Source: Gammaproteobacteria bacterium (lineage in GTDB: Bacteria > Pseudomonadota > Gammaproteobacteria > Ga0077536). Taken from it: a stretch of 64,000 nucleotides of DNA. How positions within the stretch are numbered: the first letter of the stretch is position 1; the number at the start of each line of letters is the position of its first letter. The position numbers were made by a program, and so were the translations under genes. The DNA lies in NCBI GenBank assembly GCA_038116745.1, contig JAYODW010000004.1, positions 50,408-114,407 on the forward strand, in the 5' to 3' direction. Of this stretch, positions 1 through 64,000 are shown piece after piece. The notes under the pieces are model-generated. The model was given only the letters and a program-made list of their open reading frames with translations, had not been told where the DNA came from and ran no database searches.

Positions 1-649
1 CGGCCACCTCGCTGAACGGCGCGAAAACCCGGCCAAGGCGCTCCCGATAGGCCGCCTGGCTGAGGCCGAGCTCGTCTCTCAGCACCTGTTCAAACAGGCA
101 GTAGACCTGGATCGGGAAAGTCACCCCGTGTCGTGTTTCGTACACCGTGGTCATCGGGTCGTCCGGCCACAGGTCCTCGAATTCACCCTCGACTTCTTCG
201 CGCCAGTCAAAGCTGATCCCGGCGCGCCCCGCGTTACGGATTGTGGCCAGTACTTCTGCGCCGGTGAGCACCGCGACCCGGGTTTCGCCGGCGTGGATAG
301 ATTCCGCCATCTGGTTGACCAGGCGCTGCGGCGTTTCGCCGCCGACCTCGGCATAGATTGCCCGCCGTGGCTGCAGCGCAAGTCGTCGGGCAACCGACCA
401 GGGCATGTTGTTCGAGCAGCCGAACGGATTCGGCCACATCACGGTGTCCTTCACCGAGTGCTCAAACAGTCGCGCGACAGCCAGAACGTCGACATGTTCA
501 CGCAGCGCAGCCGCACAGCCGGTGTGTTCGAGCGCGCGCCGCGCGGCCTCAGCGGCCATGTCTGCCGGCGACAGGCTGCGTCCCGGCTGGGGCGGGTCAC
601 GGTCAACGGTCTGGCCGCTACCGATCAGGATCGGGGTCGAATCTCGCAT
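1..649 (-). CDS. thiolase-like / SCP-x-type lipid-transfer protein, 3' end truncated by window edge
   Basis: Open minus-strand frame from ATG at 647-649 to the window edge with no stop. Translation begins MRDSTPILIGSGQTVDRD...LSPADMAAEAARRALEHTG, resembling the N-termini of Ltp-type thiolase-like proteins. The overlapping plus-strand ORF 128..676 is Arg-rich and is judged a shadow. The ORF track omits edge-truncated ORFs. Confidence 0.45.
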   Translation of the reverse strand, partial: MRDSTPILIGSGQTVDRDPPQPGRSLSPADMAAEAARRALEHTGCAAALREHVDVLAVARLFEHSVKDTVMWPNPFGCSNNMPWSVARRLALQPRRAIYAEVGGETPQRLVNQMAESIHAGETRVAVLTGAEVLATIRNAGRAGISFDWREEVEGEFEDLWPDDPMTTVYETRHGVTFPIQVYCLFEQVLRDELGLSQAAYRERLGRVFAPFSEVA

Positions 650-777
650 GGGGTTACTCACTTCCAAGGCTGTTGAACGAGGTCAGAATGCGACGTCGGA
701 ACTTAGCACAAGCCATCGCTTACGCCGCGCCCTGGGCTCCTTATACTAGGGCCCGGCCCAGCAACAGGAGAGCCATC

Positions 778-1554
778 ATGGCGCGGACCCTGATCGATAT
801 TTCCATGCATCTCGAAAACGACGTGGTTGCGGATCCGCCGGGATTCGGTCCACACATCGATTACGTCACTCATCAGGATTCCGTGGAGTACATGCTGAGT
901 TTTTTCCCGGGCCTGACCCAGGATCAGCTGCCGGACGGCGAGGCGTGGGCGCTGGAGAACATCCGCCTCAATACCCACAACGGCACCCATCTCGACGCGC
1001 CGTATCACTTTCACTCGACCATGAACCGAGGTGAGCGTGCGATCACCATCGACGAAGTGCCGCTCGACTGGTGCCTGCAGCCCGGGCTGAAGCTCGATTT
1101 CCGCCATTTCGACGACGGCTATGTGGTCACCGCAGACGACGTGGAGGCCGAGCTTGCGCGCATCGGCCATGAACTGCAGCCGCTTGAGATCGTGGTGGTC
1201 AATACGCGGGCGGGCGGCTGCTACGGTCAGCCGGACTACGTTTCAACGGGTTGCGGCATGGGGCATGACGCAACCATGTACCTGCTCGAGCGAGGTGTCC
1301 GCCTGACCGGGACCGATGGCTGGAGCTGGGATGCACCTTTTGTGCACACTAAAGACAAGTTCGCGGAGACCCGCGATGCGAGCCTGATCTGGGAAGGACA
1401 CAAGGCTGGCCGTGAGATCGGCTACTGCCACCTCGAAAAGCTGCACAACCTCGAAGCGCTGCCGGCAGACGGCTTCATGATCAGCTGCTTCCCGGTCAAA
1501 ATCCGCGGCGCCTCCGCGGGATGGACTCGGGCGGTGGCGATCCTGGAGCAGTAA
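778..1554 (+). CDS. cyclase family protein (kynurenine formamidase-like)
   Basis: HNGTHLDAPYHF metal-binding motif typical of the PF04199 cyclase family. Start ATG 778 is preceded by CAGGAGAG. The first 140 codons of track ORF 358..1554 overlap the minus-strand thiolase-like gene and are Arg-rich. Confidence 0.75.
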   Translation: MARTLIDISMHLENDVVADPPGFGPHIDYVTHQDSVEYMLSFFPGLTQDQLPDGEAWALENIRLNTHNGTHLDAPYHFHSTMNRGERAITIDEVPLDWCLQPGLKLDFRHFDDGYVVTADDVEAELARIGHELQPLEIVVVNTRAGGCYGQPDYVSTGCGMGHDATMYLLERGVRLTGTDGWSWDAPFVHTKDKFAETRDASLIWEGHKAGREIGYCHLEKLHNLEALPADGFMISCFPVKIRGASAGWTRAVAILEQ

Positions 1555-1610
1555 GGCAGACGCCGCCCCCGCGCCGTCGACTGACGCGGGAACCGCGCGA
1601 GATTCCTGGC

Positions 1611-2387
1611 TCAGCGCCGGTCGATAAAAACCTTCTCTTTACCGACCCACATGGCTGAGCGCTTGAAATCGATGAACTTGGCCTCGTCCTCAACCGCGAG
1701 CTCCATTGCCCGCGCGGCTTCCGGCCAGCGCTCCATGTCGAGCAGATCTGAACGACGGAACCAGGCCTCGGCGTGACCGTAATAAGGTTCGGTCTCGGTC
1801 CCGCGCGCGGCGCGCAGCGCCTCTTCGAGAGGATGGGCGGTGTAGTGCACCTGTAGATAGCGCCGCATGCGCATGGCGGTTGAGACCCCGCGGATCCGCG
1901 GGCCGTGGTTGGTCCGCCAGTAGAGCTGAGTGTCGTCCAGCGTGCGTCCGGGCAGCTGCCGCAGACAGAAGAACAGCTTGATGAGAGGACTGTGCTCGCG
2001 CGCCACCATCTCCTCGCTCGGATTCACCTGTGGATACTCGTAGGCCATCCACAGCGGCGAGCGGGGCAGGTCAATGAAGTTCTTCTCGTCGGCGAGGAGT
2101 TCCGCACCCGCCGCGCGACCAGCCTCGGTTGCACCGGCCTCGAGCGCCTCCAGATTTTCCCACCACAGCTCGGCGACCCCGTCATAGGGCTCTTCCATGC
2201 CGCCACGGGCCTCGGCCAGCGCGTCGTTGATTGGATCGTCAAGGGTATGCAGCTGCACATAGCGCTGGATTCCGAGGTGCGTTGAGTGGCTCGCGACCAG
2301 CGGGCCGTGGACCTCGCGCCAGTACTGCTGAAACTCCGTTCGTGACATCCCGGGCTTACGCCTGAGGGCAAACTCCAGTCGAATCAT
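1611..2387 (-). CDS. EthD domain-containing protein (tandem EthD-like halves)
   Basis: Two repeated halves with the EthD-like pattern (MSRTEFQQYWREVHGP... and LDDTQLYWRTNHGP...). 258 aa. Confidence 0.65.
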   Translation of the reverse strand: MIRLEFALRRKPGMSRTEFQQYWREVHGPLVASHSTHLGIQRYVQLHTLDDPINDALAEARGGMEEPYDGVAELWWENLEALEAGATEAGRAAGAELLADEKNFIDLPRSPLWMAYEYPQVNPSEEMVAREHSPLIKLFFCLRQLPGRTLDDTQLYWRTNHGPRIRGVSTAMRMRRYLQVHYTAHPLEEALRAARGTETEPYYGHAEAWFRRSDLLDMERWPEAARAMELAVEDEAKFIDFKRSAMWVGKEKVFIDRR

Positions 2388-2423
2388 GCGTGCTCTCCCT
2401 TAAATAATCAGCGATATGACGCG

Positions 2424-3101
2424 TCAGACGTCAGCAGCCGGCGCGGACCAGCGATCACGGTGAATGAACTGATCGAGATCCTTGCGCGGCGCCGGGCGGA
2501 AATCCGTTCCCAGGGTATAGGCGATAGGCACCAGCGCCACCTGGGTGAACTGCGCATAGGGTACTTCCAGGATTTCGGCGGCTTCGCGTTCGAACATGAG
2601 ATGGCCGGTGGTCCAGCAGGTCCCGAGTCCACGTTCCCGCGCGGCCAGCATGAAACTCCAAACGGCAGGCAGAATCGAGCCGTACAGCGCGGCTAGGACC
2701 TCGGTGGGCGCGTCTTCATGTCGTCCGGGCAATAGCGGGACCAGCAGCCAGGGCGCGTCCTGCATCCGTTCGACCAGGTACTCGGCCGATGCGGTCGCGC
2801 GCGCCGCCACGTCCGCCATGCGCGCGTCGTCACGGTGCAGATTAGCGATGGACCAGGGCTGCTCGATGTAGGGTCCCCAGGCCCGACGGTACAGATCCGC
2901 CAGCGCCTGCCGGGTGCCCGGGTCTTCAACCAGCACAAACTGCCACTGGTGCCCCAGCGAACCGGTCGGCGCCTGCACCGCAAGCGCGAGGCATTCACGC
3001 ACCAGCTCGAAGCTCACAGGACGATCGAAATCGAGCCGCCTGCGCACTGCGCGCGTGGTGGTCAGCACCTCGTCTACGGACAGCTTGAGCATGGTCTGCA
3101 T
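2424..3101 (-). CDS. nitroreductase family protein
   Basis: Nitroreductase-like sequence (LSVDEVLTTTRAVRRRLDFDRPVSFELVRECLALAVQAPTGS...). 225 aa. Confidence 0.7.
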   Translation of the reverse strand: MQTMLKLSVDEVLTTTRAVRRRLDFDRPVSFELVRECLALAVQAPTGSLGHQWQFVLVEDPGTRQALADLYRRAWGPYIEQPWSIANLHRDDARMADVAARATASAEYLVERMQDAPWLLVPLLPGRHEDAPTEVLAALYGSILPAVWSFMLAARERGLGTCWTTGHLMFEREAAEILEVPYAQFTQVALVPIAYTLGTDFRPAPRKDLDQFIHRDRWSAPAADV

Positions 3102-3237
3102 CTATCCCGCGCGGAGTTCAGAACGTCAAGTCTAGCAGCCGGCTCATGCCTCGACGTTCGGCCTGCGGTTGTTGCCGCGCGCTACAATCCCAATCGCAGG
3201 CAAGCTGTCGCTGACGGACGCAAAGGAATCGACATCC

Positions 3238-4551
3238 GTGAAAACCATCCCCTTCATTCTCATGCTGCATGCCTTCGCAGGCATCGCTCCGCTCTATGCC
3301 GGGGGGGCCGACCGCACAGCCGTGCTTGACTGGATCGCGGCCGGACCCGCTTTCGACGCGCCGGCGCCGGGCAGCGTGCTCGGCGAAGACGACGCTGCGA
3401 TCGCGCAGTTTCTGCCGCCCGGCTATGCCGAGGAATTCCGTTTTGCCGGTGTGCGCCTGACGATCGACCCGCGGCTCGATTTCTTTCCTCATCCGGTCTA
3501 CCAGGAAGCGACCGCACGGCATGTCGGCGAGGCGCAGCTCGGTGCGGACGGCAGGCTCGAACATTACCAGGCGGGGCGCCCCTTTGACCCGGCGGGCTTC
3601 GCCAACCTCAGCGCCGAAGACGCGGGCTACCAGGTCGCCTGGAACTTCATTCACCGCTGGCAGTACTACGGCTGGCAGCTCAAGGAACTGAGCATGAACT
3701 ACCTGCGTCCGGCCGCGGGTTCCAGTCCGGGGCGCCCTGGCCTGCGCGGAGGCGGTCATCTTGAACGCTTCGTCACGCAGAACTACCACCGCGTGTACCT
3801 CTCACACCTGGCCATGCTCCCGAGCGACCACTACCGCGTGGATGTGGAAGGCTCCGACCAGTACCTGTTCAAGGACTACATGGAATTTCTCGAGCCCTTT
3901 GATGTGAAAGGCACCCAGTTCGTGCTTGAACGCGCGCTCGATCCGACCGAGCCTGATCAGGTCAACTCCTACCTGCCCGGCGAGCGGCGGGTACGACGCC
4001 TGTCAGCCGAAGAGCGCGCCGATCGCTTCATGGGGGCCGACCTGACCATGGATGATTTCGAGGGCTTTTCCGGGCAGGTGCTCGACTATACCTGGCGCTA
4101 TCTGGGTCAACGGCGAGTGCTCGCCGTGATCGACGCGGGGGGACCGCTGGTCGAATTCTTCGGGCCGCAAAGCCGGGTACCAGACGACCGCTGGCAGCTG
4201 CGCGACACGCACGCGGTGGAGATCGTCCCGAAATGGGCCGGCCATCCCTATGCCAGCAAGATCCTTTTCATCGACGCCCAGACCTGGAACGTGACCGTCG
4301 CCCTTGCATTCAATCGCGACCTGCAGATGTGGCGCATTCTGAGCCCGCTCTACCATATGCCCGAGCCGGCAAGCGATCCGGAAGGGGCTCTCGAGACCTC
4401 GGTCCCGCGCTGGACCGGGACCATTGCCATCGACCGGATCGCGGACACGGCAACTATCTCGCGCGCCGAAGACCCCACCCGCGTGCCGACCATGAAAGCC
4501 TCCCAGATCCGGCGCAGGTTCAATGTCTCTAATCTGACCAGCGGCCGATAG
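3238..4551 (+). CDS. DUF1329 family protein (LolA-like, outer-membrane associated), paralog 1
   Basis: Clear paralogy to ORF 8123..9439 (shared ...RRxLxxEERxDxxMGxDxTxDDFxGFxG...WRYLGxRxxLAxI...HxVEIxPK... blocks), matching the DUF1329 architecture. GTG 3238 is chosen as start because an AAGGAA RBS lies 9 nt upstream and a signal-like N-terminus follows (VKTIPFILMLHAFAGIAPLYAGGA). The track ORF begins at 3169. Confidence 0.7.
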   Translation: MKTIPFILMLHAFAGIAPLYAGGADRTAVLDWIAAGPAFDAPAPGSVLGEDDAAIAQFLPPGYAEEFRFAGVRLTIDPRLDFFPHPVYQEATARHVGEAQLGADGRLEHYQAGRPFDPAGFANLSAEDAGYQVAWNFIHRWQYYGWQLKELSMNYLRPAAGSSPGRPGLRGGGHLERFVTQNYHRVYLSHLAMLPSDHYRVDVEGSDQYLFKDYMEFLEPFDVKGTQFVLERALDPTEPDQVNSYLPGERRVRRLSAEERADRFMGADLTMDDFEGFSGQVLDYTWRYLGQRRVLAVIDAGGPLVEFFGPQSRVPDDRWQLRDTHAVEIVPKWAGHPYASKILFIDAQTWNVTVALAFNRDLQMWRILSPLYHMPEPASDPEGALETSVPRWTGTIAIDRIADTATISRAEDPTRVPTMKASQIRRRFNVSNLTSGR

Positions 4552-4805
4552 CGGCAGCCTCAGCTCGCAGGCACTTTCTGAGCCCAGGCCTTGATGCGCG
4601 CTCCGCCACGAGCGCACCAGGCAACCACGGCGCGCCTGCCGAATATGGGTCCGTCAGACCGGACGCATGAGGCCCCCGAGCGACAACCGTGGTCTATTCT
4701 GTTGCGTGTGACTTGGCCCGTAATAAGCTAAAGTTTAGTGAAGCGAATCCGCTGACTTCCCGGTCGGGATCGCCTATCGATTTCAACCTTTAAAGCGAGG
4801 CAGTC

Positions 4806-6581
4806 ATGGTGCAGCCAGATCCGTCATTTGGGTGGACAGCCGGCGGCTGGGCAGAAGCCCCCCTGCCGTCCTTCGAAGACGCCCGTCTGACCGTACTCGA
4901 CGACCTCGACATCCTCTACAGCGACACAGAGGCGATCTTCGACGGCATCACGCGGATTGCCGCTGAACTGGCTCGAGCGCCAATTGCCATACTGTCCCTG
5001 GTCACACGAAACAAACAGTGGTTCAAGAGCCAATACGGTCTCGGCGATGTCTGCGAAACACCCCGCGACCAAGCGTTCTGTGCCCACGCCATTCTGACCG
5101 AGCGGATGTTCGAAGTGCAGGACACGCTGAAGGATTCTCGTTTTCGAACGAATCCCCTTGTCACCGGCGAGCCGCGTATCCGCTACTACCTGGGCTTTCC
5201 CCTGTCAGTGGGGCACCCTGAACGTTTCAACATCGGCACGCTCTGCGTCATTGACCGGCGGCCACGGGTTCTGACGCCGGCCACAAAAGAGGGACTTGCC
5301 TGTCTGGCGGATTTGGTCTCCGGCGAATTGCAATCTCGGCTGAGAGTGCGAGCCCTGGACGATGCCAGCGCTCGAATTATCGCGGGTCAGGCAGAGCTTG
5401 AACGGGAACGGGCCAAGCATGCCGGAATACTTGGCTCAGCGGCAGTCGGATTGTGGGAATGGAATCTGCAGACCGACGAAACCGTGATCAGCCCCGGATG
5501 GGCGGCTTCCCTGGGTTACACGCTGGCCGAACTCTCTCCCTTTACGCCTGATCGCTTCCGCGCTCTTTGCCACGAAGACGATGTCGGCCTTCTGACCGCT
5601 GCAGCCGAGGCCCACGCGTCCGGGCAGTGTTCCAAGCTCGACGTCGAGGTGCGCCTGCGCCACGCGCAGGGCCATTGGGTATGGTCAAACATCCGCGGAG
5701 CGCTCGCTACCCGTACCCCTGATGGTGCTCCTGAATGGCTTGTGGGTGCTCAGATTAATGTCCATCGCGTGCGCTCTGAACAGGAAGTCCTGAAAGAACG
5801 GGGAGCGGAACTCGCGGCTGCGGTTAAGGCCCGCACACACGACATGGCGGAGGCGCTGAAGCGTGCGGAAAAAGCCGACCAGGCCAAGATGGCTTTCCTC
5901 GCCACCCTGAGCCACGAGCTCAATACGCCGTTGAACGGTGTGCTCGGCTTGACCCAGATGCTGCGCAACTCGAAGCTGGATGCACAACAAACGAAGCTGA
6001 CCGACATCCTGCTGGAGTCCGGCACCCAGCTGCAGCGGATGATCAGCCGGCTGCTGTCTTATTCACGTGATGAATCAGACGCTATCTCGCTGGTTGAGGA
6101 ACCTGTGGACCCTGCCGATCTGATTAAGCGGGCGGAGCAGCTGGTTGCTTCGATGCTGGCAGGCAAGGCAGTAACCCTGCGGCACGACATCGATGAGCTG
6201 CCCTCTGGACTGCTGGCAGACGACACCCGACTGTTCGCCGTCCTCTCCAACCTGGTCGTGAACGCCGTCAAGTTCACTGATGAGGGTCTCATTGTCATTC
6301 GCTGCCGCCGTCTCGACGGCGGTGATTCCCGCGAAACGCTGCGCTTTGAGGTGGAGGACAGTGGTCCTGGCTTCAACGCTGACGATGCGGAAATGCTCTT
6401 CCAGCCGTTCCGCCAGGCCGGCGAGGTAACGACGCGGAGAAAGGATGGCGTAGGCCTCGGGCTCGCGATCGCGAAGCGGAATATCGAGGCCATGGGCGGT
6501 CGCATCGGCGCAGAATCCACTCCCGGAAAAGGCAGCCTGTTCTGGTTCGAAGTATCGCTTCGCGTGGTAACGCCTGACTGA
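4806..6581 (+). CDS. cytoplasmic sensor histidine kinase (GAF + PAS + HisKA + HATPase_c)
   Basis: N-terminal GAF-like region, PAS-like region (VGLWEWNLQTDETVISPGWAASLGYT), H-box (LATLSHELNTPLNGV), and N/G1/G2 boxes (NLVVNAVKFT, EDSGPGF, GVGLGLAI). No TM segments seen. No response regulator gene is adjacent. Confidence 0.8.
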   Translation: MVQPDPSFGWTAGGWAEAPLPSFEDARLTVLDDLDILYSDTEAIFDGITRIAAELARAPIAILSLVTRNKQWFKSQYGLGDVCETPRDQAFCAHAILTERMFEVQDTLKDSRFRTNPLVTGEPRIRYYLGFPLSVGHPERFNIGTLCVIDRRPRVLTPATKEGLACLADLVSGELQSRLRVRALDDASARIIAGQAELERERAKHAGILGSAAVGLWEWNLQTDETVISPGWAASLGYTLAELSPFTPDRFRALCHEDDVGLLTAAAEAHASGQCSKLDVEVRLRHAQGHWVWSNIRGALATRTPDGAPEWLVGAQINVHRVRSEQEVLKERGAELAAAVKARTHDMAEALKRAEKADQAKMAFLATLSHELNTPLNGVLGLTQMLRNSKLDAQQTKLTDILLESGTQLQRMISRLLSYSRDESDAISLVEEPVDPADLIKRAEQLVASMLAGKAVTLRHDIDELPSGLLADDTRLFAVLSNLVVNAVKFTDEGLIVIRCRRLDGGDSRETLRFEVEDSGPGFNADDAEMLFQPFRQAGEVTTRRKDGVGLGLAIAKRNIEAMGGRIGAESTPGKGSLFWFEVSLRVVTPD

Positions 6582-6767
6582 GCGCCCGGCAAACCTGGCG
6601 CCTTACGCGGCGCCTGTCGAATCCTCTTTCCTGACTCAGACTCTCCCCACTGACGCCTCACTGCCAGTTCCAACACGCTATCAGTGCGGCCTGCTCAACC
6701 CCGACGACAGCGCGCCGTTTGCCCGGGGAGTATCCTGACGCGCCACGGTTTCCCTGGAGTTTCGACC

Positions 6768-7997
6768 ATGATTGCCACGCCCCTGCCCGAAGACGTTCGC
6801 AGCGCCCGTGACGGCATTCTCAGTTTTGTCGCTCGCGAGGTAGTGCCGCGCCACGTGCAGCATCGGGGGCTGCTGGAAGAACCACGACGCCTGCACAGGG
6901 AGGACGGCCGATACTCCGATGAAGCCCTCGAGCTGATCCGCGAAGTCCGCATGGCCGCCGCAGCAGCGGGCTATTTCCAGATGTGTGTGCCGGAGGCACT
7001 CGGCGGCGGCGGGCTCGGGCATCTGGCGTATTACGTTGCCTGGGAAGCAATGTTCCATACCTATGGGCCGCGCAACTGGCTGCAGCTTTACGCCCTGTCC
7101 CATTGGGCCTTCGGACCGAGCCGTCTGCTCGAAAAAATGACCCCTGAGGCACAGACCCGGGTCCTGCCCGGTCTGATGGACGGGTCGCAGTCCATGTGTT
7201 TCGGCCTCTCTGAACCAAACGCCGGCTCTGATGCCAGCATGATCAAAACGCGGGCCGTGAGAGACGGCAACGGCTGGCGCATTTCGGGCCGCAAGATCTG
7301 GACGACCAATTCACCGACTGCAGACTACTGCGTCATCTTTGCCGTCACCGACGCTGACAAGGCCGCCTCGAAACGGGGTGGGATCAGCGCGTTCATTGTT
7401 CCGACCGACGCCCCTGGTTTCCAGGTGCAGCGCATCATCCGCCTGTTCGGACACGCAGGCGGCGATGAAGCCGAACTCGCGTTTGACGACCTGCCGGTCG
7501 AGCCATGGCAGCTGGTCGGCGAACTCGACCAGGGCTTTCAGGCAGCGCTTTACGGGGTTTCACTCGGCCGGGTTTATAACTCGGCCAGGGCAGTGGGTTA
7601 CGGACGCTGGGCGTTAGAGCAGGCGCTTGACTACGCACAGACACGCGAGGCCTTCGGCGAGGCCATCGCGAACTACCAGGCAGTCAGCTTCCCGCTGGCC
7701 GAAAGCGCCACCGAGCTGCACGCTGCGCACCTGATGGGAATCAACTCCGCAACCCTGCTCGACCACGGCGAAGCGGCTATCAAAGAGCTCAGCATGACCA
7801 AGGCTTACTCCGTGCAGAGAGGATTTCAAGCCGTTGACCGGGCTATTCAGGTCCACGGAGCCATGGGATTCACCAATGAACTCGGCCTGACGGACGCCTG
7901 GCACATTCTGCGGATCATCAACATCGCAGACGGCACCAATGAAATCCTCAACCGCACCATTGCGCAGCGCCTGTTCAAGGGCGACCTTGCTCTCTGA
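6768..7997 (+). CDS. acyl-CoA dehydrogenase family protein
   Basis: ACAD fold motifs (CFGLSEPNAGSDASMIKTRA, WTTNS, TNEILNRTIAQ). Start set to ATG 6768 (MIATPLPED). The upstream part of the track ORF is Arg-rich. Confidence 0.8.
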   Translation: MIATPLPEDVRSARDGILSFVAREVVPRHVQHRGLLEEPRRLHREDGRYSDEALELIREVRMAAAAAGYFQMCVPEALGGGGLGHLAYYVAWEAMFHTYGPRNWLQLYALSHWAFGPSRLLEKMTPEAQTRVLPGLMDGSQSMCFGLSEPNAGSDASMIKTRAVRDGNGWRISGRKIWTTNSPTADYCVIFAVTDADKAASKRGGISAFIVPTDAPGFQVQRIIRLFGHAGGDEAELAFDDLPVEPWQLVGELDQGFQAALYGVSLGRVYNSARAVGYGRWALEQALDYAQTREAFGEAIANYQAVSFPLAESATELHAAHLMGINSATLLDHGEAAIKELSMTKAYSVQRGFQAVDRAIQVHGAMGFTNELGLTDAWHILRIINIADGTNEILNRTIAQRLFKGDLAL

Positions 7998-8122
7998 TGC
8001 GGCGCCAAAGGACGGCGCTGCGTTACCTCCACCAGCTGCCTGAGGTATATTCCGCGGCCGGATAAGGATATGCCTTAAAAGAATAAGTGCACCCCCGCGT
8101 TTAGAGACGAAGAGTTCCCGCC

Positions 8123-9439
8123 ATGCAAAGACCAAACGCACTGATCAAGCGACTGCGTCGCCTTTCTCGACCGCTGCTGACTCTCCTGCTCAGCTGCGCC
8201 CTGGCGCCGATTCCCGCCTGGGCCAACGGCGACCAGAGCTACCAGGCGCTGCTCGATTGGATTGACACCGAGCCCGCACAACTGCCCGCGGCAGGGACCC
8301 ATCTGACGCTCGCCGACAAGAACACTTACCTGGAATCACTCATTCCGCACTCCGCCTGGGAGTACTACATCTTTGACGGCATGGACATGGAGGTCGCGGC
8401 CACAGGCGATTACCCCGCGCCGCCACATTGGGGCCAGAACGTCCCCAGCGACTATCACCTTGACGATCAGGGTGTGCTGATCAACTTCAAAGGCGGCGGT
8501 TTTCCGTACCCTGACATCGCTCAGGATGACCCCATGGCTGGCCAGAAGGTTGTCTGGAACATGCTCTGGCGCCCTGGCGACAACGACTACGACATGCCCA
8601 TGGTGACATGGCTGCGCGGTGAAAACGGCAAGCTCGACCGCACCATGGAATACACCTCGGTGTCCTCGACCTACGCGCGCGGGGAACATTGTCTTGTCCC
8701 GGGTTACGAAGAAGTACAGAACAAACGCATCATGGAGTTTCGCTCGCCGCGCGATATGGCCGGCGCGAAAGACATGTCTATCAGCTATGTCGATCATTAC
8801 CGCGAAAATTCCGGCTGGCTTTACATGCCTGCCCAGCGGAAACCCCGCCGCACGCTCGCATCGGAGCGCACCAGCGAGCTGATGGGCATGGACATGATCC
8901 GCGAGGATCTGAATGGCTTCGGCGGCAAAGTCTTCGAAAACAACTGGCGCTACCTCGGCAAACGCAAGCTGCTCGCGACCATCAACATTGCGGACAACCC
9001 AGAGTTCGGTGGGCCGCACCTGTGGGTTCCGCACAAGACGCGCTGGGAGGTGCGCGATACGCACGTCGTGCTGATCGAGCCCAAGGCGGACAATCATCCC
9101 TACAGCCACCGCGTGGTGTTTATCGACGCGGAAACCTTCTGGACGCACTGGATGTTTGCCTATGATGCAGATGACGATCAGCTGCTGCGCATGAGCCAGC
9201 ACTACCTCAAATATTCAGAAAGTTACGCCGACGAGCCCGCACAGAACGCGCCCTACGTCGAACACGACATGTCAGAAAACGTCGGCCACTTTGTCTTCCT
9301 GCATCTCGGCGAGACGGACATCAACGCCAAGAAGCCGCACGCGACCACAACCCACTGCTACGTGCATAAGCGCGATTTCGAAGCTGCCCACGCGCGTCAG
9401 TTCTACTCACTGCGCAACATGGTGAGCGGCCGCCGCTGA
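8123..9439 (+). CDS. DUF1329 family protein, paralog 2
   Basis: Signal peptide (LLTLLLSCALAPIPAWA). Paralogous to 3238..4551. Confidence 0.75.
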   Translation: MQRPNALIKRLRRLSRPLLTLLLSCALAPIPAWANGDQSYQALLDWIDTEPAQLPAAGTHLTLADKNTYLESLIPHSAWEYYIFDGMDMEVAATGDYPAPPHWGQNVPSDYHLDDQGVLINFKGGGFPYPDIAQDDPMAGQKVVWNMLWRPGDNDYDMPMVTWLRGENGKLDRTMEYTSVSSTYARGEHCLVPGYEEVQNKRIMEFRSPRDMAGAKDMSISYVDHYRENSGWLYMPAQRKPRRTLASERTSELMGMDMIREDLNGFGGKVFENNWRYLGKRKLLATINIADNPEFGGPHLWVPHKTRWEVRDTHVVLIEPKADNHPYSHRVVFIDAETFWTHWMFAYDADDDQLLRMSQHYLKYSESYADEPAQNAPYVEHDMSENVGHFVFLHLGETDINAKKPHATTTHCYVHKRDFEAAHARQFYSLRNMVSGRR

Positions 9440-9519
9440 GACTGTCCGGGTCACTCAGCCCGGCTTAACGGAACTAACGCGGCGGTCTGCGCCGCGCAGA
9501 CAAGAAAGGACTGGCTTTC

Positions 9520-11124
9520 ATGAGACTTCCATACGCACATACCCTGGCCTGTGCGCTGGGCGCGTTCACTTTAGTGCTGCCGCCTGCCGGTCAGGCCATC
9601 ATCACCATCGGCAGTGACATCGAGCTGGAAGGCTTCGTTCAGGCGCAGAACATCCTGCGCACGCCGAAGTTTGAATCCTCCGAGTTCATCATGCAGCGCA
9701 ACACCGCCCAGCTCGAAGGCAAGTACAACTTTGCGCGTCGTGGTGAGCTGTTCAATCGCTACGACGCGGGGCCACTCGAAGAAGCGACTCTCACCCTCAT
9801 TGGTCGGGGCGTCTACGACAGCATTTACGACGTTCGTTCATCGTATGACGACGCCTATAAAGGCGAGTCAAAGAAAAATATCGGCTACGAGTACAAGCTG
9901 CGGGAAGCCTTCGTCGACCTTCTGCTGCCGCCGTTTTCATTGCGTCTGGGACGTCAGCAGGTGGTGTGGGGTGAGACCGACAATTTCCGCGCGCTCGACG
10001 TCATCAACCCGCTCGATCTCAGCTGGCATTGGGCTCGCGAGTCGTGGGAAGACATCCGTATCCCGCTGTGGATGGCCCGCGGGATCTATGACATCGGCAA
10101 GATCGGACCATTCGAGGAATCTTTTGTGGAAGCGGTCTACATACCGGCCGACTTCAAACGGAACAAGGTGGCTACCGATCCAAGGCGACCCTGGGCATTT
10201 ACCGGCGTGGGGCTGAACGAATCAGCCAACTCGGTGATTATCGATAACCAGCTCTACAACCTGAACGTCATTGCGCGCGATCGCTCTCCGGGGCGCCAGC
10301 TGGAAAACGGCCAGGGTGGCGCGCGCTTTAAGGCCATCTGGGGCAACATCGACTTCAGCCTGAATTATTTTTACGGGTTCTCCGCCGATACCGGCGTGCG
10401 CAATCGCAATGACCTGTCCTGGACCGCAGGCGACACCTATAACGCCGTCATCGACCTGGTTAATCCGCGCTCCCACGTCCTCGGACTGACCGCTAACTAC
10501 TCCGAGGAACGCTACACGCAGGCAGTGTTCCGCCTCGAAACCACGTTCACAACCGGTGTCCCGGTGAAGGTCGCAGCCGACGCTCCAACTTCTGTAGACC
10601 GCAACGGCGATCAGTACGACGAAGCACGCAGGACGGTCGTGATGCTTGCCATTGACCGGCCCACCTGGATCCCGCTGCTGAACAAGACGCGCACCTTCTT
10701 CCTTTCGTCGCAGATCTTCTGGCGACGCTGGATCGACTACAGCAGCTGGTATCGCGGCGTTCCCGGCGTGTGGCAGGCGCGGCTCAACGGTCAGGATGTT
10801 CCCGGCCGCTACATCAGCGAGACGACCGACGAAATTGACCAGAATGAGTTCGTGCTGACCTTCGCCGCGTCGACCGCTTATGGCCCGGCTGGATTGATCA
10901 AGCCGACTTTCGTGTTCGCCATCGACCCACGCTCGACCGGCGCCTACAACCGTTTTCAGCTGGAGTATCTCTACTCCAACCACATCGTGCTGCGCTTACA
11001 GCAGGATCTGTACTGGGAGATCAACGACAACGACCCCGGGCCCTGGGGCCTGGGCGACGTCTGGGGTCACGACACCAGCCAGAGCCGACACGAGACCATC
11101 TTCAGCGTGATCTACCAGTTCTGA
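9520..11124 (+). CDS. DUF1302 family protein (outer-membrane, partner of DUF1329)
   Basis: Signal peptide, 534 aa, Tyr/Trp-rich beta-barrel-like composition. Lies immediately downstream of a DUF1329 gene, the usual pairing. RBS AAAGGA. Confidence 0.7.
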   Translation: MRLPYAHTLACALGAFTLVLPPAGQAIITIGSDIELEGFVQAQNILRTPKFESSEFIMQRNTAQLEGKYNFARRGELFNRYDAGPLEEATLTLIGRGVYDSIYDVRSSYDDAYKGESKKNIGYEYKLREAFVDLLLPPFSLRLGRQQVVWGETDNFRALDVINPLDLSWHWARESWEDIRIPLWMARGIYDIGKIGPFEESFVEAVYIPADFKRNKVATDPRRPWAFTGVGLNESANSVIIDNQLYNLNVIARDRSPGRQLENGQGGARFKAIWGNIDFSLNYFYGFSADTGVRNRNDLSWTAGDTYNAVIDLVNPRSHVLGLTANYSEERYTQAVFRLETTFTTGVPVKVAADAPTSVDRNGDQYDEARRTVVMLAIDRPTWIPLLNKTRTFFLSSQIFWRRWIDYSSWYRGVPGVWQARLNGQDVPGRYISETTDEIDQNEFVLTFAASTAYGPAGLIKPTFVFAIDPRSTGAYNRFQLEYLYSNHIVLRLQQDLYWEINDNDPGPWGLGDVWGHDTSQSRHETIFSVIYQF

Positions 11125-11134
11125 GCTGCTCGCC

Positions 11135-12055
11135 TCACACCTGACCGACCAGCGAAGCCACGAAGTCGAAGGTGCGATCGAACGCGCCTGCATCGGTCGC
11201 CATTATCGCGGCTTTGAAATCCGTGACCCCCGCTGCGGCAATCCGCTGCAGCTCGGCACGCAGCGTTTTTTCATCGCCCACCAGAGCCAGATCGCCAGGA
11301 CCAGCCAGGCCCTCGCGGTCCAGCATCGCGCGGTAGCTCGGCAGCTGGCCATAGATCTCGAGATTTCGAGCGATCTGCTGCCGAGCTTCGTCGGCACGGG
11401 CAGTGAGAACAATCGGGAAACCCGCCAGAATCCGCGGGACGGGCCGCCCTGCGGCGCTGGCCGCCGCATTGAGGCGCGGCGCGATGTGGTTCTCAAGGGT
11501 CACGGGGCCCACCATCCAGGTCGTCGTGCCCCGGGTGTGTGCGCCCGCCAGCGTCAGCATGACGGGCCCCAGCGCCGCCAGGATGACGGGTACGTCCGAC
11601 GCCCCCTTGACGTCGAGCTGCAGCCCATGGACGGTGAAGCGCGGGCTGTCGTAATGCACCACTTCCCCCTGCAGCAAAGGCAGCAGCGCGCCAAGATACT
11701 CGCGCATATATTCGGCCGGCTTTGCGTAAGACATGCCCAGCATGTTCTCGACCACGACGCGATGTGAAACCCCGACCCCAAGCGTAAAGCGTCCGCCGGC
11801 AACCTGCTGCGCGGTCAGAGCCTGCTGGGCCAGCGCCATAGGATGGCGCGGATAAATCGGGGTGACCGCAGGCCCGAGTTCAATCCGCTTGGTACGCGTC
11901 GCTGCTACGGTCAACGCGGAAATCGCATCCAGGGTCCGGATATGCGCCATCCACACGCTGTCGAGGCCGGCTTTTTCCGCGCGCACCGCCATCGAGGCAA
12001 CTCCTTCGACGGTTGCTGCCGCCCGATCCGCGCCCAACATGATTCCGATCCGCAT
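11135..12055 (-). CDS. LLM-class F420/flavin-dependent oxidoreductase (luciferase-like)
   Basis: 306 aa. Luciferase-like monooxygenase pattern (MRIGIMLGA...LDSVWMAHI...). Confidence 0.7.
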   Translation of the reverse strand: MRIGIMLGADRAAATVEGVASMAVRAEKAGLDSVWMAHIRTLDAISALTVAATRTKRIELGPAVTPIYPRHPMALAQQALTAQQVAGGRFTLGVGVSHRVVVENMLGMSYAKPAEYMREYLGALLPLLQGEVVHYDSPRFTVHGLQLDVKGASDVPVILAALGPVMLTLAGAHTRGTTTWMVGPVTLENHIAPRLNAAASAAGRPVPRILAGFPIVLTARADEARQQIARNLEIYGQLPSYRAMLDREGLAGPGDLALVGDEKTLRAELQRIAAAGVTDFKAAIMATDAGAFDRTFDFVASLVGQV

Positions 12056-12085
12056 GCTCTCGCTCCTGTCTGATTGCGCCCGCTG

Positions 12086-12307
12086 TCAGCTGCCGCGCGT
12101 CACCACAAACTCATCTTCGCCCGCGGAATCAAGCTGGAAATCAATCAGGCTTGCGAGATCTTTCCGCGTCCGCGTCTTGAGCATTGCCGTGAGCAAAGTG
12201 TGCAGTAAAGCGTCGCCCATGGTCGGTACGCTCATCGCCTGATCCTCTTCAGCCTGCTGCATGGCCTCCGCGATACAGCGTCTGGCTACGTCAAATTCAC
12301 CTGCCAT
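12086..12307 (-). CDS. small hypothetical protein (73 aa)
   Basis: Non-Arg-rich composition. Sits between two same-strand genes. No recognisable family. Confidence 0.3.
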   Translation of the reverse strand: MAGEFDVARRCIAEAMQQAEEDQAMSVPTMGDALLHTLLTAMLKTRTRKDLASLIDFQLDSAGEDEFVVTRGS

Positions 12308-12393
12308 CCTGTCCTCCCCAGTCTTTCATCGATCACGACCTGCCGCCGCCCGCAGCAACGCTAGTCTGTGCAGCGGTCAGCAAAGTTGCGCGC

Positions 12394-13185
12394 TCACCGT
12401 CCGGTGAAACGTGGCTCCCGGCGATCCGCCGTCGCGGCGATGCCTTCCTTCCAGTCTTCCGTACCGCGCAGCCAGTTCTGCTCTGCCAGCTCATGATCGG
12501 TCTGCATAGCAATACGATCAGCCATTCCCAGACGCAGGGTCGTGCGGGTCGACATCACCGCCAGCGGTGCGCAGCCAGCAATTTCAGCCGCCAGCTCGGT
12601 CGCCGCCTGACGCACTTCTTCCAGCGGAACGCAGACGTCGGCCAGGCCCCATTCCACCGCCTGCTCGCCGTTCAGGCGTCGGCTGGTAAGACACAGCAGG
12701 GCCGCCTTCTGCCGGCCGAGCAGCTCCGGCAGGGTCACGGTCAGACCGAACCCCGGGTGGAACCCGAGACGAGTGAAATTGGCGCTGAAGCGACCTTCAG
12801 GGCAGGTCACCCGGAAGTCAGCTGAGACCGCAAGCCCGAGGCCGCCGCCGATCGCCGCCCCCTGTACTGCCGCCACCACCGGCTTGCGGCAACGGAAAAT
12901 GCGCACGGCCTGGCGATAGAGTTCATTGGACAGCGCGCCGGCAGAGCTGTCCTTGGCGTTGCCCGCATCGCTGGCGCCGAAATTCGCGCCGGCGCAGAAA
13001 TTCTTGCCCTGCGCGCAAAGCACGATAGCTCTGCAGTCGGCCTCGTCGTCCAGCTGCTCGTACACTTCAGCGATCTGTCCGATGAGATCGATGTCAAAAA
13101 AATTGTGCGGGGGGCGCTGGATCTCAACCGTGGCGACGTGGGCGTTCAGACTCACGCCGAGATCCTGGGTATCTAGTGTGCTCAC
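12394..13185 (-). CDS. enoyl-CoA hydratase/isomerase family protein
   Basis: Crotonase fold (CAGANFG oxyanion region, AAVQGAAIGGGLGLA). Confidence 0.8.
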   Translation of the reverse strand: MSTLDTQDLGVSLNAHVATVEIQRPPHNFFDIDLIGQIAEVYEQLDDEADCRAIVLCAQGKNFCAGANFGASDAGNAKDSSAGALSNELYRQAVRIFRCRKPVVAAVQGAAIGGGLGLAVSADFRVTCPEGRFSANFTRLGFHPGFGLTVTLPELLGRQKAALLCLTSRRLNGEQAVEWGLADVCVPLEEVRQAATELAAEIAGCAPLAVMSTRTTLRLGMADRIAMQTDHELAEQNWLRGTEDWKEGIAATADRREPRFTGR

Positions 13186-13366
13186 AGATCGGTTTCCTCA
13201 TGCGTTCATGAAATTCGCGAGCGTCTGCCGGTGCCGGGCGCGATCCGCTCGCTGCGCGATTGTCGGTCAAGCGCCCGCCGGACGCCACGTGCGCCGACCT
13301 GCTGCGGCAGCGTAGCGGCTGCGATCATCGATAATGGCGATGCCTGCTCACAGAAGGACCGCACTC

Positions 13367-14146
13367 ATGTACGACACCCTGGACTTTACGCTCGACCACG
13401 GCGTCGCCACCATTCGACTCAACCGACCGGACCGGCTGAACGCGATCAACCGTCTGATGATCGCGGACCTGACCGGCCTCTGCCAACGGCTCGACGATGA
13501 ATCCGGGCTGCGTGCGGTTGTGCTGACCGGTAATGGCCGCGCCTTCTGCGCCGGCGCCGACATCACCGTCCTTGATACCATCGAAAGCGCGGCTGACGCG
13601 CTCGATTTCATCGCCGCGATTCAGCGCATGACCAACGCCATCGAGGCGCTGAAGGTACCCGTGATCGCCGCTATCAACGGGGTGGCCTATGGTGGCGGCT
13701 GCGAGATTGCGCTGGCCTGCGACCTGCGCTTGATGACGCCGGAATCCTCGATCGGTGTGCCGGAAATCAAAATCGGCCTGCTCCCAGGAGCGGGCGGCAC
13801 TCAGCGCCTGGCCCGCATGCTGCCGCCGGCAATCGCGAAAGAGCTCATCTACCTGGGCGACCCGATCAGCGCCGAGGTCGCCGCTGCACATGGCCTGATC
13901 AACCGGGTGATCGCTGAAACAGAGCTGCTCGCTGAAGCGGCCGGTATGGCCGATCGACTGGCGGCGCTCCCGCCGCTCGGACTGCGCGCGGCTAAACAGC
14001 TCGCCAACGGCGCCGCGCTGTACGGCCTGCAGGACGGGATCGCCGCCGAGCGGCAGGCCGTCGCTGGCCTGTTCGTGACCGAGGACGGCCATGAGGGACT
14101 GCGCGCCTTCCTCGAAAAACGCGCGCCCCGCTTCACGGGACGCTGA
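13367..14146 (+). CDS. enoyl-CoA hydratase/isomerase family protein
   Basis: Crotonase motifs (FCAGADI, AAINGVAYGGGCEIA). Start ATG 13367 has a GAAGGA RBS 8 nt upstream. The track ORF starts 11 codons earlier. Confidence 0.8.
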   Translation: MYDTLDFTLDHGVATIRLNRPDRLNAINRLMIADLTGLCQRLDDESGLRAVVLTGNGRAFCAGADITVLDTIESAADALDFIAAIQRMTNAIEALKVPVIAAINGVAYGGGCEIALACDLRLMTPESSIGVPEIKIGLLPGAGGTQRLARMLPPAIAKELIYLGDPISAEVAAAHGLINRVIAETELLAEAAGMADRLAALPPLGLRAAKQLANGAALYGLQDGIAAERQAVAGLFVTEDGHEGLRAFLEKRAPRFTGR

Positions 14147-14199
14147 CGAAGAGGTGACGCCGGCTGCCGACCCCTGATTCAGACAGAGACAACAGCACC

Positions 14200-15354
14200 A
14201 TGAATTTTGCTTTCGACGATACCGAACAGGAATTCCAGCAGGCCACGCGACGCTTTGCGCTGGAGCGCCTGCTGCCTATGTATGCCGAATGGGAACAGGG
14301 ACGTAAACCCACGCGCGCGTGGACACACGAACTGGCCGAGCTCGGATTGACCGGCCTGCGCATACCGGAAGCCTATGGTGGACTCGGCGCGAGCTACGTC
14401 ATGGCCGGGATTGCCGCAGAGGAGATCGCACGCGGCGACCAGAATATGACCTTTTATATACAGCTCGGCGCCATCGCGGCCGAACTGATCGGCGGCCATG
14501 CGAGCGAAGCCCTGAAGTCGAGCATGCTGCCGCGCATCGCCAGAGGTGATGCGGTGGTCGGCTTTGCACTGACCGAACCCGGCGCTGGCTCAGACGCCGC
14601 GGCCATTGGCACCCGGGCAGTCCGCGATGGCGAGCATTGGGTCATTTCGGGTGAGAAAGCATCGAGTACCTTCGCTGGTTTCGCCGACTACACCATCGCT
14701 TTCGTGCGTATGGGGAAAGCCGGCGGCAGTGCTGACCTCGGCGCCGTCCTGGTCCCGATGGACGCTCCGGGTGTGACGGTGAAGGTCTACGACGCCATGG
14801 GCGGTAAATTTGCGCAGCGCGGCTCCATCTTCCTCGACGAAGTGCGCGTGCCGCTCGATCACCAGCTGGGCGAGAGCGGTAAAGGATTTGTCCAGGCCAT
14901 GCAGGCCTTCGACTTCAACCGTGCGCTGATCGCACTCAGCTGCATCGGCGCGGCCCAGCAGTCTCTCGATGAAACGGTCGAATTCGCCCGCCAGCGTCAT
15001 ACCTTCGGCAAACCGCTGGCCACGCGTCAGGGCTACGCCTTCCAGGTCGCCGAGCACAGCACCCAGCTCGAGTGCGCGCGTCTGCTCTCCTACCAGACGC
15101 TGTGGCGCGCCGACCGCGGCATGAACCACACGCACGCGGGCGCTATGGCCAAATGGCTCGGGCCGAAGGCCGCAGCCGAAGCAATCCACGCCTGTATCGT
15201 CCTGAACGGCTGGATGGGTTACGACAACAGCCTGCCCCATGCCCAACGCCTGCGTGATGCCATGGGGCTGGAGATCGGAGACGGTACACCTGAGATCATG
15301 AAATCCGTTGTCGCGCGGGAGATCTTCGGGCGCGAATTCGTCTCGCATCGATGA
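14200..15354 (+). CDS. acyl-CoA dehydrogenase
   Basis: ACAD motifs (ALTEPGAGSDAAAIGTRA, GEKASST). 384 aa. Confidence 0.85.
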   Translation: MNFAFDDTEQEFQQATRRFALERLLPMYAEWEQGRKPTRAWTHELAELGLTGLRIPEAYGGLGASYVMAGIAAEEIARGDQNMTFYIQLGAIAAELIGGHASEALKSSMLPRIARGDAVVGFALTEPGAGSDAAAIGTRAVRDGEHWVISGEKASSTFAGFADYTIAFVRMGKAGGSADLGAVLVPMDAPGVTVKVYDAMGGKFAQRGSIFLDEVRVPLDHQLGESGKGFVQAMQAFDFNRALIALSCIGAAQQSLDETVEFARQRHTFGKPLATRQGYAFQVAEHSTQLECARLLSYQTLWRADRGMNHTHAGAMAKWLGPKAAAEAIHACIVLNGWMGYDNSLPHAQRLRDAMGLEIGDGTPEIMKSVVAREIFGREFVSHR

Positions 15355-15502
15355 TCGTCCCGATGGCTTCACATGGCCCGAAAGCGTCGTTTTTCGGCCT
15401 CCTTAGCGCGTTTCGCGAGCGCGCCTGCCTTTCTCCAGGCAGGCGCTTTCGATAAGCTTGCCGCCCCCTCGCATCTCACGTGTACATGACAGGTAATTCA
15501 GC

Positions 15503-17707
15503 ATGACTCCGGGCACTCACACGCAACCAACCTCCCACGTCTGCATTCCCGAAAGCGACATGGAAGTGTCGACCCCGCTCTACCGTTTCATCGTGGACGA
15601 GGTGCTGCCCGACCTGGGTATGGAAGCGCGCACTTTCTGGACGCTTCTGGAAGAAGTCATCACCGAGATGGCGCCGAAAAACAACCTGCTGCTGCTCAGG
15701 CGCTATCAGATCCAGGCTGAGATCAATACCTGGCATCAGTCCCGCAGCGACCAGCCGCACGACCCCGCGCAGTACCGGAAATTCCTGGAAAAGATCGGCT
15801 ACCTGCTGCCCGAAGGGCCTGATTTCCGCATCTCAACAAAAAACGTGGACGAAGAAATCGCGCTCATTGCCGGGCCGCAGCTCGTGGTGCCGGTGAAAAA
15901 TGCACGCTATTCGCTGAACGCAACCAATGCGCGCTGGGGCTCCCTGTATGACGCCCTGTACGGCACGGACTCTATCGATCAGGACGACGGCGCGGAAATC
16001 GGCCAGGGCTACAACCCGGTACGCGGTGCCCGCGTCATTGCCCGTGGACGTGAGTTCCTGGATGAAATCGTCCCCCTGGCCAGCGGCTCACACGCGGCAG
16101 CGACAGATTACGCTGTCGACGGCGGACAGCTGCGGGTCACCCTGAGCGACGGCACGGTGAGCGGTCTTGCTGAGCCGGGAAAATTTGCCGGCTACAACGG
16201 CCGCAGCGATGCGCCAGCGGAGATCCTGCTCAAGAATCACAATCTGCACGTCATCATCCAGATAGACCCGAGTCACCCGGTCGGGCGTGACGATCTGGCT
16301 AACGTCAAAGACCTCATGGTGGAGTCCGCCATCACCACCATCCAGGATTGCGAGGACTCCGTGGCCGCCGTGGACGGCGAAGACAAGACAGAGGTTTACC
16401 GTAACTGGCTGGGCCTCATGCGCGGCACGCTCAAGGAAACTTTCCAGAAAGGCGCCAGCACGCTCACGCGCACCCTGAATCCCGATCTGCATTTCCTTGA
16501 CCCGCGAGGCACGCCCATCACCCTGCATGGACGTTCCCTGCTGCTGGTGCGAAACGTCGGTCACCTCATGACCAACGAGGCCGTACTGCTCAAAGGTCAG
16601 GAGGTGCCGGAAGGGATCCTCGATGCAGTCATCACCGCTACGATTGCGCTGTACGACATCAAAGGACTCAACCAGCTGCGTAACTCGCGCACCGGCTCGA
16701 TGTACATCGTCAAACCCAAGATGCACGGGCCAGAGGAAGTCGCGTTCGCGTGCGAGCTCTTCGGCAAAGTGGAGGACGTCCTCAAGCTGCCGCGACATAC
16801 GCTCAAGATCGGGATCATGGACGAAGAACGCCGCACGACCATCAACCTCAAGGAATGCATCCGCGCCGCCAAGGACAGACTGATTTTCATTAATACCGGC
16901 TTCCTCGATCGCACCGGCGACGAGATCCACACCTCGATGGAAGCCGGGGTCATGGTGCCCAAAGAGTCCATGAAAAACGAAAACTGGATCACGGCATATG
17001 AGAACTGGAACGTCGATATCGGCCTGGCTTGCGGCCTTCAGGGCGTCGCCCAGATCGGCAAGGGCATGTGGCCTAAACCCGATCTGATGCATGAGATGCT
17101 GGATAAGAAAAAAGCGCACCTCGAGGCCGGCGCCAACACGGCCTGGGTACCCTCGCCCACCGCGGCCACGCTGCATGCGTTGCACTACCATTCGATCCTG
17201 GTCAGCGAAAAACAGGACGCGCTCAAGCATCGACGGCGCGCCGATCTGAACGACATACTGACCATCCCGCTGCTCGGCGAAGAAAACCTCAGCGGGGCCC
17301 AGATCCAGCAGGAGCTGGACAACAACTGTCAGGGGATCCTGGGCTACGTGGTGCGCTGGGTGGAACTCGGGATCGGCTGCTCCAAAGTACCGGACATCAA
17401 CGATGTCGGCCTGATGGAGGACCGCGCGACGCTGCGTATCTCCAGTCAGCACATCGCCAACTGGCTGCGCCACGACTTCGTCAAGCGCACCCACGTTCTC
17501 GAAACCCTGAAGCGTATGGCCGAGGTCGTCGACCGACAGAATGCGGGCGACCCCGCTTACAAACCGATGGCCCCGAATTTCGACGAATCGGTCGCATTCC
17601 AGGCCGCCTGCGAACTGGTCTTCGGCGGCGTGCATCACCCCAACGGCTACACCGAGCCAGTACTGCACAGACGCCGCATTGAACTCAAGGCGCAGGGGCT
17701 GCACTGA
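15503..17707 (+). CDS. glcB: malate synthase G
   Basis: 734 aa with full-length similarity to malate synthase G ([11 protein letters not shown]...RTLNPDLHF...[15 protein letters not shown]...). An alternative start at ATG 15560 is possible. Confidence 0.9.
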
Positions 17708-17766
17708 TCGACGCGCGGCAGACCGGCTATGCTGCGGCTGACTGTCTCTGAGACCTGGAGCTGCAC

Positions 17767-18738
17767 ATGATCCGGACCTGGCTCTGGAACCCCGGCACGA
17801 GCACCATCCTGCGTGGTGGCCCCGAGCTGGTGACGCGATGGCTGACCGACACGCAGACGACCATCTGGGTGGATATCGCCAAGCACGATCCCGAGGCTGA
17901 GCGTGCGCTGTTGCGCAGCAGTTTCGGTCTGCACGCGCTGGCGGTGGACGACGCCTTACGCGACCGTCATCCGCCCAAGATCGAGTGCTTCAGCAACGCA
18001 ACGTTTGTTCTGCTGCGCGGGCTCTTCGCTCAGGTCGAAGGTGTCGATTTCAACGTCATTCAGCTCGCGCTGTTCGTCGGTGAACGCTTCCTCGTTACCC
18101 GGCACAACCGGAACTCGACCAGCATTGACTGGCTCGAGCGGAAACTCGAAGAGGACCCCAGCGCGCTGGGCGGACCCGCCGCCCTGCTCGCGGCGCGGGT
18201 CATGAACCGCATGGTGCAGCGTTATCTCGAGATCCTGCTCGGACTGGAACCCCGTCTGGAAGAGCTCGAAGCGCTGGTCTTCCAGAAACCAGACGACACC
18301 CTGCTGTACGAACTCACGCACTACAAATCGCGCCTGCGGGAGATCCGGCGCATCGCGAGCTATCACCTGCAGATTGCCACCGAGCTGCGCGAAGGACGGG
18401 TGCCGTTTTTCAATGCCGATCTGACCCACGAGCTGAACGATTTCTACGAGCAGCTGGAGCGCACCGCAAGCCTCGCCGGGTTGTACTACGAAACCGCGAG
18501 CGACCTGATCGAGGGCTATCTCGCGCTCGCCTCTCACCGACTGAACCGCGTAATGCAGATCCTGACCATTTTCACCGTGGTATTCGTGCCGATCACCTTT
18601 ATTGCGGGGATCTACGGCATGAACTTCGTCAACATGCCGGAGCTTCACAGTACGGCCGGTTACTACGTCGTGCTGGGCGTGATGTTTGTACTGGTGGCGC
18701 TGCAACTCTTTTATTTCCGCCGGCGCGGCTGGCTCTGA
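17767..18738 (+). CDS. corA: CorA family Mg2+/Co2+ transporter
   Basis: YGMNF motif and two C-terminal TM helices. 323 aa. Confidence 0.85.
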   Translation: MIRTWLWNPGTSTILRGGPELVTRWLTDTQTTIWVDIAKHDPEAERALLRSSFGLHALAVDDALRDRHPPKIECFSNATFVLLRGLFAQVEGVDFNVIQLALFVGERFLVTRHNRNSTSIDWLERKLEEDPSALGGPAALLAARVMNRMVQRYLEILLGLEPRLEELEALVFQKPDDTLLYELTHYKSRLREIRRIASYHLQIATELREGRVPFFNADLTHELNDFYEQLERTASLAGLYYETASDLIEGYLALASHRLNRVMQILTIFTVVFVPITFIAGIYGMNFVNMPELHSTAGYYVVLGVMFVLVALQLFYFRRRGWL

Positions 18739-18778
18739 ACGGGCACTTCATGGGCGGGACTTCGCCTCAGGAAACACG

Positions 18779-20134
18779 ATGATGGAACGCTGGTTCGGCA
18801 TCTCCCTGGCTGACGTCGCCGTTCAGCTGCGACGCTGGCTTGGTGAAGAGGTCCTGAGCGCGGATACATTGTTCCAGATCGGCATCATCGGCTTCGCTGC
18901 ACTCTCAGCCTGGGTGATCGCACCGCGCCTGCGCAGGCTGACCCAGCGCCACGCTGACGCCGAGTCAGGTCATCACTCCGCGAAGCTGGTGTGGGAGCGC
19001 GTCGGGCTGGTCATGCTCCCGCTGTGCTGGCTGGCGCTGCAGTGGCTGGCGATTGCACTCGCCGATACCGTCGGCTGGCGTCACGGTCTGCTTATCGTGA
19101 CGGCTTCATTACTCAGCGCCTGGGTCGCAATCCGGATCGCCTCCACGCTGGTGCGGGATCCCGCTACGGCTCATGCGATCGCGTCACTGGCCTGGATCCT
19201 GGCGGCTTTGAATATTCTGGGGCTACTCGGCCAGACCGCGGCGCTGCTGGACCGCCTGGCTATTCATCTCGGCAGCAGTCGAGTGTCTGCGCTGGCGGTC
19301 ATCAAAGGGCTGATCGCGCTTGCCGTGCTGCTGTGGCTGGCGAGCCTTCTGGCGAACGTTTTCGACCAGCGCATCCGCCGACAGACAAACCTGACTCCGT
19401 CGGCGCAGGTCCTGTTCAGCAAGCTGCTCAAGATCACGCTGATCGCGATCGCGGTGGTCGCGGCCATCAGCTCAGTGGGGATCGATCTCACTGCGTTCGC
19501 CGTCTTAGGTGGCGCCATTGGCGTCGGCATCGGCTTCGGCCTGCAGAAAATCGTCTCCAACCTGGTCTCAGGCGTCATCCTGCTGCTGGACAAATCCATC
19601 AAGCCGGGAGACGTCATCGCCGTCGCCAATTACTACGGTCGCGTCGATTCGCTCGGAGCGCGCTATGTCTCGGTCACCACCCGTGACGGTATCGAGCATC
19701 TCATTCCGAATGAAGAGCTGATCATCAACCGGGTCGAAAACTGGTCGCACTCGAACAATCTTTATCGCATACGCATCCCGGTCGGGGTGCACTATAACTG
19801 TGACGTGCCGACAGCGATGCGTCTGTGCAGCGAGGCCGCAGCAGAAACCCCGCGTGTCCTGCGCGAGCCGAAACCCAACTGCCTGCTGCGCGGCTTTGGT
19901 GACAGCGCCGTCGACCTTGAGGTCCGCTACTGGATCGACGACCCCATGAACGGCCGCGCCAACGTCAGCAGCGAGGTCTATCTGCGTATCTGGCAGAAAT
20001 TTCACGAACACGGTATCGAGATCCCGTATCCACAGCGGGACCTTCATCTGCGCACCCCGGACCTGTCGACAGCGGCGCTCGCCGGACTGGCCGGCATGCC
20101 GGCCAGCGGTCGCTCCGATCACAGCGAGCCTTAG
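18779..20134 (+). CDS. mechanosensitive ion channel family protein (MscS-like, multi-TM N-terminal extension)
   Basis: MscS core (GGAIGVGIGFGLQKIVSNLVSGVILLLDKSIKPGDVI). Start ATG 18779 (MMERWFG) has an AGGAAA RBS. The track ORF start overlaps the end of corA. Confidence 0.8.
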   Translation: MMERWFGISLADVAVQLRRWLGEEVLSADTLFQIGIIGFAALSAWVIAPRLRRLTQRHADAESGHHSAKLVWERVGLVMLPLCWLALQWLAIALADTVGWRHGLLIVTASLLSAWVAIRIASTLVRDPATAHAIASLAWILAALNILGLLGQTAALLDRLAIHLGSSRVSALAVIKGLIALAVLLWLASLLANVFDQRIRRQTNLTPSAQVLFSKLLKITLIAIAVVAAISSVGIDLTAFAVLGGAIGVGIGFGLQKIVSNLVSGVILLLDKSIKPGDVIAVANYYGRVDSLGARYVSVTTRDGIEHLIPNEELIINRVENWSHSNNLYRIRIPVGVHYNCDVPTAMRLCSEAAAETPRVLREPKPNCLLRGFGDSAVDLEVRYWIDDPMNGRANVSSEVYLRIWQKFHEHGIEIPYPQRDLHLRTPDLSTAALAGLAGMPASGRSDHSEP

Positions 20135-20670
20135 TCGATCCGCTCACCGCGGGTGCAGAGCTCAGACGCCACGAGGTGCAGGGCGCAGATAGTTTTGGCG
20201 TCCGCGATCTGTCCGTCCCTGACCATGGCAAGGACGGTGCTGAGCGGCAAGCGCACTACCTCGATGTACTCGTCTGCTTCCGGAGCACCCGGCGCCGGAG
20301 CGAGGTCCTCCGCCAGAAAGAGCCAGATCCGCTCATCGGTGAAGCCCGGCGTGGTGAGAATACTGCCCAGCAGGGTGAGGCGGCCCTCCAGCTGTACCTC
20401 TTCGGCCAGCTCGCGCGCGGCGCAGAGCGCCGGGTTTTCATTGCCGTCACGCACGCCCGCAGGCACCTCGTAAATCATGCCGCCAGCGGCGTGCCGATGC
20501 TGATGGATCAGCGTGACCGTGCCGTCATCATGCAGCGGCACAATTGCCGCCGCGCCGGGGTGGCGGATCACCTCCAGATCCAGCTGCTGACCGCTCGGCA
20601 GCAGAGCAGTCTCTAGACCCAGTTTTACCACCCGCCCGTCATAGATCATCCGTCGCTCGTTAACACTCAT
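20131..20670 (-). CDS. NUDIX hydrolase (ADP-ribose pyrophosphatase-like)
   Basis: Nudix box (CAARELAEEVQLEG). 179 aa. Confidence 0.8.
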   Translation of the reverse strand: MSVNERRMIYDGRVVKLGLETALLPSGQQLDLEVIRHPGAAAIVPLHDDGTVTLIHQHRHAAGGMIYEVPAGVRDGNENPALCAARELAEEVQLEGRLTLLGSILTTPGFTDERIWLFLAEDLAPAPGAPEADEYIEVVRLPLSTVLAMVRDGQIADAKTICALHLVASELCTRGERID

Positions 20671-20688
20671 ACGCCTTGCTCTGACCCC

Positions 20689-21540
20689 TCAGGTCGCACC
20701 GATGAGACCGTGCCGTTCGAGGAACGCGCGCACGACCCCGTTGAATTTCTCCGCATTCTCGCGGAACAGGAAATGGCTGCCGCATTCAGCCGATGAAAAT
20801 ATCGACAGCTGCGCACCGGGGATCCGATCCGCGATCCAGCGCGCGGCCTCGGCCGGGAAAATAGTCGCCAGCTCCCCGCCGAAAACCAGCACCGGTAGAT
20901 CAAGCTCAGGCACAAGATGCTCGATCACATCGCGCCAGTCCTGCGCGCCGTGGTCGCGCAGCAGCCGCGCTGCATAAGCCGCGGGCAGGCACTGGCTCTC
21001 CTCCACACAGCGGGCGAAGTCTTCATCTGAAACTGAACTGCTGAAAAACGCCGGCTTCAGACGCTGCAGCAGATCGGCCTGATCCGTCTCCACCGCGAGC
21101 GCGGTGGCGAAAAGGCTGTCGGCGGTGAAAGCTACACCGGCACTCAGGCGCTCGCTGTCTGACAGGCCACCCGGGTCGGTCACCATCGGCGCCTGATCGA
21201 TGAAGATCACCGCACTGAGACGCTCGCGCCCGAACTGCTCGAGATAGCTCCACACTACTGCCGCCCCCATCGAATGACCGCAGAGAACAACCTCGTCAAG
21301 CGCCTGTGCTTCGAGGAATTCGCAGACGTCCCGCGCCAGCCGTGCAACACGATAGCCATGGGCAGGCTTGGGCGATCGACCATGCCCGCGCAGGTCGAGC
21401 GCGATAACCCGACAACTGTCACTGAGCCCCTCCAGCTGGTGGTGATATGACCAGGTGGTCTGCGACCAGCCCGGCAGCAGCACCAGCGGCCGCCCCTGTC
21501 CGCGCGCCTCGTAAAACAAATCGATTGTCATCTGCCTCAT
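20689..21540 (-). CDS. alpha/beta hydrolase
   Basis: GHSMGA nucleophile elbow. HGRS motif. Confidence 0.75.
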   Translation of the reverse strand: MRQMTIDLFYEARGQGRPLVLLPGWSQTTWSYHHQLEGLSDSCRVIALDLRGHGRSPKPAHGYRVARLARDVCEFLEAQALDEVVLCGHSMGAAVVWSYLEQFGRERLSAVIFIDQAPMVTDPGGLSDSERLSAGVAFTADSLFATALAVETDQADLLQRLKPAFFSSSVSDEDFARCVEESQCLPAAYAARLLRDHGAQDWRDVIEHLVPELDLPVLVFGGELATIFPAEAARWIADRIPGAQLSIFSSAECGSHFLFRENAEKFNGVVRAFLERHGLIGAT

Positions 21541-21637
21541 CCCCCAGCAACTGACGACCCCACCAGGGGCCGTGCTTAATGTAGCGTGAAGGGGAGCATG
21601 GACCAGATCCGCGCCGGGACCCGCGGCAACCGCATGA

Positions 21638-22138
21638 CTAGAGTGTTGCGTGTCGTGCCTGAAGGATGGAGTTCAGACCACCTCGCGCACGCTGGTAGCG
21701 CGCCGGAAAGGCGCTCCAGGCGTGCGTCCAGGCGGCTTCCGTGTGGCGCTGCGCCAGCTCGTCAGGGATCTCGACCGCATCAAACCCGACCGCACGGAGC
21801 TGCATTGCCTGGTCGGGGATCAGAGGCCCGCGCGCGCGCAGTTCTGCCCGGTAGCCGAGCTCACGCAGCGCACTGCCGCAGGAGAACCCGCGGCCATCAA
21901 AGGCTGCAGAGAACTCAACCACTATCAGCGCAAGGTGACCGAACCAGTCGGTCAGCCAGGCGCCGGGTTCAGTCGCCGGAAGGAGCACCCCGAAGCCGGA
22001 CGGCCACACGGACCGCGCAGCCAGGCCTGCGCCCTCCAGTTCTGCGGCGGCGATCAGCTGACCGGAACGCGGAACGGCAGATGAGACCTCAGACCAGCTG
22101 ACAGCCTCGCTGGCAAAACGACCGTCAACAACGAGCAT
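21638..22138 (-). CDS. DUF934 domain protein (sulfite-reductase-associated)
   Basis: 166 aa. Positioned immediately downstream of, and overlapping by 14 nt with, the sulfite reductase gene, the characteristic DUF934 context. Confidence 0.65.
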   Translation of the reverse strand: MLVVDGRFASEAVSWSEVSSAVPRSGQLIAAAELEGAGLAARSVWPSGFGVLLPATEPGAWLTDWFGHLALIVVEFSAAFDGRGFSCGSALRELGYRAELRARGPLIPDQAMQLRAVGFDAVEIPDELAQRHTEAAWTHAWSAFPARYQRARGGLNSILQARHATL

Positions 22139-23789
22139 CGCGGCTGCCCTCGCGGAAACTGCTGACCCCGAGGCGGCGCACCGTGGCGATAAACGTTTCG
22201 CCGGGCTCGCGTTCGGCCCGGTAGTGCTGCACCAGCCGCGCGACGGTCTCTACCGCCTCGTCCTCGGTGACCGCCGGCCCCAGACGCTCGCCGATGGCAG
22301 CGCCGTCGCCGGACTCACCACCGACAGTCAGCTGAAAGAACTCCCGGCCACCCTTTTCCACCCCGAGAATGCCGATGTTTGCCGCATGGTGATGACCGCA
22401 GGCGTTCATGCAGCCCGAGATCCTGATCGACAGCGGTCCGATGTCGTCCGCGTCGACCGGATCCTGGAAGTGCTGGACGAGACTCTGTGCAAGCGGGATA
22501 GAACGGGCGTTCGCCAGGCTGCAGTAGTCGAGCCCCGGACAGGCGATGACATCTGACGCCAGACCCTGATCGGCGGCCTGCAGCTCGAGCGCAGCCAGCG
22601 CTCGCCAGAGTGCCGGCAGCTGCGCCGTGGTGACGTAGGGCAGAACCAGATTCTGGGCATGCGTGACGCGACACTCGCCGCATGAGAACCGCTCGACTAG
22701 GTCAGCCAGCGCGCGCATGCGCGCTGCATCAAGATCGCCGGGGGCCTGCCCGACGCCTTTCAGTGTGATGGTGACCGCAGCGTGATCGGGCAGACGGTGC
22801 GGATGCACGTTGTGGCGCAGCCAGCGTCGGAAATCCGGCGGGCTCCCGGCCTCGGCGGCGCTCACGGTCGGCAGCAGCACTGGACCCGAGCCCACCGGTG
22901 CTGCCGCGGAAAACAGGGTGCACAGCCGCTCGTACTCGGCTGCAACGTTTGCCGCCTGCTCCGCTGCGTCCGGCCTCTCGGCCGAGTCCACCGCAGCGCG
23001 GAAAGCGTCGAGCCCCAGATCCTTAAGCAGGATCTTGATCCGCGCTTTGTATTTGTTGTCGCGGCGCCCGTGCAGGTTATAGACGCGCAGCACCGCTTCC
23101 AGCCGCGACAGCAGGCGGGTCAGCGGCACGAAACTGTCCAGCACCTGTCCGATAGCGGGCGTACGTCCCTGCCCGCCGCCCACCAGCAGCTGGCAGCCGA
23201 GCGTGCCCTGCGCGTCCCGCTGGAGGCGCAGGCCGATGTCATGAAAGCGGACCGCCGCGCGGTCGACTTTCGCGCCGGTGAGCGCCAGCTTGAACTTGCG
23301 CGGCAGAAACGCGAACTCGGGATGGAAGGTCGACCACTGGCGCAGCAGCTCCGCCAGCGGCCGCGGATCGGCAATTTCATCCGCCGCGACGCCGGCCAGC
23401 GGGTCGCAGGTGATATTGCGGATACAGTTGCCTGAAGTCTGGATCGCGTGCAGGTCGACCGCGGCCAGGGTGTCGAGCAGGTCCGGCACGGAATCCAGTG
23501 CCAGCCAGTTGAACTGGATGTTCTGGCGCGTGGTGAAGTGGCCGTAACCGCGGTCGAACCGCTCGGCGACGTCAGCCAGCGCGCGCAGCTGGCGCGCGGC
23601 CAGCACACCGTAGGGGATCGCCACCCGCAGCATGTAGGCGTGCCGCTGCAGATACAGTCCGTTCTGCAGGCGCAGTGGCGCGAACTCCTCGTCGGTCAGG
23701 CGACCGGCGCGATACCGCTCAATCTGATCACGGAACTGCGCCACCCGCTCGACAACGAGCGCGCGATCGTATTCATCGTAGCGATACAT
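22125..23789 (-). CDS. cysI: sulfite reductase hemoprotein (ferredoxin-type nitrite/sulfite reductase family)
   Basis: Two NIR_SIR ferredoxin-like halves plus a siroheme/4Fe-4S Cys cluster (CPGLDYC...SGCMNACGHH). Start ATG 23787-23789 (MYRYDEYD) lies 4 nt after the cysG stop. The track start at 23831 overlaps cysG. Confidence 0.85.
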   Translation of the reverse strand: MYRYDEYDRALVVERVAQFRDQIERYRAGRLTDEEFAPLRLQNGLYLQRHAYMLRVAIPYGVLAARQLRALADVAERFDRGYGHFTTRQNIQFNWLALDSVPDLLDTLAAVDLHAIQTSGNCIRNITCDPLAGVAADEIADPRPLAELLRQWSTFHPEFAFLPRKFKLALTGAKVDRAAVRFHDIGLRLQRDAQGTLGCQLLVGGGQGRTPAIGQVLDSFVPLTRLLSRLEAVLRVYNLHGRRDNKYKARIKILLKDLGLDAFRAAVDSAERPDAAEQAANVAAEYERLCTLFSAAAPVGSGPVLLPTVSAAEAGSPPDFRRWLRHNVHPHRLPDHAAVTITLKGVGQAPGDLDAARMRALADLVERFSCGECRVTHAQNLVLPYVTTAQLPALWRALAALELQAADQGLASDVIACPGLDYCSLANARSIPLAQSLVQHFQDPVDADDIGPLSIRISGCMNACGHHHAANIGILGVEKGGREFFQLTVGGESGDGAAIGERLGPAVTEDEAVETVARLVQHYRAEREPGETFIATVRRLGVSSFREGSRDARC

Positions 23790-23793
23790 GACC

Positions 23794-25209
23794 TCAGCCC
23801 CCGTTTGCCGCACACAGTGGCACGCGCCCACCTTCCGCCTGCGCTGCTGAGAACATCCGCCCCTGCAGTCCGATAAGCAGCACGGCCGGTCCGGCTATCC
23901 CCTCGATCTCGAGGGTCTCCGCCAGTTGCCCGAGCGAGGTATTAATCAGACGCTGCGCCGGCCGCGAAACCTGCTCGGCCACCAGGACCGGCGTCGTCGG
24001 TGCCGCACCGTGCAACAGCAGGCGCCCCTGCACAAAGCGGGCTGCGCGGACACCCATGTACACCGCCACGCTCTGCGTGCCGGTGGCCAGGGCGCGCCAG
24101 TCATGTTCCGCATAGCCATCTGCGTCCTGCGCCGTCAGAAAAACCAGCGCCCGGTTGCGCCCGCGTCGCGTCAGTGAAGCCGCTGCGGTGGCGGCCGCCG
24201 CGGCCGCCGCCGCGACCCCGGGGTCGCTGTCGTACGCCCGCGCCGCCGCGTCAAGGGCGGCCATCTCTTCGTCGGCGCGCCCGAATACCCTCGGATCACC
24301 GGATTTCAGGCGCACAACCTCAGCACCGGTCCGGGCATGGGCGACCAGCGCCTGGTTGATGTCCTGCTGCCGCCAGCTTTCCCCGTCAGGACGTTTACCG
24401 ACCTCCACAAGACGGGCATCCCGTCGGGCAAGATCGAGCACCCGCGGGTCGACCAGACGGTCGTAAAGCACGACATCTGCCGCTTCGAGCCGCTGCCGGG
24501 CACGCAGGGTAAGCAGATCCGGGTCGCCGGGTCCGGCGCCGACCAGGCTGACCCGGCCCTGGCACTGCGCCTCCGGTGCCGCGGAGCGCAGGTGTGTCTG
24601 AAAAAAGCGTCGGGCCTGCGCTGCACCTTCCAGACGTAGCCGCCGGAGACCTTCGCCGGCGAAGAAACGACGCCAGAAGCGCCGTTGCGCCGAGGGTTCA
24701 AGCCCGCTCCTGACCGCCGGCCGCAGCTGCCTGGCGAGTCGGGCCAGGTTGCCGGTATCTGCGGGCAGAAGCTGCTCAATCCGCGACTTAAGGGTCCGCA
24801 CCAGGCTTGGCGCGCAGCCTTCGCTGCCAATCGCCACCACAACCGGATCACGATCGATGAGAGCGGCGGAGATGAAATCCGAACTACCCTGATCGTCAAC
24901 GACATTGAGCGGTACACCCAGCGCCCGACAGCGGGACGCCAGTCCCCGGCTGAGAGCAACGTCTTCCAGCGCGATATATACCAGTGCAGCCGCACGCAGT
25001 GCGTCATCTTCCGGCACACCCGCATACACGCGCATGCGCGCTGGATCGATACCGCTGGACGTCGCAAGAGGCGTCTCTCCAGCGAGATAGACATGGATCT
25101 CTGCCGGCGTCCTGAGAAGCATGCGCAGCTTGCCGCACGCGGCGACCCCACCACCGATGACAACGACCCGGCGTCCCTGCAGATCAAAAAACAGCGGTAG
25201 ATATCTCAT
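23794..25209 (-). CDS. cysG: siroheme synthase (precorrin-2 dehydrogenase/ferrochelatase + uroporphyrinogen-III C-methyltransferase)
   Basis: N-terminal Rossmann segment (VVVIGGGVAA) and C-terminal methyltransferase (VSLVGAGPGDPDLLTLRA). 471 aa. Confidence 0.85.
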   Translation of the reverse strand: MRYLPLFFDLQGRRVVVIGGGVAACGKLRMLLRTPAEIHVYLAGETPLATSSGIDPARMRVYAGVPEDDALRAAALVYIALEDVALSRGLASRCRALGVPLNVVDDQGSSDFISAALIDRDPVVVAIGSEGCAPSLVRTLKSRIEQLLPADTGNLARLARQLRPAVRSGLEPSAQRRFWRRFFAGEGLRRLRLEGAAQARRFFQTHLRSAAPEAQCQGRVSLVGAGPGDPDLLTLRARQRLEAADVVLYDRLVDPRVLDLARRDARLVEVGKRPDGESWRQQDINQALVAHARTGAEVVRLKSGDPRVFGRADEEMAALDAAARAYDSDPGVAAAAAAAATAAASLTRRGRNRALVFLTAQDADGYAEHDWRALATGTQSVAVYMGVRAARFVQGRLLLHGAAPTTPVLVAEQVSRPAQRLINTSLGQLAETLEIEGIAGPAVLLIGLQGRMFSAAQAEGGRVPLCAANGG

Positions 25210-25892
25210 GCAACCACTTCCTGGACCCCGGTCTCACCACCCGCCATCGTCATCAGGCCGCACTCAAGCGCAGGTCCGGGCTTCGTCGGGTCGTCGTAGT
25301 CGCTGTTGTCAGGGATCCCGTGCCGCTCGAGATAGGACTCGATATCGCTCGAGCCCCAGTCGAGCAGCGGTGCCACGCGGCGCGTCTCCTCCGGTCCGTC
25401 AGAAATCCCGCGAAGGGTGCTGCGGTAGGCGGTCTGCTCACGGCGGATCCCGGTGAACCAGTAGTCAACGTCGAGCGCTTTCAGCGCGCGGCGGAACGGT
25501 TCGAGCTTTACCTCTCTCACGAAGTCCTCAAACCCCTCGTGCTGCGGACGCGGCACCCCGCCGCTCAGCGCCAGGCGTCGCGCCGGCGTGACCGCGGCGC
25601 TGAACACATGCAGGTGGAGCTGCCAGTCGCGGCACAGGCGCTCAACATATCGATAGGTCGCCGGCGTGTTGTAGCCGGTATCAACCCAGATGATCGGCAG
25701 CCCGGGCGCCTCCCGCTGCAGCAGATGCAGCAACGCGGCAGAGCCGGGCCGGAAATTGGTAGCCACCGCAGGGCGCCGCGCCTCCTGCAGGATCCGGGTA
25801 ATCAGGCGCACAGCCGTGCACTCCAGCGTGCTGCGATGGTGGCGAACGTGGCTGCCTGCCGCGGTTCCGGCAGCGCTTGCTGACTGTTGCAT
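25206..25892 (-). CDS. cysH: phosphoadenylyl-sulfate (PAPS) reductase
   Basis: PAPS_reduct fold with C-terminal ECGLM(H)-type motif and no CC pair, so PAPS-type rather than APS-type. The stop overlaps the cysG start (ATGA). Confidence 0.8.
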   Translation of the reverse strand: MQQSASAAGTAAGSHVRHHRSTLECTAVRLITRILQEARRPAVATNFRPGSAALLHLLQREAPGLPIIWVDTGYNTPATYRYVERLCRDWQLHLHVFSAAVTPARRLALSGGVPRPQHEGFEDFVREVKLEPFRRALKALDVDYWFTGIRREQTAYRSTLRGISDGPEETRRVAPLLDWGSSDIESYLERHGIPDNSDYDDPTKPGPALECGLMTMAGGETGVQEVVA

Positions 25893-26114
25893 TCGTTGAT
25901 CTCCGCTGGCGTAAGCGAGGCGCGGAGTGTGGCGAAAGCGGCCGTGAAGCAGAAAGAATTTATCCGGCTAAGTTAATTCCGTCTGGCTATATACACGCCG
26001 ATCCTCGACAGGTCTCGAGACCGCTCACGCTGGCGGCGCAGACCAGGATCCGCATGCCGCGGAGCGTGTAGTACAGTCGTCGCAGAACCATGTCGATCGC
26101 GGGAGGACGACATC
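25893..26114. promoter_or_regulatory. divergent intergenic region between cysH operon and BVMO gene (putative promoters)
   Basis: 222-bp AT-richer spacer between divergently transcribed genes. Inferred only. Confidence 0.3.
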
Positions 26115-27938
26115 ATGAGCAGCAAAGCACCAGCGTTCACTCTGCCCACCAGCGAAGAGCTCGGCTTCGACCCGAGCGAACTGCGACGCCGCTATGCCGA
26201 AGAGCGGGACAAGCGCCTGCGTCCGGAAGGCAACGACCAGTATCGCGAGGTGACTGGAGACCTCGAGCGCTACAACGTCGATCCCTACATTGCAGCGCCA
26301 ATCGTGCGCGAACCGGTGCAGGAAACCGTCAACACAATCATCATCGGCGGCGGTTTTGGTGGCCTGCTTGCGGCCGCCCGCCTGCAGGAAGCCGGCATCG
26401 AGGAGATCCGCATTATCGAGAAAGCCGGAGATTTCGGCGGCACCTGGTACTGGAACCGATATCCCGGGGCGCAGTGCGACATCGAATCCTACGTTTACCT
26501 GCCGCTGCTCGAGGAGGTCGGCTACATGCCGCAAGAAAAATACTCCTACGCGCCTGAGATCCTGGAGCACGCGCACCGCATCGGCCGACATTTCGACCTG
26601 TACGGCAAAACCTACTTTCAGACGCAGATCCTCGACATGCGTTGGGACGATGCCACCAGCGAGTGGATAGTCAGGTCCGACCGTGGCGACGAGCTCCGTG
26701 CCCGTTACGTCATCATGTGCAGCGGCCCTCTGAATCGGCCGAAACTGCCCGGTATCCCTGGTGTGGAAAGCTTCCAGGGTCACACCTTTCACACCAGCCG
26801 CTGGGACTACGAATACACGGGGGGTGACTCCAGCGGAGGTATGCACAAGCTCGCCGACAAGCGCGTCGGCATCATCGGCACCGGCGCTACCGCTATTCAG
26901 TGCGTCCCCTATCTTGGCCAGACCGCGCAGCAGCTTTTCGTTTTCCAGCGCACGCCCTCAGCCATCGACGAGCGCGGCAATACGCCGACCGACCCCGCCT
27001 GGGCCGAAAGCCTGAAACCCGGCTGGCAGGCTGAGCGCAATCTCAACTTCGTCTCCATCCTGAGCGGGATCCCGCAGGAAGAAGACCTGGTCAACGATCG
27101 CTGGACGGATCTCTTTAAAGCGCTGGCAAAGCTCCTCGCTGCCGGCAGTAACGATGAGATGTCGATGGCCGATGTGGCCGCGATGTCGGAGATCGCGGAC
27201 TACCGCAAGATGAACGACATCCGCGCGCGGGTCGCGCGCTCGGTGACCGATCCGGAGGCTGCCGAGGCGCTCAAGCCCTGGTACCGCCAGTGGTGCAAAC
27301 GACCCACTTTCAATGACGAATTTCTGCCGACCTTCAACCGCCCGAACGTGACTCTGGTCGATACCCACGGCCAGGGGCCGGACCGTATCACCGAGCGCGG
27401 CGTGGTGGTCGACGGCGTGGAGTACGAACTCGACTGCCTGATCTTCGCCACAGGGTTCGAGGTTGGCACCGCTTATACCCGGCGCTCGGAATTCGAAGTT
27501 TACGGGCGCGACGGGCAGTCCCTGTCAGACTACTGGGCGGACGGCATGCGGACGTTCCACGGCTTCCACAGCCATGGTTTCCCCAACTGCTTCCATATGG
27601 GTCTGACCCAGACCGGTCTCGCGCCGAACTTCACCTACATGCTTGAAGGCCAGGCGACGCATATTGCACACATCATTCAGGAAATGGCGCAGCGTGACCT
27701 GACCTGTGTCGAGGCGACGCCGACTGCTGAACAGGACTGGGTCAACCTGGTGCACCAGCCGAACTTCATGTCCGACTACCTGGCCCACTGCACGCCCGGG
27801 TACTACAACAACGAAGGCCAGCAGGGTACTAACCACGGCTTCTTCGAGAACATCTACGGCGAGGGAGCGGTCCAGTTTTATCAGCTGCTGGAGCGCTGGC
27901 GTGAAGAAGGCTCGATGAGCGGACTGACTCTGACCTGA
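26115..27938 (+). CDS. Baeyer-Villiger monooxygenase (type I flavin-containing, NADPH)
   Basis: FAD site (IIIGGGFGG), BVMO fingerprint FxGxxxHxxxW (FQGHTFHTSRW), second Rossmann (GIIGTGATA). 607 aa. Confidence 0.85.
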   Translation: MSSKAPAFTLPTSEELGFDPSELRRRYAEERDKRLRPEGNDQYREVTGDLERYNVDPYIAAPIVREPVQETVNTIIIGGGFGGLLAAARLQEAGIEEIRIIEKAGDFGGTWYWNRYPGAQCDIESYVYLPLLEEVGYMPQEKYSYAPEILEHAHRIGRHFDLYGKTYFQTQILDMRWDDATSEWIVRSDRGDELRARYVIMCSGPLNRPKLPGIPGVESFQGHTFHTSRWDYEYTGGDSSGGMHKLADKRVGIIGTGATAIQCVPYLGQTAQQLFVFQRTPSAIDERGNTPTDPAWAESLKPGWQAERNLNFVSILSGIPQEEDLVNDRWTDLFKALAKLLAAGSNDEMSMADVAAMSEIADYRKMNDIRARVARSVTDPEAAEALKPWYRQWCKRPTFNDEFLPTFNRPNVTLVDTHGQGPDRITERGVVVDGVEYELDCLIFATGFEVGTAYTRRSEFEVYGRDGQSLSDYWADGMRTFHGFHSHGFPNCFHMGLTQTGLAPNFTYMLEGQATHIAHIIQEMAQRDLTCVEATPTAEQDWVNLVHQPNFMSDYLAHCTPGYYNNEGQQGTNHGFFENIYGEGAVQFYQLLERWREEGSMSGLTLT

Positions 27939-28126
27939 ACTGCGGCCACTGCAGCATCGCCCGGCGCGAGCAGAGCCCGCCGCGTCGGCCGCTCCAGGAA
28001 ACGCCTCCAGCTGGCCGCGCAGCCTGCCGTGCTGGATGAAGTCAGCACCAGCCTGCGCTCGGGCAAAGCAACGGTGGCCTGAGCAGACAGGCCGCATGAA
28101 AAGCGGCCGGTCCGTTCAGGTCCCGC

Positions 28127-28570
28127 TCAGGTGCCGTGGCGGTCAGCGACCATGCGCAGGGCCACACGCAGGTGTGAGTATTTCCACTCCCCGTTGACCT
28201 TCACGTAATCATCGTCATAGCGCAGCGCAAACCACTTTTCCTCACCGGTTTCTGCATAGGTCCACGGACCCATGATGTACCAGACCCCGGTCGCCCGATC
28301 ACCGTTGACCTCGATGCGCGGGTTCATGATGTTGTGCTGGGAAAAGCTGAACATCTTGCGGAAATTCGCAAACAAATCCCGGATCTCGGCGTGCCCTACG
28401 GCCTTACCAAAATCATCGCTTTCCCAGATCCCGTCCTCCACAAAAACCCCGGTTACCCGGTCAGGGTTGTGCAGGTCGTCGCAGATTTCGCAGTACAGCG
28501 CTTTCAGCTGCTTGATCGCTTCGATGTCTTCAAGTCGGGTAATGCGTTGCTCAAGTGCGCTCTGATCCAT
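28127..28570 (-). CDS. SnoaL-like / NTF2-fold protein
   Basis: 147 aa with the NTF2-like pattern. Confidence 0.65.
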   Translation of the reverse strand: MDQSALEQRITRLEDIEAIKQLKALYCEICDDLHNPDRVTGVFVEDGIWESDDFGKAVGHAEIRDLFANFRKMFSFSQHNIMNPRIEVNGDRATGVWYIMGPWTYAETGEEKWFALRYDDDYVKVNGEWKYSHLRVALRMVADRHGT

Positions 28571-28713
28571 GTGATTCTCCCCTGTTGATGGAACACGCTG
28601 CTCTCGAATGGCTTACGCCACGAGCCGACTCAATGTACCCCATCGCACGGCCGCAACCGACGCGCTGCAGACGAGCATTGGCAGCTTTCATCCGCACGCG
28701 GCCTGCCCCGGTG

Positions 28714-29886
28714 TCAGCCCCGACCGGCGTAGAGCGCAAGCTCGTAATCAACCAGGGTGCTCAGCACCTGCGGGTCATTAGCCGGCAGCAGCTGCATCAT
28801 CAACACAGCGGTCAGGCTGCGTTTGGGATCGATCCAGAAAAACGTGTTGTGCACCCCCGCCCAGGTCAGGCTGTAGGCACCCCGTCCGCCGGGAACGTCC
28901 TCGGTATTGAGCAGAAAAGACAGTCCCCAACGCTTCACCTGGCCAGGGAACATCTCCACCGGCAGCGCCATCGCGGGGTTGTCGCTCTCGAATTTGGGTA
29001 CCTCGATCTCACCGATCGAGTTTTCGGCCATCAGTGCGACGGTTTCGGGTTTCAACACGCGCTGGCCGTCGAGCTGGCCGCCACCGAGCAGCATACGGGT
29101 GAAGCGCAGATAGTCGGCAGCGGTCGAATACAGGCCGCCACCGCCCATCTGGAAATCCCCATCTGCAGGAAACTCAAACTCCAGACGACTGAGCCTGCCC
29201 TCGGGATCACGCGCCGCGGCGTCCACCAGCCGGTCCTTCATGTCTTCGCGCAGATCAAACGCGGTATCGCGCATGCTCAGCGGCGCAAACAGATTGTCCT
29301 CGAGAAAAGCGCCGAGTTTCTGGCCGCTGACAATCTCCACCAGACGTCCGGCCCAGTCGATACCGATGCCGTATTCCCAAGCGCTGCCCGGATCGAACAC
29401 CAGCGGGGCGCGCAGCGAATCGAAGCTGCACGTGGTGATCGACGGCAGGCCCGCATGCTCCATGAAGCGCCCGACCTGGGCATTGAACAGGTCGTACGAG
29501 TACCCAGAGGTATGGGTCAGCAGGTGACGCAGGGTGATATCTCTGGCCGGGGCGCGCGTCTGTGGCGATCCATCCGGCGCAAAGCCCTCAAGTACGCAGG
29601 CCTCGCCAAGCTCGGGCGCGACAGTTTTCATTGGCTCATCAAGCGCCAGCAGGCCGCGCTCGACGAGCAGCATGGCCGCAGTCGCGGTAATTGCCTTGGT
29701 CATCGACGCAATGCGGAAAACCGAGTCAGTCTGCATGGCCACGTCCCGCTCGGGGCCCGTTACGCCGTGGGCACTTTCGTGAATAACACCGTCGGCGTCA
29801 GCAGCCATGGCCACAACCCCGGGGACGGCCCCGGAAGCGACGGCTCCTTCCAAAAGGTCTGCAATCTTCTGGTTCATGCGGATTCT
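28714..29886 (-). CDS. serine hydrolase, beta-lactamase-related esterase family
   Basis: S-x-x-K motif (ASMTK). Start ATG 29886 (MNQKIADLLEG) has an AGGAGA RBS 6 nt upstream. The track start at 30030 lies upstream. Confidence 0.75.
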   Translation of the reverse strand, partial: RIRMNQKIADLLEGAVASGAVPGVVAMAADADGVIHESAHGVTGPERDVAMQTDSVFRIASMTKAITATAAMLLVERGLLALDEPMKTVAPELGEACVLEGFAPDGSPQTRAPARDITLRHLLTHTSGYSYDLFNAQVGRFMEHAGLPSITTCSFDSLRAPLVFDPGSAWEYGIGIDWAGRLVEIVSGQKLGAFLEDNLFAPLSMRDTAFDLREDMKDRLVDAAARDPEGRLSRLEFEFPADGDFQMGGGGLYSTAADYLRFTRMLLGGGQLDGQRVLKPETVALMAENSIGEIEVPKFESDNPAMALPVEMFPGQVKRWGLSFLLNTEDVPGGRGAYSLTWAGVHNTFFWIDPKRSLTAVLMMQLLPANDPQVLSTLVDYELALYAGRG

Positions 29887-30051
29887 CCTGTGCATTGAAT
29901 AAGGCCGGCGGCCATGAAGCATGGCAGTGGTATTCGCGATCGTGAGTGCTTGTGCGGGCACTGGCTCGCGCTGCGTACTGCGGGGTCTGTCAGAAGCGGT
30001 CCCCGTCTCTCGTCTTCGCCACGGAGACAAACCGACGAGGTTCCTGGAGAG

Positions 30052-30516
30052 TCAGCCGATCGCTTCGCGGCAGCGCACCATGCCCAGGGTGTTCATGGTC
30101 ATCACCGTCCGGTCGTCCTGATTTAGTACTTCCACCCGCGAGCGCAGGATCCCGCGGTCCGGTTTCGAGCGCGAGCGACGGGTTTCCACCACGGTCACGC
30201 GGGCGCGCAGGATATCTCCCGGACGTACCGGTATGAGCCAGCGGATCTCATCAACGCCCGGCGAGCCAAGGCCCGCCACGGACGAAACATAGTGATCCAC
30301 CAGCATGCGCATGAGCATGGCGCAGGTGTGCCACCCGCTCGTAATCAAGCCCCCGAAAGGAGACTCGCGAGCAGCCTCGGCATCAATATGGAAGGGCTGC
30401 GGATCGTATCGGCCGGCAAATTCGACCAGCTCCCGTTCGGACACCACCGAGTGTCCAAACTCGTGGACTTCGCCCTCGACGTAGTCCTCGAAATATCGAT
30501 CCTGCGGAGGGCGCAC
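30052..30516 (-). CDS. MaoC-like (R)-hydratase/dehydratase, hot-dog fold
   Basis: 154 aa with the MaoC pattern. Confidence 0.75.
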   Translation of the reverse strand: MRPPQDRYFEDYVEGEVHEFGHSVVSERELVEFAGRYDPQPFHIDAEAARESPFGGLITSGWHTCAMLMRMLVDHYVSSVAGLGSPGVDEIRWLIPVRPGDILRARVTVVETRRSRSKPDRGILRSRVEVLNQDDRTVMTMNTLGMVRCREAIG

Positions 30517-30529
30517 CGTGTTGCTCGGC

Positions 30530-31846
30530 TCAGCGCTTGTCCATGGACACGTAGTCCCGGTGGGTATAGCCGGTATAGAGCTGCCGCGGCCGGCCGATAC
30601 GCTGGCTCGGGTCCTCGATCATTTCATTCCACTGCGCGACCCAGCCGACCGTGCGCGCGAGCGCGAACAGCGCGGTGAACATCGTGGTGGGGAAGCCCAT
30701 CGCCTTCAGCGTGATCCCGGAGTAGAAATCAATGTTCGGATAGAGCTTCTTCTCAATAAAGTATTCGTCAGAAAGCGCGATGCGCTCGAGCTCCATGGCC
30801 ACGTCGAGAAGCGGATCATCCTTGATACCGAGCTCCGTCAAGACCTCGTGACAGGTTTTCTGCATCACTTTTGCGCGCGGGTCGTAGTTCTTGTAAACGC
30901 GATGTCCGAAGCCCATCAGGCGGAAGGGATCGTTCTTGTCCTTGGCCTTGTTGATGAATTCCGGAATGCGCTCCGGCGTTCCGATCTCCGACAGCATGTT
31001 CAGCGCGGCCTCGTTGGCACCGCCGTGGGCAGGCCCCCACAGACAGGCAATTCCTGCGGCAATGCACGCAAAGGGGTTTGCGCCAGAGGAGCTGGCCAGG
31101 CGCACCGTCGAAGTCGAGGCGTTCTGCTCGTGGTCAGCGTGCAGCGTGAAGATGCGGTCCAGCGCCCGGGACAGCACCGGATTCGGCTCATATTTGCAGG
31201 TCGGCACCGAAAAACACATTTTCAGAAAGTTCGACGCGTACTCCAGATCGTTGTCCGGATAGACGAATGGCTGGCCTATCGAGTACTTGAAAGCCATCGC
31301 GGCAATCGTCGGCATTTTCGCGATCAGACGACGGCTCGCCACCATGCGCAGATAGGGGTCATTGATGTCGGTGGAGTCGTGATAGAAGGCAGATAGCGCG
31401 CCGACCACGCCACACATGATCGCCATCGGGTGAGCATCACGGCGGAAGCCGGAGAAAAACCGATGCAGCTGCTCGTGCACCATAGTGTGGTTGGTAATGG
31501 CGAGTTCGAACTCCTCGTACTCTGATCTGTTCGGCAGCTCACCGTGAAGCAGCAGGTAGGCAACCTCGATGAAATCGGCCTGCTCGGCAAGCTGGTCAAT
31601 CGGGTAGCCGCGATAGAGCAGTATTCCTTCGTCGCCATCGATATAGGTGATCTTCGACTGGCAGCTTGCCGTGGATGTGAACCCCGGGTCATAGGTGAAG
31701 TAGCCGGATGCGCCATAAAGCTTGGAGATATCAATCACGCTCGGGCCGACCGAACCTGCCTGCATCGGCAGGTCGAAACTACCAACCGGGCTGGTCAGCG
31801 TACTGGTGTTTGCATCGCTGTTGTCTTGTGCACTGCTCATATCCAA
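30530..31846 (-). CDS. gltA: citrate synthase (type II)
   Basis: Full-length citrate synthase (GYFTYDPGF...[14 protein letters not shown]...). 438 aa. Confidence 0.9.
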
Positions 31847-32056
31847 ATGCCTCTCAAAGTTCTTCTACCGTCTATCCGGCTGCGCGCAGAAAGTTGACCA
31901 GCGCCGGTTGCGCCGGACTACTTCCAGATAGCGGGGGTTCTAGTCGGGCGACCCTGCGTCGCCGACCGTCGAATCTACACCAAATGACGTGCCCAACGGT
32001 AGCGCGTGACCGCGCAGCAGCGGGCCGTCAGCGGCCGGTTCACAGGGCCTGCAAAG

Positions 32057-32788
32057 TCAGTGCGTGCTCTGCACCAACAGCAGGCATCCCAGCGCGAGGA
32101 TAAGCATGTGCAACAGGCGCGCGAACTGCTCACGCGCAATGCGCTCACCCAGCCAGCGACCACAGAAATTGCCCGCCACCAGACCGGGCAGACCCCAGGC
32201 CAGGAGCTCAAAAACACGCGCAGTCCACAGTCCAGCCAGCGCATGGGCGCCGCAGACCATCAGCGCCGTCGGCAGAAAATAGCCTGAAATAGTCGCGCGG
32301 AACTGTGCCGGCGACCACTGCGCCAGAGCACCGTAAATCACAACCGGCGGTCCGTTGATGTTGTAGGCCCCGCCCAGCACACCGGCACACAGACCGGCCA
32401 GGTAAACGGCCGGTCGCCAGGTCAGGCGCGGCAGCTGCGGGCTGAGCAGACTCCAGATTCCGAATAACACCAACACCACACCGAAGGCCGTCGTGATCCA
32501 CACCCCAGGGATATACCGAATGGCGTAGATCCCCAGCGGGATCCCTGCCGTTGAGGCGACCAGCAGGCGACCCGCGGCGCGGAAGTCGATCTGCGACCAC
32601 TCCCGCCGCAGCACAACCAGCACGGTCGCGAGTCCGGCCAGACCGACCAGCGGTGTCGCGGTTTCGAGCCCCACCAGCATCACCAGCAGCGGCATCGCCA
32701 CCAGCGCCGTGCCGAAGCCGACGCTCGCGTGAAGCGTGCTCGCTGCCACGAGCACCAGGAGGGTCAGCAGCGCCGCCTGTTCAGGCAT
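32057..32788 (-). CDS. TSUP (TauE/SafE) family anion exporter
   Basis: Multi-TM DUF81-type repeats. Start chosen at MPEQAALLTLLVLV. The upstream part of the track ORF is Arg-rich. Confidence 0.65.
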   Translation of the reverse strand: MPEQAALLTLLVLVAASTLHASVGFGTALVAMPLLVMLVGLETATPLVGLAGLATVLVVLRREWSQIDFRAAGRLLVASTAGIPLGIYAIRYIPGVWITTAFGVVLVLFGIWSLLSPQLPRLTWRPAVYLAGLCAGVLGGAYNINGPPVVIYGALAQWSPAQFRATISGYFLPTALMVCGAHALAGLWTARVFELLAWGLPGLVAGNFCGRWLGERIAREQFARLLHMLILALGCLLLVQSTH

Positions 32789-32823
32789 CGGTGCCGGCGA
32801 CGCAGCGCTGGAGCGGGTTTGAC

Positions 32824-33417
32824 CTAGCGCTGTTTCCAGGTACCGCCGGCGTCGCGGTAGTACCAGCCGCGGTCCGCTTTCGCGATCCAGCGCTCTGCAA
32901 ACACGCTGCGGATCTGGTCGACCCACTCCGGGTGACCATTGATGCGCGCAATCTCGCGATAAAGCGCTTCCCAGTCGGTGTTCTGCTCGCTTATCAGCTG
33001 TCGCACCGCGTTGCGCTGGGCCAGCGGCACGGCGTTGCGATCACGGATTTCAAGCAGCCCAGCACTCGTCAGACCGACCGCGCCGCCATCCAGAAAGGGC
33101 TTGATCTGCGGGAAGCGGTTTTTAAGGGACTGTTCAAGGGCACGTGAGGCCGGCGACTGCGCATCGAAATCCGCCTGCTGCGCCGCGGCCGCCGGGATCA
33201 GCAGATCCAGCAGTCGCAGACCAAGCGGCGTTGTAGGTACCAGCATAAGCCCGGGTGCGACAGACGCGGCTTCGTCAGCGCCCTGCGCACCGCGGACTTC
33301 ATCAATGATGCGATCGGCCGCCTGCTGCGCGGCAGCCTCAGGGAAATAAATGTTGATCGTCACGCAGCCGACCAAAAACACGATGAGGCCGAACAGACCG
33401 GTGTAGATGGATTTCAT
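32824..33417 (-). CDS. DUF1318 (YdbL-like) periplasmic lipoprotein
   Basis: Lipobox-like N-terminus (MKSIYTGLFGLIVFLVGC). C-terminus ALYREIARINGHPEWVDQIRSVFAERWIAKADRGWYYRDAGGTWKQR matches the YdbL pattern. Confidence 0.55.
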   Translation of the reverse strand: MKSIYTGLFGLIVFLVGCVTINIYFPEAAAQQAADRIIDEVRGAQGADEAASVAPGLMLVPTTPLGLRLLDLLIPAAAAQQADFDAQSPASRALEQSLKNRFPQIKPFLDGGAVGLTSAGLLEIRDRNAVPLAQRNAVRQLISEQNTDWEALYREIARINGHPEWVDQIRSVFAERWIAKADRGWYYRDAGGTWKQR

Positions 33418-33614
33418 CAAATGCCCGTCCTCCGCAATGGCTGATAAGGCGCGCCGGGTAACGACGCTCGAGTGCATTGCCATAGTGTACCCTCTGCCTC
33501 CGTCATCCCTCGCAGCAGCAGAGCACCTCTGGCGTTGTCGAACACCCGCACCATCCCACTTCCTGCCGGCGACCTGCGACGGCTGCTGCCCGCTGCGCTG
33601 TTACAACGACACCC

Positions 33615-34871
33615 ATGAGCGCGTCTGCAAAGGGCAGTCCGCTGTTCTACGGCTGGTTCGTCGTCGGCGCGGCGTTCGCTGTGCTTTTTCTCGCCTACGG
33701 GATCCAGTTCAGCTATGGCGTCTTCGTCACCGGTATGGCGGCAGAGCTCGGCTGGAGCCGCGCTGAGACGGCGCTCCCTTATTCGATCTACGTCTTTATC
33801 TACAGCGCACTCAGCGCCGCCACCGGGCGCGCGACCGACCGCTTCGGCCCCCGTCAGGTGATCATGCTTGGCTCCGTGCTGCTGGGACTCGGCTGGGGTG
33901 CCAGCGCCTGGGTACAGCAGCCCTGGCACCTGAGCCTGACTATGGGGTGCATCGCCGCTCTCGGCATGAGCGTGGCCTGGGTACCCTGCAACGCGACCGT
34001 TGCGCGCTGGTTCACCCGCCGCCGCGGCACCGCGGTGTCGATTGCGTCGAGCGGAGCAAGCCTGGGCAACCTCGTCGTGCCACCCGCGGCCGGACTGTTG
34101 ATGCTGCACTGGGGCTGGCGCACAGCACTGCTGGTCGTAGCCCTCACCAGCGCTGTGACCATGCTGCTGGCTGCCCGATTCATGGTGCGCGATCCGGAAA
34201 GCATGGGACTGCACCCGGACGGTGACAGCGCAGAGAACGCCGCTGCCGCGCCAGCGGTGGGTAAGCTGCCGCCGCTCACAACGCTCTATCGCGGTCCGCC
34301 TTTCGTTCTGCTCGTGATCGTCTACTTCACCACCTGGCTGGTGGTATTCGTGCCCTTCGTCCACATCGTCGCCTTCGGCGAAGATCGTGGCCTGGGCACC
34401 GGTCTGGCTTCGTCTCTGCTCAGTGCCATCGGTTTCGGCGGGGTACTGGGCCGCTTATCCGCCGGCGTCGTCTCTGATCGTATCGGTCGCTTCCCGGCGC
34501 TCTACATCACGCTGGCGCTGCAGGTACTTGCGTTCGGCACTTTGCCCTACGCCTATGACCTGGCCGTGCTGTGGGCGGCGGCATTCGCCTTCGGCCTGTC
34601 CTACGGCGGCGGGGTGGCGTTGCTGCCAGCGCTGTGCGGCGACCTGTTCGGTCGCACCCGGGTAGCCAGCGTCGTCGGGGTTATCTTCGCGGTTGCCGGC
34701 GCGCCGGCTGCGCTCGGACCTTATTTCGCTGGCTGGCTGTACGACACGACCGGCAACTACGACAGCGCGTTCCTAATCGCCGCGACGCTGAACCTGCTCG
34801 CGCTGGGGCTCAGCTTTGTACTCGCGACACGTCGGGGCGTGCGCCTTGCCCTGCGCCCCGAACAGCATTGA
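33615..34871 (+). CDS. MFS transporter (oxalate/formate antiporter-like)
   Basis: 12-TM composition and MFS motifs. 418 aa. Confidence 0.8.
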   Translation: MSASAKGSPLFYGWFVVGAAFAVLFLAYGIQFSYGVFVTGMAAELGWSRAETALPYSIYVFIYSALSAATGRATDRFGPRQVIMLGSVLLGLGWGASAWVQQPWHLSLTMGCIAALGMSVAWVPCNATVARWFTRRRGTAVSIASSGASLGNLVVPPAAGLLMLHWGWRTALLVVALTSAVTMLLAARFMVRDPESMGLHPDGDSAENAAAAPAVGKLPPLTTLYRGPPFVLLVIVYFTTWLVVFVPFVHIVAFGEDRGLGTGLASSLLSAIGFGGVLGRLSAGVVSDRIGRFPALYITLALQVLAFGTLPYAYDLAVLWAAAFAFGLSYGGGVALLPALCGDLFGRTRVASVVGVIFAVAGAPAALGPYFAGWLYDTTGNYDSAFLIAATLNLLALGLSFVLATRRGVRLALRPEQH

Positions 34872-34883
34872 GGACAGCCAACG

Positions 34884-35303
34884 CTACAGCCCGAGCTTGG
34901 AGCGCGCCCGCGCTATGCCGCCGCGGTATACACCCTCTATCAGCTTGATGACATCAGCCTCCGGCGCGCCGTGCGCTTCGAAGCTGCTTGACCAGTCGAC
35001 CCGGGTGCCGCCGGCGCCATCGTCACTGACCCTGACCGTTGACAGGTAATTCTTCACCGGCAACGGGCACTCGTTGATGATGGCGTAGCTGAATGTGCGC
35101 GCGGCATCGTCACAGCTCTCCAGCCGCTCGACGATTTCCCCACCTCCGACCAGCGCGATGGTGCGCACCGCGCCGACTCCATCGCCTTCAACGGCGCAGC
35201 TGGCGATCATCTCGTTCGGTTCAACGCCTCCGAAATCGCTCATTACGCGCCAGACGTCGGCGGCTGAAGCAGCGACGGTTTCGGTTACGTGGGCTGTGCT
35301 CAT
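34884..35303 (-). CDS. SRPBCC (polyketide cyclase/Bet v1-like) family protein
   Basis: 139 aa with the SRPBCC pattern. Confidence 0.65.
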   Translation of the reverse strand: MSTAHVTETVAASAADVWRVMSDFGGVEPNEMIASCAVEGDGVGAVRTIALVGGGEIVERLESCDDAARTFSYAIINECPLPVKNYLSTVRVSDDGAGGTRVDWSSSFEAHGAPEADVIKLIEGVYRGGIARARSKLGL

Positions 35304-35400
35304 GTCTTTCTCCTCGGGTTACTGACCATCTACAGATCGAACGATCGTTCACGGCTGCGCACCAAAGCCGCGCGGCCTGTATATCGAGCCGACTCTGGCT

Positions 35401-35420
35401 GTGAACGGTTCCTGTGAACC
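35401..35420. promoter_or_regulatory. palindromic candidate operator upstream of PQQ dehydrogenase gene
   Basis: GTGAAC direct repeat containing the perfect palindrome GGTTCctgtGAACC (35407-35420). Its inverted partner GTTCACGG lies at 35347-35354. All sit in a roughly 400-nt leader. Confidence 0.25.
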
Positions 35421-35712
35421 ACGCATCTGCTGCCCGCGCGGCAGGCCCTGACGTCGCTCTCTCAGCGCTGCGTCCAATTCTAAAGGCTTCGTCGGATCCG
35501 CCGCAGCGGCCTCGATAGAAAAAGGCAAAAGCGTGGCACAGCGCTTGGGCGCAGGCCGCAGAAGTCCATGCGACGCGACGCGCAGACGAGCCTGACCACT
35601 CTGGCCGTGGCGAGGACAAACCGTGATCCGATGGTCGCAATATCATTTCCATGCTCTGGGCGATCTGCTATACGAAATCCGCTTACCGCAGGTTCGAGGG
35701 GAGGTACCACCG

Positions 35713-37581
35713 ATGCGCAATTTCCACACAGCGGTCTGCTTGCAGACTCTCGTTGTTACCTTCGCATGGAGCGCAGCGCTGCTTGCTGCCGGACCTGCCG
35801 ACACCAACTGGCCCACCTACAACAACACAACCGATGGTCAGCGCTATTCCACGCTGGACCAGATCACTTCAGCCAACGTCAGCAGCCTGACGGAAGTATG
35901 CCGCCTCAAGATCGACACATCCGGGACGTTCCAGCCCGGAATCATCGCCCTCGACGGCACGCTCTATCTGACCAACGCCCACGACACGCTTGCGGTCGAC
36001 GCGACCAGCTGCGCGCAGCGCTGGCGGCATACCTATCACCCCGAACAGCACGAGGTTTTCCAGATCAATCGCGGCGTCGCCTACGCCAACGGCAGGCTCT
36101 TCCGCGGCACGCCGGACGCACGCCTGCTCGCACTCGACTCCGGCAGCGGAGAGCTGGTCTGGCAGCAGCAGGTGGGGGATCCCAAGCAGGGCGAGTTTTT
36201 CAGCAGCGTGCCGATCGTCTGGCAAGGCCAGCTCATTACCGGTGCTGCCGGCAGCGACTGGGGGATCCGCGGTCGTGTGATGGCTTTCGATCTGGATGAC
36301 GGACGCGAACTCTGGCGCTTCTGGACTATCCCCCGCGGCAAGGAAACCGGCGCCGATACCTGGGAAAACGCCGGCACGGCGCGCTACGGCGGTGGCGGCA
36401 GCTGGAGCACCTACACCGTCGACATGGCTTCCGGCGAGGTCTTCGTTCCCGTCGGCAACCCTGCGCCGGACTTCATGCCCGGCCATCGTCCCGGCGAAAA
36501 CCTGTTCACCAACAGTGTGGTGGTGCTGAATGCACGGACCGGTGCGCTCAACTGGTGGCACCAGATGGCGCCAAACGATGGCCTCGACCTCGATATCGCA
36601 TCGGCACCGATGCTTTACTGGAACAGCAAAGGCGAACCGATGATGGCGGCCGCGAGCAAGGACGGTCACGTCTACGGCGTGAATCGGGAGAGCCATGCTC
36701 GCGTTTACATGACCCCCGTGACAACGATCGCCAAGCCCGAGGGCGATCCTGACGCCGAAGGCGTGCGTTCCTGCCCGGGCGCACTCGGCGGCGTCGAATG
36801 GAACGGACCTGCCTGGGATGCGACAAACAAACAGGTGATAGTCGGTTCGGTGGACTGGTGCTCAATCATCAAATCCGCCGAGGTCAAATACGAGCCGGGC
36901 CAGTTCCTGTTCGGCGGCAGCTACTCGTTTGAGGACGAGCGCTCCGGCTGGGTCCATGCGCTCGATCCCGACGATGGCAGCGTGCGCTGGTCGTATCACG
37001 CTGACGGCCCAGTCGTTGCGGGTGTTACCCCGACTGCAGGCGGCGTGACGTTGACGGGCGACATGACGGGCAATCTCATCGCGCTCGACTCTGCCACCGG
37101 AGCGGTGCTGCTGAAACACCAGACCGGAGGCGCCCTGGCCGGTGGGGTGATTACCTACGCCAGCGGCGGCCGGCAGTACGTCGCCATCGCGTCGGGCAAT
37201 GTGTCCTCGCGCCTGTCATTCGGCGAGAACGGTCAGCCCACGCTGATCGTCTATGCGCTGCCGACCGGAAACGAAACAGCGCGCAGCGCGAAGGCGCCGG
37301 TTGCAGCAGTTACCGACGACCTCGATCCAAAATCGATGAGCGCCGCCAACGCTGATGTGTCCAACGGGAAAAAGATCTACGCCAAGAACTGTGCGGCCTG
37401 TCACGGCGCCCATGGCGAGGGTGCCGTCGGACCCCGGCTCCAGGATCTGAACGCCCGCCGCGATTTCACCGCAATCGTGACCTGGATCGTTGAGCCGTCC
37501 GCGAAGATGCCACGACTCTATCCTTCGGCGCTGGATGCGCAATCGGTGGCGGATGTCGCCGCCTTCGTGCACGGCATGTAA
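35713..37581 (+). CDS. PQQ-dependent dehydrogenase with C-terminal cytochrome c domain (quinohemoprotein-type)
   Basis: Repeated PQQ beta-propeller W-motifs and a C-terminal CAACHG heme site. Start ATG 35713 has a GAGGGGAGG RBS and a signal peptide. No vicinal Cys-Cys pair is seen. Confidence 0.8.
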   Translation: MRNFHTAVCLQTLVVTFAWSAALLAAGPADTNWPTYNNTTDGQRYSTLDQITSANVSSLTEVCRLKIDTSGTFQPGIIALDGTLYLTNAHDTLAVDATSCAQRWRHTYHPEQHEVFQINRGVAYANGRLFRGTPDARLLALDSGSGELVWQQQVGDPKQGEFFSSVPIVWQGQLITGAAGSDWGIRGRVMAFDLDDGRELWRFWTIPRGKETGADTWENAGTARYGGGGSWSTYTVDMASGEVFVPVGNPAPDFMPGHRPGENLFTNSVVVLNARTGALNWWHQMAPNDGLDLDIASAPMLYWNSKGEPMMAAASKDGHVYGVNRESHARVYMTPVTTIAKPEGDPDAEGVRSCPGALGGVEWNGPAWDATNKQVIVGSVDWCSIIKSAEVKYEPGQFLFGGSYSFEDERSGWVHALDPDDGSVRWSYHADGPVVAGVTPTAGGVTLTGDMTGNLIALDSATGAVLLKHQTGGALAGGVITYASGGRQYVAIASGNVSSRLSFGENGQPTLIVYALPTGNETARSAKAPVAAVTDDLDPKSMSAANADVSNGKKIYAKNCAACHGAHGEGAVGPRLQDLNARRDFTAIVTWIVEPSAKMPRLYPSALDAQSVADVAAFVHGM

Positions 37582-37664
37582 CAGGTGAGGACACAAGACC
37601 TTCCAGAACCTGTGTTCTGCGCTTTCCATTCCCAGTCCGCCCGATAAGACCCGAGGAGACAGCT

Positions 37665-38741
37665 ATGAAATTCAGCATCATGCTAGCCACGAAAATCGAC
37701 GATTGGGAGATCTATCCCGAGATCGAAGCAGCGGGCTACGACGCCGCCTGGGTACCCGATTCCCAGATGCTGTGGTCGGATTGCTACGCCACGCTGGCAC
37801 TCGCCGCCCATCACACCTCGCGCCTAGAGATTGGCACCGGCGTCGCGATCCCCGGAACACGCATCGCGCCCGTCACCGCGCACTCGATCGCATCGATCAA
37901 TCGGCTGGCGCCCGGTCGCACCTTCCTTGGTATCGGCACTGGTCACACTGCTATGCGGGTCATGGGCATGCAGCCAATGAAGGTCGCGGCGTTTCGCGAA
38001 TATCTGCGCGTTGTCCGCGCGCTGCTCGACGGCGAAGAAGTGACGTTTACGCGGGGCGGCGTCTCGCGCCAGATCCGCTTCCTGCATGAGGAGCTGGGCT
38101 TCCGCAATGTCGAGGACCGCATCCCCATCTATGTGGCGGCCAACGGGCCGAAGGCGCTGCAAGCCGCCGGCGCCTACGCAGACGGCCTGGTCGCGATTTT
38201 CAACGAAGATCCCGATGCGCTCAATTTCCACCTGGGTCTGGTCAAAGAAGGCGCAGCGGCGGTCGACCGAACCTTACCGGACCCTTTCAGGCTTTCCACC
38301 GTGACCACGGCCGTAGTCATGCGCGCCGGGGAGACACTGCGCTCTGACCGTGTGATTGACGCCTGCGGCTCGCAGGTGATGTGCACCATCCATTTCGTTT
38401 ACGAGATCGTCAAATACACGGGAAACGAGGCGATGATCCCTGAGTTCCTGCAGGACATCTGGGAACCTTACTGCGCCCACGTCGACGCGATGGAAACACC
38501 GCCTGAGAAACGCTATCTCCAGATCCACGACGGCCACTGCACGTACTATGTGCCGGAGGAACGCCGCTTCATCACGCCCGCAGCAATCGAGGGCGTCTGC
38601 CTGGTCGGCAGCGCACGGGAGATTGCCGAGCAGGTACACACGTCCGAAGCGGCGGGACTCAGCGAGGTCATTCTTTTGCCGCCCATGGCCGCTCTGCGCG
38701 ACGTTGTGCGCGACTTCAAAGAGGTTATAGACGTTTACTGA
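37665..38741 (+). CDS. LLM-class flavin/F420-dependent oxidoreductase
   Basis: Luciferase-like fold. GAGGAG RBS. Confidence 0.8.
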   Translation: MKFSIMLATKIDDWEIYPEIEAAGYDAAWVPDSQMLWSDCYATLALAAHHTSRLEIGTGVAIPGTRIAPVTAHSIASINRLAPGRTFLGIGTGHTAMRVMGMQPMKVAAFREYLRVVRALLDGEEVTFTRGGVSRQIRFLHEELGFRNVEDRIPIYVAANGPKALQAAGAYADGLVAIFNEDPDALNFHLGLVKEGAAAVDRTLPDPFRLSTVTTAVVMRAGETLRSDRVIDACGSQVMCTIHFVYEIVKYTGNEAMIPEFLQDIWEPYCAHVDAMETPPEKRYLQIHDGHCTYYVPEERRFITPAAIEGVCLVGSAREIAEQVHTSEAAGLSEVILLPPMAALRDVVRDFKEVIDVY

Positions 38742-38887
38742 TGCAGCCGTCAGAGCGTCGGGCGAGCACCAGCCAGCTCTCGGCCGACGCTCTCGCTATC
38801 ACAGTGGCCGCAGGAGCATCGGACATTACCGTGCGTGACCGGAGCGCGCTTACCGCTTGGCTCCAAGCGTCGCCGTTGCGGGTTTTC

Positions 38888-39904
38888 TCAGGGGTGGGTT
38901 TCGTCGAGAAAAGGGGCCAGCAGCGCCTCAGTCAACGCCTCAAGCTGTAAGTCCCGTTGCAACACACGCTGCGCTGCATCAGATTCAACGACTTCCATAA
39001 GATCGACTGCAACTTCAGCAAATTCGCTCGCTTTTTCCAGATTCAAGCCTCGCGTCTGGGTAATCAGATTGCGCACCACTACGGCACTGGATCGCCCTGC
39101 CACCTTGAGCAGCACCCCTGCACCTGGGACCGTGCCCAACACGCTCAAGGCGCGCTCAGCGTCCGACACCATCTCGCCACTGAACGCGCTCTTCCCCGAC
39201 AGCGCCGTGTACAGCGAGAGCAGGTTGCCCACCACGGGCGTCGCATCGAGTAGCGTACGCGCCGCTTTTCCAATGACGGTGGGCCTGACGGACAGATACC
39301 GAGCTGCACCGCTGAAGACGTCTTCGCCTTTTGCTTCAGCGAAAAAGGCACCGACGTTGGCCGCAAGCTGTACGAGCGGGTTCTCCTCAGATTCAGTCTG
39401 ACCGACCTCAGTCAAGCGGAACTGCATCGCAGGAATCAAAGGCCAGCGTCCGTAGACCCTGGCGGCGAGCTCAGGTGCCCAAGTCAGCTCCATTGATTCG
39501 GCGTGAAACAGCTCGGATCTTTCCAGCTGGGTCGTGAATGCACCCAGAGCCCGGGCGCAAGCCTTTGCTGTCTTCGGATCAAGTCGAGTGGGAGCGGGAT
39601 GTTCCTTGGCCAGGGCTGCAAGCCGCAGAAAGTCCCGTTTCCCATCCGGCAGCAGTGCGCCGATCTGACGCGCGGTGATTGTGGCAAAACCTGCCGGCAC
39701 CAGGGACTGATATTGCTCGGCCGACAATTCCTGCACCTGCGCTGCACTCAGAGCCTCCACCTGCGACCTCGAAAAAGCCGGGAGGTGACGCTTGCAGAGA
39801 TCTACGCACTGGCTGGTCGTATCACCCGCCGCTACGTCGACAGCGGCTACCTGCTCAGCAGGGCACTGGTGCCCGAACAGGTCATCGAAGACGGCGTAGT
39901 CCAA
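38888..39904 (-). CDS. hypothetical Ala/Leu-rich protein of unknown function (the first 45 codons cross an inferred rearrangement junction)
   Basis: Non-Arg-rich composition with no recognisable family. The open frame upstream of about 39776 overlaps the TpsB fragment and may not be translated. Confidence 0.4.
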   Translation of the reverse strand: MDYAVFDDLFGHQCPAEQVAAVDVAAGDTTSQCVDLCKRHLPAFSRSQVEALSAAQVQELSAEQYQSLVPAGFATITARQIGALLPDGKRDFLRLAALAKEHPAPTRLDPKTAKACARALGAFTTQLERSELFHAESMELTWAPELAARVYGRWPLIPAMQFRLTEVGQTESEENPLVQLAANVGAFFAEAKGEDVFSGAARYLSVRPTVIGKAARTLLDATPVVGNLLSLYTALSGKSAFSGEMVSDAERALSVLGTVPGAGVLLKVAGRSSAVVVRNLITQTRGLNLEKASEFAEVAVDLMEVVESDAAQRVLQRDLQLEALTEALLAPFLDETHP

Positions 39905-41113
39905 CTGCAGGTCATTGAGGGCTATGTCGATTCAGTTACGGTTGAAGGGGTGCACAGCACCCGCTCAGGTCTGCTGGGGCACTACGGAGACCGAATCAAG
40001 GCCAGCCGCCCGCTCAAGCGCGCGGTGCTGGAGCGATATCTGTTGCTGGCGAACGATATTCCAGGTCTGCGTTTCAAGGCGGTGCTGAGTCCGTCTGCTG
40101 CAAACACAGGGGCGGCTGCGCTGACGCTGACTGCCTCTGACGCACGCTGGTCAGGCTCGGTCAGTTTTGACAACCGGGGCGCCGACTACAGCGGGCCCTG
40201 GCAGGGCCTGATCGAGCTCAGCGGCCATAACCTGCTGAGTCTGCTGGAGAGCACGACCGTGCGCTACGCGACGGTTCCTGATGACCTTGAAGAGCTGCAC
40301 TACTGGGCGGTCCGCCATGAGCAGCTCCTGAGCGCGGAAGGACTGCGTCTGGCAGTGGACGTCAGCGGCGCGGATAGTGAAACGGCTTCGGCTGTGCTGA
40401 GCGCACTGGAAGTCGAGACCCAAACGCGAAGCGCGGGACTCACCGTGAGCTACCCGATCCTGCGCTCGCGCGAGCGCAATCAGCGCGCGAGTGTCGGGCT
40501 CGCCATGAAGGACGCTGAGGTCGAGCTACTGGGAGCGATCTACGACCAGAGCGATGGTTTCGGAGGAGGCGGTGTGACCGTCCTGTCGGCTTCTGTGGTG
40601 CAGGGGCTGGACATTATCGATGCGCAGGTAACCAGCTATGTTTCAGCTGATCCGGATTTTACTTACGTATCCCTTTACGCCTGGCGTTCACAGCATCTGT
40701 TCGAGTCCCTCCGGGCCGATGTGCGGCTTTCGGCCCAGCTGACCAATGAAAGTCTTCCCGCGATCGAGCAGGCCGGGCTTGGCGGCGAGCATACGGTGCG
40801 CGGCTATGAGTCTTCAGAGTGGACGGGCGATGAGCTGGTCAACACGTCGCTCGAGCTGGTTTATCAGCTGCCGGCGCCCAGGGTGGAAAGCGTGCAGCTG
40901 CACGGTTTTTATGACTACGGCAAGATCTGGCGCAACAACCCGCAGGTGGGAGAACGCCGGTCGCAGTCAGCCGATGCGAGCGGTGCGGGCACGCGAGTGA
41001 AAATCACGGACCGGCTCGGGCTTGACCTTGAGGCCGCGCGGACGCTGGATGATGACAGCGAAGGCAAATCACGCGGATGGGAGTTTTTTATGCGCGTCCG
41101 CGCGGAATTTTAG
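39779..41113 (+). pseudogene. TpsB (ShlB/FhaC-family) transporter, C-terminal portion from mid-POTRA1 to end, lacking signal peptide
   Basis: Reads REVTLAEIYALAGRITRRYVDSGYLLSRALVPEQVIEDGVVQLQVIEGYVDS (POTRA_2) followed by a beta-barrel ending FMRVRAEF. No signal peptide is present. The track ORF's first 92 codons are spurious read-through. Confidence 0.65.
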
Positions 41114-41218
41114 AGCCTGGCCAGGCGCGGGCGCGTCGAGCAGAGTTGCAGGCTGGGGTTGAGCAAGGGGATTTCTTTTATCCTTTGGGCTGACTGAGGT
41201 GCTCTGGCGGATAAACCA

Positions 41219-43408
41219 ATGAAGCGGATCAGAAAAGTCCAGGTGTCGACCGGCGTTTACTGGGTAGAAGTGCCGGACGCCAACGCCTACGTGCTCTGCG
41301 GAGCGCCTGCCGACAGCACCAAGCATCTGTTCAAGCGCGGTCTGATCGTTCCCACCGAGAACGACGGTGTGAGTTTCGAGACGGGTCCGAACATCATCTT
41401 GCTTTCAGATCTGATGCTGCAGAACGGCATGTTCTGCAACATGGTTGAATTCCCCATACTGCAGATGCTCTACCGTCAGGGCATGTTGATCCCGGGACAT
41501 CCGAACAACACGGGCCAGAAGCCGCTCCTGGTCGGGTCACCGGATCAGATAGAAGCGCAGCTGCAGTACATCTATCGCGGTAATTACGGACTGGTTTCGA
41601 CCGAGGAGCTGATGGACGCGGGCATGGCTCCGTCAATGGCCGACGAGCTTATGGAAATGAAGCTCAAGTTCGCCTTCGGAAAGATTCACGACACGCTAAA
41701 TTTTCTGGAGACCTGTCCGCTCGGCGCGGCGCGGGTGGAAATCCGCCCGGGGCTCGGGCTGAGGCGGGTGCGGGCGAACGTTTTCGAATTTGATTACGAC
41801 GAGGAGTCGGTCACGATCGACCTCAATCTGGGTAACCACGAAAAATACAGTTCTCCTATTCCGCTCGATTTCCACAACATACAGAAGGAGTACTTCGCGG
41901 TTATCCACAGCGGAGAGGGCGACGGGTGGGATACCGATCGCTCAGCGATGATGTCCATTCTGATGTTTCAGGGGAAGGTGTACCTCATCGATGCTGGTCC
42001 CAGTGTCATTCAGATCCTCGAAGCGCTGGGGATCTCGGTCAATGAGGTTGAGGGAATCTTCCACACGCATTCCCATGACGATCACTTTGCCGGTCTACCG
42101 GCATTGATGAGAACTGATCGACGGCTCAAGTACTTCGCGACGCCCATGGTGCGGGCGTCCGTGGCGAAGAAAATGTGTGCGCTGCTGTCGATGGACGAGA
42201 GCGACCTCGAGTATTACTTCGACATAGAGTCGCTGCAGCACGACACCTGGAATGATATCGACGGCCTGGAAGTGAAACCGATCATCTCCCCGCACCCGGT
42301 CGAAACGACAATCTTTCAGTTCCGCACGCTGTGGGAGGATGGCTACAAGGTATACGCGCACTATGCGGATATCGCCGCGTTTTCCGTCATTGACGGAATG
42401 GTCAAACGAAATGCGGATGAAGCAGGAATCTCGCCGGAGTTTGCCGAGCGCGTGAAGCGGAGCTATCTCGAGCCCGTCGACGTCAAGAAAATCGATATTG
42501 GTGGCGGCATGATTCATGGAGCCGCCAAGGATTTCCGCGCGGACAGCTCAAAGAAAATCGTGCTCGCACATACCGCGCTGGCTCTGAGCGATGAGCAGAA
42601 AGAAATCGGCTCCCAGGCCGCTTTCGGCACGGTTGACGTCCTGATTCCTTCGTTTCAGGACTATGGGCTCAAAGCGGCGTTCGATTATCTGCAGGCGGAT
42701 TTTTCCGACGTGCCCAGTTCGCAGTTCCGGATGCTCCTGAACCATCCGGCGCCAACTCTTAATCCCGGTACCATCGTGGTTCGTGAGGGCGAGGTGTGCG
42801 ATTACACCTATCTCATCCTGAGCGGTTTCGTGGAGATGATTCGGTCATCCCGGCAAGTCAAGCGGCAGCTTTTCGCGGGTTCCATGATCGGTGAAGTGAG
42901 TGCGTTGAGAGAACGTCCGTCCGAGTTCACTTTTCGAACCTTGTCCTATGTCAGGGCGCTGAAGGTGCCGGCACGCCTCTATCGGGACTTTATCCGAATA
43001 AACAACCTCTATTCTCAGGTTGAGCGATTGCACGAAGCGTGGAATTTCCTGATCGAATCCTGGCTCTTCGGCGATGGGATCCCGGATACTGTGCTGAACC
43101 TGCTGGTCCAGAACATCGACCTGCAGGAGCACCCCTGGGGCCACGAATTTGACCTGAAATCAGACCGATCTTTGCGCATGCTCAAGTCCGGCAAGGTTGA
43201 GCTGTACAAGGGTGAGCAGTGTCTCGAGCACCTGCAGCCGGGTGATTTTTTTGGCGAGGAGTGGATTGTCGGCGGGTGGGACTCGGACCGGCGTGTGAGG
43301 GTCGCATCAGATAGCGCCGAGGTTTATGCCATTCGCTCAGAGAAGCTGGAGTACATACCGATCTGTCGCTGGAAGCTGCGCGAGATAGGTGCTCGGCGTC
43401 GTGTGTAG
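41219..43408 (+). CDS. multidomain protein: unknown N-terminal domain + MBL-fold metallo-hydrolase + two cNMP-binding domains
   Basis: MBL motif HTHSHDDHFAG (HxHxDH) with AGP...KVYLIDAGP upstream. The C-terminus carries two cNMP-binding-like beta-barrel/helix units (...GEVCDYTYLILSGFVEM...FAGSMIGEVSAL...; ...YKGEQCLEHLQPGDFFGEEWIVG...). GC is lower than in the surroundings. Confidence 0.75.
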   Translation: MKRIRKVQVSTGVYWVEVPDANAYVLCGAPADSTKHLFKRGLIVPTENDGVSFETGPNIILLSDLMLQNGMFCNMVEFPILQMLYRQGMLIPGHPNNTGQKPLLVGSPDQIEAQLQYIYRGNYGLVSTEELMDAGMAPSMADELMEMKLKFAFGKIHDTLNFLETCPLGAARVEIRPGLGLRRVRANVFEFDYDEESVTIDLNLGNHEKYSSPIPLDFHNIQKEYFAVIHSGEGDGWDTDRSAMMSILMFQGKVYLIDAGPSVIQILEALGISVNEVEGIFHTHSHDDHFAGLPALMRTDRRLKYFATPMVRASVAKKMCALLSMDESDLEYYFDIESLQHDTWNDIDGLEVKPIISPHPVETTIFQFRTLWEDGYKVYAHYADIAAFSVIDGMVKRNADEAGISPEFAERVKRSYLEPVDVKKIDIGGGMIHGAAKDFRADSSKKIVLAHTALALSDEQKEIGSQAAFGTVDVLIPSFQDYGLKAAFDYLQADFSDVPSSQFRMLLNHPAPTLNPGTIVVREGEVCDYTYLILSGFVEMIRSSRQVKRQLFAGSMIGEVSALRERPSEFTFRTLSYVRALKVPARLYRDFIRINNLYSQVERLHEAWNFLIESWLFGDGIPDTVLNLLVQNIDLQEHPWGHEFDLKSDRSLRMLKSGKVELYKGEQCLEHLQPGDFFGEEWIVGGWDSDRRVRVASDSAEVYAIRSEKLEYIPICRWKLREIGARRRV

Positions 43409-43475
43409 GGGTCGCGAAGGTGTCGCAGCCCCGATCTCGCGGCGCTTGAAAATCGGGCATTCATCGAGGAAAGAA

Positions 43476-43739
43476 ATGCCGATGCGCTGTCTCACGCACC
43501 CCAGTGCTGAATCTAACGCAGAGCTGATCAGCCCATCTTGGAAAAGCGAGTCGGAGAAAGTCGGGCTCAAGGCGGCCTGTGCGGCTGCGGCCTTTTTTCT
43601 TGGAGGACTAGCGTCGCAGCAGTTGGCTGCGAATCCCGAGGGCGGCCGGGTCGTTGCGGGGGCTGGTTCTATCGCGACCCAGGGTGAGACGCTTACCGTA
43701 CATCAGCAGAGCTCTCAGGCAATCCTGAACTGGGAGAGC
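43476..43739 (+). pseudogene. TpsA (filamentous-haemagglutinin-type) N-terminal fragment, truncated after NWES of the TPS domain
   Basis: GAGGAAA RBS and an extended signal peptide. Then LAANPEGGRVVAGAGSIATQGETLTVHQQSSQAILNWES, the canonical start of the haemagg_act/TPS domain. Similarity stops at about 43739. Confidence 0.6.
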
Positions 43740-44049
43740 CGAGCATGTCAGCACGCTGCTCCTGGAGCTCAGCGGCGGAAAAAACGGTCGCGCCTTCAAC
43801 CTCGATGCGCGTCAGGGTGAAGCGGATTTCTCCGGCGCCGGTTGGCGCGCTGACGCTGCCGTTTGAGCCCGGAACCGCGACTACGCCGCCCGAAGAAAGC
43901 GCTGAAGGTGCTTGTTCGAAGCGTTTCTCGATCTGTCCGGGTGCCGCGGCCCCGGAAAGCCCCTGGCCCACTGCCGACAGCGGAAACGACAGAAGCAGCG
44001 CGAACCAGACGCTGTTCTGATGTCTACCTTCGGGGAGGCTGACTTTCAT
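43693..44049 (-). pseudogene. TpsB N-terminal fragment (signal peptide + start of POTRA1)
   Basis: MKVSLPEGRHQNSVWFALLLSFPLSAVGQ signal. ...IRFTLTRIEVEGATVFSAAELQEQRADMLG, then unrelated residues and a stop. TpsB-like sequence ends at about 43738, the same point where the plus-strand TpsA fragment ends. Confidence 0.6.
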
Positions 44050-44316
44050 GTCTCAGTAGTATCGACGCTTCTCAAGCTCGTACCAGTCAGTCGGGACGGT
44101 GACCTCGCATCAGCCCGCTGCGTGGGGAGGACCAAAGTCCGCGCGGAGCCAAGCATGGAACACCCCCGGATCGAGAACAGGAGCATGCTCCATGACTCCG
44201 TTTACTTTTTTTAGCCGATTTTTTCGGAAGGCTAGGAGCTTCAAGAGTAAAACTCAATTAGAACATTAAGTTTTATCCGGGCTCACGATGGGAAAAAGAC
44301 ACGGAGGCTTTCGGGT

Positions 44317-46362
44317 TCATTCCACCGCAATCCCGCCCTCCGCGAGGGCCTGTTTGAGCTGCGCAACCAGGCGCGACCACTGCACCCGGTGCACCCGGCC
44401 GATCAGATCAACCCGGGGCAGGCCCGCGCCCTTGACCAGGTAGTAGCCATCTTCTGCCGGCATGACGCCATCCATGTGGCAGATGTCGTTTTCCAGGCGG
44501 CAGGACACGCCGAGGCGGTCATAGCCGAAGTGTTTGAATACGCGCAGGAATGTAGTCGACAGCGATGGGCCTCCGCCGGCCACCCTGGAGATAGTGTCGA
44601 CCGCACGCTGGCTCAGGCGGTGACGCGAGTCATCATCCTCGGGCGTGCGCAGGCTGAGATCGAAGCCAACCGGTTCGCCTTTGACGATCCGCAGCTTCTC
44701 GATATCACCATCGAGACGACCACTGACCTGGCCGAAAGGCACCACCTGCGTGATCTGTTCGAGATCCAGACCGCGCATGCGGATGGATGCACTGACCTCG
44801 GGCACGAGCCCGAAAGGCTCCGCGATACGCAGCTCCGCGACTTCAATCGCGCCGTCAAATGCGCTCGCCTCGAGCGTCCCGCCGAGGGTCACGGTGCCAT
44901 CCTGATAGGTCAGCAGCGGCAGCCGGCCGGACAGGCTACCCGCGAACGGCGGCCAGTCGAGGGCCAGGGTCAGCTGACCCAGATCGATGGGCTCCAGCGC
45001 TGCTTCGAATCTGAGCGCAATGTCGTCGCTGGCGTAATTCCGCAGCGAAAAGGCATCCACGCGCAGGGCGCCTCCGAGCAAAGGCACACGCACCGGCGCC
45101 AGCAGGTCGACAGCCTGCCCGGCCATGCCGAGTTCAAGCGTCAGCGCGCCGAAGCCGGCACCGTGCACAAAACCGCCATCCAGCGTAATCAGGCTCGAGC
45201 TGAGGGCGTCACCGCGCGCCGCCCAGATAACTTCACCGTTTATGCCGTAGACGGCAAAACGGCCCTGGCGGTCCTCCAGATGAACCTGTGAGAGCGACAG
45301 ATCAATGGACTGCAGGTCGCCGGCCGCCAGCTCAAAACGCCCCGCAAGCTCGCCGCCGATATCCAGAGTGGCGAACGCCGTGCCGACCAGAAACCCGGCC
45401 AGATATAGATCGTAGAGCGCAGGAAAGCGTCCCTGTCGGATCGCGCCGCGAACGCTGGTGAGCTCTCCTTCTTCCAAGCGCAGTTCATCGAGCGTGACGG
45501 ACAACGCACCAGGCTGCTCGAGCTCAAGTCCGCGCAGCGACAGGACAGCTGCCGCTGGCTCGTAGCTCAGTGCGGTGCTCAAGCGCAGGGGAAATCCGGC
45601 CAGGTCCAGATAGACCGGTTCCACGTAGGCACCGCCGGCGTCGACACCGAGCGTCAGCGTCCCGCGCCACGGCGCCGCATTCCCGCCGCTGAGCTGAAAG
45701 CCGAGAAGCGCATCAAGCGCCTCCGTCGCCACACGACCACTGTCATCACTGCACGCAACGTCGCTGAACTGCATCTCACCCGCAGCGCTTACCCCGGAAT
45801 CCGCTGACTCAAGCCGCAGACTGAAACTCACCTGTCCCGACGAAAAGCTCAGCCCCCGAAGATGTGGCTGTGGTAGTGGCAGCTCGGCGAGAGCGAGACC
45901 TGTTCCCGTCGCCGTAACTGACAGCGCACCGTCCCGCACATCCAGGATCAGCCCGAGCGCCAGTGTGCCCCCGGCCAGCGGAACCGGGAACAGGTCAACG
46001 CCAAGTCGTTGCCCGGGGACGTCATAGCTCAGCGTTGCCTGCATCGGCGGCCAGCCCGGCACCCGTAGGTCAGCGTCACGGCAGGCGACCTCAAGAGCGC
46101 TGATCGACACGCCATAGCAGTGCAAGGAAACATCCTGCAGACGACCTACCGGCGACGGCAGCTCCAGGACGCCCAGCGACAACGTCAGCTCCGGTCCCCG
46201 CGACCCGGCCCAGTCGACGGTGAGGCGCAGGGTCTCGGCGCGCCAGCCCGCACCCTCGATGGCGGCAAGCGTCAGCGCACTCGGCTCTGCAGCATGCGTT
46301 GTCGCGCTAAAGCCAAGCAATACGGCCAGCGCGCCCGCTCGCAGCCGGCCACCAAAACTCAT
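44317..46362 (-). CDS. YdbH/AsmA-like large periplasmic protein
   Basis: Signal peptide. 681 aa, Gly/Leu/Ala-rich repeats. C-terminal YYLVKGAGLPRVDLIGRVHRVQW-type motif. Confidence 0.45.
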   Translation of the reverse strand: MSFGGRLRAGALAVLLGFSATTHAAEPSALTLAAIEGAGWRAETLRLTVDWAGSRGPELTLSLGVLELPSPVGRLQDVSLHCYGVSISALEVACRDADLRVPGWPPMQATLSYDVPGQRLGVDLFPVPLAGGTLALGLILDVRDGALSVTATGTGLALAELPLPQPHLRGLSFSSGQVSFSLRLESADSGVSAAGEMQFSDVACSDDSGRVATEALDALLGFQLSGGNAAPWRGTLTLGVDAGGAYVEPVYLDLAGFPLRLSTALSYEPAAAVLSLRGLELEQPGALSVTLDELRLEEGELTSVRGAIRQGRFPALYDLYLAGFLVGTAFATLDIGGELAGRFELAAGDLQSIDLSLSQVHLEDRQGRFAVYGINGEVIWAARGDALSSSLITLDGGFVHGAGFGALTLELGMAGQAVDLLAPVRVPLLGGALRVDAFSLRNYASDDIALRFEAALEPIDLGQLTLALDWPPFAGSLSGRLPLLTYQDGTVTLGGTLEASAFDGAIEVAELRIAEPFGLVPEVSASIRMRGLDLEQITQVVPFGQVSGRLDGDIEKLRIVKGEPVGFDLSLRTPEDDDSRHRLSQRAVDTISRVAGGGPSLSTTFLRVFKHFGYDRLGVSCRLENDICHMDGVMPAEDGYYLVKGAGLPRVDLIGRVHRVQWSRLVAQLKQALAEGGIAVE

Positions 46363-46377
46363 GCCTTCACCTGCGGT

Positions 46378-47325
46378 TCAGCTGCGCAGGCGCCCGCAGC
46401 GATACCCGAGCCGCGGGAAATGCACATGAACCCGTCCCGTTCGCGGCCCGTCGGTCGCAAGCACGATGCGCTGCTTATCGATAACCACCAGCTCACCACT
46501 GGCCGGTGTGTCCTGGTTGTCGAGCGGCATCACCCGCACTCGGTCACCGGGCTCTAAACCCTCCGGAGAAAAATCACCAGCCGAGTCATCAGGCAATGTC
46601 GCTGGTTCGGCAGATCGGGCCACATCCAGTGCTGCGGCGGGATCGAATGCCTCCATGACGCCGTGACCGATTGCCGCCACACGGGCCATCCACGCCCGCA
46701 GCCGTGGCAGCCCGGATGGCAGGGCTTCTTTCCCGCCAATGGTCTGCAGAAACCAGGGAGCTTCGTAGAGCGCGAAATCCGCCAGTGTCGGCGTTGGGCC
46801 CAGCACCCAGGTGCGACCGTCTGCGAAGAGGGACTCGATCTTTTCAAGCTGTGGGCCAATCTGCGGCAGGTATTTCTGCGCGGACGCCCGGACCTGCGCC
46901 TCGCTGGGACACGGCTTACCGTGCAGCCGGGCGCGATCAGCATGAAACGCCGCCGTGAATCGCGCGGCGTGAACCCCGGTGATGTAGAGCGCGAGCGGCC
47001 GGCACACGCTGTGCTCGGCCCAGTAAACCAGCGCGTCGAGCTGGGTCCGACCCGCTGGATTATCGTCGGGATAGATCGAAGGCACCGGTGCAAGAGACTC
47101 AAGCCGATCTGCAATCAGCTGGGTGTCACAGTACACATCGGCCCCGATCTGCAGGGCCGGTGTGCGCCGGTACCCGGCGGTCAGCGGGGTGTAATCAGGC
47201 TTGGGCGCATAGGCGGGAATGTCGACCGAGCGCCACCCGAGCCCCTTGAGACCCAGTACCAGTCGTACCTTCTCCGAGTAATTGGAGAAGTCGTAGTGGT
47301 GCAGGATCAGCTCGGACGGCGCCAC
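46378..47325 (-). CDS. glutathione S-transferase family protein with C-terminal extension
   Basis: GST N-terminal thioredoxin-like segment (LILHHYDFSNYSEKVRLVL). About 90 extra C-terminal residues. Confidence 0.6.
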   Translation of the reverse strand: MAPSELILHHYDFSNYSEKVRLVLGLKGLGWRSVDIPAYAPKPDYTPLTAGYRRTPALQIGADVYCDTQLIADRLESLAPVPSIYPDDNPAGRTQLDALVYWAEHSVCRPLALYITGVHAARFTAAFHADRARLHGKPCPSEAQVRASAQKYLPQIGPQLEKIESLFADGRTWVLGPTPTLADFALYEAPWFLQTIGGKEALPSGLPRLRAWMARVAAIGHGVMEAFDPAAALDVARSAEPATLPDDSAGDFSPEGLEPGDRVRVMPLDNQDTPASGELVVIDKQRIVLATDGPRTGRVHVHFPRLGYRCGRLRS

Positions 47326-47334
47326 CGCGTACAG

Positions 47335-48123
47335 TTACAGGCTGCCCAGGAAATCATCCAGCGCGCGATTGAAGTCTTCCGGCACTTCGAGGTTCGAGAC
47401 GTGCGCGGCGTTCAGCTCGACGTAGCGCGAGCCTGCGACGCGGGCGTGCATGTCCTGCATCGCCACCGCCGGCGTGCCGGCATCGTGCGTGCCGGCGATG
47501 AAGAGCAGGGGCGTGGTAATCCCGGCGATCTGCTCAAGATAGTCCAGCGCCTTGATCGCGCCGCAGCAGCCCAGGTAGCCATCCAGCGGTGTGGCGCGGA
47601 CCATCGCCCGGACCGCGTCCATCTGCGCCGGCCGGGCCTCGCGGGTCGGTGCCGTGAACCAGCGCTCCAGCGTCGCGTCCAGAATCGGTTCCAGGCCGCT
47701 GGCGCTGACCGCGCGGATGCGGTCATCCCATATCTGGCGCCCCTCTGGCGGAAACCCCGCCACGCAGTTCGCCGCAGTCAGGGAGAGGAGCCGCTCGGGA
47801 TGGGTCAGCCCCAGTCCGAGCGCGGTCATGCCGCCCATGGACAAGCCACAGAAGTGAAATTTTTCCACCCCGAGCGCTTCCGCCAGGGCCGCGGCATCGT
47901 CAACCAGATCGGCAAAGCTGTACGGCCCCGGCGGCACCTCAGTCTGTCCGTGACCACGCTGGTCATAGCGCACCACGCGGTAGCGATCGCGCAGGTGCTC
48001 AGCCTGCGGCGCCCACATCTCGAGGTTGGCACCCAGGGAATTAGACAACAGCAGCACCGGTGCGTCGGCCGGCCCGTCGACCGCGTGGTTGATGCTGATA
48101 GTGCGTGTTTTGATTGTGCTCAT
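47335..48123 (-). CDS. pcaD: 3-oxoadipate enol-lactonase (alpha/beta hydrolase)
   Basis: 262 aa with GLSMGG nucleophile. Overall pattern typical of PcaD. Confidence 0.7.
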   Translation of the reverse strand: MSTIKTRTISINHAVDGPADAPVLLLSNSLGANLEMWAPQAEHLRDRYRVVRYDQRGHGQTEVPPGPYSFADLVDDAAALAEALGVEKFHFCGLSMGGMTALGLGLTHPERLLSLTAANCVAGFPPEGRQIWDDRIRAVSASGLEPILDATLERWFTAPTREARPAQMDAVRAMVRATPLDGYLGCCGAIKALDYLEQIAGITTPLLFIAGTHDAGTPAVAMQDMHARVAGSRYVELNAAHVSNLEVPEDFNRALDDFLGSL

Positions 48124-48128
48124 GCGTC

Positions 48129-49217
48129 TTACTCTCCAAGCTGCCGGTTCACCGCCGGCATCACTTCTTCGGCCATTAATTCCATCGAGCGGCGCGACAG
48201 CTGGACGTCAGCCCAGTCATGCCCGGCATACACCAGCGTGCCGAAAGCACCGACTTCCTCACGCAGGGCGAGGATCTGCTCGGTCACCTGCTCAGGCGTG
48301 CCGCAGATAACCAGAGAGTTCATCACAAACTCGTGGGTCACTTCGGCGTCCGGCATATCGCGGCGATTCTTGAACAGGTCAGGGCGACCGTTGCCGATCA
48401 GTTTCCGCATCAGGCTGCGATAGTAGTTGCCATAAGGACCGTCGGGATCCATGGCATAGGCGCGTGCGGTTTTCTCATCTTCAGCCACGAAAATACTCTT
48501 CGCCACCCGCCACTGCCCGACGTCAGGCTCCCGTCCGCTCTCCGCCCAGCCCTCGAGCAGCTTGTCCCAGTGCGTCCTGACCCAGGCCGGCTGGAGAAAA
48601 TTGGCAGAGATGATCGACCAGCCGTGGCTGGCAGCGTTCGACACCGAGTCGGAATATGGCGACATGCACGCCACTACAATAGGCGGATACGGCTTCTGCA
48701 GCGGTCCCAGAATGGCGCCCTGCCCGATCTCTAGATCCATGGTGCGTCGCGTGGTCACCTCCCAGAACTCGCCCTTGAGGTCGTAGGGGGCCTCGCCGTC
48801 CCAGATTGCCAGCACCTGGGCGATGGCTTCGTGGAACATCGCCTTGCGATCGCGGTCCAGATTACCGAAGACCTCGGCATCAGAGCGCAGCCCGCCAGGA
48901 CTGATCCCGAGAATAAAGCGGCCAGCGAGCATGTGATCGACCATCGCGACCTGAGCGGCAACCGCGGCAGGATGGCTGTTGGGCAGGTTGATAGTGCCGC
49001 TGCCGAGACGGATCTGCTTGGTGTGATAGGCCAGGCTGGCCAGAAAGATCAGGCAGGAGGTGATCGTTTCCGCCTTGTCGGTGACGTGTTCGCCGACAAA
49101 GGCCTCGTGAAAGCCGAGACTGTCAGCAAGCAGGATCGCCGCCCGATCTTCAGCCAGTGTGATGCTGTAGTCGCGCGTGATCGGATGCAGCGGCATGGTG
49201 AAATAACTGAGCTTCAT
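48129..49217 (-). CDS. LLM-class flavin-dependent monooxygenase/oxidoreductase
   Basis: Luciferase-like pattern (FHEAFVGEHV, ICGTPEQVTEQI). Confidence 0.8.
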   Translation of the reverse strand: MKLSYFTMPLHPITRDYSITLAEDRAAILLADSLGFHEAFVGEHVTDKAETITSCLIFLASLAYHTKQIRLGSGTINLPNSHPAAVAAQVAMVDHMLAGRFILGISPGGLRSDAEVFGNLDRDRKAMFHEAIAQVLAIWDGEAPYDLKGEFWEVTTRRTMDLEIGQGAILGPLQKPYPPIVVACMSPYSDSVSNAASHGWSIISANFLQPAWVRTHWDKLLEGWAESGREPDVGQWRVAKSIFVAEDEKTARAYAMDPDGPYGNYYRSLMRKLIGNGRPDLFKNRRDMPDAEVTHEFVMNSLVICGTPEQVTEQILALREEVGAFGTLVYAGHDWADVQLSRRSMELMAEEVMPAVNRQLGE

Positions 49218-51463
49218 GATGTAGTCCCGTGGGAATCGTCAGCGTTGAAAGATGAGTTTTTTCGCGCGCGATACTCGGCCGCGGACAGCGCCGCCTGGTA
49301 GCGCGCATAGGCCGCCTTGCGATCCGGTGGGGCCGCTGCAGCGGCGTCGAAGGTCGGCGCGAGGTCCGGGGGGTAGCAGCCGAGCTTCTGCTCTGAGGCC
49401 CCCATCGGCGCGCGGAACACCAGCTCGCGCACGTTCGTCCGGCGCGCTTCGATAACCTGACCGTTTTCGTCGCTGTCTAGATCCCACCACCATTTCTTCA
49501 GCGGGTTGATACGCCCATTTCCGACCCGGTCGTCGAGCGCTGCAATCCAGCCGCGCGTGAACGGCAGGTGCATCGCGGACCACAGAAAGGGCCGCTCCGC
49601 GAGCACGCCTTCGATGTTCCACGGGCAGGTTTTCATACAGCGCCCGCACATCGAGCCGGCGGCATTGGTAATGCGGTAACGCGCGCATTTTTCGACGTCG
49701 GGCTTCCACATCTCGTAGCCGTTGAACATGATCTTGTCGCCGAAAGGGATCGCCGCACAGGGACATTCGCGCGCGCATTTGCTGCACTTGTTACAGAAAT
49801 CCTGCAGGCCGAAGTCGATCGGTTGATCCACCGCCAACGGCAGGTCGGTGGTGATGATCCCGGACTTGAAACGCGGCCCGACGAACGGGTTCAGCACCAG
49901 CTCGCCGATCCTCGAGAGCTCGCCCAGGCCGGAATTGAGGATCAGCGGAATGTGCAGTACATCCTGGTCCATCACCGAATGCCCGCGTGCGCCATAGCCG
50001 AGACGCCGGATCTGGGAGCCGACCACGCCGCCGAGCAGCTGCGCGCGCATGTAGGCGCGCATCGATTGCGCGCCCGAGATCCAGTCGTCACCGCTCGCGC
50101 CCTCCATGGTTTCGTAACCCTGGTCGATCAGGATCACGATGGCATAGCGGTGATACGGCTCGATGGGAGAACCGTCGGTGTCGTGGGAGTACCAGGCATA
50201 GTCGGGCACGCGACAGATCCCGACCATGTCCGCCCCCAGGTAATACAGCGCCGCCTTGACGAGTTCTGCATTGCGCTTCGGATCGTCATAGCCCGGCGTC
50301 CGCTCCGGCGCCGTCTCACCGTATTGCAGCGGCACCATCCCGCCCAGCACCGGCACCATGGCGTGGCCGAACGGGGATTTGGTGATCATGCGAAAACCTT
50401 TCAGCTCACGCTGCGCCTTCTCTCCCAGGTCGCCCATGGCGGCGCGGATAAACATATCGTGGCGCTTGGGCACCCGCGGCACCGCCTGTTCATCCACCAG
50501 GGTGGTGGGCTCGGCCACTCGCTTCACGCGCTCCATGGGATACCGCCCGAGGTGATAGTCGCGCCCGCGGTATGGCTCGCCGGCATATCCGGGGCGCGCG
50601 CCGCCCCAGCCCAGCCACCATTTGAATCCGCGCGCCGATCCACTGCCGGCGGCCAGCGGACCGGCATCCTCCAGCGCAAGCGTGGTGCTCACCGCGACCA
50701 GTCCGAACCGCCGGCCGACAAAAGGGTTCCCGGATCCGCCGTCACGTTGTTCAGCAAGTCCGGCCGCCAGCGCCAGCGCGTCAAGATCAAGCTCAGCCGC
50801 GGTCACGGTATGCAGCCGCGCGTCGAAACCCAGCATGCGCAGGTAGTTGGCCATGACCGCTCCGACCTCGGCACCGCGCAGTGCGGCGCGGGCGGCCTGC
50901 ATGTCGAGGATCCAGTCGGCGCCGGGCTCATCGGCGCGCGGGTCGCGCGGGTACTCAGTCAGGATGACCAGCGCGAACGGATGCTCGCAGCGCTCCTCTT
51001 CAACCGCGGACCGCGCCCAGGCTTCGCGTCCCTCGGCCACCACGTTCTCGGCCATCCGGTTGTCCGCCGCGCCTGGGGCGTAGGTGCGCGCCTGCTCCTC
51101 GGCCAGCGACACATTGGTGACGGGGACAGTGAGACGGGCGGCCTCCGGGACCCGACAGGTGGCTGCCATACTCGCATCCAGGTAATAGCAACCGCCCTGC
51201 AGGTGACGGCTGCGCTCCAGCGGCGAGTCCGGGATGGGCGCCACTGCGGGCGCCACCGGTCCGTTGCGCATCCGGTCCATGAGATCGATGTAGTCGCGCA
51301 GCACGTTGCGCAGGGAGCCGGGGCGCTGCGGCGCCTCCAGCTCGAAGGGAGCGGCAGGCGACCCCGTCGGCGGCACAGCCGCACCCGCGGCGCGTGGAAG
51401 TCGCTCCAAAGGAAAGCTACCGGCCCAGGCCGGACGTCGACGATGGGAGAACAGACGAACCAT
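49214..51463 (-). CDS. reductive dehalogenase homolog (cytoplasmic, NpRdhA/BhbA-like 'catabolic' type), cobalamin + 2x[4Fe-4S]
   Basis: C-terminal CNKCSKCARECP (CxxCxxCxxxCP) and CARYRITNAAGSMCGRCMKTCP ferredoxin-type motifs. About 750 aa with no TAT signal. The 4-nt overlap with the downstream LLM gene suggests an operon. Confidence 0.7.
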   Translation of the reverse strand: MVRLFSHRRRPAWAGSFPLERLPRAAGAAVPPTGSPAAPFELEAPQRPGSLRNVLRDYIDLMDRMRNGPVAPAVAPIPDSPLERSRHLQGGCYYLDASMAATCRVPEAARLTVPVTNVSLAEEQARTYAPGAADNRMAENVVAEGREAWARSAVEEERCEHPFALVILTEYPRDPRADEPGADWILDMQAARAALRGAEVGAVMANYLRMLGFDARLHTVTAAELDLDALALAAGLAEQRDGGSGNPFVGRRFGLVAVSTTLALEDAGPLAAGSGSARGFKWWLGWGGARPGYAGEPYRGRDYHLGRYPMERVKRVAEPTTLVDEQAVPRVPKRHDMFIRAAMGDLGEKAQRELKGFRMITKSPFGHAMVPVLGGMVPLQYGETAPERTPGYDDPKRNAELVKAALYYLGADMVGICRVPDYAWYSHDTDGSPIEPYHRYAIVILIDQGYETMEGASGDDWISGAQSMRAYMRAQLLGGVVGSQIRRLGYGARGHSVMDQDVLHIPLILNSGLGELSRIGELVLNPFVGPRFKSGIITTDLPLAVDQPIDFGLQDFCNKCSKCARECPCAAIPFGDKIMFNGYEMWKPDVEKCARYRITNAAGSMCGRCMKTCPWNIEGVLAERPFLWSAMHLPFTRGWIAALDDRVGNGRINPLKKWWWDLDSDENGQVIEARRTNVRELVFRAPMGASEQKLGCYPPDLAPTFDAAAAAPPDRKAAYARYQAALSAAEYRARKNSSFNADDSHGTTS

Positions 51464-51492
51464 GTGCAGGATCCTCCTCTCTGACGCCGGGC

Positions 51493-53100
51493 TCAGCTAC
51501 CTGGCGTCATCACCAGGTCAATGACAGCGGCGGTACCGGCCGCAAATGCGCTTTCGAGCGCGCCTTCGAATTTGCCCGTGTGCTCCACCCGGGCGCCGAA
51601 GAGCCCGAAGGTCCGCGCCATGGCCGCGAAATCGGGGTTGGTCAACTCGGTGCCCAGAGGACGTCCGGGATAATGACGGTCCTGGTGCATTTCAATCGTG
51701 CCGTAGCGGGCGTTATTGAATACCAGGATTAGCGGCCTCGCGCCGTACTTAGCCGCAGTGGCCAGCTCCATCCCCGTCATGAGCATACCGCCGTCGCCGA
51801 CGCAGCCGATCACCTGACGCTCGGGCAGCGTGAGCGCGGCGCCTATGGCGCTGGGCACACCGTGCCCCATCGCGCCGTTAACCGGACCGAGCAGACGACC
51901 AGGTCGACGGTACTGGCGGTAGCGGTGCGGCCAGACGGTGAAATTGCCGGCGTCGATCGCCACTACCGCGTCGTCGCGAAGATGGCTGTTCAGAATCTGC
52001 ATGACTGCATGCGGATCGAGCGGTTCCCTGCCGCGCTCGCGCTCGAGGCTGGCGCGATAGGCTGCATTAAGACGCTGGCACCAGGGCACGGTGTCCGCGC
52101 GCACGCCGGGTGCGGCTGCGGCCAGCGCTGCGCTCGTCGCTTCGATATCCGCCACCACCGCAATCTGTGGGGAATAATTCACACTGAGCTCGCGCGCCTG
52201 GGGGTAGACGTGGATCAGCGTGCGCTCGCGCCCGTCATTGAACAGGGTGTACCCCAGCGTCGTCGGCTCGTCGAGACGCGCGCCCAGCACCAAAACACAA
52301 TCTGCCTCGGCTGCAAGCTCTGTCGCCTCGGGATGGGCGTTGTAGCCCAGGTAGCCGGCATAGCAAGGATGCCGGTTGTCGAAACAATCCTGGCGACGGA
52401 AGGCCGTCATCACCGGAATCACATGAGCCTCGGCAAAACGCACCAGGTCGGCGACGGCGGCGTCGGTCCAGGTGCCGCCGCCGGCAATGATCAGCGGCCG
52501 CTCAGCCTGCGCCAGCGCCGCACGGATGCGACCGAGGTCGTCCGCGCCCGGGCCAGCCGCAGCCGCCGGGGCGACTCGTGGACCCGCCTGCGTGGTTGCT
52601 TCAGTCAGCACATCTTCAGGTAATGCCAGCGCCACAGGCCCCGGACGCCCGCTTTCCGCAATGCGAAACGCGCGGGCAAAAGCCGCGCCCAGGTCGTCGG
52701 CCTGCTCGATCTGCTCAACGTGCTTGACCAGCTGCGGCAGCAAGCTGGTGTAGTCCAGCTCCTGAAAGGCCTCGCGACCTAAATGGCGGCGCGACACCTG
52801 GCCGATGCCGATCACCAGCGGGATCGAAGCCTGCTGCGCGACATGCAGAGCTATCGTCGCATTGGTTGCACCCGGGCCACGGGTGACAAAGACGACGCCA
52901 GCCCGCTGCCGCAGCCGTGCATTCGCGCAGGCCATGAAGGCGGCGCCGCTTTCGTGCCGACATGAGATGTAGCGGATCTGATCCTGCGCGCCGTAAAGCC
53001 CGTCCAGTACCGCGAGATAGCTTTCGCCGGGCACGCCGAAGACGGTATCAACCCCCTGCTCCAGCAACGCCGCGACGACCTGTTCACCGCCGCTGCTCAT
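51493..53100 (-). CDS. thiamine pyrophosphate-dependent enzyme (acetolactate synthase/benzoylformate decarboxylase family)
   Basis: TPP_enzyme N/M/C architecture and GDGG TPP-binding motif (GCVGDGGMLMTG). Confidence 0.8.
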   Translation of the reverse strand: MSSGGEQVVAALLEQGVDTVFGVPGESYLAVLDGLYGAQDQIRYISCRHESGAAFMACANARLRQRAGVVFVTRGPGATNATIALHVAQQASIPLVIGIGQVSRRHLGREAFQELDYTSLLPQLVKHVEQIEQADDLGAAFARAFRIAESGRPGPVALALPEDVLTEATTQAGPRVAPAAAAGPGADDLGRIRAALAQAERPLIIAGGGTWTDAAVADLVRFAEAHVIPVMTAFRRQDCFDNRHPCYAGYLGYNAHPEATELAAEADCVLVLGARLDEPTTLGYTLFNDGRERTLIHVYPQARELSVNYSPQIAVVADIEATSAALAAAAPGVRADTVPWCQRLNAAYRASLERERGREPLDPHAVMQILNSHLRDDAVVAIDAGNFTVWPHRYRQYRRPGRLLGPVNGAMGHGVPSAIGAALTLPERQVIGCVGDGGMLMTGMELATAAKYGARPLILVFNNARYGTIEMHQDRHYPGRPLGTELTNPDFAAMARTFGLFGARVEHTGKFEGALESAFAAGTAAVIDLVMTPGS

Positions 53101-53137
53101 GGCGCTGCCCGCCGCTCAGCGCAGATGGGCGCTCGGC

Positions 53138-54109
53138 TCACGGTGCCAGAATGGGAATGCTGAGTTCAGCGCGATCCTCGAGATGCAGATGCGCCGCAGC
53201 GGCATCGGCAAGCGCAAAACGTTTGACCGGATGCGGCCGCAGAACGCCTGCATCCAGCGCCTCGAACACGCGCCCGGCGCTCAGCTCGAGCTCGGCGCGT
53301 TCGGCAACGTAATCGTTAAGACGCGGACGCGTCAGATAGAGCGATCCCAGGCGCGACAGTCCCAGCACATCGTAGGGGTCCGGCTTTCCGGAAGCGTTGC
53401 CGTAGGCAACCATGAGGCCGCGGCGACGCAGGCATTCCAGTGATTTCTCGAACGTGTCTTTCCCGACCGAGTCGTAGACCACATCCACGCCGCGTCCGCC
53501 CGTCATCGCCTTCACCTGCTCCACGAAGTCGTCCTGCTGATGCAGCAACACCTGCTCCGCTCCGGCCTCCCGCGCCGCGGCAAACTTGCTCTCGCTGCCG
53601 ACGGTGGCGATGACCCGAGCGCCCAGGTGTCGCGCCCACTGCACCATGAGCAGACCCGTGCCGCCGACCGCCGCATGGACAATGACGGTTTCATCCGGCT
53701 GCACGGCATGCAGCCGGAACAGCAGGTATTCGGCCGTCATAGCGCGGGTCAGGGTCGCGGCCACAACATCAGGATCAACGCCGTCCGGAATGCGGACCAC
53801 CTGATCCGCGCGGATCACCCGCCTTTCACAGTAGGCCCTGGCGACTGAACCGTAGGCCACCGTATCACCCTCAGCCAGCTCACTTACCCCTGGACCAAGT
53901 GCTTCAACCACCCCCACCGCCTGGTCGCCGATCACGGCCGGCAGGGGAATGGGATAAATGCCACGACGGAAATAGGTGTCGATGTAGTTGACCCCGATCC
54001 CCGTGTGACGGATGAGCACTTCGCCCGGGCCCGGGCTGCCCAGATCGATTTCGGACAGGGTCAGCTGTTCAACGCCGCCATAGGCGTGAATGACAATAGC
54101 GGGGGTCAC
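53138..54109 (-). CDS. qor: NADPH:quinone oxidoreductase (MDR/zinc-ADH superfamily)
   Basis: Qor pattern (MTPAIVIHAYGG..., AAVGGTGLLMVQWA). Confidence 0.85.
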   Translation of the reverse strand: MTPAIVIHAYGGVEQLTLSEIDLGSPGPGEVLIRHTGIGVNYIDTYFRRGIYPIPLPAVIGDQAVGVVEALGPGVSELAEGDTVAYGSVARAYCERRVIRADQVVRIPDGVDPDVVAATLTRAMTAEYLLFRLHAVQPDETVIVHAAVGGTGLLMVQWARHLGARVIATVGSESKFAAAREAGAEQVLLHQQDDFVEQVKAMTGGRGVDVVYDSVGKDTFEKSLECLRRRGLMVAYGNASGKPDPYDVLGLSRLGSLYLTRPRLNDYVAERAELELSAGRVFEALDAGVLRPHPVKRFALADAAAAHLHLEDRAELSIPILAP

Positions 54110-54177
54110 GCGTGTTCTCCGGGTGTGTGGTCAGCCGAGTATACCCGCGCGGCATGGGGCCTGATTCCCTGCAATGC
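53969..54177. repeat. direct repeat copy 1 (about 209 bp; qor 5' end + upstream region)
   Basis: About 97% identical to 55711..55919 (4-5 mismatches by eye). Confidence 0.8.
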
Positions 54178-54692
54178 CAACGCCAACAACCGTTGGGGTA
54201 CACCTCATTCGAACGGAAATCAGACGTTCACAACACGTAAATCATCTCTAGCAGCCCAGCTGCCTAGATCTTCCGAACCCATAACCAAGCCGTTCGAGAC
54301 TGGTTATAGCGGTGAGAGCTGCTCGCCGCATGAGGTCGACATCCATATCTCATGGACATTTTTCTACTACAGACCGGCTAGCTTCAGAGGGCGCGCCGCC
54401 GGACAGGCCAGTAATTGCCCAAAATGATGCGTTTCCTTTCCCGGTTCTTTCGTCCGCAGGGGGGATGGTCGAAATAGGACCTCTGTCTTGCGCCTTGCGC
54501 ATATCCGCTGAGAGGCCATCCGAAGCTTGCGAAACCTCTGCCGGACCGCCCCAGCCTCAGACATCGAAACAGAACAGGTAGGGAAGGCATCGCGGTTAGC
54601 TATTCAAAAAGCGGGGTTGTCCTTCTCAGCTTCTATCTGCGGAAGCTGGCTCACCCCCCCTAAGGGCGGGCTGTCTCAACTGCTCAGATAGC

Positions 54693-55382
54693 TTAACCGG
54701 CCAATCGCAGAGCGTAGTAGAAATGATGCGAGAAAAGCCCAAGATTCGATTCCTGAAACAGCCGCTTCCAGGGTTTCCGGGACACCGGCCTGTAAATTCT
54801 AATTAATTCGAATCCCAGTCTCCGGGACAGTTCATAGATCATAGACTCAGTCATCCATAGGACATGTTCACAGCTAGCAGTGAACATTCGCTTCCTAACG
54901 ACCCGGAAAACGTTTGTTAAACAAAAAGGGTTAGGGGTCGCGATCAGCAAAATTCCGTCGAGCTCAAGATGTCGTCTCGCAAACGCAAACAATGAGTCCA
55001 GGGAATGCACGTGCTCTATCAAATCTCCCATAAAGACGACTTGGAACTGCCTGCCCAGAAACCGATCCGATGTCGCGTCACATAGCGCCACATCAAAGCC
55101 GTCCTTCTTCAGCGCATCAACCATAGACTGAACAATATCGATCCCAAGGCAGTCCGAAGCGACTTGAACGATCTTCCTGTGCTTCCACTTGGTTGACCTA
55201 AAGCGAGGCAAATCGTGGGCCGCCGCTCCGATATCTAGGACCGACTTGCCTTCAAACAAGTGGAGTAACCCACTGAAGCCACCGGCAAGGGGTTGTGTCA
55301 AGGACTGCAGATGCCTCTGAATATCTTCGAGGACAGAAGTGTCTTTCGGATCGTCTGTTCGTGCGGTCCAGTCAATAGTCAT
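54693..55382 (-). CDS. class I SAM-dependent methyltransferase
   Basis: Motif I (VLDIGAAAHDL). GC markedly lower than flanking genes. Confidence 0.7.
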   Translation of the reverse strand: MTIDWTARTDDPKDTSVLEDIQRHLQSLTQPLAGGFSGLLHLFEGKSVLDIGAAAHDLPRFRSTKWKHRKIVQVASDCLGIDIVQSMVDALKKDGFDVALCDATSDRFLGRQFQVVFMGDLIEHVHSLDSLFAFARRHLELDGILLIATPNPFCLTNVFRVVRKRMFTASCEHVLWMTESMIYELSRRLGFELIRIYRPVSRKPWKRLFQESNLGLFSHHFYYALRLAG

Positions 55383-55578
55383 AGTCAGGAGCCTCGATAA
55401 TGCCCCCGCTCTGCTCAGGTAGTTTTGCTTCTTTCACGCTACTCACGATATTCGCAATGGAATCGCAGCCTTCCTGCTTGGATAGCATACGACCAACCTG
55501 ATGAATCACTGGATGCGGCACTGAGTTGACGAATGCTTCCCCATCTTCCAAGGCAGCGATGGGATAGCGTCCCATCAC
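55372..55578 (-). CDS. small hypothetical protein (68 aa) upstream of the methyltransferase
   Basis: Low-GC ORF overlapping the MTase start by about 10 nt. No family recognised. Confidence 0.25.
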   Translation of the reverse strand: MMGRYPIAALEDGEAFVNSVPHPVIHQVGRMLSKQEGCDSIANIVSSVKEAKLPEQSGGIIEAPDYDY

Positions 55579-55710
55579 ATGACAAGCTGCTCAATAGAAG
55601 CGTTATAGCGACTGAGGGGACGTTGCCCCCCGCTGTAGGCTCACATAACGAAATCGGGCACCTCAAGGAGCTGGTCACAGGCGGTGGGTAACAGGATAGA
55701 GCCTTGGACA

Positions 55711-55919
55711 GAAATAGGTGTCGATGTAGTTCACCCCGATCCCCGTGTGACGAATGAGCACTTCACCCGGGCCCGGGCTGCCCAGATCGATTTCGGACAG
55801 GGTCAGCTGTTCAACGCCGCCATAGGCGTGAATGACAATAGCGGGGGTCACGCGTGTTCTCCGGGTGTGTGGTCAGCCGAGTATACCCGCGCGGCAAGGG
55901 GCCTGATTCCCTACAATGC
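55711..55919. repeat. direct repeat copy 2 (about 209 bp), containing a 47-codon qor 5' fragment (55711..55851, minus)
   Basis: Duplicate of 53969..54177. Encodes MTPAIVIHAYGGVEQLTLSEIDLGSPGPGEVLIRHTGIGVNYIDTYF with no continuation. Confidence 0.8.
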
Positions 55920-55948
55920 GGGCGCCAGCAACTGCCGGAGAGCCATCC

Positions 55949-56536
55949 ATGTCAGCCACCGAGGTCCGCGTTTATTTCAACTTCCGCAGCCCCTACGGTT
56001 ACCTGGCTTCCCACAGCCTGTTTGAACGCCTCGCGCGTTATGACATCAGGCTGGGCTGGCGCTCCCTGGGGGGCTGGGACGGCCGCTCACCGCCTGACCG
56101 GGCCAAGGTCAAAATCCCACTCACGCGACAGGACGTCGCGCGCTGGTGCCGGCGCCTCAAGGTGCCCTTCAACCCGCCGCCGGTCAGCACCGATCCCACG
56201 CCGGCAGCGATGGCCTGCTTCGCCGCCGAGAGCGCCGGGCTGCTCGCGCCCTATGTGAAAGCGGTGATGTGGGAGGAATGGGCGGAAGGCCGGGATATCG
56301 GTCAAACCGAGGTGCTGCTCGATATTGCCAGCCGCATCGGCCTCGACGGCGATGTCGTCGAGCAGGCGCTGAACGATGCGTCAAACGCCGGCCGTCTGTC
56401 AGCCAACTGGGCCGAGGCGAGCGAACTCGGCGTCATCGGCGTACCGACCTTCGTCGTCGGCGACGAGATCTTCTGGGGCAATGACCGCCTCGATTTCGTC
56501 GAGGAGCATCTGGCGGGTCTCGGACTCGCGCGCTGA
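55949..56536 (+). CDS. 2-hydroxychromene-2-carboxylate isomerase / DsbA-like thioredoxin-fold protein
   Basis: HCCA-isomerase pattern (VRVYFNFRSPYGYL, GVIGVPTFVVGDEIFWGNDRL). Start ATG 55949. Confidence 0.75.
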   Translation: MSATEVRVYFNFRSPYGYLASHSLFERLARYDIRLGWRSLGGWDGRSPPDRAKVKIPLTRQDVARWCRRLKVPFNPPPVSTDPTPAAMACFAAESAGLLAPYVKAVMWEEWAEGRDIGQTEVLLDIASRIGLDGDVVEQALNDASNAGRLSANWAEASELGVIGVPTFVVGDEIFWGNDRLDFVEEHLAGLGLAR

Positions 56537-56539
56537 ACC

Positions 56540-56990
56540 GGCCCTCAGGCAAGCGCCGGCATCACCTGAGCGACGATCAGCTCGCGTGGGCGCATCAGGT
56601 CCGCATGTCTCACATCGCCGGTAGCGATCTGCGCAGGCAGATAAGTCGCGCCCGCCTGCTCAGGCTACGACAGCAGCTCATCAGCGATCCTTTGCGGCGA
56701 AACGCACACCGTCACGCCGATCTCGCGAGCGGTTTCAAAGTTGTACAGCGGACCGAGCCGGATACGGCTGGTCGCCTGAGTGACTGCAGCAAAAACACTG
56801 AAGGACAGGATCCCACTCCAAGCGGCGTGCCGTGATGTTCCGCCAGGTGGTAACCCCGATAGCCGCCGGCCTCGGCAGCCTGGATGACTTCAATACGGTC
56901 AGCCAGGGGGCGCGCGTGCCCACGGCTTCTAATCGAAGTGGTCAAAAATTCCAAACTGCACGCGTTCTCATCCTTGCTGTCGGGTGTCTT
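56540..56990 (-). pseudogene. remnant of an LLM-family monooxygenase gene (internal deletion/frameshifts)
   Basis: Minus-strand frames encode an N-terminal LLM motif (...AGGYRGYHLAEHHGTPLGV) and a C-terminal LLM motif (...VCVSPQRIADELL, compare ICGTPEQVTEQIL in 48129..49217) only about 350 bp apart. Confidence 0.45.
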
Positions 56991-58060
56991 CAGGCGCCCG
57001 TCGGACGCTTCCAGATACCGCGCTCGACCATCAGCGCAATCTGCCGCTCCGTCACCTCCCGCGCGTATTCCGCGTGGTCCATCGGCGCGCGCTCGGCATA
57101 CAGGTTTTTCGGGTAGATGGGCCGTTCGTAGATCAGCTGGATCATCTCCGTACGCAGATCCTTCATCCAGTTGGTCCACTTGGAATGCGTTCGATGGTGA
57201 CGCAACGCCTCGATGTTGACCGGACCGCAGACGCTGGTTGAGACCCCGCCATAATCCTGCCGGCCGACTACCTGACCGCGATAATCCACCAGCATGGAGT
57301 GCCCGCCAAAGGTATCGATGGGCGCTTCTGAATCGGCATCGAGATAATAGGTGCCGAGGTTCGGCGCCAGCACGTAGAAGTTGTTGTCGAGCGCACGGGC
57401 GCGGGTCTGGATCTCGAAGTAATCATTCGACGCGGCGGGGTGCGGGATCGATGCGCGGTACACCAGCTCCGCACCGTTCATTGCCAGACCGCGCGCGTGT
57501 TCCGGGTAGGACCCCTCGTTAGCCATCATGATCCCGAGCCGGCCGATAGGCGTGTCGACTACCGGCCAGAACGCATCGAGGCTGCGCCCGTAGCGTTCTA
57601 TCCACCAGTCAAACACGTCATGCGGGCACATCGAGTGCTCGACCGGATACAGGGGCGCAACCTTGTAGTGCTGCAGGATGACCGCCCCATCAGGATCGAT
57701 GATGAAGCCGACGTTGAAGAAACGCTCGGGCCAGTCGGGGTGTCGCGCCTTGGCCTGCGCCATGAGGTAGACCCCGTACTCGCGCGCGATCGCGCCCAGT
57801 GCGTCGGTTTCGGGGCCCGGGATATCGATCGCACAGGTACGCGCGTAGATCGCGTGGTCCAGATCCAGTACTTCGTCGTTGAACGCCTGCAGCGCGCCCT
57901 CGGGTAATGCGATTAGGCGCACCGGCAGGTCCAGGCCCGCAAGCCAGCAGGCGGCTTTAATCATGTGCCGCTGGTGCTCGATGTTGCGCAGGATGTCCGT
58001 CCGCTCGCGGATCCCCCACACGGTGGGGACCAGGCCAACGGCGTTATACGGTTCGATCAT
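56990..58060 (-). CDS. carbon-nitrogen hydrolase, aliphatic amidase/formamidase (AmiE/AmiF)-like, catalytic Cys replaced by Ala
   Basis: Collinear with AmiE: Glu (LIALPEG) and Lys (HYKVAPLYP) conserved. The nucleophile position IICDDGNYPE is MMANEGSYPE here. Confidence 0.75.
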   Translation of the reverse strand: MIEPYNAVGLVPTVWGIRERTDILRNIEHQRHMIKAACWLAGLDLPVRLIALPEGALQAFNDEVLDLDHAIYARTCAIDIPGPETDALGAIAREYGVYLMAQAKARHPDWPERFFNVGFIIDPDGAVILQHYKVAPLYPVEHSMCPHDVFDWWIERYGRSLDAFWPVVDTPIGRLGIMMANEGSYPEHARGLAMNGAELVYRASIPHPAASNDYFEIQTRARALDNNFYVLAPNLGTYYLDADSEAPIDTFGGHSMLVDYRGQVVGRQDYGGVSTSVCGPVNIEALRHHRTHSKWTNWMKDLRTEMIQLIYERPIYPKNLYAERAPMDHAEYAREVTERQIALMVERGIWKRPTGA

Positions 58061-58242
58061 CGTGAGATTCTCCGACTGCCGCGTGAGGTCGCAGCCCCTG
58101 GGGATGATAGCGCCCTGCCCGCCCGCGACGCGGACGCTGCCGGCGCGGTTTCGCTGAACGGCGCGATCTGCGAATCTAGCGCGCCCCGCTCATGAATCAT
58201 TACCTCGCGGAACCCGGTCGCCGGCTGCCCAAAGGAAAGCGC

Positions 58243-59301
58243 ATGCGTCAGTTCGAATTTTCCATGCTGCCCTGGAACGTTGTCTTCGGTGCCGGCGTTC
58301 TGGCGTCCTTGCCGCAACGCCTTGATCAGATGCGCCTGCAGCGCGCCCTGGTGCTCTCGACGCCAGAACAGCAAGGAGATGCGGAGCGTGTACAGGCCCT
58401 GCTCGGCCAGCGCGCAGTCGGCTGCTTCTGTGACGCACGCATGCATGTTCCGGTCGAGGTGGCCAGCGCCGCGGCAGCAGAGGCAGCACGGCTTGAGGCT
58501 GATTGCTCGGTCTCCGTCGGTGGCGGTTCCACGACCGGGCTCGGGAAGGCGCTGGCGCTGAACAGCAGCCTGCCGCTGATCGCCATTCCGACCACCTACG
58601 CCGGCTCCGAGATGACCACAATCTGGGGCATGACCGAAGATGGACGCAAGCGCACCGGCCGCGATCCCGCCGTTCTCCCCCGGCTGACGCTCTATGACGC
58701 CGAACTGACCCTCAGCCTGCCGCCCGCAATCGCTGGTCCCAGCGGCATGAATGCCCTCGCGCAGGCCACGATCAACGCGCAGGACCCCCGTACCAATCCC
58801 ATCGTCATGACGCTGGCGCGGGAGGCTATCGCCGCCATCGCCAGCGGCCTGCCGCGGGTCATGCGCACGCCGGAAGATATTGATGCCCGCGAACAGCTGC
58901 TCTACGGCGCGGCCCTCGCCGGCGCCTCGCTCGGTGCCGGTGTAACCAGCCTGCATCACCGTCTCTGCCACACGCTCGGCGGCAGCTTCAATACACCTCA
59001 TGCGGAGACCCACACTATCCTGCTGCCTTACACGGTCGCCTACGCCAGTGACGCTGTGCCTGAGCTCATGGCAGCCATCGCTGCTGCCCTCGGCAGCACG
59101 AGCGCGGCCGGCGGGATCTATGATCTTGCCGCGAGCCTGGGCCTGCCGACCTCACTGACCTCAATCGGCATCAGAACGACCGACCTGGCGCGGATCGCGG
59201 ATCTCGCGACGGAGGCAGAGGTCAGCAATCCGCGTCCGGTCACTCGTGACGGTGTGCTTGCGCTGCTGCAGCAGGCCGTCGCCGGTCAACGCCCTGATTG
59301 A
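58243..59301 (+). CDS. maleylacetate reductase (iron-containing alcohol dehydrogenase family)
   Basis: Fe-ADH fold matching the maleylacetate reductase pattern (FGAGVLASLP...). Start ATG 58243 has an AAAGGAAAG RBS. Confidence 0.75.
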   Translation: MRQFEFSMLPWNVVFGAGVLASLPQRLDQMRLQRALVLSTPEQQGDAERVQALLGQRAVGCFCDARMHVPVEVASAAAAEAARLEADCSVSVGGGSTTGLGKALALNSSLPLIAIPTTYAGSEMTTIWGMTEDGRKRTGRDPAVLPRLTLYDAELTLSLPPAIAGPSGMNALAQATINAQDPRTNPIVMTLAREAIAAIASGLPRVMRTPEDIDAREQLLYGAALAGASLGAGVTSLHHRLCHTLGGSFNTPHAETHTILLPYTVAYASDAVPELMAAIAAALGSTSAAGGIYDLAASLGLPTSLTSIGIRTTDLARIADLATEAEVSNPRPVTRDGVLALLQQAVAGQRPD

Positions 59302-59328
59302 GCGCCCGACTCACCTGGAGAACACACC

Positions 59329-59958
59329 ATGATCGATCTCTACACCTGGTCCACGCCGAATGGCCGCAAGGTGTCCATCATGCTCGAGGAGCTGGGCATC
59401 GAATACGCGGTGCACAGCGTCAATATCAGCCAGGACGAGCAGTTCACGCCGGAATTTCTCGCCATCAGCCCGAACAACAAAATCCCGGCGATTGTGGACC
59501 GCGACAACGAACTGTCGCTGATGGAGTCGGGGGTCATTCTCATGTACCTCGCAGACAAACACGGCCGCTTCCTGCCGCCTGCAGGTGAAGCGCACTGGCG
59601 CACCATCGAGTGGCTGATGTGGCAGATGGGCGGCGCCGGACCCATGCTCGGTCAGGCGCATCACTTCGTGCACTTCAATGCGGACAAATCCGAGTACGCC
59701 AAAGAGCGCTACCGCAACGAGGCGGATCGACTCTACGGCGTGCTCGATCGCCGGCTGGCGACACAGGCCTACATGGCGGGCGCGGACTACACTATCGCGG
59801 ACATGGCGACCTGGCCCTGGATTGCGCGCTTCCAGTGGCAGGGCGTCGATTTTCCGGCCTACCCGAACGTGCTGCGCTGGTATCGCGAACTGGCTGACCG
59901 ACCGGCCGTACAGCGCGGCTATCGCGTTCCGAACGACGCTGAGATCCCATTTCCATGA
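59329..59958 (+). CDS. glutathione S-transferase (YghU/YfcG-like)
   Basis: GST N- and C-domains. 209 aa. Confidence 0.85.
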   Translation: MIDLYTWSTPNGRKVSIMLEELGIEYAVHSVNISQDEQFTPEFLAISPNNKIPAIVDRDNELSLMESGVILMYLADKHGRFLPPAGEAHWRTIEWLMWQMGGAGPMLGQAHHFVHFNADKSEYAKERYRNEADRLYGVLDRRLATQAYMAGADYTIADMATWPWIARFQWQGVDFPAYPNVLRWYRELADRPAVQRGYRVPNDAEIPFP

Positions 59959-59980
59959 CGCACCGATAACGGGCAGGCAG

Positions 59981-60295
59981 GTGGAGATCGCGACCTACGA
60001 AATCACGCTGCGTCACGCTGGACTCGAACCGATCCGCTTTGCCGCGCCCGCCGATCGCTCCATCGTCAAATCCGCCCGTGCAGCGGGTTACGCCCTGACC
60101 ACCGGCTGTCTACAGGGACGCTGCGCCATCTGCCTTTCCCGCCTGCTCGCCGGGGAGCTGAAAGTGATCCGACGACCGTCGCGCCACGCCGTGGGTGACC
60201 CGCTCAAGCGCGCTGATGGCTGCGTTCTGCCGTGTTCACTGGCGCCTGACTCCGACGTTGAACTGGAGACGCTCAGCCCCTGGACGTCATGCTGA
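59981..60295 (+). CDS. [2Fe-2S] ferredoxin (oxygenase electron-transfer component)
   Basis: GTG 59981 (VEIATYEITL...). Cys pattern C-x4-C-x2-C...C (GCLQGRCAICLS...GCVLPC). The track ORF 59678..60295 is the same frame running open across the GST gene. Confidence 0.6.
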   Translation: MEIATYEITLRHAGLEPIRFAAPADRSIVKSARAAGYALTTGCLQGRCAICLSRLLAGELKVIRRPSRHAVGDPLKRADGCVLPCSLAPDSDVELETLSPWTSC

Positions 60296-60506
60296 GCGCG
60301 CTGACCGGCGCAAGTTCAGCTGCGGCAGAAACGGACGCATTTGCCCGTCTTTCAATCCGCGGCACGAGCCATGTATCTTCTCCGCGTCGGGGGGGCAGCG
60401 TCACACAAGGAAGGCCTCCGCCTGCGATCGGGCGGCGCTCGACATGACAGACAGGACGCCGGGGCATGTCCGGCGTGAGATCATCATCTCAAGGGAGTCA
60501 TCCGTA

Positions 60507-61625
60507 GTGAGCAGCAAATTTCTGGAAGACGCCTGGTACGCCGCCGCCTGGAGCGACGAGGTCGGAACCGGGCTTTTTGAGCGCACGATTATCGATCGGT
60601 CTTTCGTTTTCTACCGAGACCCGGCCGGCGTCGCGCAGGCGTTCGACAACGCCTGTCCGCACCGCTCCGCGCCGCTCAGCATGGGAAAGCTGCACGGCGA
60701 TGTGATCGAGTGCCCCTATCACGGCTTACGTTTTGACCGCGACGGTCAGTGCGTTCTCAACCCTCACGGCAACCAGAAAATCCCATCACGTGCCCGAGTG
60801 CGAAAATATCCCCTGCTCGAGCGCCACGCCATGCTGTGGCTATGGCCCGGCAACTCCGAGGCGGCGGACCCGGACAAGATCCCGGATTTCTCGTGCCACA
60901 CCGATGACCGCTTTCCAACCGTCAAAGGCGTCATCGAAATGCATGGCTATTACGAGCTCATCACGGACAACCTGATGGATCTGACCCACGTCGAGTTCGT
61001 GCACGAGGGGATCCTCGGTTCCGACGCAATCAAGCGCGGTGAACACCAGGTCCTGCAGACTGGTACCACCATCTGGTCAAACCGCTGGTGCCCCGACGGG
61101 CTCGCGCCGCCGGCCTGGGATGCCATGTTCGACCACTACGGCAAGCCCGTCGACCACTGGCTCTACATGCGCTGGGACGCGCCGGCCCACATGCTGCTCG
61201 ACGTCGGCATCACCCCGACCGGGGAGTCCCGCGACGCCGGGATCTGGATGTACGGGACAGATATCCTGACCCCGCGGGACAGCGGCAGCACGTACTACTT
61301 CTGGGGCTGCTCGCGCTCCTATGACATTGATAACCCAGCTGCCGGCGAAGCCTGGGAGCGTGCGATTGACGGTGCTTTCGTGCAGCAGGACAAGCCCATG
61401 ATCGAAGCGCAGCAGCGACTGATCCGTCAGCGCGGCGGCGAAGACATCGACGACGTTGACTCTATTGCACTGCAAACCGACTCCGGCCCGGTGCGCTGCC
61501 GACTGGCGCTGCGCAAACTTCTCGCCGCCGAAGGTGCCGCGCGGATCCCGGACCCACGGAACCCGGCGCTGAGCCGCCTGCTCGATGACGCCCGGCGCGA
61601 AACACGCATCGAACCGGTCGTTTGA
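60507..61625 (+). CDS. Rieske non-haem iron oxygenase alpha subunit, VanA/phthalate family
   Basis: Rieske CPHRSAPLSMGKLHGDVIECPYHGLRF. VanA-like N-terminus (FLEDAWYAAAWSDEV). GTG 60507 lies 9 nt after AAGGGAG. 372 aa. Confidence 0.85.
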   Translation: MSSKFLEDAWYAAAWSDEVGTGLFERTIIDRSFVFYRDPAGVAQAFDNACPHRSAPLSMGKLHGDVIECPYHGLRFDRDGQCVLNPHGNQKIPSRARVRKYPLLERHAMLWLWPGNSEAADPDKIPDFSCHTDDRFPTVKGVIEMHGYYELITDNLMDLTHVEFVHEGILGSDAIKRGEHQVLQTGTTIWSNRWCPDGLAPPAWDAMFDHYGKPVDHWLYMRWDAPAHMLLDVGITPTGESRDAGIWMYGTDILTPRDSGSTYYFWGCSRSYDIDNPAAGEAWERAIDGAFVQQDKPMIEAQQRLIRQRGGEDIDDVDSIALQTDSGPVRCRLALRKLLAAEGAARIPDPRNPALSRLLDDARRETRIEPVV

Positions 61626-61697
61626 CCCGGCCGCGTCGCGCCACATAACGCTGACCCACCCTGACCGGCCGCCACCGATGCGGCCCTGGAGGACCGC

Positions 61698-62195
61698 ATG
61701 ACGACACCCACCCGCTTTGCCACCACCGAGGACTTCGACAAAGGAGGCGTCGAGATCATCGGCGACGATGCCGCACCTCGCTACCTGTTCAGCAACATGT
61801 TTGAGGTAGCCAGCAAGTCGCCCCCCTGGGAGCGTGTGGTCATCGCCAGGAACCTTGAATTCACCGTCGAATGCGCGCGCGCCGAAGGCAGCTCCCCGTG
61901 GTACGTCTGCGCCCACGACGAAACCGTGCTGTGCATGCAGGGTGCGGTGGAGATCAAGTTTCTGAAACCGGAAAACGATGCGCTGCCGGAAGCCGATACC
62001 GCTGGCGCAGTGCGCCTTGAGGCTGAGCCGACGGGACAGGCCATGGGCTACGCCCGGTTGAAACGCGGCCATATGGCGCTGCTGCCGGCCGGCGCGGCCT
62101 ATCGCATCACCGCGACGGGCGTCGGCGTGCTGCTGCTGCAGTCGCTGCTCGGCGCCGAGTCACGCGAGCGATGGGCCACCATCTGCCAGCACTGA
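61698..62195 (+). CDS. cupin domain protein
   Basis: 165 aa with a cupin motif 2-like segment (GHMALLPAGAAYRI). Confidence 0.4.
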   Translation: MTTPTRFATTEDFDKGGVEIIGDDAAPRYLFSNMFEVASKSPPWERVVIARNLEFTVECARAEGSSPWYVCAHDETVLCMQGAVEIKFLKPENDALPEADTAGAVRLEAEPTGQAMGYARLKRGHMALLPAGAAYRITATGVGVLLLQSLLGAESRERWATICQH

Positions 62196-62233
62196 ACCGC
62201 GTCAGACACAAACACTAAGCGGGAGCCCGCAGC

Positions 62234-63250
62234 ATGACGACAGCAAACCCCACCACCACCCCGACACTGACCATCAACGCGACCGACCACAGCGCCCGGC
62301 TGGACGAGCGTTACGGCTACCAGGTTTTCAGCATCGGCAGCTATACCTTCCAGCGCGATGAATACTTCGTCCGCGTGAGCTATCCGCGCGGCACCTATGT
62401 CGCCGACGTTGGCGCTTTTCTGCGCGCCATGATGCGCGACGTCGCGTGGGGCTTTTTCTACGGCTGGGTCAACTTCGACGACGTCTTCGGCACCGTCAAC
62501 CACTACGGCTCGGTCGATGTGTTTGTCGGCGCCTATAACGCGGGCTACAAGGCCGCCGGCACTGATTTCACCGAACGTTTCGACGCCAACAAGCTGCTCG
62601 CGTGCTTCCGCGCGCTGCTCTCCGACTGGACCAACGCCGGCTACGACCCATTCGCGGCACCGCTCGAAACCGGCTCGCCCTATGGCTCGAAGAACGGCAA
62701 CAACGATGACGCGGTCAACTTTCAGCGCGAGCTGGCCGAGCGCTTCGTCGGCCTGCCCGGTGATTCGGAGCTGCGCACTGATGCGCGCGGCTTCCCCATC
62801 AACCGTCAGTTCGCGGACGTTGAGCAGGACGAGCCGGAAGTGCACTGCGAGCCTGGTTTCGAGGGCGAGCTGTCCGCGTTCAGCCTGTTTGCCTACCTGT
62901 CGCGCTCGCCGGTGACCTGGAACCCATCGATCGTCTCGGTGGTCGGCGAAAGCGCCTACTGCCCGACCTCTGAGGAACACATCCTGCCCATCCTGCACGG
63001 CAACGATCGGGTGGAGTGGTTTCTCCAGCTGACCGATGAAATCACCTGGCAGATCGCCGACAAGAACACCGCCGCGCCGCGCGCCATCGTGACGATGAAA
63101 GCCGGTGATGTGTGCGCCATGCCGGCCGACATTTCTCACCGCGGCTACTCGCCGAAGCGCTCCATGCTGCTGGTATGGGAAAACATGACGCCGGGACTCG
63201 AGCAGCGCTACGCCAGCGGCGAGCTCGCGCCGACCGCAGCTGAGTTCTGA
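62234..63250 (+). CDS. hypothetical protein with C-terminal cupin-like metal site
   Basis: 338 aa. Possible His/Glu/His ligands (ILHGNDRVEWF...MPADISHRGYS). N-terminal half has no recognisable family. Confidence 0.4.
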   Translation: MTTANPTTTPTLTINATDHSARLDERYGYQVFSIGSYTFQRDEYFVRVSYPRGTYVADVGAFLRAMMRDVAWGFFYGWVNFDDVFGTVNHYGSVDVFVGAYNAGYKAAGTDFTERFDANKLLACFRALLSDWTNAGYDPFAAPLETGSPYGSKNGNNDDAVNFQRELAERFVGLPGDSELRTDARGFPINRQFADVEQDEPEVHCEPGFEGELSAFSLFAYLSRSPVTWNPSIVSVVGESAYCPTSEEHILPILHGNDRVEWFLQLTDEITWQIADKNTAAPRAIVTMKAGDVCAMPADISHRGYSPKRSMLLVWENMTPGLEQRYASGELAPTAAEF

Positions 63251-63311
63251 GCGCTGCGGTCGACCGGTCACCACCACATCGCTCCGCCCCGAAACCGCAA
63301 AGGACCCACCG

Positions 63312-64000
63312 ATGGCCCTGCAACCCCAACATGTTGACCTTCAGTCCCTGCCGCGTGACCTGTTTATCGGCGGCGAATGGGTTGAAGGCCTGGCCGGTGC
63401 CCGCATTGCGGTGCATAACCCGTTTGATAACCAGGAGATCCTGAGTATCGCCGAGGCGCGCGCGGAGGATGTCGACCGCGCGGTTGCCGCTGCGCGGGCC
63501 GCGTTTCCCGCCTGGTCCGCCATGCCAGCCGCCGAGCGTGCCCGCCTGCTGCACAAACTGGTTGAACGCATGGAAGCCGGCTTCGACGAGCTGGCGGAGC
63601 TTGAGGCTATCGATACCGGACACCCGATCCGCGACACGCGCTTTCTTGACGTACCGCGCACGCTGCTCAACTTCCGCTATTTCGCCGGCATGGCCGACAA
63701 AATCGACGGGCGCCAGGTGCCGGTCGAACCCGGCTTTCTGAACGTGGTGAAACGCCATCCGGTCGGCGTGGTCGGCCAGATCGTGCCGTGGAACTTCCCG
63801 CTCATGTTCTGCAGCTGGAAACTTGGCCCGGCGCTGGCCGCGGGCAACACGGTGGTCATGAAACCCTCCGAGATCACGCCGCTGTCGACTCTGCGCCTCG
63901 CACAGATGATGCAGGAGGTCGGTTTTCCCCATGGCGTGGTCAACATTGTGCCAGGCTACGGCCATCTCGCCGGCCAACGGCTGGCTGAGCACCCGGACGT
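63312..64000 (+). CDS. aldehyde dehydrogenase family protein, 3' end truncated by window edge
   Basis: MALQPQHVDLQSLPRDLFIGGEWVEG...VVGQIVPWNFPLMF...MKPSEITPLS, typical of ALDH. The frame is open to the window end. The ORF track omits it because it has no stop. Confidence 0.85.
   Translation, partial: MALQPQHVDLQSLPRDLFIGGEWVEGLAGARIAVHNPFDNQEILSIAEARAEDVDRAVAAARAAFPAWSAMPAAERARLLHKLVERMEAGFDELAELEAIDTGHPIRDTRFLDVPRTLLNFRYFAGMADKIDGRQVPVEPGFLNVVKRHPVGVVGQIVPWNFPLMFCSWKLGPALAAGNTVVMKPSEITPLSTLRLAQMMQEVGFPHGVVNIVPGYGHLAGQRLAEHPD

Follow-up and report, generated by a model that had tools for sequence, protein, structure and literature searches.

A 1.5-kb methyltransferase islet flanked by a 209-bp duplication of host DNA in an uncultured gammaproteobacterium, and its possible origin by Campbell-type integration

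In one strain of an uncultured marine-type gammaproteobacterium, 1.53 kb of foreign DNA interrupts a divergent intergenic region that spans only 97 bp in other strains, and lies between two copies of a 209-bp host segment that correspond to different alleles. We propose, with a probability of roughly 45%, that this strain-specific genomic islet arose by Campbell-type integration of a small circle that carried the foreign cargo together with a host segment from a conspecific strain. The features of the locus are listed below in the coordinates of the window, i.e., the whole 64-kb stretch of DNA that was analysed; the nucleotides given for the two repeat copies are those at 53990, 54011, 54023, 54155 and 54171 (copy 1) or at the equivalent positions (copy 2).

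53138..54109, minus strand: qor, intact (NADPH:quinone oxidoreductase family), retaining 68 bp of native upstream DNA
53969..54177, no strand: direct repeat copy 1 (S), joined to intact qor; G G G T G
54178..55710, minus strand: foreign insert, 1,533 bp, 52.6% GC, missing from 12 conspecific contigs
54178..54196, no strand: junction J1 zone, left end of the insert, with in-register patchy similarity (12/19) to intergenic 55920-55938
54178..54692, no strand: ORF-less segment, 515 bp, downstream of the methyltransferase, with no supported ORF or RNA structure
54693..55382, minus strand: class I SAM-dependent methyltransferase (Methyltransf_23), intact, 229 aa
55372..55578, minus strand: ORFan of 68 aa, overlapping the methyltransferase start by 11 nt; no family
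55675..55851, minus strand: orphan qor' ORF of 58 aa (47 native and 11 foreign codons)
55684..55710, no strand: junction J2 zone, right end of the insert, with in-register patchy similarity (15/27) to qor 53942-53968
55711..55919, no strand: direct repeat copy 2 (S'), an orphan qor 5' fragment with its upstream region; C A A A A
55949..56536, plus strand: DsbA-family (HCCA-isomerase-like) gene, the ancestral divergent neighbour of qor

The duplication and the empty site

The offset between the two copies of the repeat is constant at 1742 bp; each copy is 209 bp long, and they differ at 5 positions (copy 1/copy 2: 53990 G/C, 54011 G/A, 54023 G/A, 54155 T/A, 54171 G/A), which translates into 97.6% identity, close to the 97% given in the earlier note; the identical core spans 131 bp. 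Exactly as that note had delineated them, the copies comprise codons 1-47 of qor (141 nt, 53969-54109) and 68 bp of the DNA upstream of this gene (54110-54177), with copy 1 continuous with the intact gene and copy 2 reduced to the start of a 58-aa ORF, the first 47 residues of which are identical to those of Qor. All three mismatches within the coding part are in third codon positions and synonymous. The edges of the duplication are soft. This pair is the only long repeat within the window, so that a chance origin is excluded.

The empty site was identified via a protein-cluster route; scans of GTDB-representative genomes and JGI metagenomes with Qor yielded only relatives with at most 55% identity, and no exact record exists for the Qor and DsbA proteins of the window itself. 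In 12 conspecific contigs (L168-L172, L177-L182 and L184; 96-99% nucleotide identity to the window), qor and its DsbA-family neighbour are divergent and 97 bp apart, and the 209-bp segment occurs only once; the same arrangement recurs in the more distant relatives L173-L175, which show 70% amino acid identity. Thus, the insert and the duplication are derived and strain-specific. The split of a formerly divergent gene pair, previously presumed from this sequence alone, is borne out by the comparison with related strains, and the arrangement is not an ancestral, conserved one, given that the relatives carry the empty site. The window structure amounts to the empty site plus one unit of segment and cargo: copy 1 is collinear with qor, and the right side of copy 2 is collinear with the empty-site contigs, i.e., is native DsbA-side intergenic DNA.

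A second assembly, a Logan contig (SRR26337560, from 2 samples), matches 54125-55783 at 100% identity. Both junctions between insert and repeat, along with the SNPs that distinguish the copies, are thus recovered, so that, as far as could be tested, the assembly artefact considered in the earlier note is countered. A more specific error can be envisaged, namely, that the assembler threaded an empty chromosome together with a separate circle of 1,742 bp (or a tandem array) that bears one copy of the segment, by way of the 131-bp identical core. The Logan contig ends within this core on both sides, so that the integrated and circular forms are indistinguishable in it, and under the alternative phasing, each of the two resulting alleles would differ from a sampled haplotype by one SNP. 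Nevertheless, we regard such an error as very improbable: the 130-kb NCBI contig reads across the two copies and phases their SNPs distinctly, a circle of 1.74 kb that lacks a replication gene should not persist at assembly-level coverage, and the usual reads and the largest assembly k-mers are longer than the core.

The cargo and the variability of the locus

In agreement with the earlier description of an AT-richer stretch that carries a SAM-dependent methyltransferase, a small ORF and about 500 bp of ORF-less DNA, the GC content of the insert is far below that of its flanks (64.9% and 64.4%), and its genes, all co-directional with qor, are those listed above. The methyltransferase belongs to class I by a significant full-length match to the Methyltransf_23/11 profiles (Methyltransf_23 in Pfam: E = 7e-12, 45.8 bits, cutoff 27). 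Its relatives number 648 representatives at E <= 1e-10. The nearest one (P0137, 46% identical) is encoded on an 836-bp contig without gene context, and a relative with 42% identity (P0002) adjoins a glycosyltransferase within a glycan-biosynthesis cluster, the neighbourhood of which shows no similarity to the insert beyond the methyltransferase core in blastn and tblastx comparisons. The defence-system library (PADLOC) gave a weak partial mad2 match and nothing else; the protein has no defence, resistance or regulatory signature, and a DNA-methylase or defence role is unsupported by these profile matches. The glycan-biosynthesis clusters around its relatives hint instead at an O-methyltransferase acting on a sugar or another small molecule.

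The ORFan, annotated in the Logan contig as a gene of 67 aa, has no homologue besides itself among 5.8 billion proteins. No family was found for the ORFs of the 515-bp segment in Pfam, PHROGs and PADLOC scans, and no promoter or terminator consensus matched in this segment or at the ends of the insert. The earlier note had proposed to look for attC-like or ncRNA structures here; this reading was dropped given that there is no Rfam match at E <= 1 (the only match in a scan of 53000-57000, to YrlA, is at chance level and outside the insert) and that folding of both strands against shuffles gave z-scores of +0.8 and -1.1. Comparison of the insert with plasmid and phage sequences (BLAST) and of the methyltransferase with IMG/VR produced no matches.

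In L187, L188 and the contigs that encode P0133 and P0136, a 6-kb island of glycan genes is located 11 bp from the insertion point. Outside the methyltransferase core, the island of L187 has no similarity to the window insert in blastn and tblastx searches, and it is flanked by a 3-bp overlap only, without a long duplication. Three states of the locus thus exist among close relatives, namely, empty, the 1.5-kb methyltransferase islet and the 6-kb glycan-gene island, and the presence of the unrelated island in other strains indicates that the intergenic region is a variable hotspot. Such variable content between the same flanking genes, without mobility genes, is what characterises minimal mobile elements, which were reportedly introduced by Saunders and Snyder in 2002.

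An insert between direct duplications of target DNA recalls insertion sequences and transposons, which differ, however, in having a transposase and inverted ends. Pfam, PHROGs and PADLOC scans of the insert ORFs detected no transposase, integrase or reverse transcriptase, the methyltransferase being the sole family, and no terminal inverted repeats were found at 54178/55710. The target-site duplications of such elements are typically 2-14 bp long and of fixed length, in contrast to the 209 bp here, and the view that this duplication is too long for a classical target-site duplication holds given that transposase, terminal inverted repeats, integrase and attC are all missing. Integron gene cassettes resemble the islet in their small size, higher AT content and content of one or two ORFs, which apparently lack a promoter and are placed to be read from one upstream, but no attC-like inverted repeat or hairpin, expected at the 3' end of a cassette, was found in the insert, neither an integron integrase nor attI is present, and the insert is flanked by duplicated host DNA. 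A prophage, ICE or IME remnant would call for a tyrosine or serine recombinase gene with att sites, often at a tRNA gene; there is no tRNA gene in the window, and the scan of larger neighbouring ORFs showed catabolic genes, with no integrase or reverse transcriptase among them.

A remnant of any of these elements that has lost its recombinase, with the repeats representing attL/attR or a long target duplication, therefore appears highly improbable to us. The second, unrelated island so close by might hint at a preferred site, and both island ends near qor contain a TGTTGGCG-like motif, but the methyltransferase family shows no association with such elements, and the 6-kb island, with its 3-bp overlap, does not repeat the pattern. 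A diversity-generating retroelement was also considered, as suggested by the A in copy 2 at four of the five mismatches. Such an element would show adenine-specific differences that alter codons in the 3' region of its target gene, whereas here the differences are synonymous or standing polymorphisms, and those in coding sequence lie at the 5' end of qor; this, together with the missing reverse transcriptase in the insert and the scanned neighbours, rules it out.

Allele pattern, junctions and the origin of the islet

Three of the five sites that differ between the copies (53990, 54011 and 54155) segregate as standing polymorphisms in the strains with the empty site, which implies that the two copies are different alleles. 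The left part of copy 2 (C, A) combined with the right part of copy 1 (T) reproduces the haplotype of the L184 type (C A A T A), and the left part of copy 1 with the right part of copy 2 gives the common haplotype (G G A A A); one crossover anywhere in 54011-54155 accounts for all sites, with two private SNPs left over. By itself, this phasing argues only weakly for a single crossover because 6 of 32 random assignments of the five sites, and 4 of 8 for the three informative ones, would fit equally well. Furthermore, the population is visibly mosaic around the locus, so that later allelic conversion of one copy after a one-step duplication could give the same pattern.

Both junctions display patchy microhomology of about 20-27 nt, as would be expected if the ends were joined illegitimately. 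The similarity at J2 has P = 0.0017 at a background of 0.27 (empirical frequency 0.002) and that at J1 has P = 0.0011, with the length of the compared stretch chosen post hoc in both cases; the significance is confined to the in-register test, free local alignment of the 100-bp junction flanks being not significant (P = 0.09 and 0.43). The idea that the right end of the insert is a more extensive, diverged piece of qor derived from a distant relative was rejected: the similarity ends after about 27 nt and is no better to the 70% relative L173.

We hypothesize that a small circle bore the cargo and a segment of about 209 bp of the qor 5' end and upstream region from a conspecific strain, the segment having earlier been joined to the cargo at both ends via illegitimate, microhomology-guided recombination, a term used in PMC6382021. 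The circle would then have entered the chromosome by one RecA-type crossover within the shared segment. Such a crossover necessarily duplicates the segment on either side of the cargo and makes each copy a hybrid of the chromosomal and circle alleles; the direct repeats around the cargo and the outer collinearity with the chromosome are both as this product requires. Among the options that the earlier note had left open (recombination, duplicative insertion and a tandem duplication with its middle replaced), the allele pattern would favour recombination with a circle. Plasmid, phage, IMG/VR and protein searches revealed no circular form, second integrated copy or relative of the cargo elsewhere, and, as a further point against the model, the cargo lacks a replication gene that would explain the origin and persistence of a 1.74-kb circle.

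An unlikely alternative is a one-step duplicative illegitimate insertion, in which a linear foreign fragment bridged sister chromosomes or fork arms at positions 209 bp apart, i.e., became filler at a tandem-duplication junction, and the copies, identical at first, diverged later by homologous recombination with alleles of other strains and by two new mutations. The patchy microhomology at both junctions is typical of illegitimate joining, conversion of either copy is plausible in so strongly recombining a population, the searches revealed no trace of a circle or of the cargo elsewhere, and at 53969/55711 the two copies agree in having G, in contrast to the A of all 15 other haplotypes. However, more events are required, namely, one insertion, at least two conversion tracts that end inside 209 bp, and two mutations, and the coherent split of an L184-like haplotype across the copies would be a coincidence. 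In bacteria, such a link between two sister molecules through 1.5 kb of foreign DNA is, to our knowledge, not well documented. The arrangement might also have been brought from another strain as a block, by double crossover in the flanking core genes in the manner of minimal mobile elements, with the copy differences marking the donor/recipient boundary. In favour of such an import, window-private SNPs, which occur at 1.2-1.6% on the qor side, are missing from 55712-56304 (copy 2 and the next 385 bp on the DsbA side) and start again sharply at 56305, so that copy 2 could have come with a longer imported tract; the three alternative contents of the locus point in the same direction. The qor side, however, also includes stretches of 300-400 bp without private SNPs, and no donor with this arrangement was found. 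Import accounts for the spread of the islet rather than for the duplication, and thus would be compatible with the other models without replacing them; as the origin of the arrangement, we consider it improbable. Integration of a circle by a single crossover remains our preferred reading.

Comparison with known systems and implications

Campbell-type single-crossover integration of a circle with a chromosomal fragment is well known from suicide and integrative plasmids and from Hfr/F' formation. The geometry here is the same, with a homologous segment present as direct repeats around the cargo and copies that would be hybrids of the parental alleles, but there is no detectable trace of a replicon, a plasmid backbone or a circular form, the cargo measures just 1.5 kb, and the event would have taken place naturally among uncultured bacteria, not in an engineered laboratory system. 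In homology-facilitated illegitimate recombination, reportedly described by de Vries and Wackernagel in 2002, foreign DNA acquired by uptake is similarly joined where there is patchy similarity, from a few to about 25 nt; it normally leads to an insertion accompanied by deletion or replacement of recipient DNA, in contrast to the 209-bp duplication here. Minimal mobile elements, as described in PMC3787668, are gene-content hotspots between conserved flanking genes. They share with this locus alternative cargo between the same conserved genes, the lack of mobility genes, mosaic flanks and a plausible exchange by homologous recombination; they are not defined by a flanking duplication, however, whereas this locus has a 209-bp target duplication, which double-crossover exchange does not yield.

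The retained 68 bp upstream of qor include a GGAG ribosome-binding site. In copy 2, the same upstream region, along with the qor' ORF, lies directly upstream of the ORFan and the methyltransferase and points in the same direction, and so may drive their transcription. A further, rather doubtful extension of the proposed integration is that the islet is a minimal, non-autonomous "homology-hitchhiking" cassette, able to circularise but devoid of a recombinase, with the captured 209-bp host promoter/5' piece as its sole attachment site. Such a cassette would rely on host RecA both to loop out and to integrate again into the genomes of conspecific strains. If true, such integration would set promoterless cargo behind a duplicated host promoter and leave the host gene intact.

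The islet is real, well documented and biologically ordinary, a small genomic islet at a recombination hotspot with a mechanism that we infer; it poses no challenge to current understanding, and its cargo is an uncharacterised methyltransferase. It provides a natural example, with empty-site proof, of a recombining environmental population gaining an accessory gene without dedicated mobility machinery. The long duplication, with copies that appear to be hybrids, would be a record of the recombination event, one that keeps the host gene's own upstream region and may equip the foreign genes with a duplicated host promoter region.

A methyltransferase insert between direct repeats

The earlier note had described a methyltransferase cassette lying between qor and a divergent HCCA-isomerase-like (DsbA-family) gene and enclosed by imperfect direct repeats of about 209 bp. 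The two copies indeed span 209 bp at an offset of 1742 bp, differ at five positions and are the sole long repeat pair within the 64-kb window. As had been read from the sequence, each copy comprises qor codons 1-47 and 68 bp of upstream DNA, with copy 1 running on into the intact gene and copy 2 being an orphan; three of the mismatches are coding, every one third-position and synonymous. The intervening 1,533 bp, reported as AT-richer, have 52.6% GC vs. 64-65% on both flanks. A Logan contig (SRR26337560, two samples) matches 54125-55783 at 100% identity and includes both insert junctions.

Features of the repeat pair and its insert
53138-54109, minus: qor, NADPH:quinone reductase family
53969-54177: repeat copy 1, on the qor side
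54693-55382, minus, co-directional with qor: class I SAM-dependent methyltransferase, 229 aa (Methyltransf_23, E = 7e-12)
55372-55578, minus, co-directional with qor: 68-aa ORF
55675-55851: orphan qor ORF in copy 2, 58 aa
55711-55919: repeat copy 2, on the DsbA side

The gene content is likewise as first described: a methyltransferase, a small ORF and 515 bp (54178-54692) that lack a convincing ORF. The methyltransferase is full length; its family is moderately large, with 648 representatives at E <= 1e-10 and a typical protein length of ~230 aa, and the closest relative is only 46% identical. The gene for a 42% identical relative, P0002, is located at the end of a glycan-biosynthesis cluster, adjoining a GT4 glycosyltransferase, which suggests that the substrate is a sugar or small molecule rather than DNA. 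The SAM-binding motif I (residues 46-56) reads VLDIGAAAHD, not the usual GxGxG, and its equivalent in P0002 is VLDVGVVCHE, so this seems to be a subfamily with a non-canonical glycine loop. A homologue search with the 68-aa ORF returned none at all.

The 515-bp stretch has no family-supported ORF, consensus promoter or terminator, and the proposed check for attC-like or ncRNA structure, run through inverted repeats (attC-like and terminal), Rfam and folding, yielded no signal. The insert has zero matches in plasmid, phage and IMG/VR collections and encodes no transposase, integrase or reverse transcriptase; no tRNA gene is present in the window.

The larger neighbouring ORFs scanned are catabolic genes. 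Two large conserved ORFs of the catabolic cluster, both on the minus strand (49214-51463, 749 aa; 44317-46362, 681 aa), match no Pfam family at E <= 1e-5, and precomputed annotations of orthologues give the 749-aa protein only a faint 4Fe-4S match. Positions 41219-43408, second lowest in GC within the window (55.6-56.8%), code for a 729-aa protein that combines a metallo-beta-lactamase domain with a cyclic-nucleotide-binding domain; its gene adjoins that of a ShlB/FhaC-type two-partner-secretion transporter (39503-41113).

The empty site and variable gene content

Qor scans of species-representative genomes and JGI metagenomes returned only relatives of at most 55% identity; a protein search recovered a Qor cluster 99% identical to that of the window (P0003 and 15 other members). 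The comparison with related strains that the earlier note had called for thus became available: in twelve conspecific contigs (L168-L172, L177-L182 and L184), whose DNA is 96-99% identical to that of the window, only 97 bp lie between qor and the divergently oriented DsbA-family gene, and the 209-bp segment occurs once. L186, from the same cluster, ends 45 bp upstream of qor, where neither state is visible. The DsbA-qor adjacency is also found in L173-L175, at 70% amino acid identity. The window layout equals this empty site plus one segment and the 1,533-bp cargo, and therefore the insert and the duplication are derived and strain-specific, in support of the overall interpretation first put forward.

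In other conspecific strains, L187 (= L183) and L188 (= L185), the same 97-bp region carries a different insertion, a 6.05-kb island of 52-59% GC (L187:1277-7326, ENA ERZ27275788 k141_4377884) that encodes two GT2 glycosyltransferases as well as two sugar epimerases/dehydratases. The contigs that encode P0133 and P0136 were assigned to this type because the N-terminal extension MGALLAEMAVNQ of these proteins translates the island end. The island junction (window 55906-55908) is 11 bp away from that of the window insert and shows only a 3-bp overlap, AAT, without a long duplication. The two insertions have no sequence in common; both bear glycan-type genes.

Just past the DsbA gene, between window positions 56680 and 56989, a 1.9-kb segment encoding two glutaminase-domain proteins, one of which also has ankyrin repeats, is present in L168 (127-2005), L177 (1293-3171), L178 and L182, where the window, L169 and L187 have ~310 bp; this site, one gene from the insert, is a second indel hotspot. 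A frameshifted, internally deleted luciferase-like monooxygenase remnant (56540-56990, minus) is located between the DsbA-family and CN-hydrolase genes, and its frame-joined reconstruction matches positions 3-71 of Pfam Bac_luciferase at 37.5 bits. Given the alternative insertions and the nearby indel, the DsbA-qor locus behaves like a gene-content hotspot, akin to the "minimal mobile element" described for Neisseria (PMC3787668).

Origin of the flanking duplication

Alleles at the five sites that differ between the copies (53990, 54011, 54023, 54155, 54171; copy 2 at equivalent positions)
Copy 1: G, G, G, T, G
Copy 2: C, A, A, A, A
Common haplotype (11 empty-site contigs): G, G, A, A, A
L184 (closest relative): C, A, A, T, A

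At three of these sites (53990, 54011 and 54155), the two copies carry states that also occur as standing polymorphisms among other strains, and therefore the copies are different alleles, not a single sequence that decayed after duplication; the chance of new mutations matching these sites and states is, as a rough estimate, of the order of 1e-6. The left part of copy 1 joined to the right part of copy 2 gives the common haplotype, the converse combination gives the L184 type, and a crossover anywhere in 54011-54155 leaves only two private SNPs. This is the phasing of a reciprocal single crossover and is characteristic of a circle with an L184-like segment that integrated in the Campbell manner, although the support is modest because between one in five and one in four random phasings also fit and later allelic conversion in a mosaic population could mimic the pattern.

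Just beyond the repeat, both insert ends resemble, in register, the native sequence expected to continue there, with matches at 15 of 27 positions on the qor side (55684-55710 vs. 53942-53968; P about 0.002) and 12 of 19 on the intergenic side (54178-54196 vs. 55920-55938; P about 0.001), at a background match rate of 0.27 and with window lengths picked post hoc. No similarity is found further outward, and a longer diverged qor fragment at the insert end was rejected given that there is no extension and distant qor matches no better. Junctions of illegitimate recombination typically show patchy microhomology of this size, which suggests that segment and cargo were joined in this way at both ends.

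We tentatively favor, at a probability of about 0.45, a circle that formed first and was then integrated by RecA-type recombination: illegitimate recombination would have spliced the cargo to the 209-bp segment at both ends, yielding a circle with an L184-like segment copy, and a single crossover within the segment would have integrated it, leaving a hybrid flanking duplication. A one-step alternative, in which a duplicative illegitimate insertion bridged sister chromosomes and subsequent conversion between alleles produced the phasing, appears somewhat unlikely. The population is strongly mosaic (window 51500-54177 and 55712-57100 compared with L168-L188): L184 differs from the window at 1-2 sites per 200 bp in 52578-53177 and at 5-10 in 51578-52377, and window-private SNPs are clustered (e.g., 56557-56564).

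Import of a pre-existing arrangement by homologous recombination in the flanks is improbable and would account for the spread of the insert, not for its origin. Window-private SNPs are absent across 55712-56304 and resume at 56305, a hint that copy 2 may be part of a longer imported tract, which is not decisive because the qor side has similar stretches. An assembly error that threaded a free circle into a chromosome with the empty site is very unlikely; the Logan contig cannot rule on this because its ends fall inside a 131-bp identical core and are compatible with such an error. Least credible is that a site-specific element, cassette or transposon has degenerated here. A diversity-generating retroelement can be excluded, since no reverse transcriptase was found near the repeats and the copies differ at synonymous or polymorphic sites.

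Probable consequences for qor and the cargo

In the window, qor retains its GGAG ribosome-binding site within 68 bp of native DNA upstream; in L187-type strains, ~55 bp apparently suffice. The ORFan and the methyltransferase are directly preceded by copy 2, which gives them the native qor upstream region and 47 codons in matching orientation. Since the cargo looks promoterless, the duplicated host promoter region may drive its transcription. The finding is real: in this uncultured gammaproteobacterial population, a recombination hotspot holds a small genomic islet. The flanking duplication, hybrid and unusually long, is best interpreted as a scar left by the integration of a circle through homologous recombination, and the islet exemplifies processes already known and does not represent a new kind of element.

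Follow-up and report, generated by a model that had tools for sequence, protein, structure and literature searches.

The closest described relatives of the protein analysed here are the formamidases AmiF (H. pylori 2dyu and 2e2k; B. cereus 5g3o) and the aliphatic amidases AmiE (P. aeruginosa 2uxy; G. pallidus 2plq), which belong to branch 2 of the nitrilase superfamily. AmiE and AmiF are homohexamers that hydrolyse short-chain amides or formamide with Cys166 as the acyl-enzyme nucleophile and a second Glu (E141/E142) as the fourth member of a tetrad, and nitrilase-superfamily proteins in general are obligate oligomers. To our knowledge, the Glu-Lys-Cys triad is taken to define the superfamily and to be universal in it, and annotation pipelines rely on this when they pass on hydrolase names. 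Mutants of these enzymes in which the cysteine is replaced by alanine are inactive substrate traps that bind the substrate but do not hydrolyse it.

We analysed a stretch of DNA of 64,000 nucleotides (the window), in which an intact gene of this superfamily and its immediate surroundings comprise the following features:

56990..58060, minus strand: intact gene with an ATG start for a 356-residue CN_hydrolase (nitrilase superfamily) protein of the Ala180 'MMANEGSYPE' clade, identified as an open reading frame
57899..57901, minus strand: Glu54 (LPEG), the catalytic glutamate, retained by alignment and invariant in 120 family members
57662..57664, minus strand: Lys133 (HYKVAP), the catalytic lysine, retained by alignment and invariant in the family
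57638..57640, minus strand: Glu141 (PVEH), the second glutamate of the amidase tetrad, retained by alignment and followed by His142
57521..57523, minus strand: codon 180, GCT (Ala), where AmiE/AmiF have the catalytic Cys (Cys166), from HMMER alignments and the translation IMMANEG
about 56545..56975, minus strand: decayed luciferase-like monooxygenase (LLM) gene directly downstream, from three-frame translation and PF00296
58061..58191, no strand: divergent intergenic region of 131 bp between the CN_hydrolase gene and a maleylacetate-reductase-like gene, from the sequence

A GGAG lies 9 nt before the ATG (58070-58073, minus strand), and a consensus scan of the divergent region found no sigma-70-like promoter or terminator. 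The encoded protein matches the Pfam family PF00795 (CN_hydrolase) with an E-value of 4.6e-26 and 92.1 bits, well above the gathering cut-off of 23.2, and a Pfam domain search detected no fused regulatory or DNA-binding domain. An AlphaFold2 model of the monomer (pLDDT 95.5, pTM 0.94) was used as a Foldseek query, and the top 50 matches were all nitrilase-superfamily structures with TM scores of 0.6-0.87; the model together with these matches displays the four-layer alpha-beta-beta-alpha sandwich of the superfamily.

The best solved relatives by sequence are AmiF (5g3o, 2e2k and 2dyu) and AmiE (2uxy), and these are also the best by fold (Foldseek E 1e-25, about 21% identity). AmiF and AmiE resemble our protein in fold and in length, and are matched with an E-value of 1e-13 when a single sequence is used and of 8e-42/4e-38 with a family profile. 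The alignment is collinear, as the initial annotation had described when it called the protein AmiE/AmiF-like. However, scores against the NCBIfam equivalog pair NF009802/NF009803 were only 50.3 bits for AmiE (cut-off 427) and 56.4 bits for AmiF (cut-off 406). These values are far below the cut-offs, and the resemblance therefore holds only at the level of the superfamily and branch. In addition, the protein carries an insertion of approximately 15 residues (S-x-x-P-H-D-x-x-D-x-W...Y-G) after the second glutamate that AmiF and AmiE lack, and the genomic partners of its clade are unlike theirs. No characterised member of this clade, or of the wider subfamily of approximately 355 residues to which it belongs, was found in the literature, and literature on Cys-less or pseudo-nitrilases, aldoxime clusters and indole-monooxygenase clusters provided nothing relevant. 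Members of the clade are currently labelled 'beta-ureidopropionase' or 'predicted amidohydrolase'.

HMMER aligned the segment 'LGIMMANEGSYPE' of the protein to 'LAVCICHDGMFPE' of AmiF, and with the family profile the AmiE segment 'KISLIICDDGNYPE' falls in the same columns. These alignments therefore place Ala180 at the position of the nucleophilic cysteine, as had been read from the sequence by eye. A comparison of the protein with a Cys-bearing relative from its own subfamily gives a gapless alignment at this site (CVVCMDGSFPE against IMMANEGSYPE). Glu54, Lys133 and Glu141 align with the catalytic residues of AmiF and AmiE, and Lys133 is also invariant in an 80-sequence subfamily alignment, so that of the triad both Glu and Lys are present, in agreement with the initial annotation, and Cys is absent. 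The protein has exactly four cysteines, at positions 38, 76, 145 and 278; as noted previously none is at the nucleophile position, and none is invariant in the family.

The change is fixed throughout a large clade. Conservation of the alanine in orthologues, the check suggested at the outset, was borne out in the 120 closest homologues, which share 70-99% identity and come from many phyla: Ala is present at the nucleophile site in 120 of 120 by alignment and in 119 by motif. All four alanine codons are in use at codon 180 across 87 loci (GCC 40, GCG 25, GCA 13 and GCT 9), dN/dS is about 0.05-0.07 (at a saturated dS of 1.4-1.75), and 124 of the 356 positions are at least 99% invariant, including E54, K133, E141, A180, N181, E182, Y185, P186 and E187. 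Relatives occur in 459 species-representative genomes. We conclude that the gene is not broken but belongs to a widespread, strongly conserved and always-Ala branch of the nitrilases/amidases, that this clade is old and horizontally widespread, and that its Ala state is held by selection. Since the nucleophile column is Ala in our protein and in every one of the 120 homologues, it is a member of the superfamily by structure and evolution and not by mechanism.

The first reading of the sequence had allowed for a gene inactivated by point mutation, and recent inactivation, a pseudogene in the making or a consensus error at the codon might seem in keeping with the local decay and rearrangement, which comprises the LLM remnant and a 247-nt duplication flanking a low-GC insertion in the immediate neighbourhood. 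However, the reading frame is intact, Ala is common to all homologues with synonymous turnover of its codon under strong purifying selection, a change from TGY to GCN needs two base substitutions, and the identical protein is found in one NCBI contig and two independent Logan assemblies. Recent inactivation and sequencing error are therefore refuted. It is also very improbable that the protein works as an ordinary amidase or nitrilase with a different nucleophile, such as Cys76, Cys145 or a serine from another loop. Cys76 (117/120) is specific to the Ala clade, and Cys145 (110/120) lies near the second glutamate in sequence, four residues past it and inside the subfamily-specific insertion, but neither is invariant as a catalytic nucleophile should be, and on this ground we reject the idea; Thr, Val or Ser can stand in for Cys145 and Ile or Gly for Cys76, and Thr is the residue at position 145 in the other Cys-less lineages.

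Loss of the nucleophile has occurred several times in the subfamily, on separate branches of the tree, with Ala, Gly or Ser in its place. The Glu-Lys-Glu residues also persist in P0130, P0132, P0133 and P0134, four Cys-less relatives that are represented separately, and we identified no residue, shared by the independent Cys-less lineages, that could compensate in catalysis. The Ala clade itself has a set of specific conserved residues (N61, C76, H107, H142, W152, M179, N227 and others), and His142, adjacent to the second glutamate, is found in 119 of 120 members of the clade as against about 2% of Cys-bearing relatives. Many histidines are invariant (H29, H69, H107, H131, H142, H147 and H329). 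A metal site formed by these was considered and set aside, as the P-H-D motif containing His147 is common to most of the Cys-bearing relatives shown.

We examined the gene neighbourhoods of 73 loci of the Ala clade. In 22 of these an aldehyde dehydrogenase (ALDH) gene follows directly on the same strand, separated by 10-52 bp in 19 cases. The adjacent ALDHs are orthologous (58-99% identical, median 75%), and among solved proteins they come closest to salicylaldehyde, 4-hydroxybenzaldehyde, vanillin and benzaldehyde dehydrogenases. A TrpB2-type PLP enzyme is found in 22 loci, within two genes in 19; it matches solved TrpB2 with an E-value of 2e-132 and keeps the motifs of the PLP lysine and the indole-activating glutamate. 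The glutamate motif points to indole and not to cyanide capture, and it is unlikely that this enzyme, which resembles a standard indole-using TrpB2, fixes cyanide. Transporters are represented by TonB receptors (15 loci) and MFS proteins (18 loci, mostly of the aromatic-acid:H+ type), and an oxygenase or oxidase (P450, LLM, SMOA or BBE-like) is present in 20 loci. The neighbourhoods are nevertheless heterogeneous, with no ALDH within 6 kb in 47 of the 73 loci and none of the listed partner enzymes in 23. The copy in the window stands alone in this sense, having neither an ALDH or TrpB2 partner nor any other of the listed enzymes, and is divergent to a hydroquinone ring-cleavage operon. A plasmid origin was considered for this DNA and dismissed, there being no PLSDB match by megablast. 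A member of the clade is carried by a cultured organism, Luteithermobacter gelatinilyticus (CP040517, locus L001).

The neighbouring LLM pseudogene, correctly recognised in the initial annotation, retains the N-terminal 70 or so codons and a C-terminal tail, interrupted by frameshifts, stop codons and a large internal deletion; stitched across frames it matches positions 2-71 of PF00296 (E 3.8e-10). Intact LLMs are found near homologues in 9 of the 73 loci, directly downstream in one (L006), and also beside the Ala-variant relative P0133. They are not orthologous, the window remnant being 33% identical to the LLM of L006, and we do not regard LLM as a conserved partner.

The nearest Cys-bearing relatives form a sister family (for example L033:11750-12829 and L095-L174; 'GCVICMEGSFPE') that is 50% identical to the Ala clade from end to end, with no gaps near the active site, and that has the same length and the same subfamily insertion. 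It is likewise highly conserved (65-97% identity among 80 loci), but keeps the cysteine in all 71 open reading frames in which the motif was found. Its operons have the order SDR, SMOA-flavin-reductase fusion, CN_hydrolase (Cys), nitrilase, isochorismatase-like hydrolase, where the fused monooxygenase is of the styrene/indole type and the nitrilase adjoins the sister gene in 42 of 72 loci. In some loci the Ala clade likewise has SMOA-type monooxygenase and SDR neighbours. ALDH, on the other hand, is present in only 4 sister loci, where it is 37% identical and not orthologous, and TrpB2 in only 1. The presence of ALDH and TrpB2 with the Ala clade and their near-absence from the Cys sister indicate that the link to ALDH appears together with the loss of the cysteine.

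With Ala at the nucleophile position the protein is unable to make the acyl-thioenzyme characteristic of the superfamily, and it probably carries out chemistry, or a binding job, so far undescribed for the nitrilase fold. We tentatively favour, with rather less than even confidence, a thiol-independent enzyme that would cleave a C=N or carbinolamine-type bond (in a cyclic imine, aldimine or oxime), or else split a cyanohydrin, and release an aromatic aldehyde. Glu54, Lys133 and Glu141 would then provide acid-base catalysis, the substrate being less oxidised than an amide by one level; Glu54 would activate water or deprotonate a substrate hydroxyl, and Lys133 and Glu141 would protonate or stabilise the leaving nitrogen. 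We infer that the substrate would be an aromatic compound, probably derived from indole, and that the aldehyde would be converted to the acid by the co-transcribed benzaldehyde-type ALDH. Such chemistry would have no use for a thiol, which the aldehyde product would trap. Cleavage would come first and oxidation second in the Ala clade; the dehydrogenase and the amide/nitrile hydrolases of the sister family would fit the reverse order, with oxidation by the SDR followed by amide hydrolysis. The more specific proposal, that this is the first nitrilase-fold family to work without Cys, as a Glu/Lys/Glu acid-base catalyst that ring-opens a cyclic imine or carbinolamine, or breaks an oxime or cyanohydrin, in an indole-derived or other aromatic nitrogen compound and hands the aldehyde to a dedicated ALDH, is possible but doubtful. 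Since many imines and cyanohydrins decompose of their own accord, it is not evident that an enzyme would be needed. The heterogeneous neighbourhoods, the known inactivity of Cys-to-Ala mutants and the lack of a shared compensating residue also speak against the thiol-independent enzyme.

There are two other readings of the conserved protein. The initial annotation had raised a pseudoenzyme or binding protein, and this is the main rival, somewhat less probable than the enzyme: the protein would keep a pocket for an amide or nitrile without turnover and serve as a ligand-binding, sequestering or scaffolding subunit, possibly hetero-oligomerised with pathway enzymes or a Cys-bearing paralogue. 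A missing nucleophile is what classically marks a pseudoenzyme, its loss has happened repeatedly in this subfamily, engineered Cys-to-Ala amidases (5ny7, 4izv) bind substrate without reaction, the superfamily is obligately oligomeric, and Cys-less and Cys-bearing genes of the subfamily share a cluster in L033 and L091. However, a Cys-bearing paralogue lies within 6 kb in only 1 of the 73 Ala-clade loci, which led us to discard a fixed hetero-partner, no regulatory or DNA-binding domain is fused to the protein, and the gene sits in an enzyme-like operon position with transporters on one side and ALDH on the other. Moreover, active sites of pseudoenzymes are typically relaxed, whereas Glu54, Lys133 and Glu141 are invariant here under the very strong constraint described above. 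An essential residue has indeed been lost from a conserved gene, but this would be equally true of a neofunctionalised enzyme, and the Glu-Lys-Glu retention, the constraint and the pairing with ALDH make such an enzyme at least as likely as a pseudoenzyme. A nitrilase-fold hydroxynitrile lyase is an improbable variant, in which the nitrile-binding site would be kept and Glu54 would act as the base. An aromatic cyanohydrin, arising when an arylacetonitrile is hydroxylated at the alpha position, would be split into an aromatic aldehyde for the ALDH and HCN for a PLP beta-replacement enzyme, nitrilase or amidase. Hydroxynitrile lyases arose from several hydrolase and other folds, a benzaldehyde-type ALDH fits the product of mandelonitrile-type substrates, variable monooxygenases (P450, LLM, SMOA) adjoin the genes, a CWE-type nitrilase and an aldoxime dehydratase lie directly beside the gene pair in L032-L034, and AS-family amidases are found in 6 loci. 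Nevertheless, the PLP enzyme is a typical TrpB2, cyanohydrins dissociate spontaneously at seawater pH, aldoxime dehydratase occurs in only 3 loci and there is no direct sign of cyanide handling.

If the thiol-independent enzyme exists, its route would parallel the proposed dehydrogenase and Cys-amidase route of the sister family, and would be frequent among the Porticoccaceae, Halieaceae and Cellvibrionales of the sea and the Binataceae, Acidimicrobiia and Rokubacteria of soils. An abundant, ancient, constrained and always-Ala clade contradicts the assumption of a universal triad, so either the fold supports unrecognised chemistry or catabolic operons of bacteria preserve a nitrilase-like protein that is widespread and non-catalytic. 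In both cases the annotation of these genes would change, and a step so far overlooked in the turnover of aromatic or indole-type nitrogen compounds, in sea and soil, could come to light. A cultured carrier and the partner ALDH, which offers a coupled assay, make the question directly testable.

Among known systems, a change at the structural position of Ala180 is seen in deposited mutants that appear among the Foldseek matches, namely the Nesterenkonia amidase C145A (5ny7, 4izv), MtCPA C158S (5h8k) and yeast Nit2 C169S (4hgd), in which Cys has been turned into Ala or Ser. Those proteins are active enzymes that were mutated in the laboratory, whereas the Ala of our clade is natural, ancient and selected, and is accompanied by additional clade-specific residues. 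The AdoMetDC prozyme of trypanosomatids is similarly a conserved paralogue of an oligomeric enzyme that lacks a key catalytic residue. In contrast to proteins of this type, the Ala clade keeps its other catalytic residues invariant, and its conserved partner is not a member of the nitrilase family but an aldehyde dehydrogenase.

The open reading frame proposed in the initial annotation was recovered exactly as described, and it is preceded by a GGAG sequence 9 nt 5' of the ATG. The features of the window that matter here are:

56990-58060, minus strand: CN_hydrolase gene, 356 codons, ATG start
57521-57523, minus strand: codon 180, GCT (Ala), the nucleophile Cys position by alignment
58192-63250, plus strand: hydroquinone ring-cleavage operon, divergent from the CN_hydrolase gene

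The encoded protein scores well over threshold against Pfam CN_hydrolase (92 bits, E 4.6e-26) and matches none of the curated NCBIfam families at cut-off, the top scores being for formamidase (56 bits, cut-off 406) and aliphatic amidase (50 bits, cut-off 427). Among proteins of solved structure, the formamidases AmiF and the aliphatic amidase AmiE come closest in sequence (E 1e-13 to 1e-10), and a subfamily profile strengthens these matches to E 8e-42 and 4e-38. An AlphaFold2 model built from 80 homologues is predicted with very high confidence (pLDDT 95.5, pTM 0.94), and a Foldseek search of the PDB with it returned nitrilase-superfamily structures only, headed by AmiF and AmiE with ~21% identity.

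A HMMER alignment places LGIMMANEGSYPE of the query opposite LAVCICHDGMFPE of AmiF, KISLIICDDGNYPE of AmiE falls in the same columns of the subfamily-profile alignment, and a gap-free alignment with a 50%-identical Cys-bearing relative pairs IGKIGCVVCMDGSFPE with IGRLGIMMANEGSYPE. Because these alignments agree, Ala180 is assigned to the nucleophile position, as had been claimed from the sequence; the catalytic Glu54 and Lys133 are kept, as is the second glutamate, Glu141. The four cysteines of the protein are residues 38, 76, 145 and 278. Among the best 120 homologues Cys76 is present in 117 and Cys145 in 110 (otherwise Thr, Val or Ser); since both fall short of invariance, relocation of the nucleophile to either is unlikely.

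The initial annotation had listed a gene inactivated by point mutation among three readings, and named conservation of the alanine in orthologues as a check. Searched against 5.8 billion proteins, the query had 2381 matches, of which the best 120 are 69-99% identical to it (119 at 70% or more) and span Pseudomonadota, Acidimicrobiia, Binataceae, Methylomirabilota/Rokubacteria and Acidobacteriota. Relatives numbered 459 in a scan of species-representative genomes. Alanine occupies the nucleophile column in all 120 of these best homologues, and 119 carry the motif G[IMV]MMANEGSYPE. Across 87 loci the alanine is encoded by GCC (40), GCG (25), GCA (13) and GCT (9), so the residue has been held while the codon drifts. 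Comparison of the window gene with its nearest relatives gave dN/dS of 0.05-0.07 (dS 1.4-1.75). Invariance of at least 99% is seen at 124 of the 356 positions, among them Glu54, Lys133, Glu141 and every residue of A-N-E-G-S-Y-P-E. TGY and GCN are two substitutions apart, and the identical protein, with the same neighbours, occurs in a 130-kb NCBI MAG contig and two independent Logan assemblies. These results exclude both a recent inactivation and a sequencing error. We conclude that alanine at the nucleophile position is a family trait and not damage.

The window derives from an uncultured gammaproteobacterial MAG, and its CN_hydrolase gene shows no sign of decay. Directly 3' of it lies the luciferase-like monooxygenase (LLM) pseudogene noted previously. 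Only ~70 N-terminal codons and a C-terminal tail are left of it; they are spread over two frames and contain stop codons, and an internal part has been deleted. Intact LLM genes lie near homologues in nine loci, and L006, the closest genome relative, has one immediately 3' of its homologue; none is orthologous to the remnant. The hydroquinone operon encodes a maleylacetate-reductase-like Fe-ADH, a GST, a Rieske/VanA_C oxygenase, a small PnpC-like ORF and the PnpD large subunit (PF18191), PnpC/PnpD being hydroquinone dioxygenase, and has the same arrangement in two Logan assemblies. A weak aldehyde dehydrogenase (ALDH) match lies beyond it at 63357-63992. On the other side, a 247-nt direct repeat (53944-54190 and 55686-55932, 92% identity) copies the start of a quinone-oxidoreductase gene (53138-54109, minus strand) together with the sequence 5' of it, and encloses a methyltransferase gene (54693-55382, minus strand) of low GC content (54.7% against ~63%), the sole member of its 90% cluster. 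The arrangement resembles a scar left by insertion or duplication. A 749-aa protein (49214-51463, minus strand) belongs to a 90% cluster whose members JGI names 'reductive dehalogenase', a putative label, as the protein has no Pfam match at E 1e-5; its neighbours are an intact LLM (48129-49217), an alpha/beta hydrolase, a GST and a ThDP enzyme (51493-53100).

ORFs were predicted in 85 related loci; neighbouring genes were grouped by clustering, and those that recurred were annotated.

Recurrent neighbours of the Ala-clade gene, among the 73 loci in which its ORF was recovered
ALDH anywhere in the locus: 26/73
ALDH as next gene, same strand: 22/73 (gaps of 10-52 bp in 19)
TrpB2-type PLP enzyme: 22/73 (19 within two genes)
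Any oxygenase/oxidase (P450, LLM, SMOA with flavin reductase, BBE/6-HDNO-like): 20/73
MFS transporter, mostly aromatic-acid:H+ type: 18/73
TonB-dependent receptor: 15/73
Amidase-signature amidase: 6/73
CWE-type nitrilase and aldoxime dehydratase directly after the CN_hydrolase-ALDH pair: 3/73 (L032-L034)
Pyruvate/indolepyruvate-type 2-keto-acid decarboxylase: 2/73

The next-gene ALDHs are orthologous (58-99% identity, median 75%); among solved structures, the best matches to the ALDH are dehydrogenases of salicylaldehyde, 4-hydroxybenzaldehyde, vanillin and benzaldehyde. The TrpB2-type neighbour matches solved TrpB2 at E 2e-132 and keeps the GSHKPN and TETGAGQWG motifs. A typical marine operon runs from the Ala-clade gene through ALDH to TrpB2, with MFS and TonB-dependent receptor genes divergent from it; in soil TrpB2 precedes the Ala-clade gene, which may be followed by an amidase. 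No ALDH or TrpB2 orthologue was found near the window gene. In L032, L033 and L034, from Lysobacterales/Gammaproteobacteria MAGs, the Ala-clade gene, ALDH, nitrilase and haem aldoxime dehydratase (PF13816) follow one another at ~6000-10660. In L032 and L033 they are preceded by an amidase-signature amidase, and L033 also holds a Cys-bearing subfamily paralogue. By gene content this is a compact aldoxime-nitrile-amide-aldehyde cluster.

In 80 metagenome loci fetched for the Cys-bearing sister family, the cysteine is kept in all 71 ORFs in which the motif was found, mostly as GCVICMEGSFPE. Its strongly conserved operon comprises, in this order, an SDR, a fused styrene/indole-type monooxygenase (SMOA)-flavin reductase (574 aa), the CN hydrolase, a nitrilase-family protein and an isochorismatase-like hydrolase, the nitrilase adjoining the CN hydrolase in 42 of 72 loci. 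In these loci (L095-L174, from soil metagenomes; e.g. L100:787-6437) the reductase fusion is StyA2B-like, the nitrilase-family protein has 372 aa, and a further SMOA gene frequently points the other way. Indole or nitrile catabolism is a plausible role for this apparently undescribed operon. TrpB2 occurs in one sister-family locus and ALDH in only four, at 37% identity and therefore not as the orthologue; the ALDH pairing is thus a feature of the Cys-less clade, whereas the Cys-bearing sister is accompanied by amide- and nitrile-level hydrolases and a dehydrogenase.

The clade is part of a larger subfamily of CN hydrolases of ~355 aa, revealed when 1.84 billion cluster representatives were searched with high sensitivity. 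Most of its members have the cysteine, and they share an insertion after the second Glu (S-x-x-P-H-D-x-x-D-x-W...Y-G). In a neighbour-joining tree the Ala clade is monophyletic with a Cys-bearing sister. On separate branches the cysteine is replaced by Gly (P0130, P0132), Ala (P0133, P0210, P0214, P0220) or Ser (P0134, P0177, P0247). There were several independent losses, their exact number uncertain because the tree is crude. The four nearest of these relatives (P0130, P0132, P0133, P0134) keep Glu-Lys-Glu. In L091 (80-4860; also L092 and L093) the Gly variant P0132 (AGTVGVEGSFPE) lies 9 bp 3' of a UbiD-family decarboxylase gene, and in L091 a Cys-bearing paralogue of the same subfamily (GTLICAEGSYPE) lies 1.2 kb away. 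A molybdopterin hydroxylase is near the Ser variant P0134 in L094, and an intact LLM adjoins the Ala variant P0133 in L088.

The clade combines an ancient, selected loss of the thiol with retained acid-base and oxyanion residues and with a change of operon partner, an aromatic ALDH having taken the place of the nitrilase. The gene context has an indole flavour (TrpB2; SMOA/SDR modules at L038 and L041). The most economical use of these facts, which we put forward tentatively, is that the scaffold acts one oxidation level below the amide and releases an aldehyde. The substrate, split by general acid-base catalysis, would be a cyanohydrin or a compound with a C=N or carbinolamine bond, and the partner ALDH would oxidise the aldehyde; a thiol would be unneeded and would be captured by the product as a thiohemiacetal. 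The sister family's partners would fit oxidation first, then amide hydrolysis via its cysteine. A hydroxynitrile lyase, the cyanohydrin version counted separately, appears improbable.

The main rival, a true pseudoenzyme that only binds ligand, is somewhat less likely than the enzyme reading. Engineered Cys-to-Ala amidases do just that (PDB entries 5ny7, 4izv). In favour of it, the nucleophile has been lost repeatedly in the subfamily, and a Cys-bearing paralogue is co-located in two cases. However, 72 of the 73 Ala-clade loci have no such paralogue, the catalytic residues are otherwise invariant and dN/dS is very low.

Full-text literature searches yielded no account of a nitrilase-superfamily clade that naturally lacks the cysteine. 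Public labels ('nitrilase-related carbon-nitrogen hydrolase', 'beta-ureidopropionase') are generic or wrong. JGI calls the query's 90% cluster (P0001, P0273, P0275) 'beta-ureidopropionase' or 'predicted amidohydrolase', names that cannot describe canonical activity given the alanine and are likely propagated misannotations. Fold and ancestry are ordinary; what sets the clade apart is that loss of the defining residue has become fixed and goes with a conserved partner that is new.
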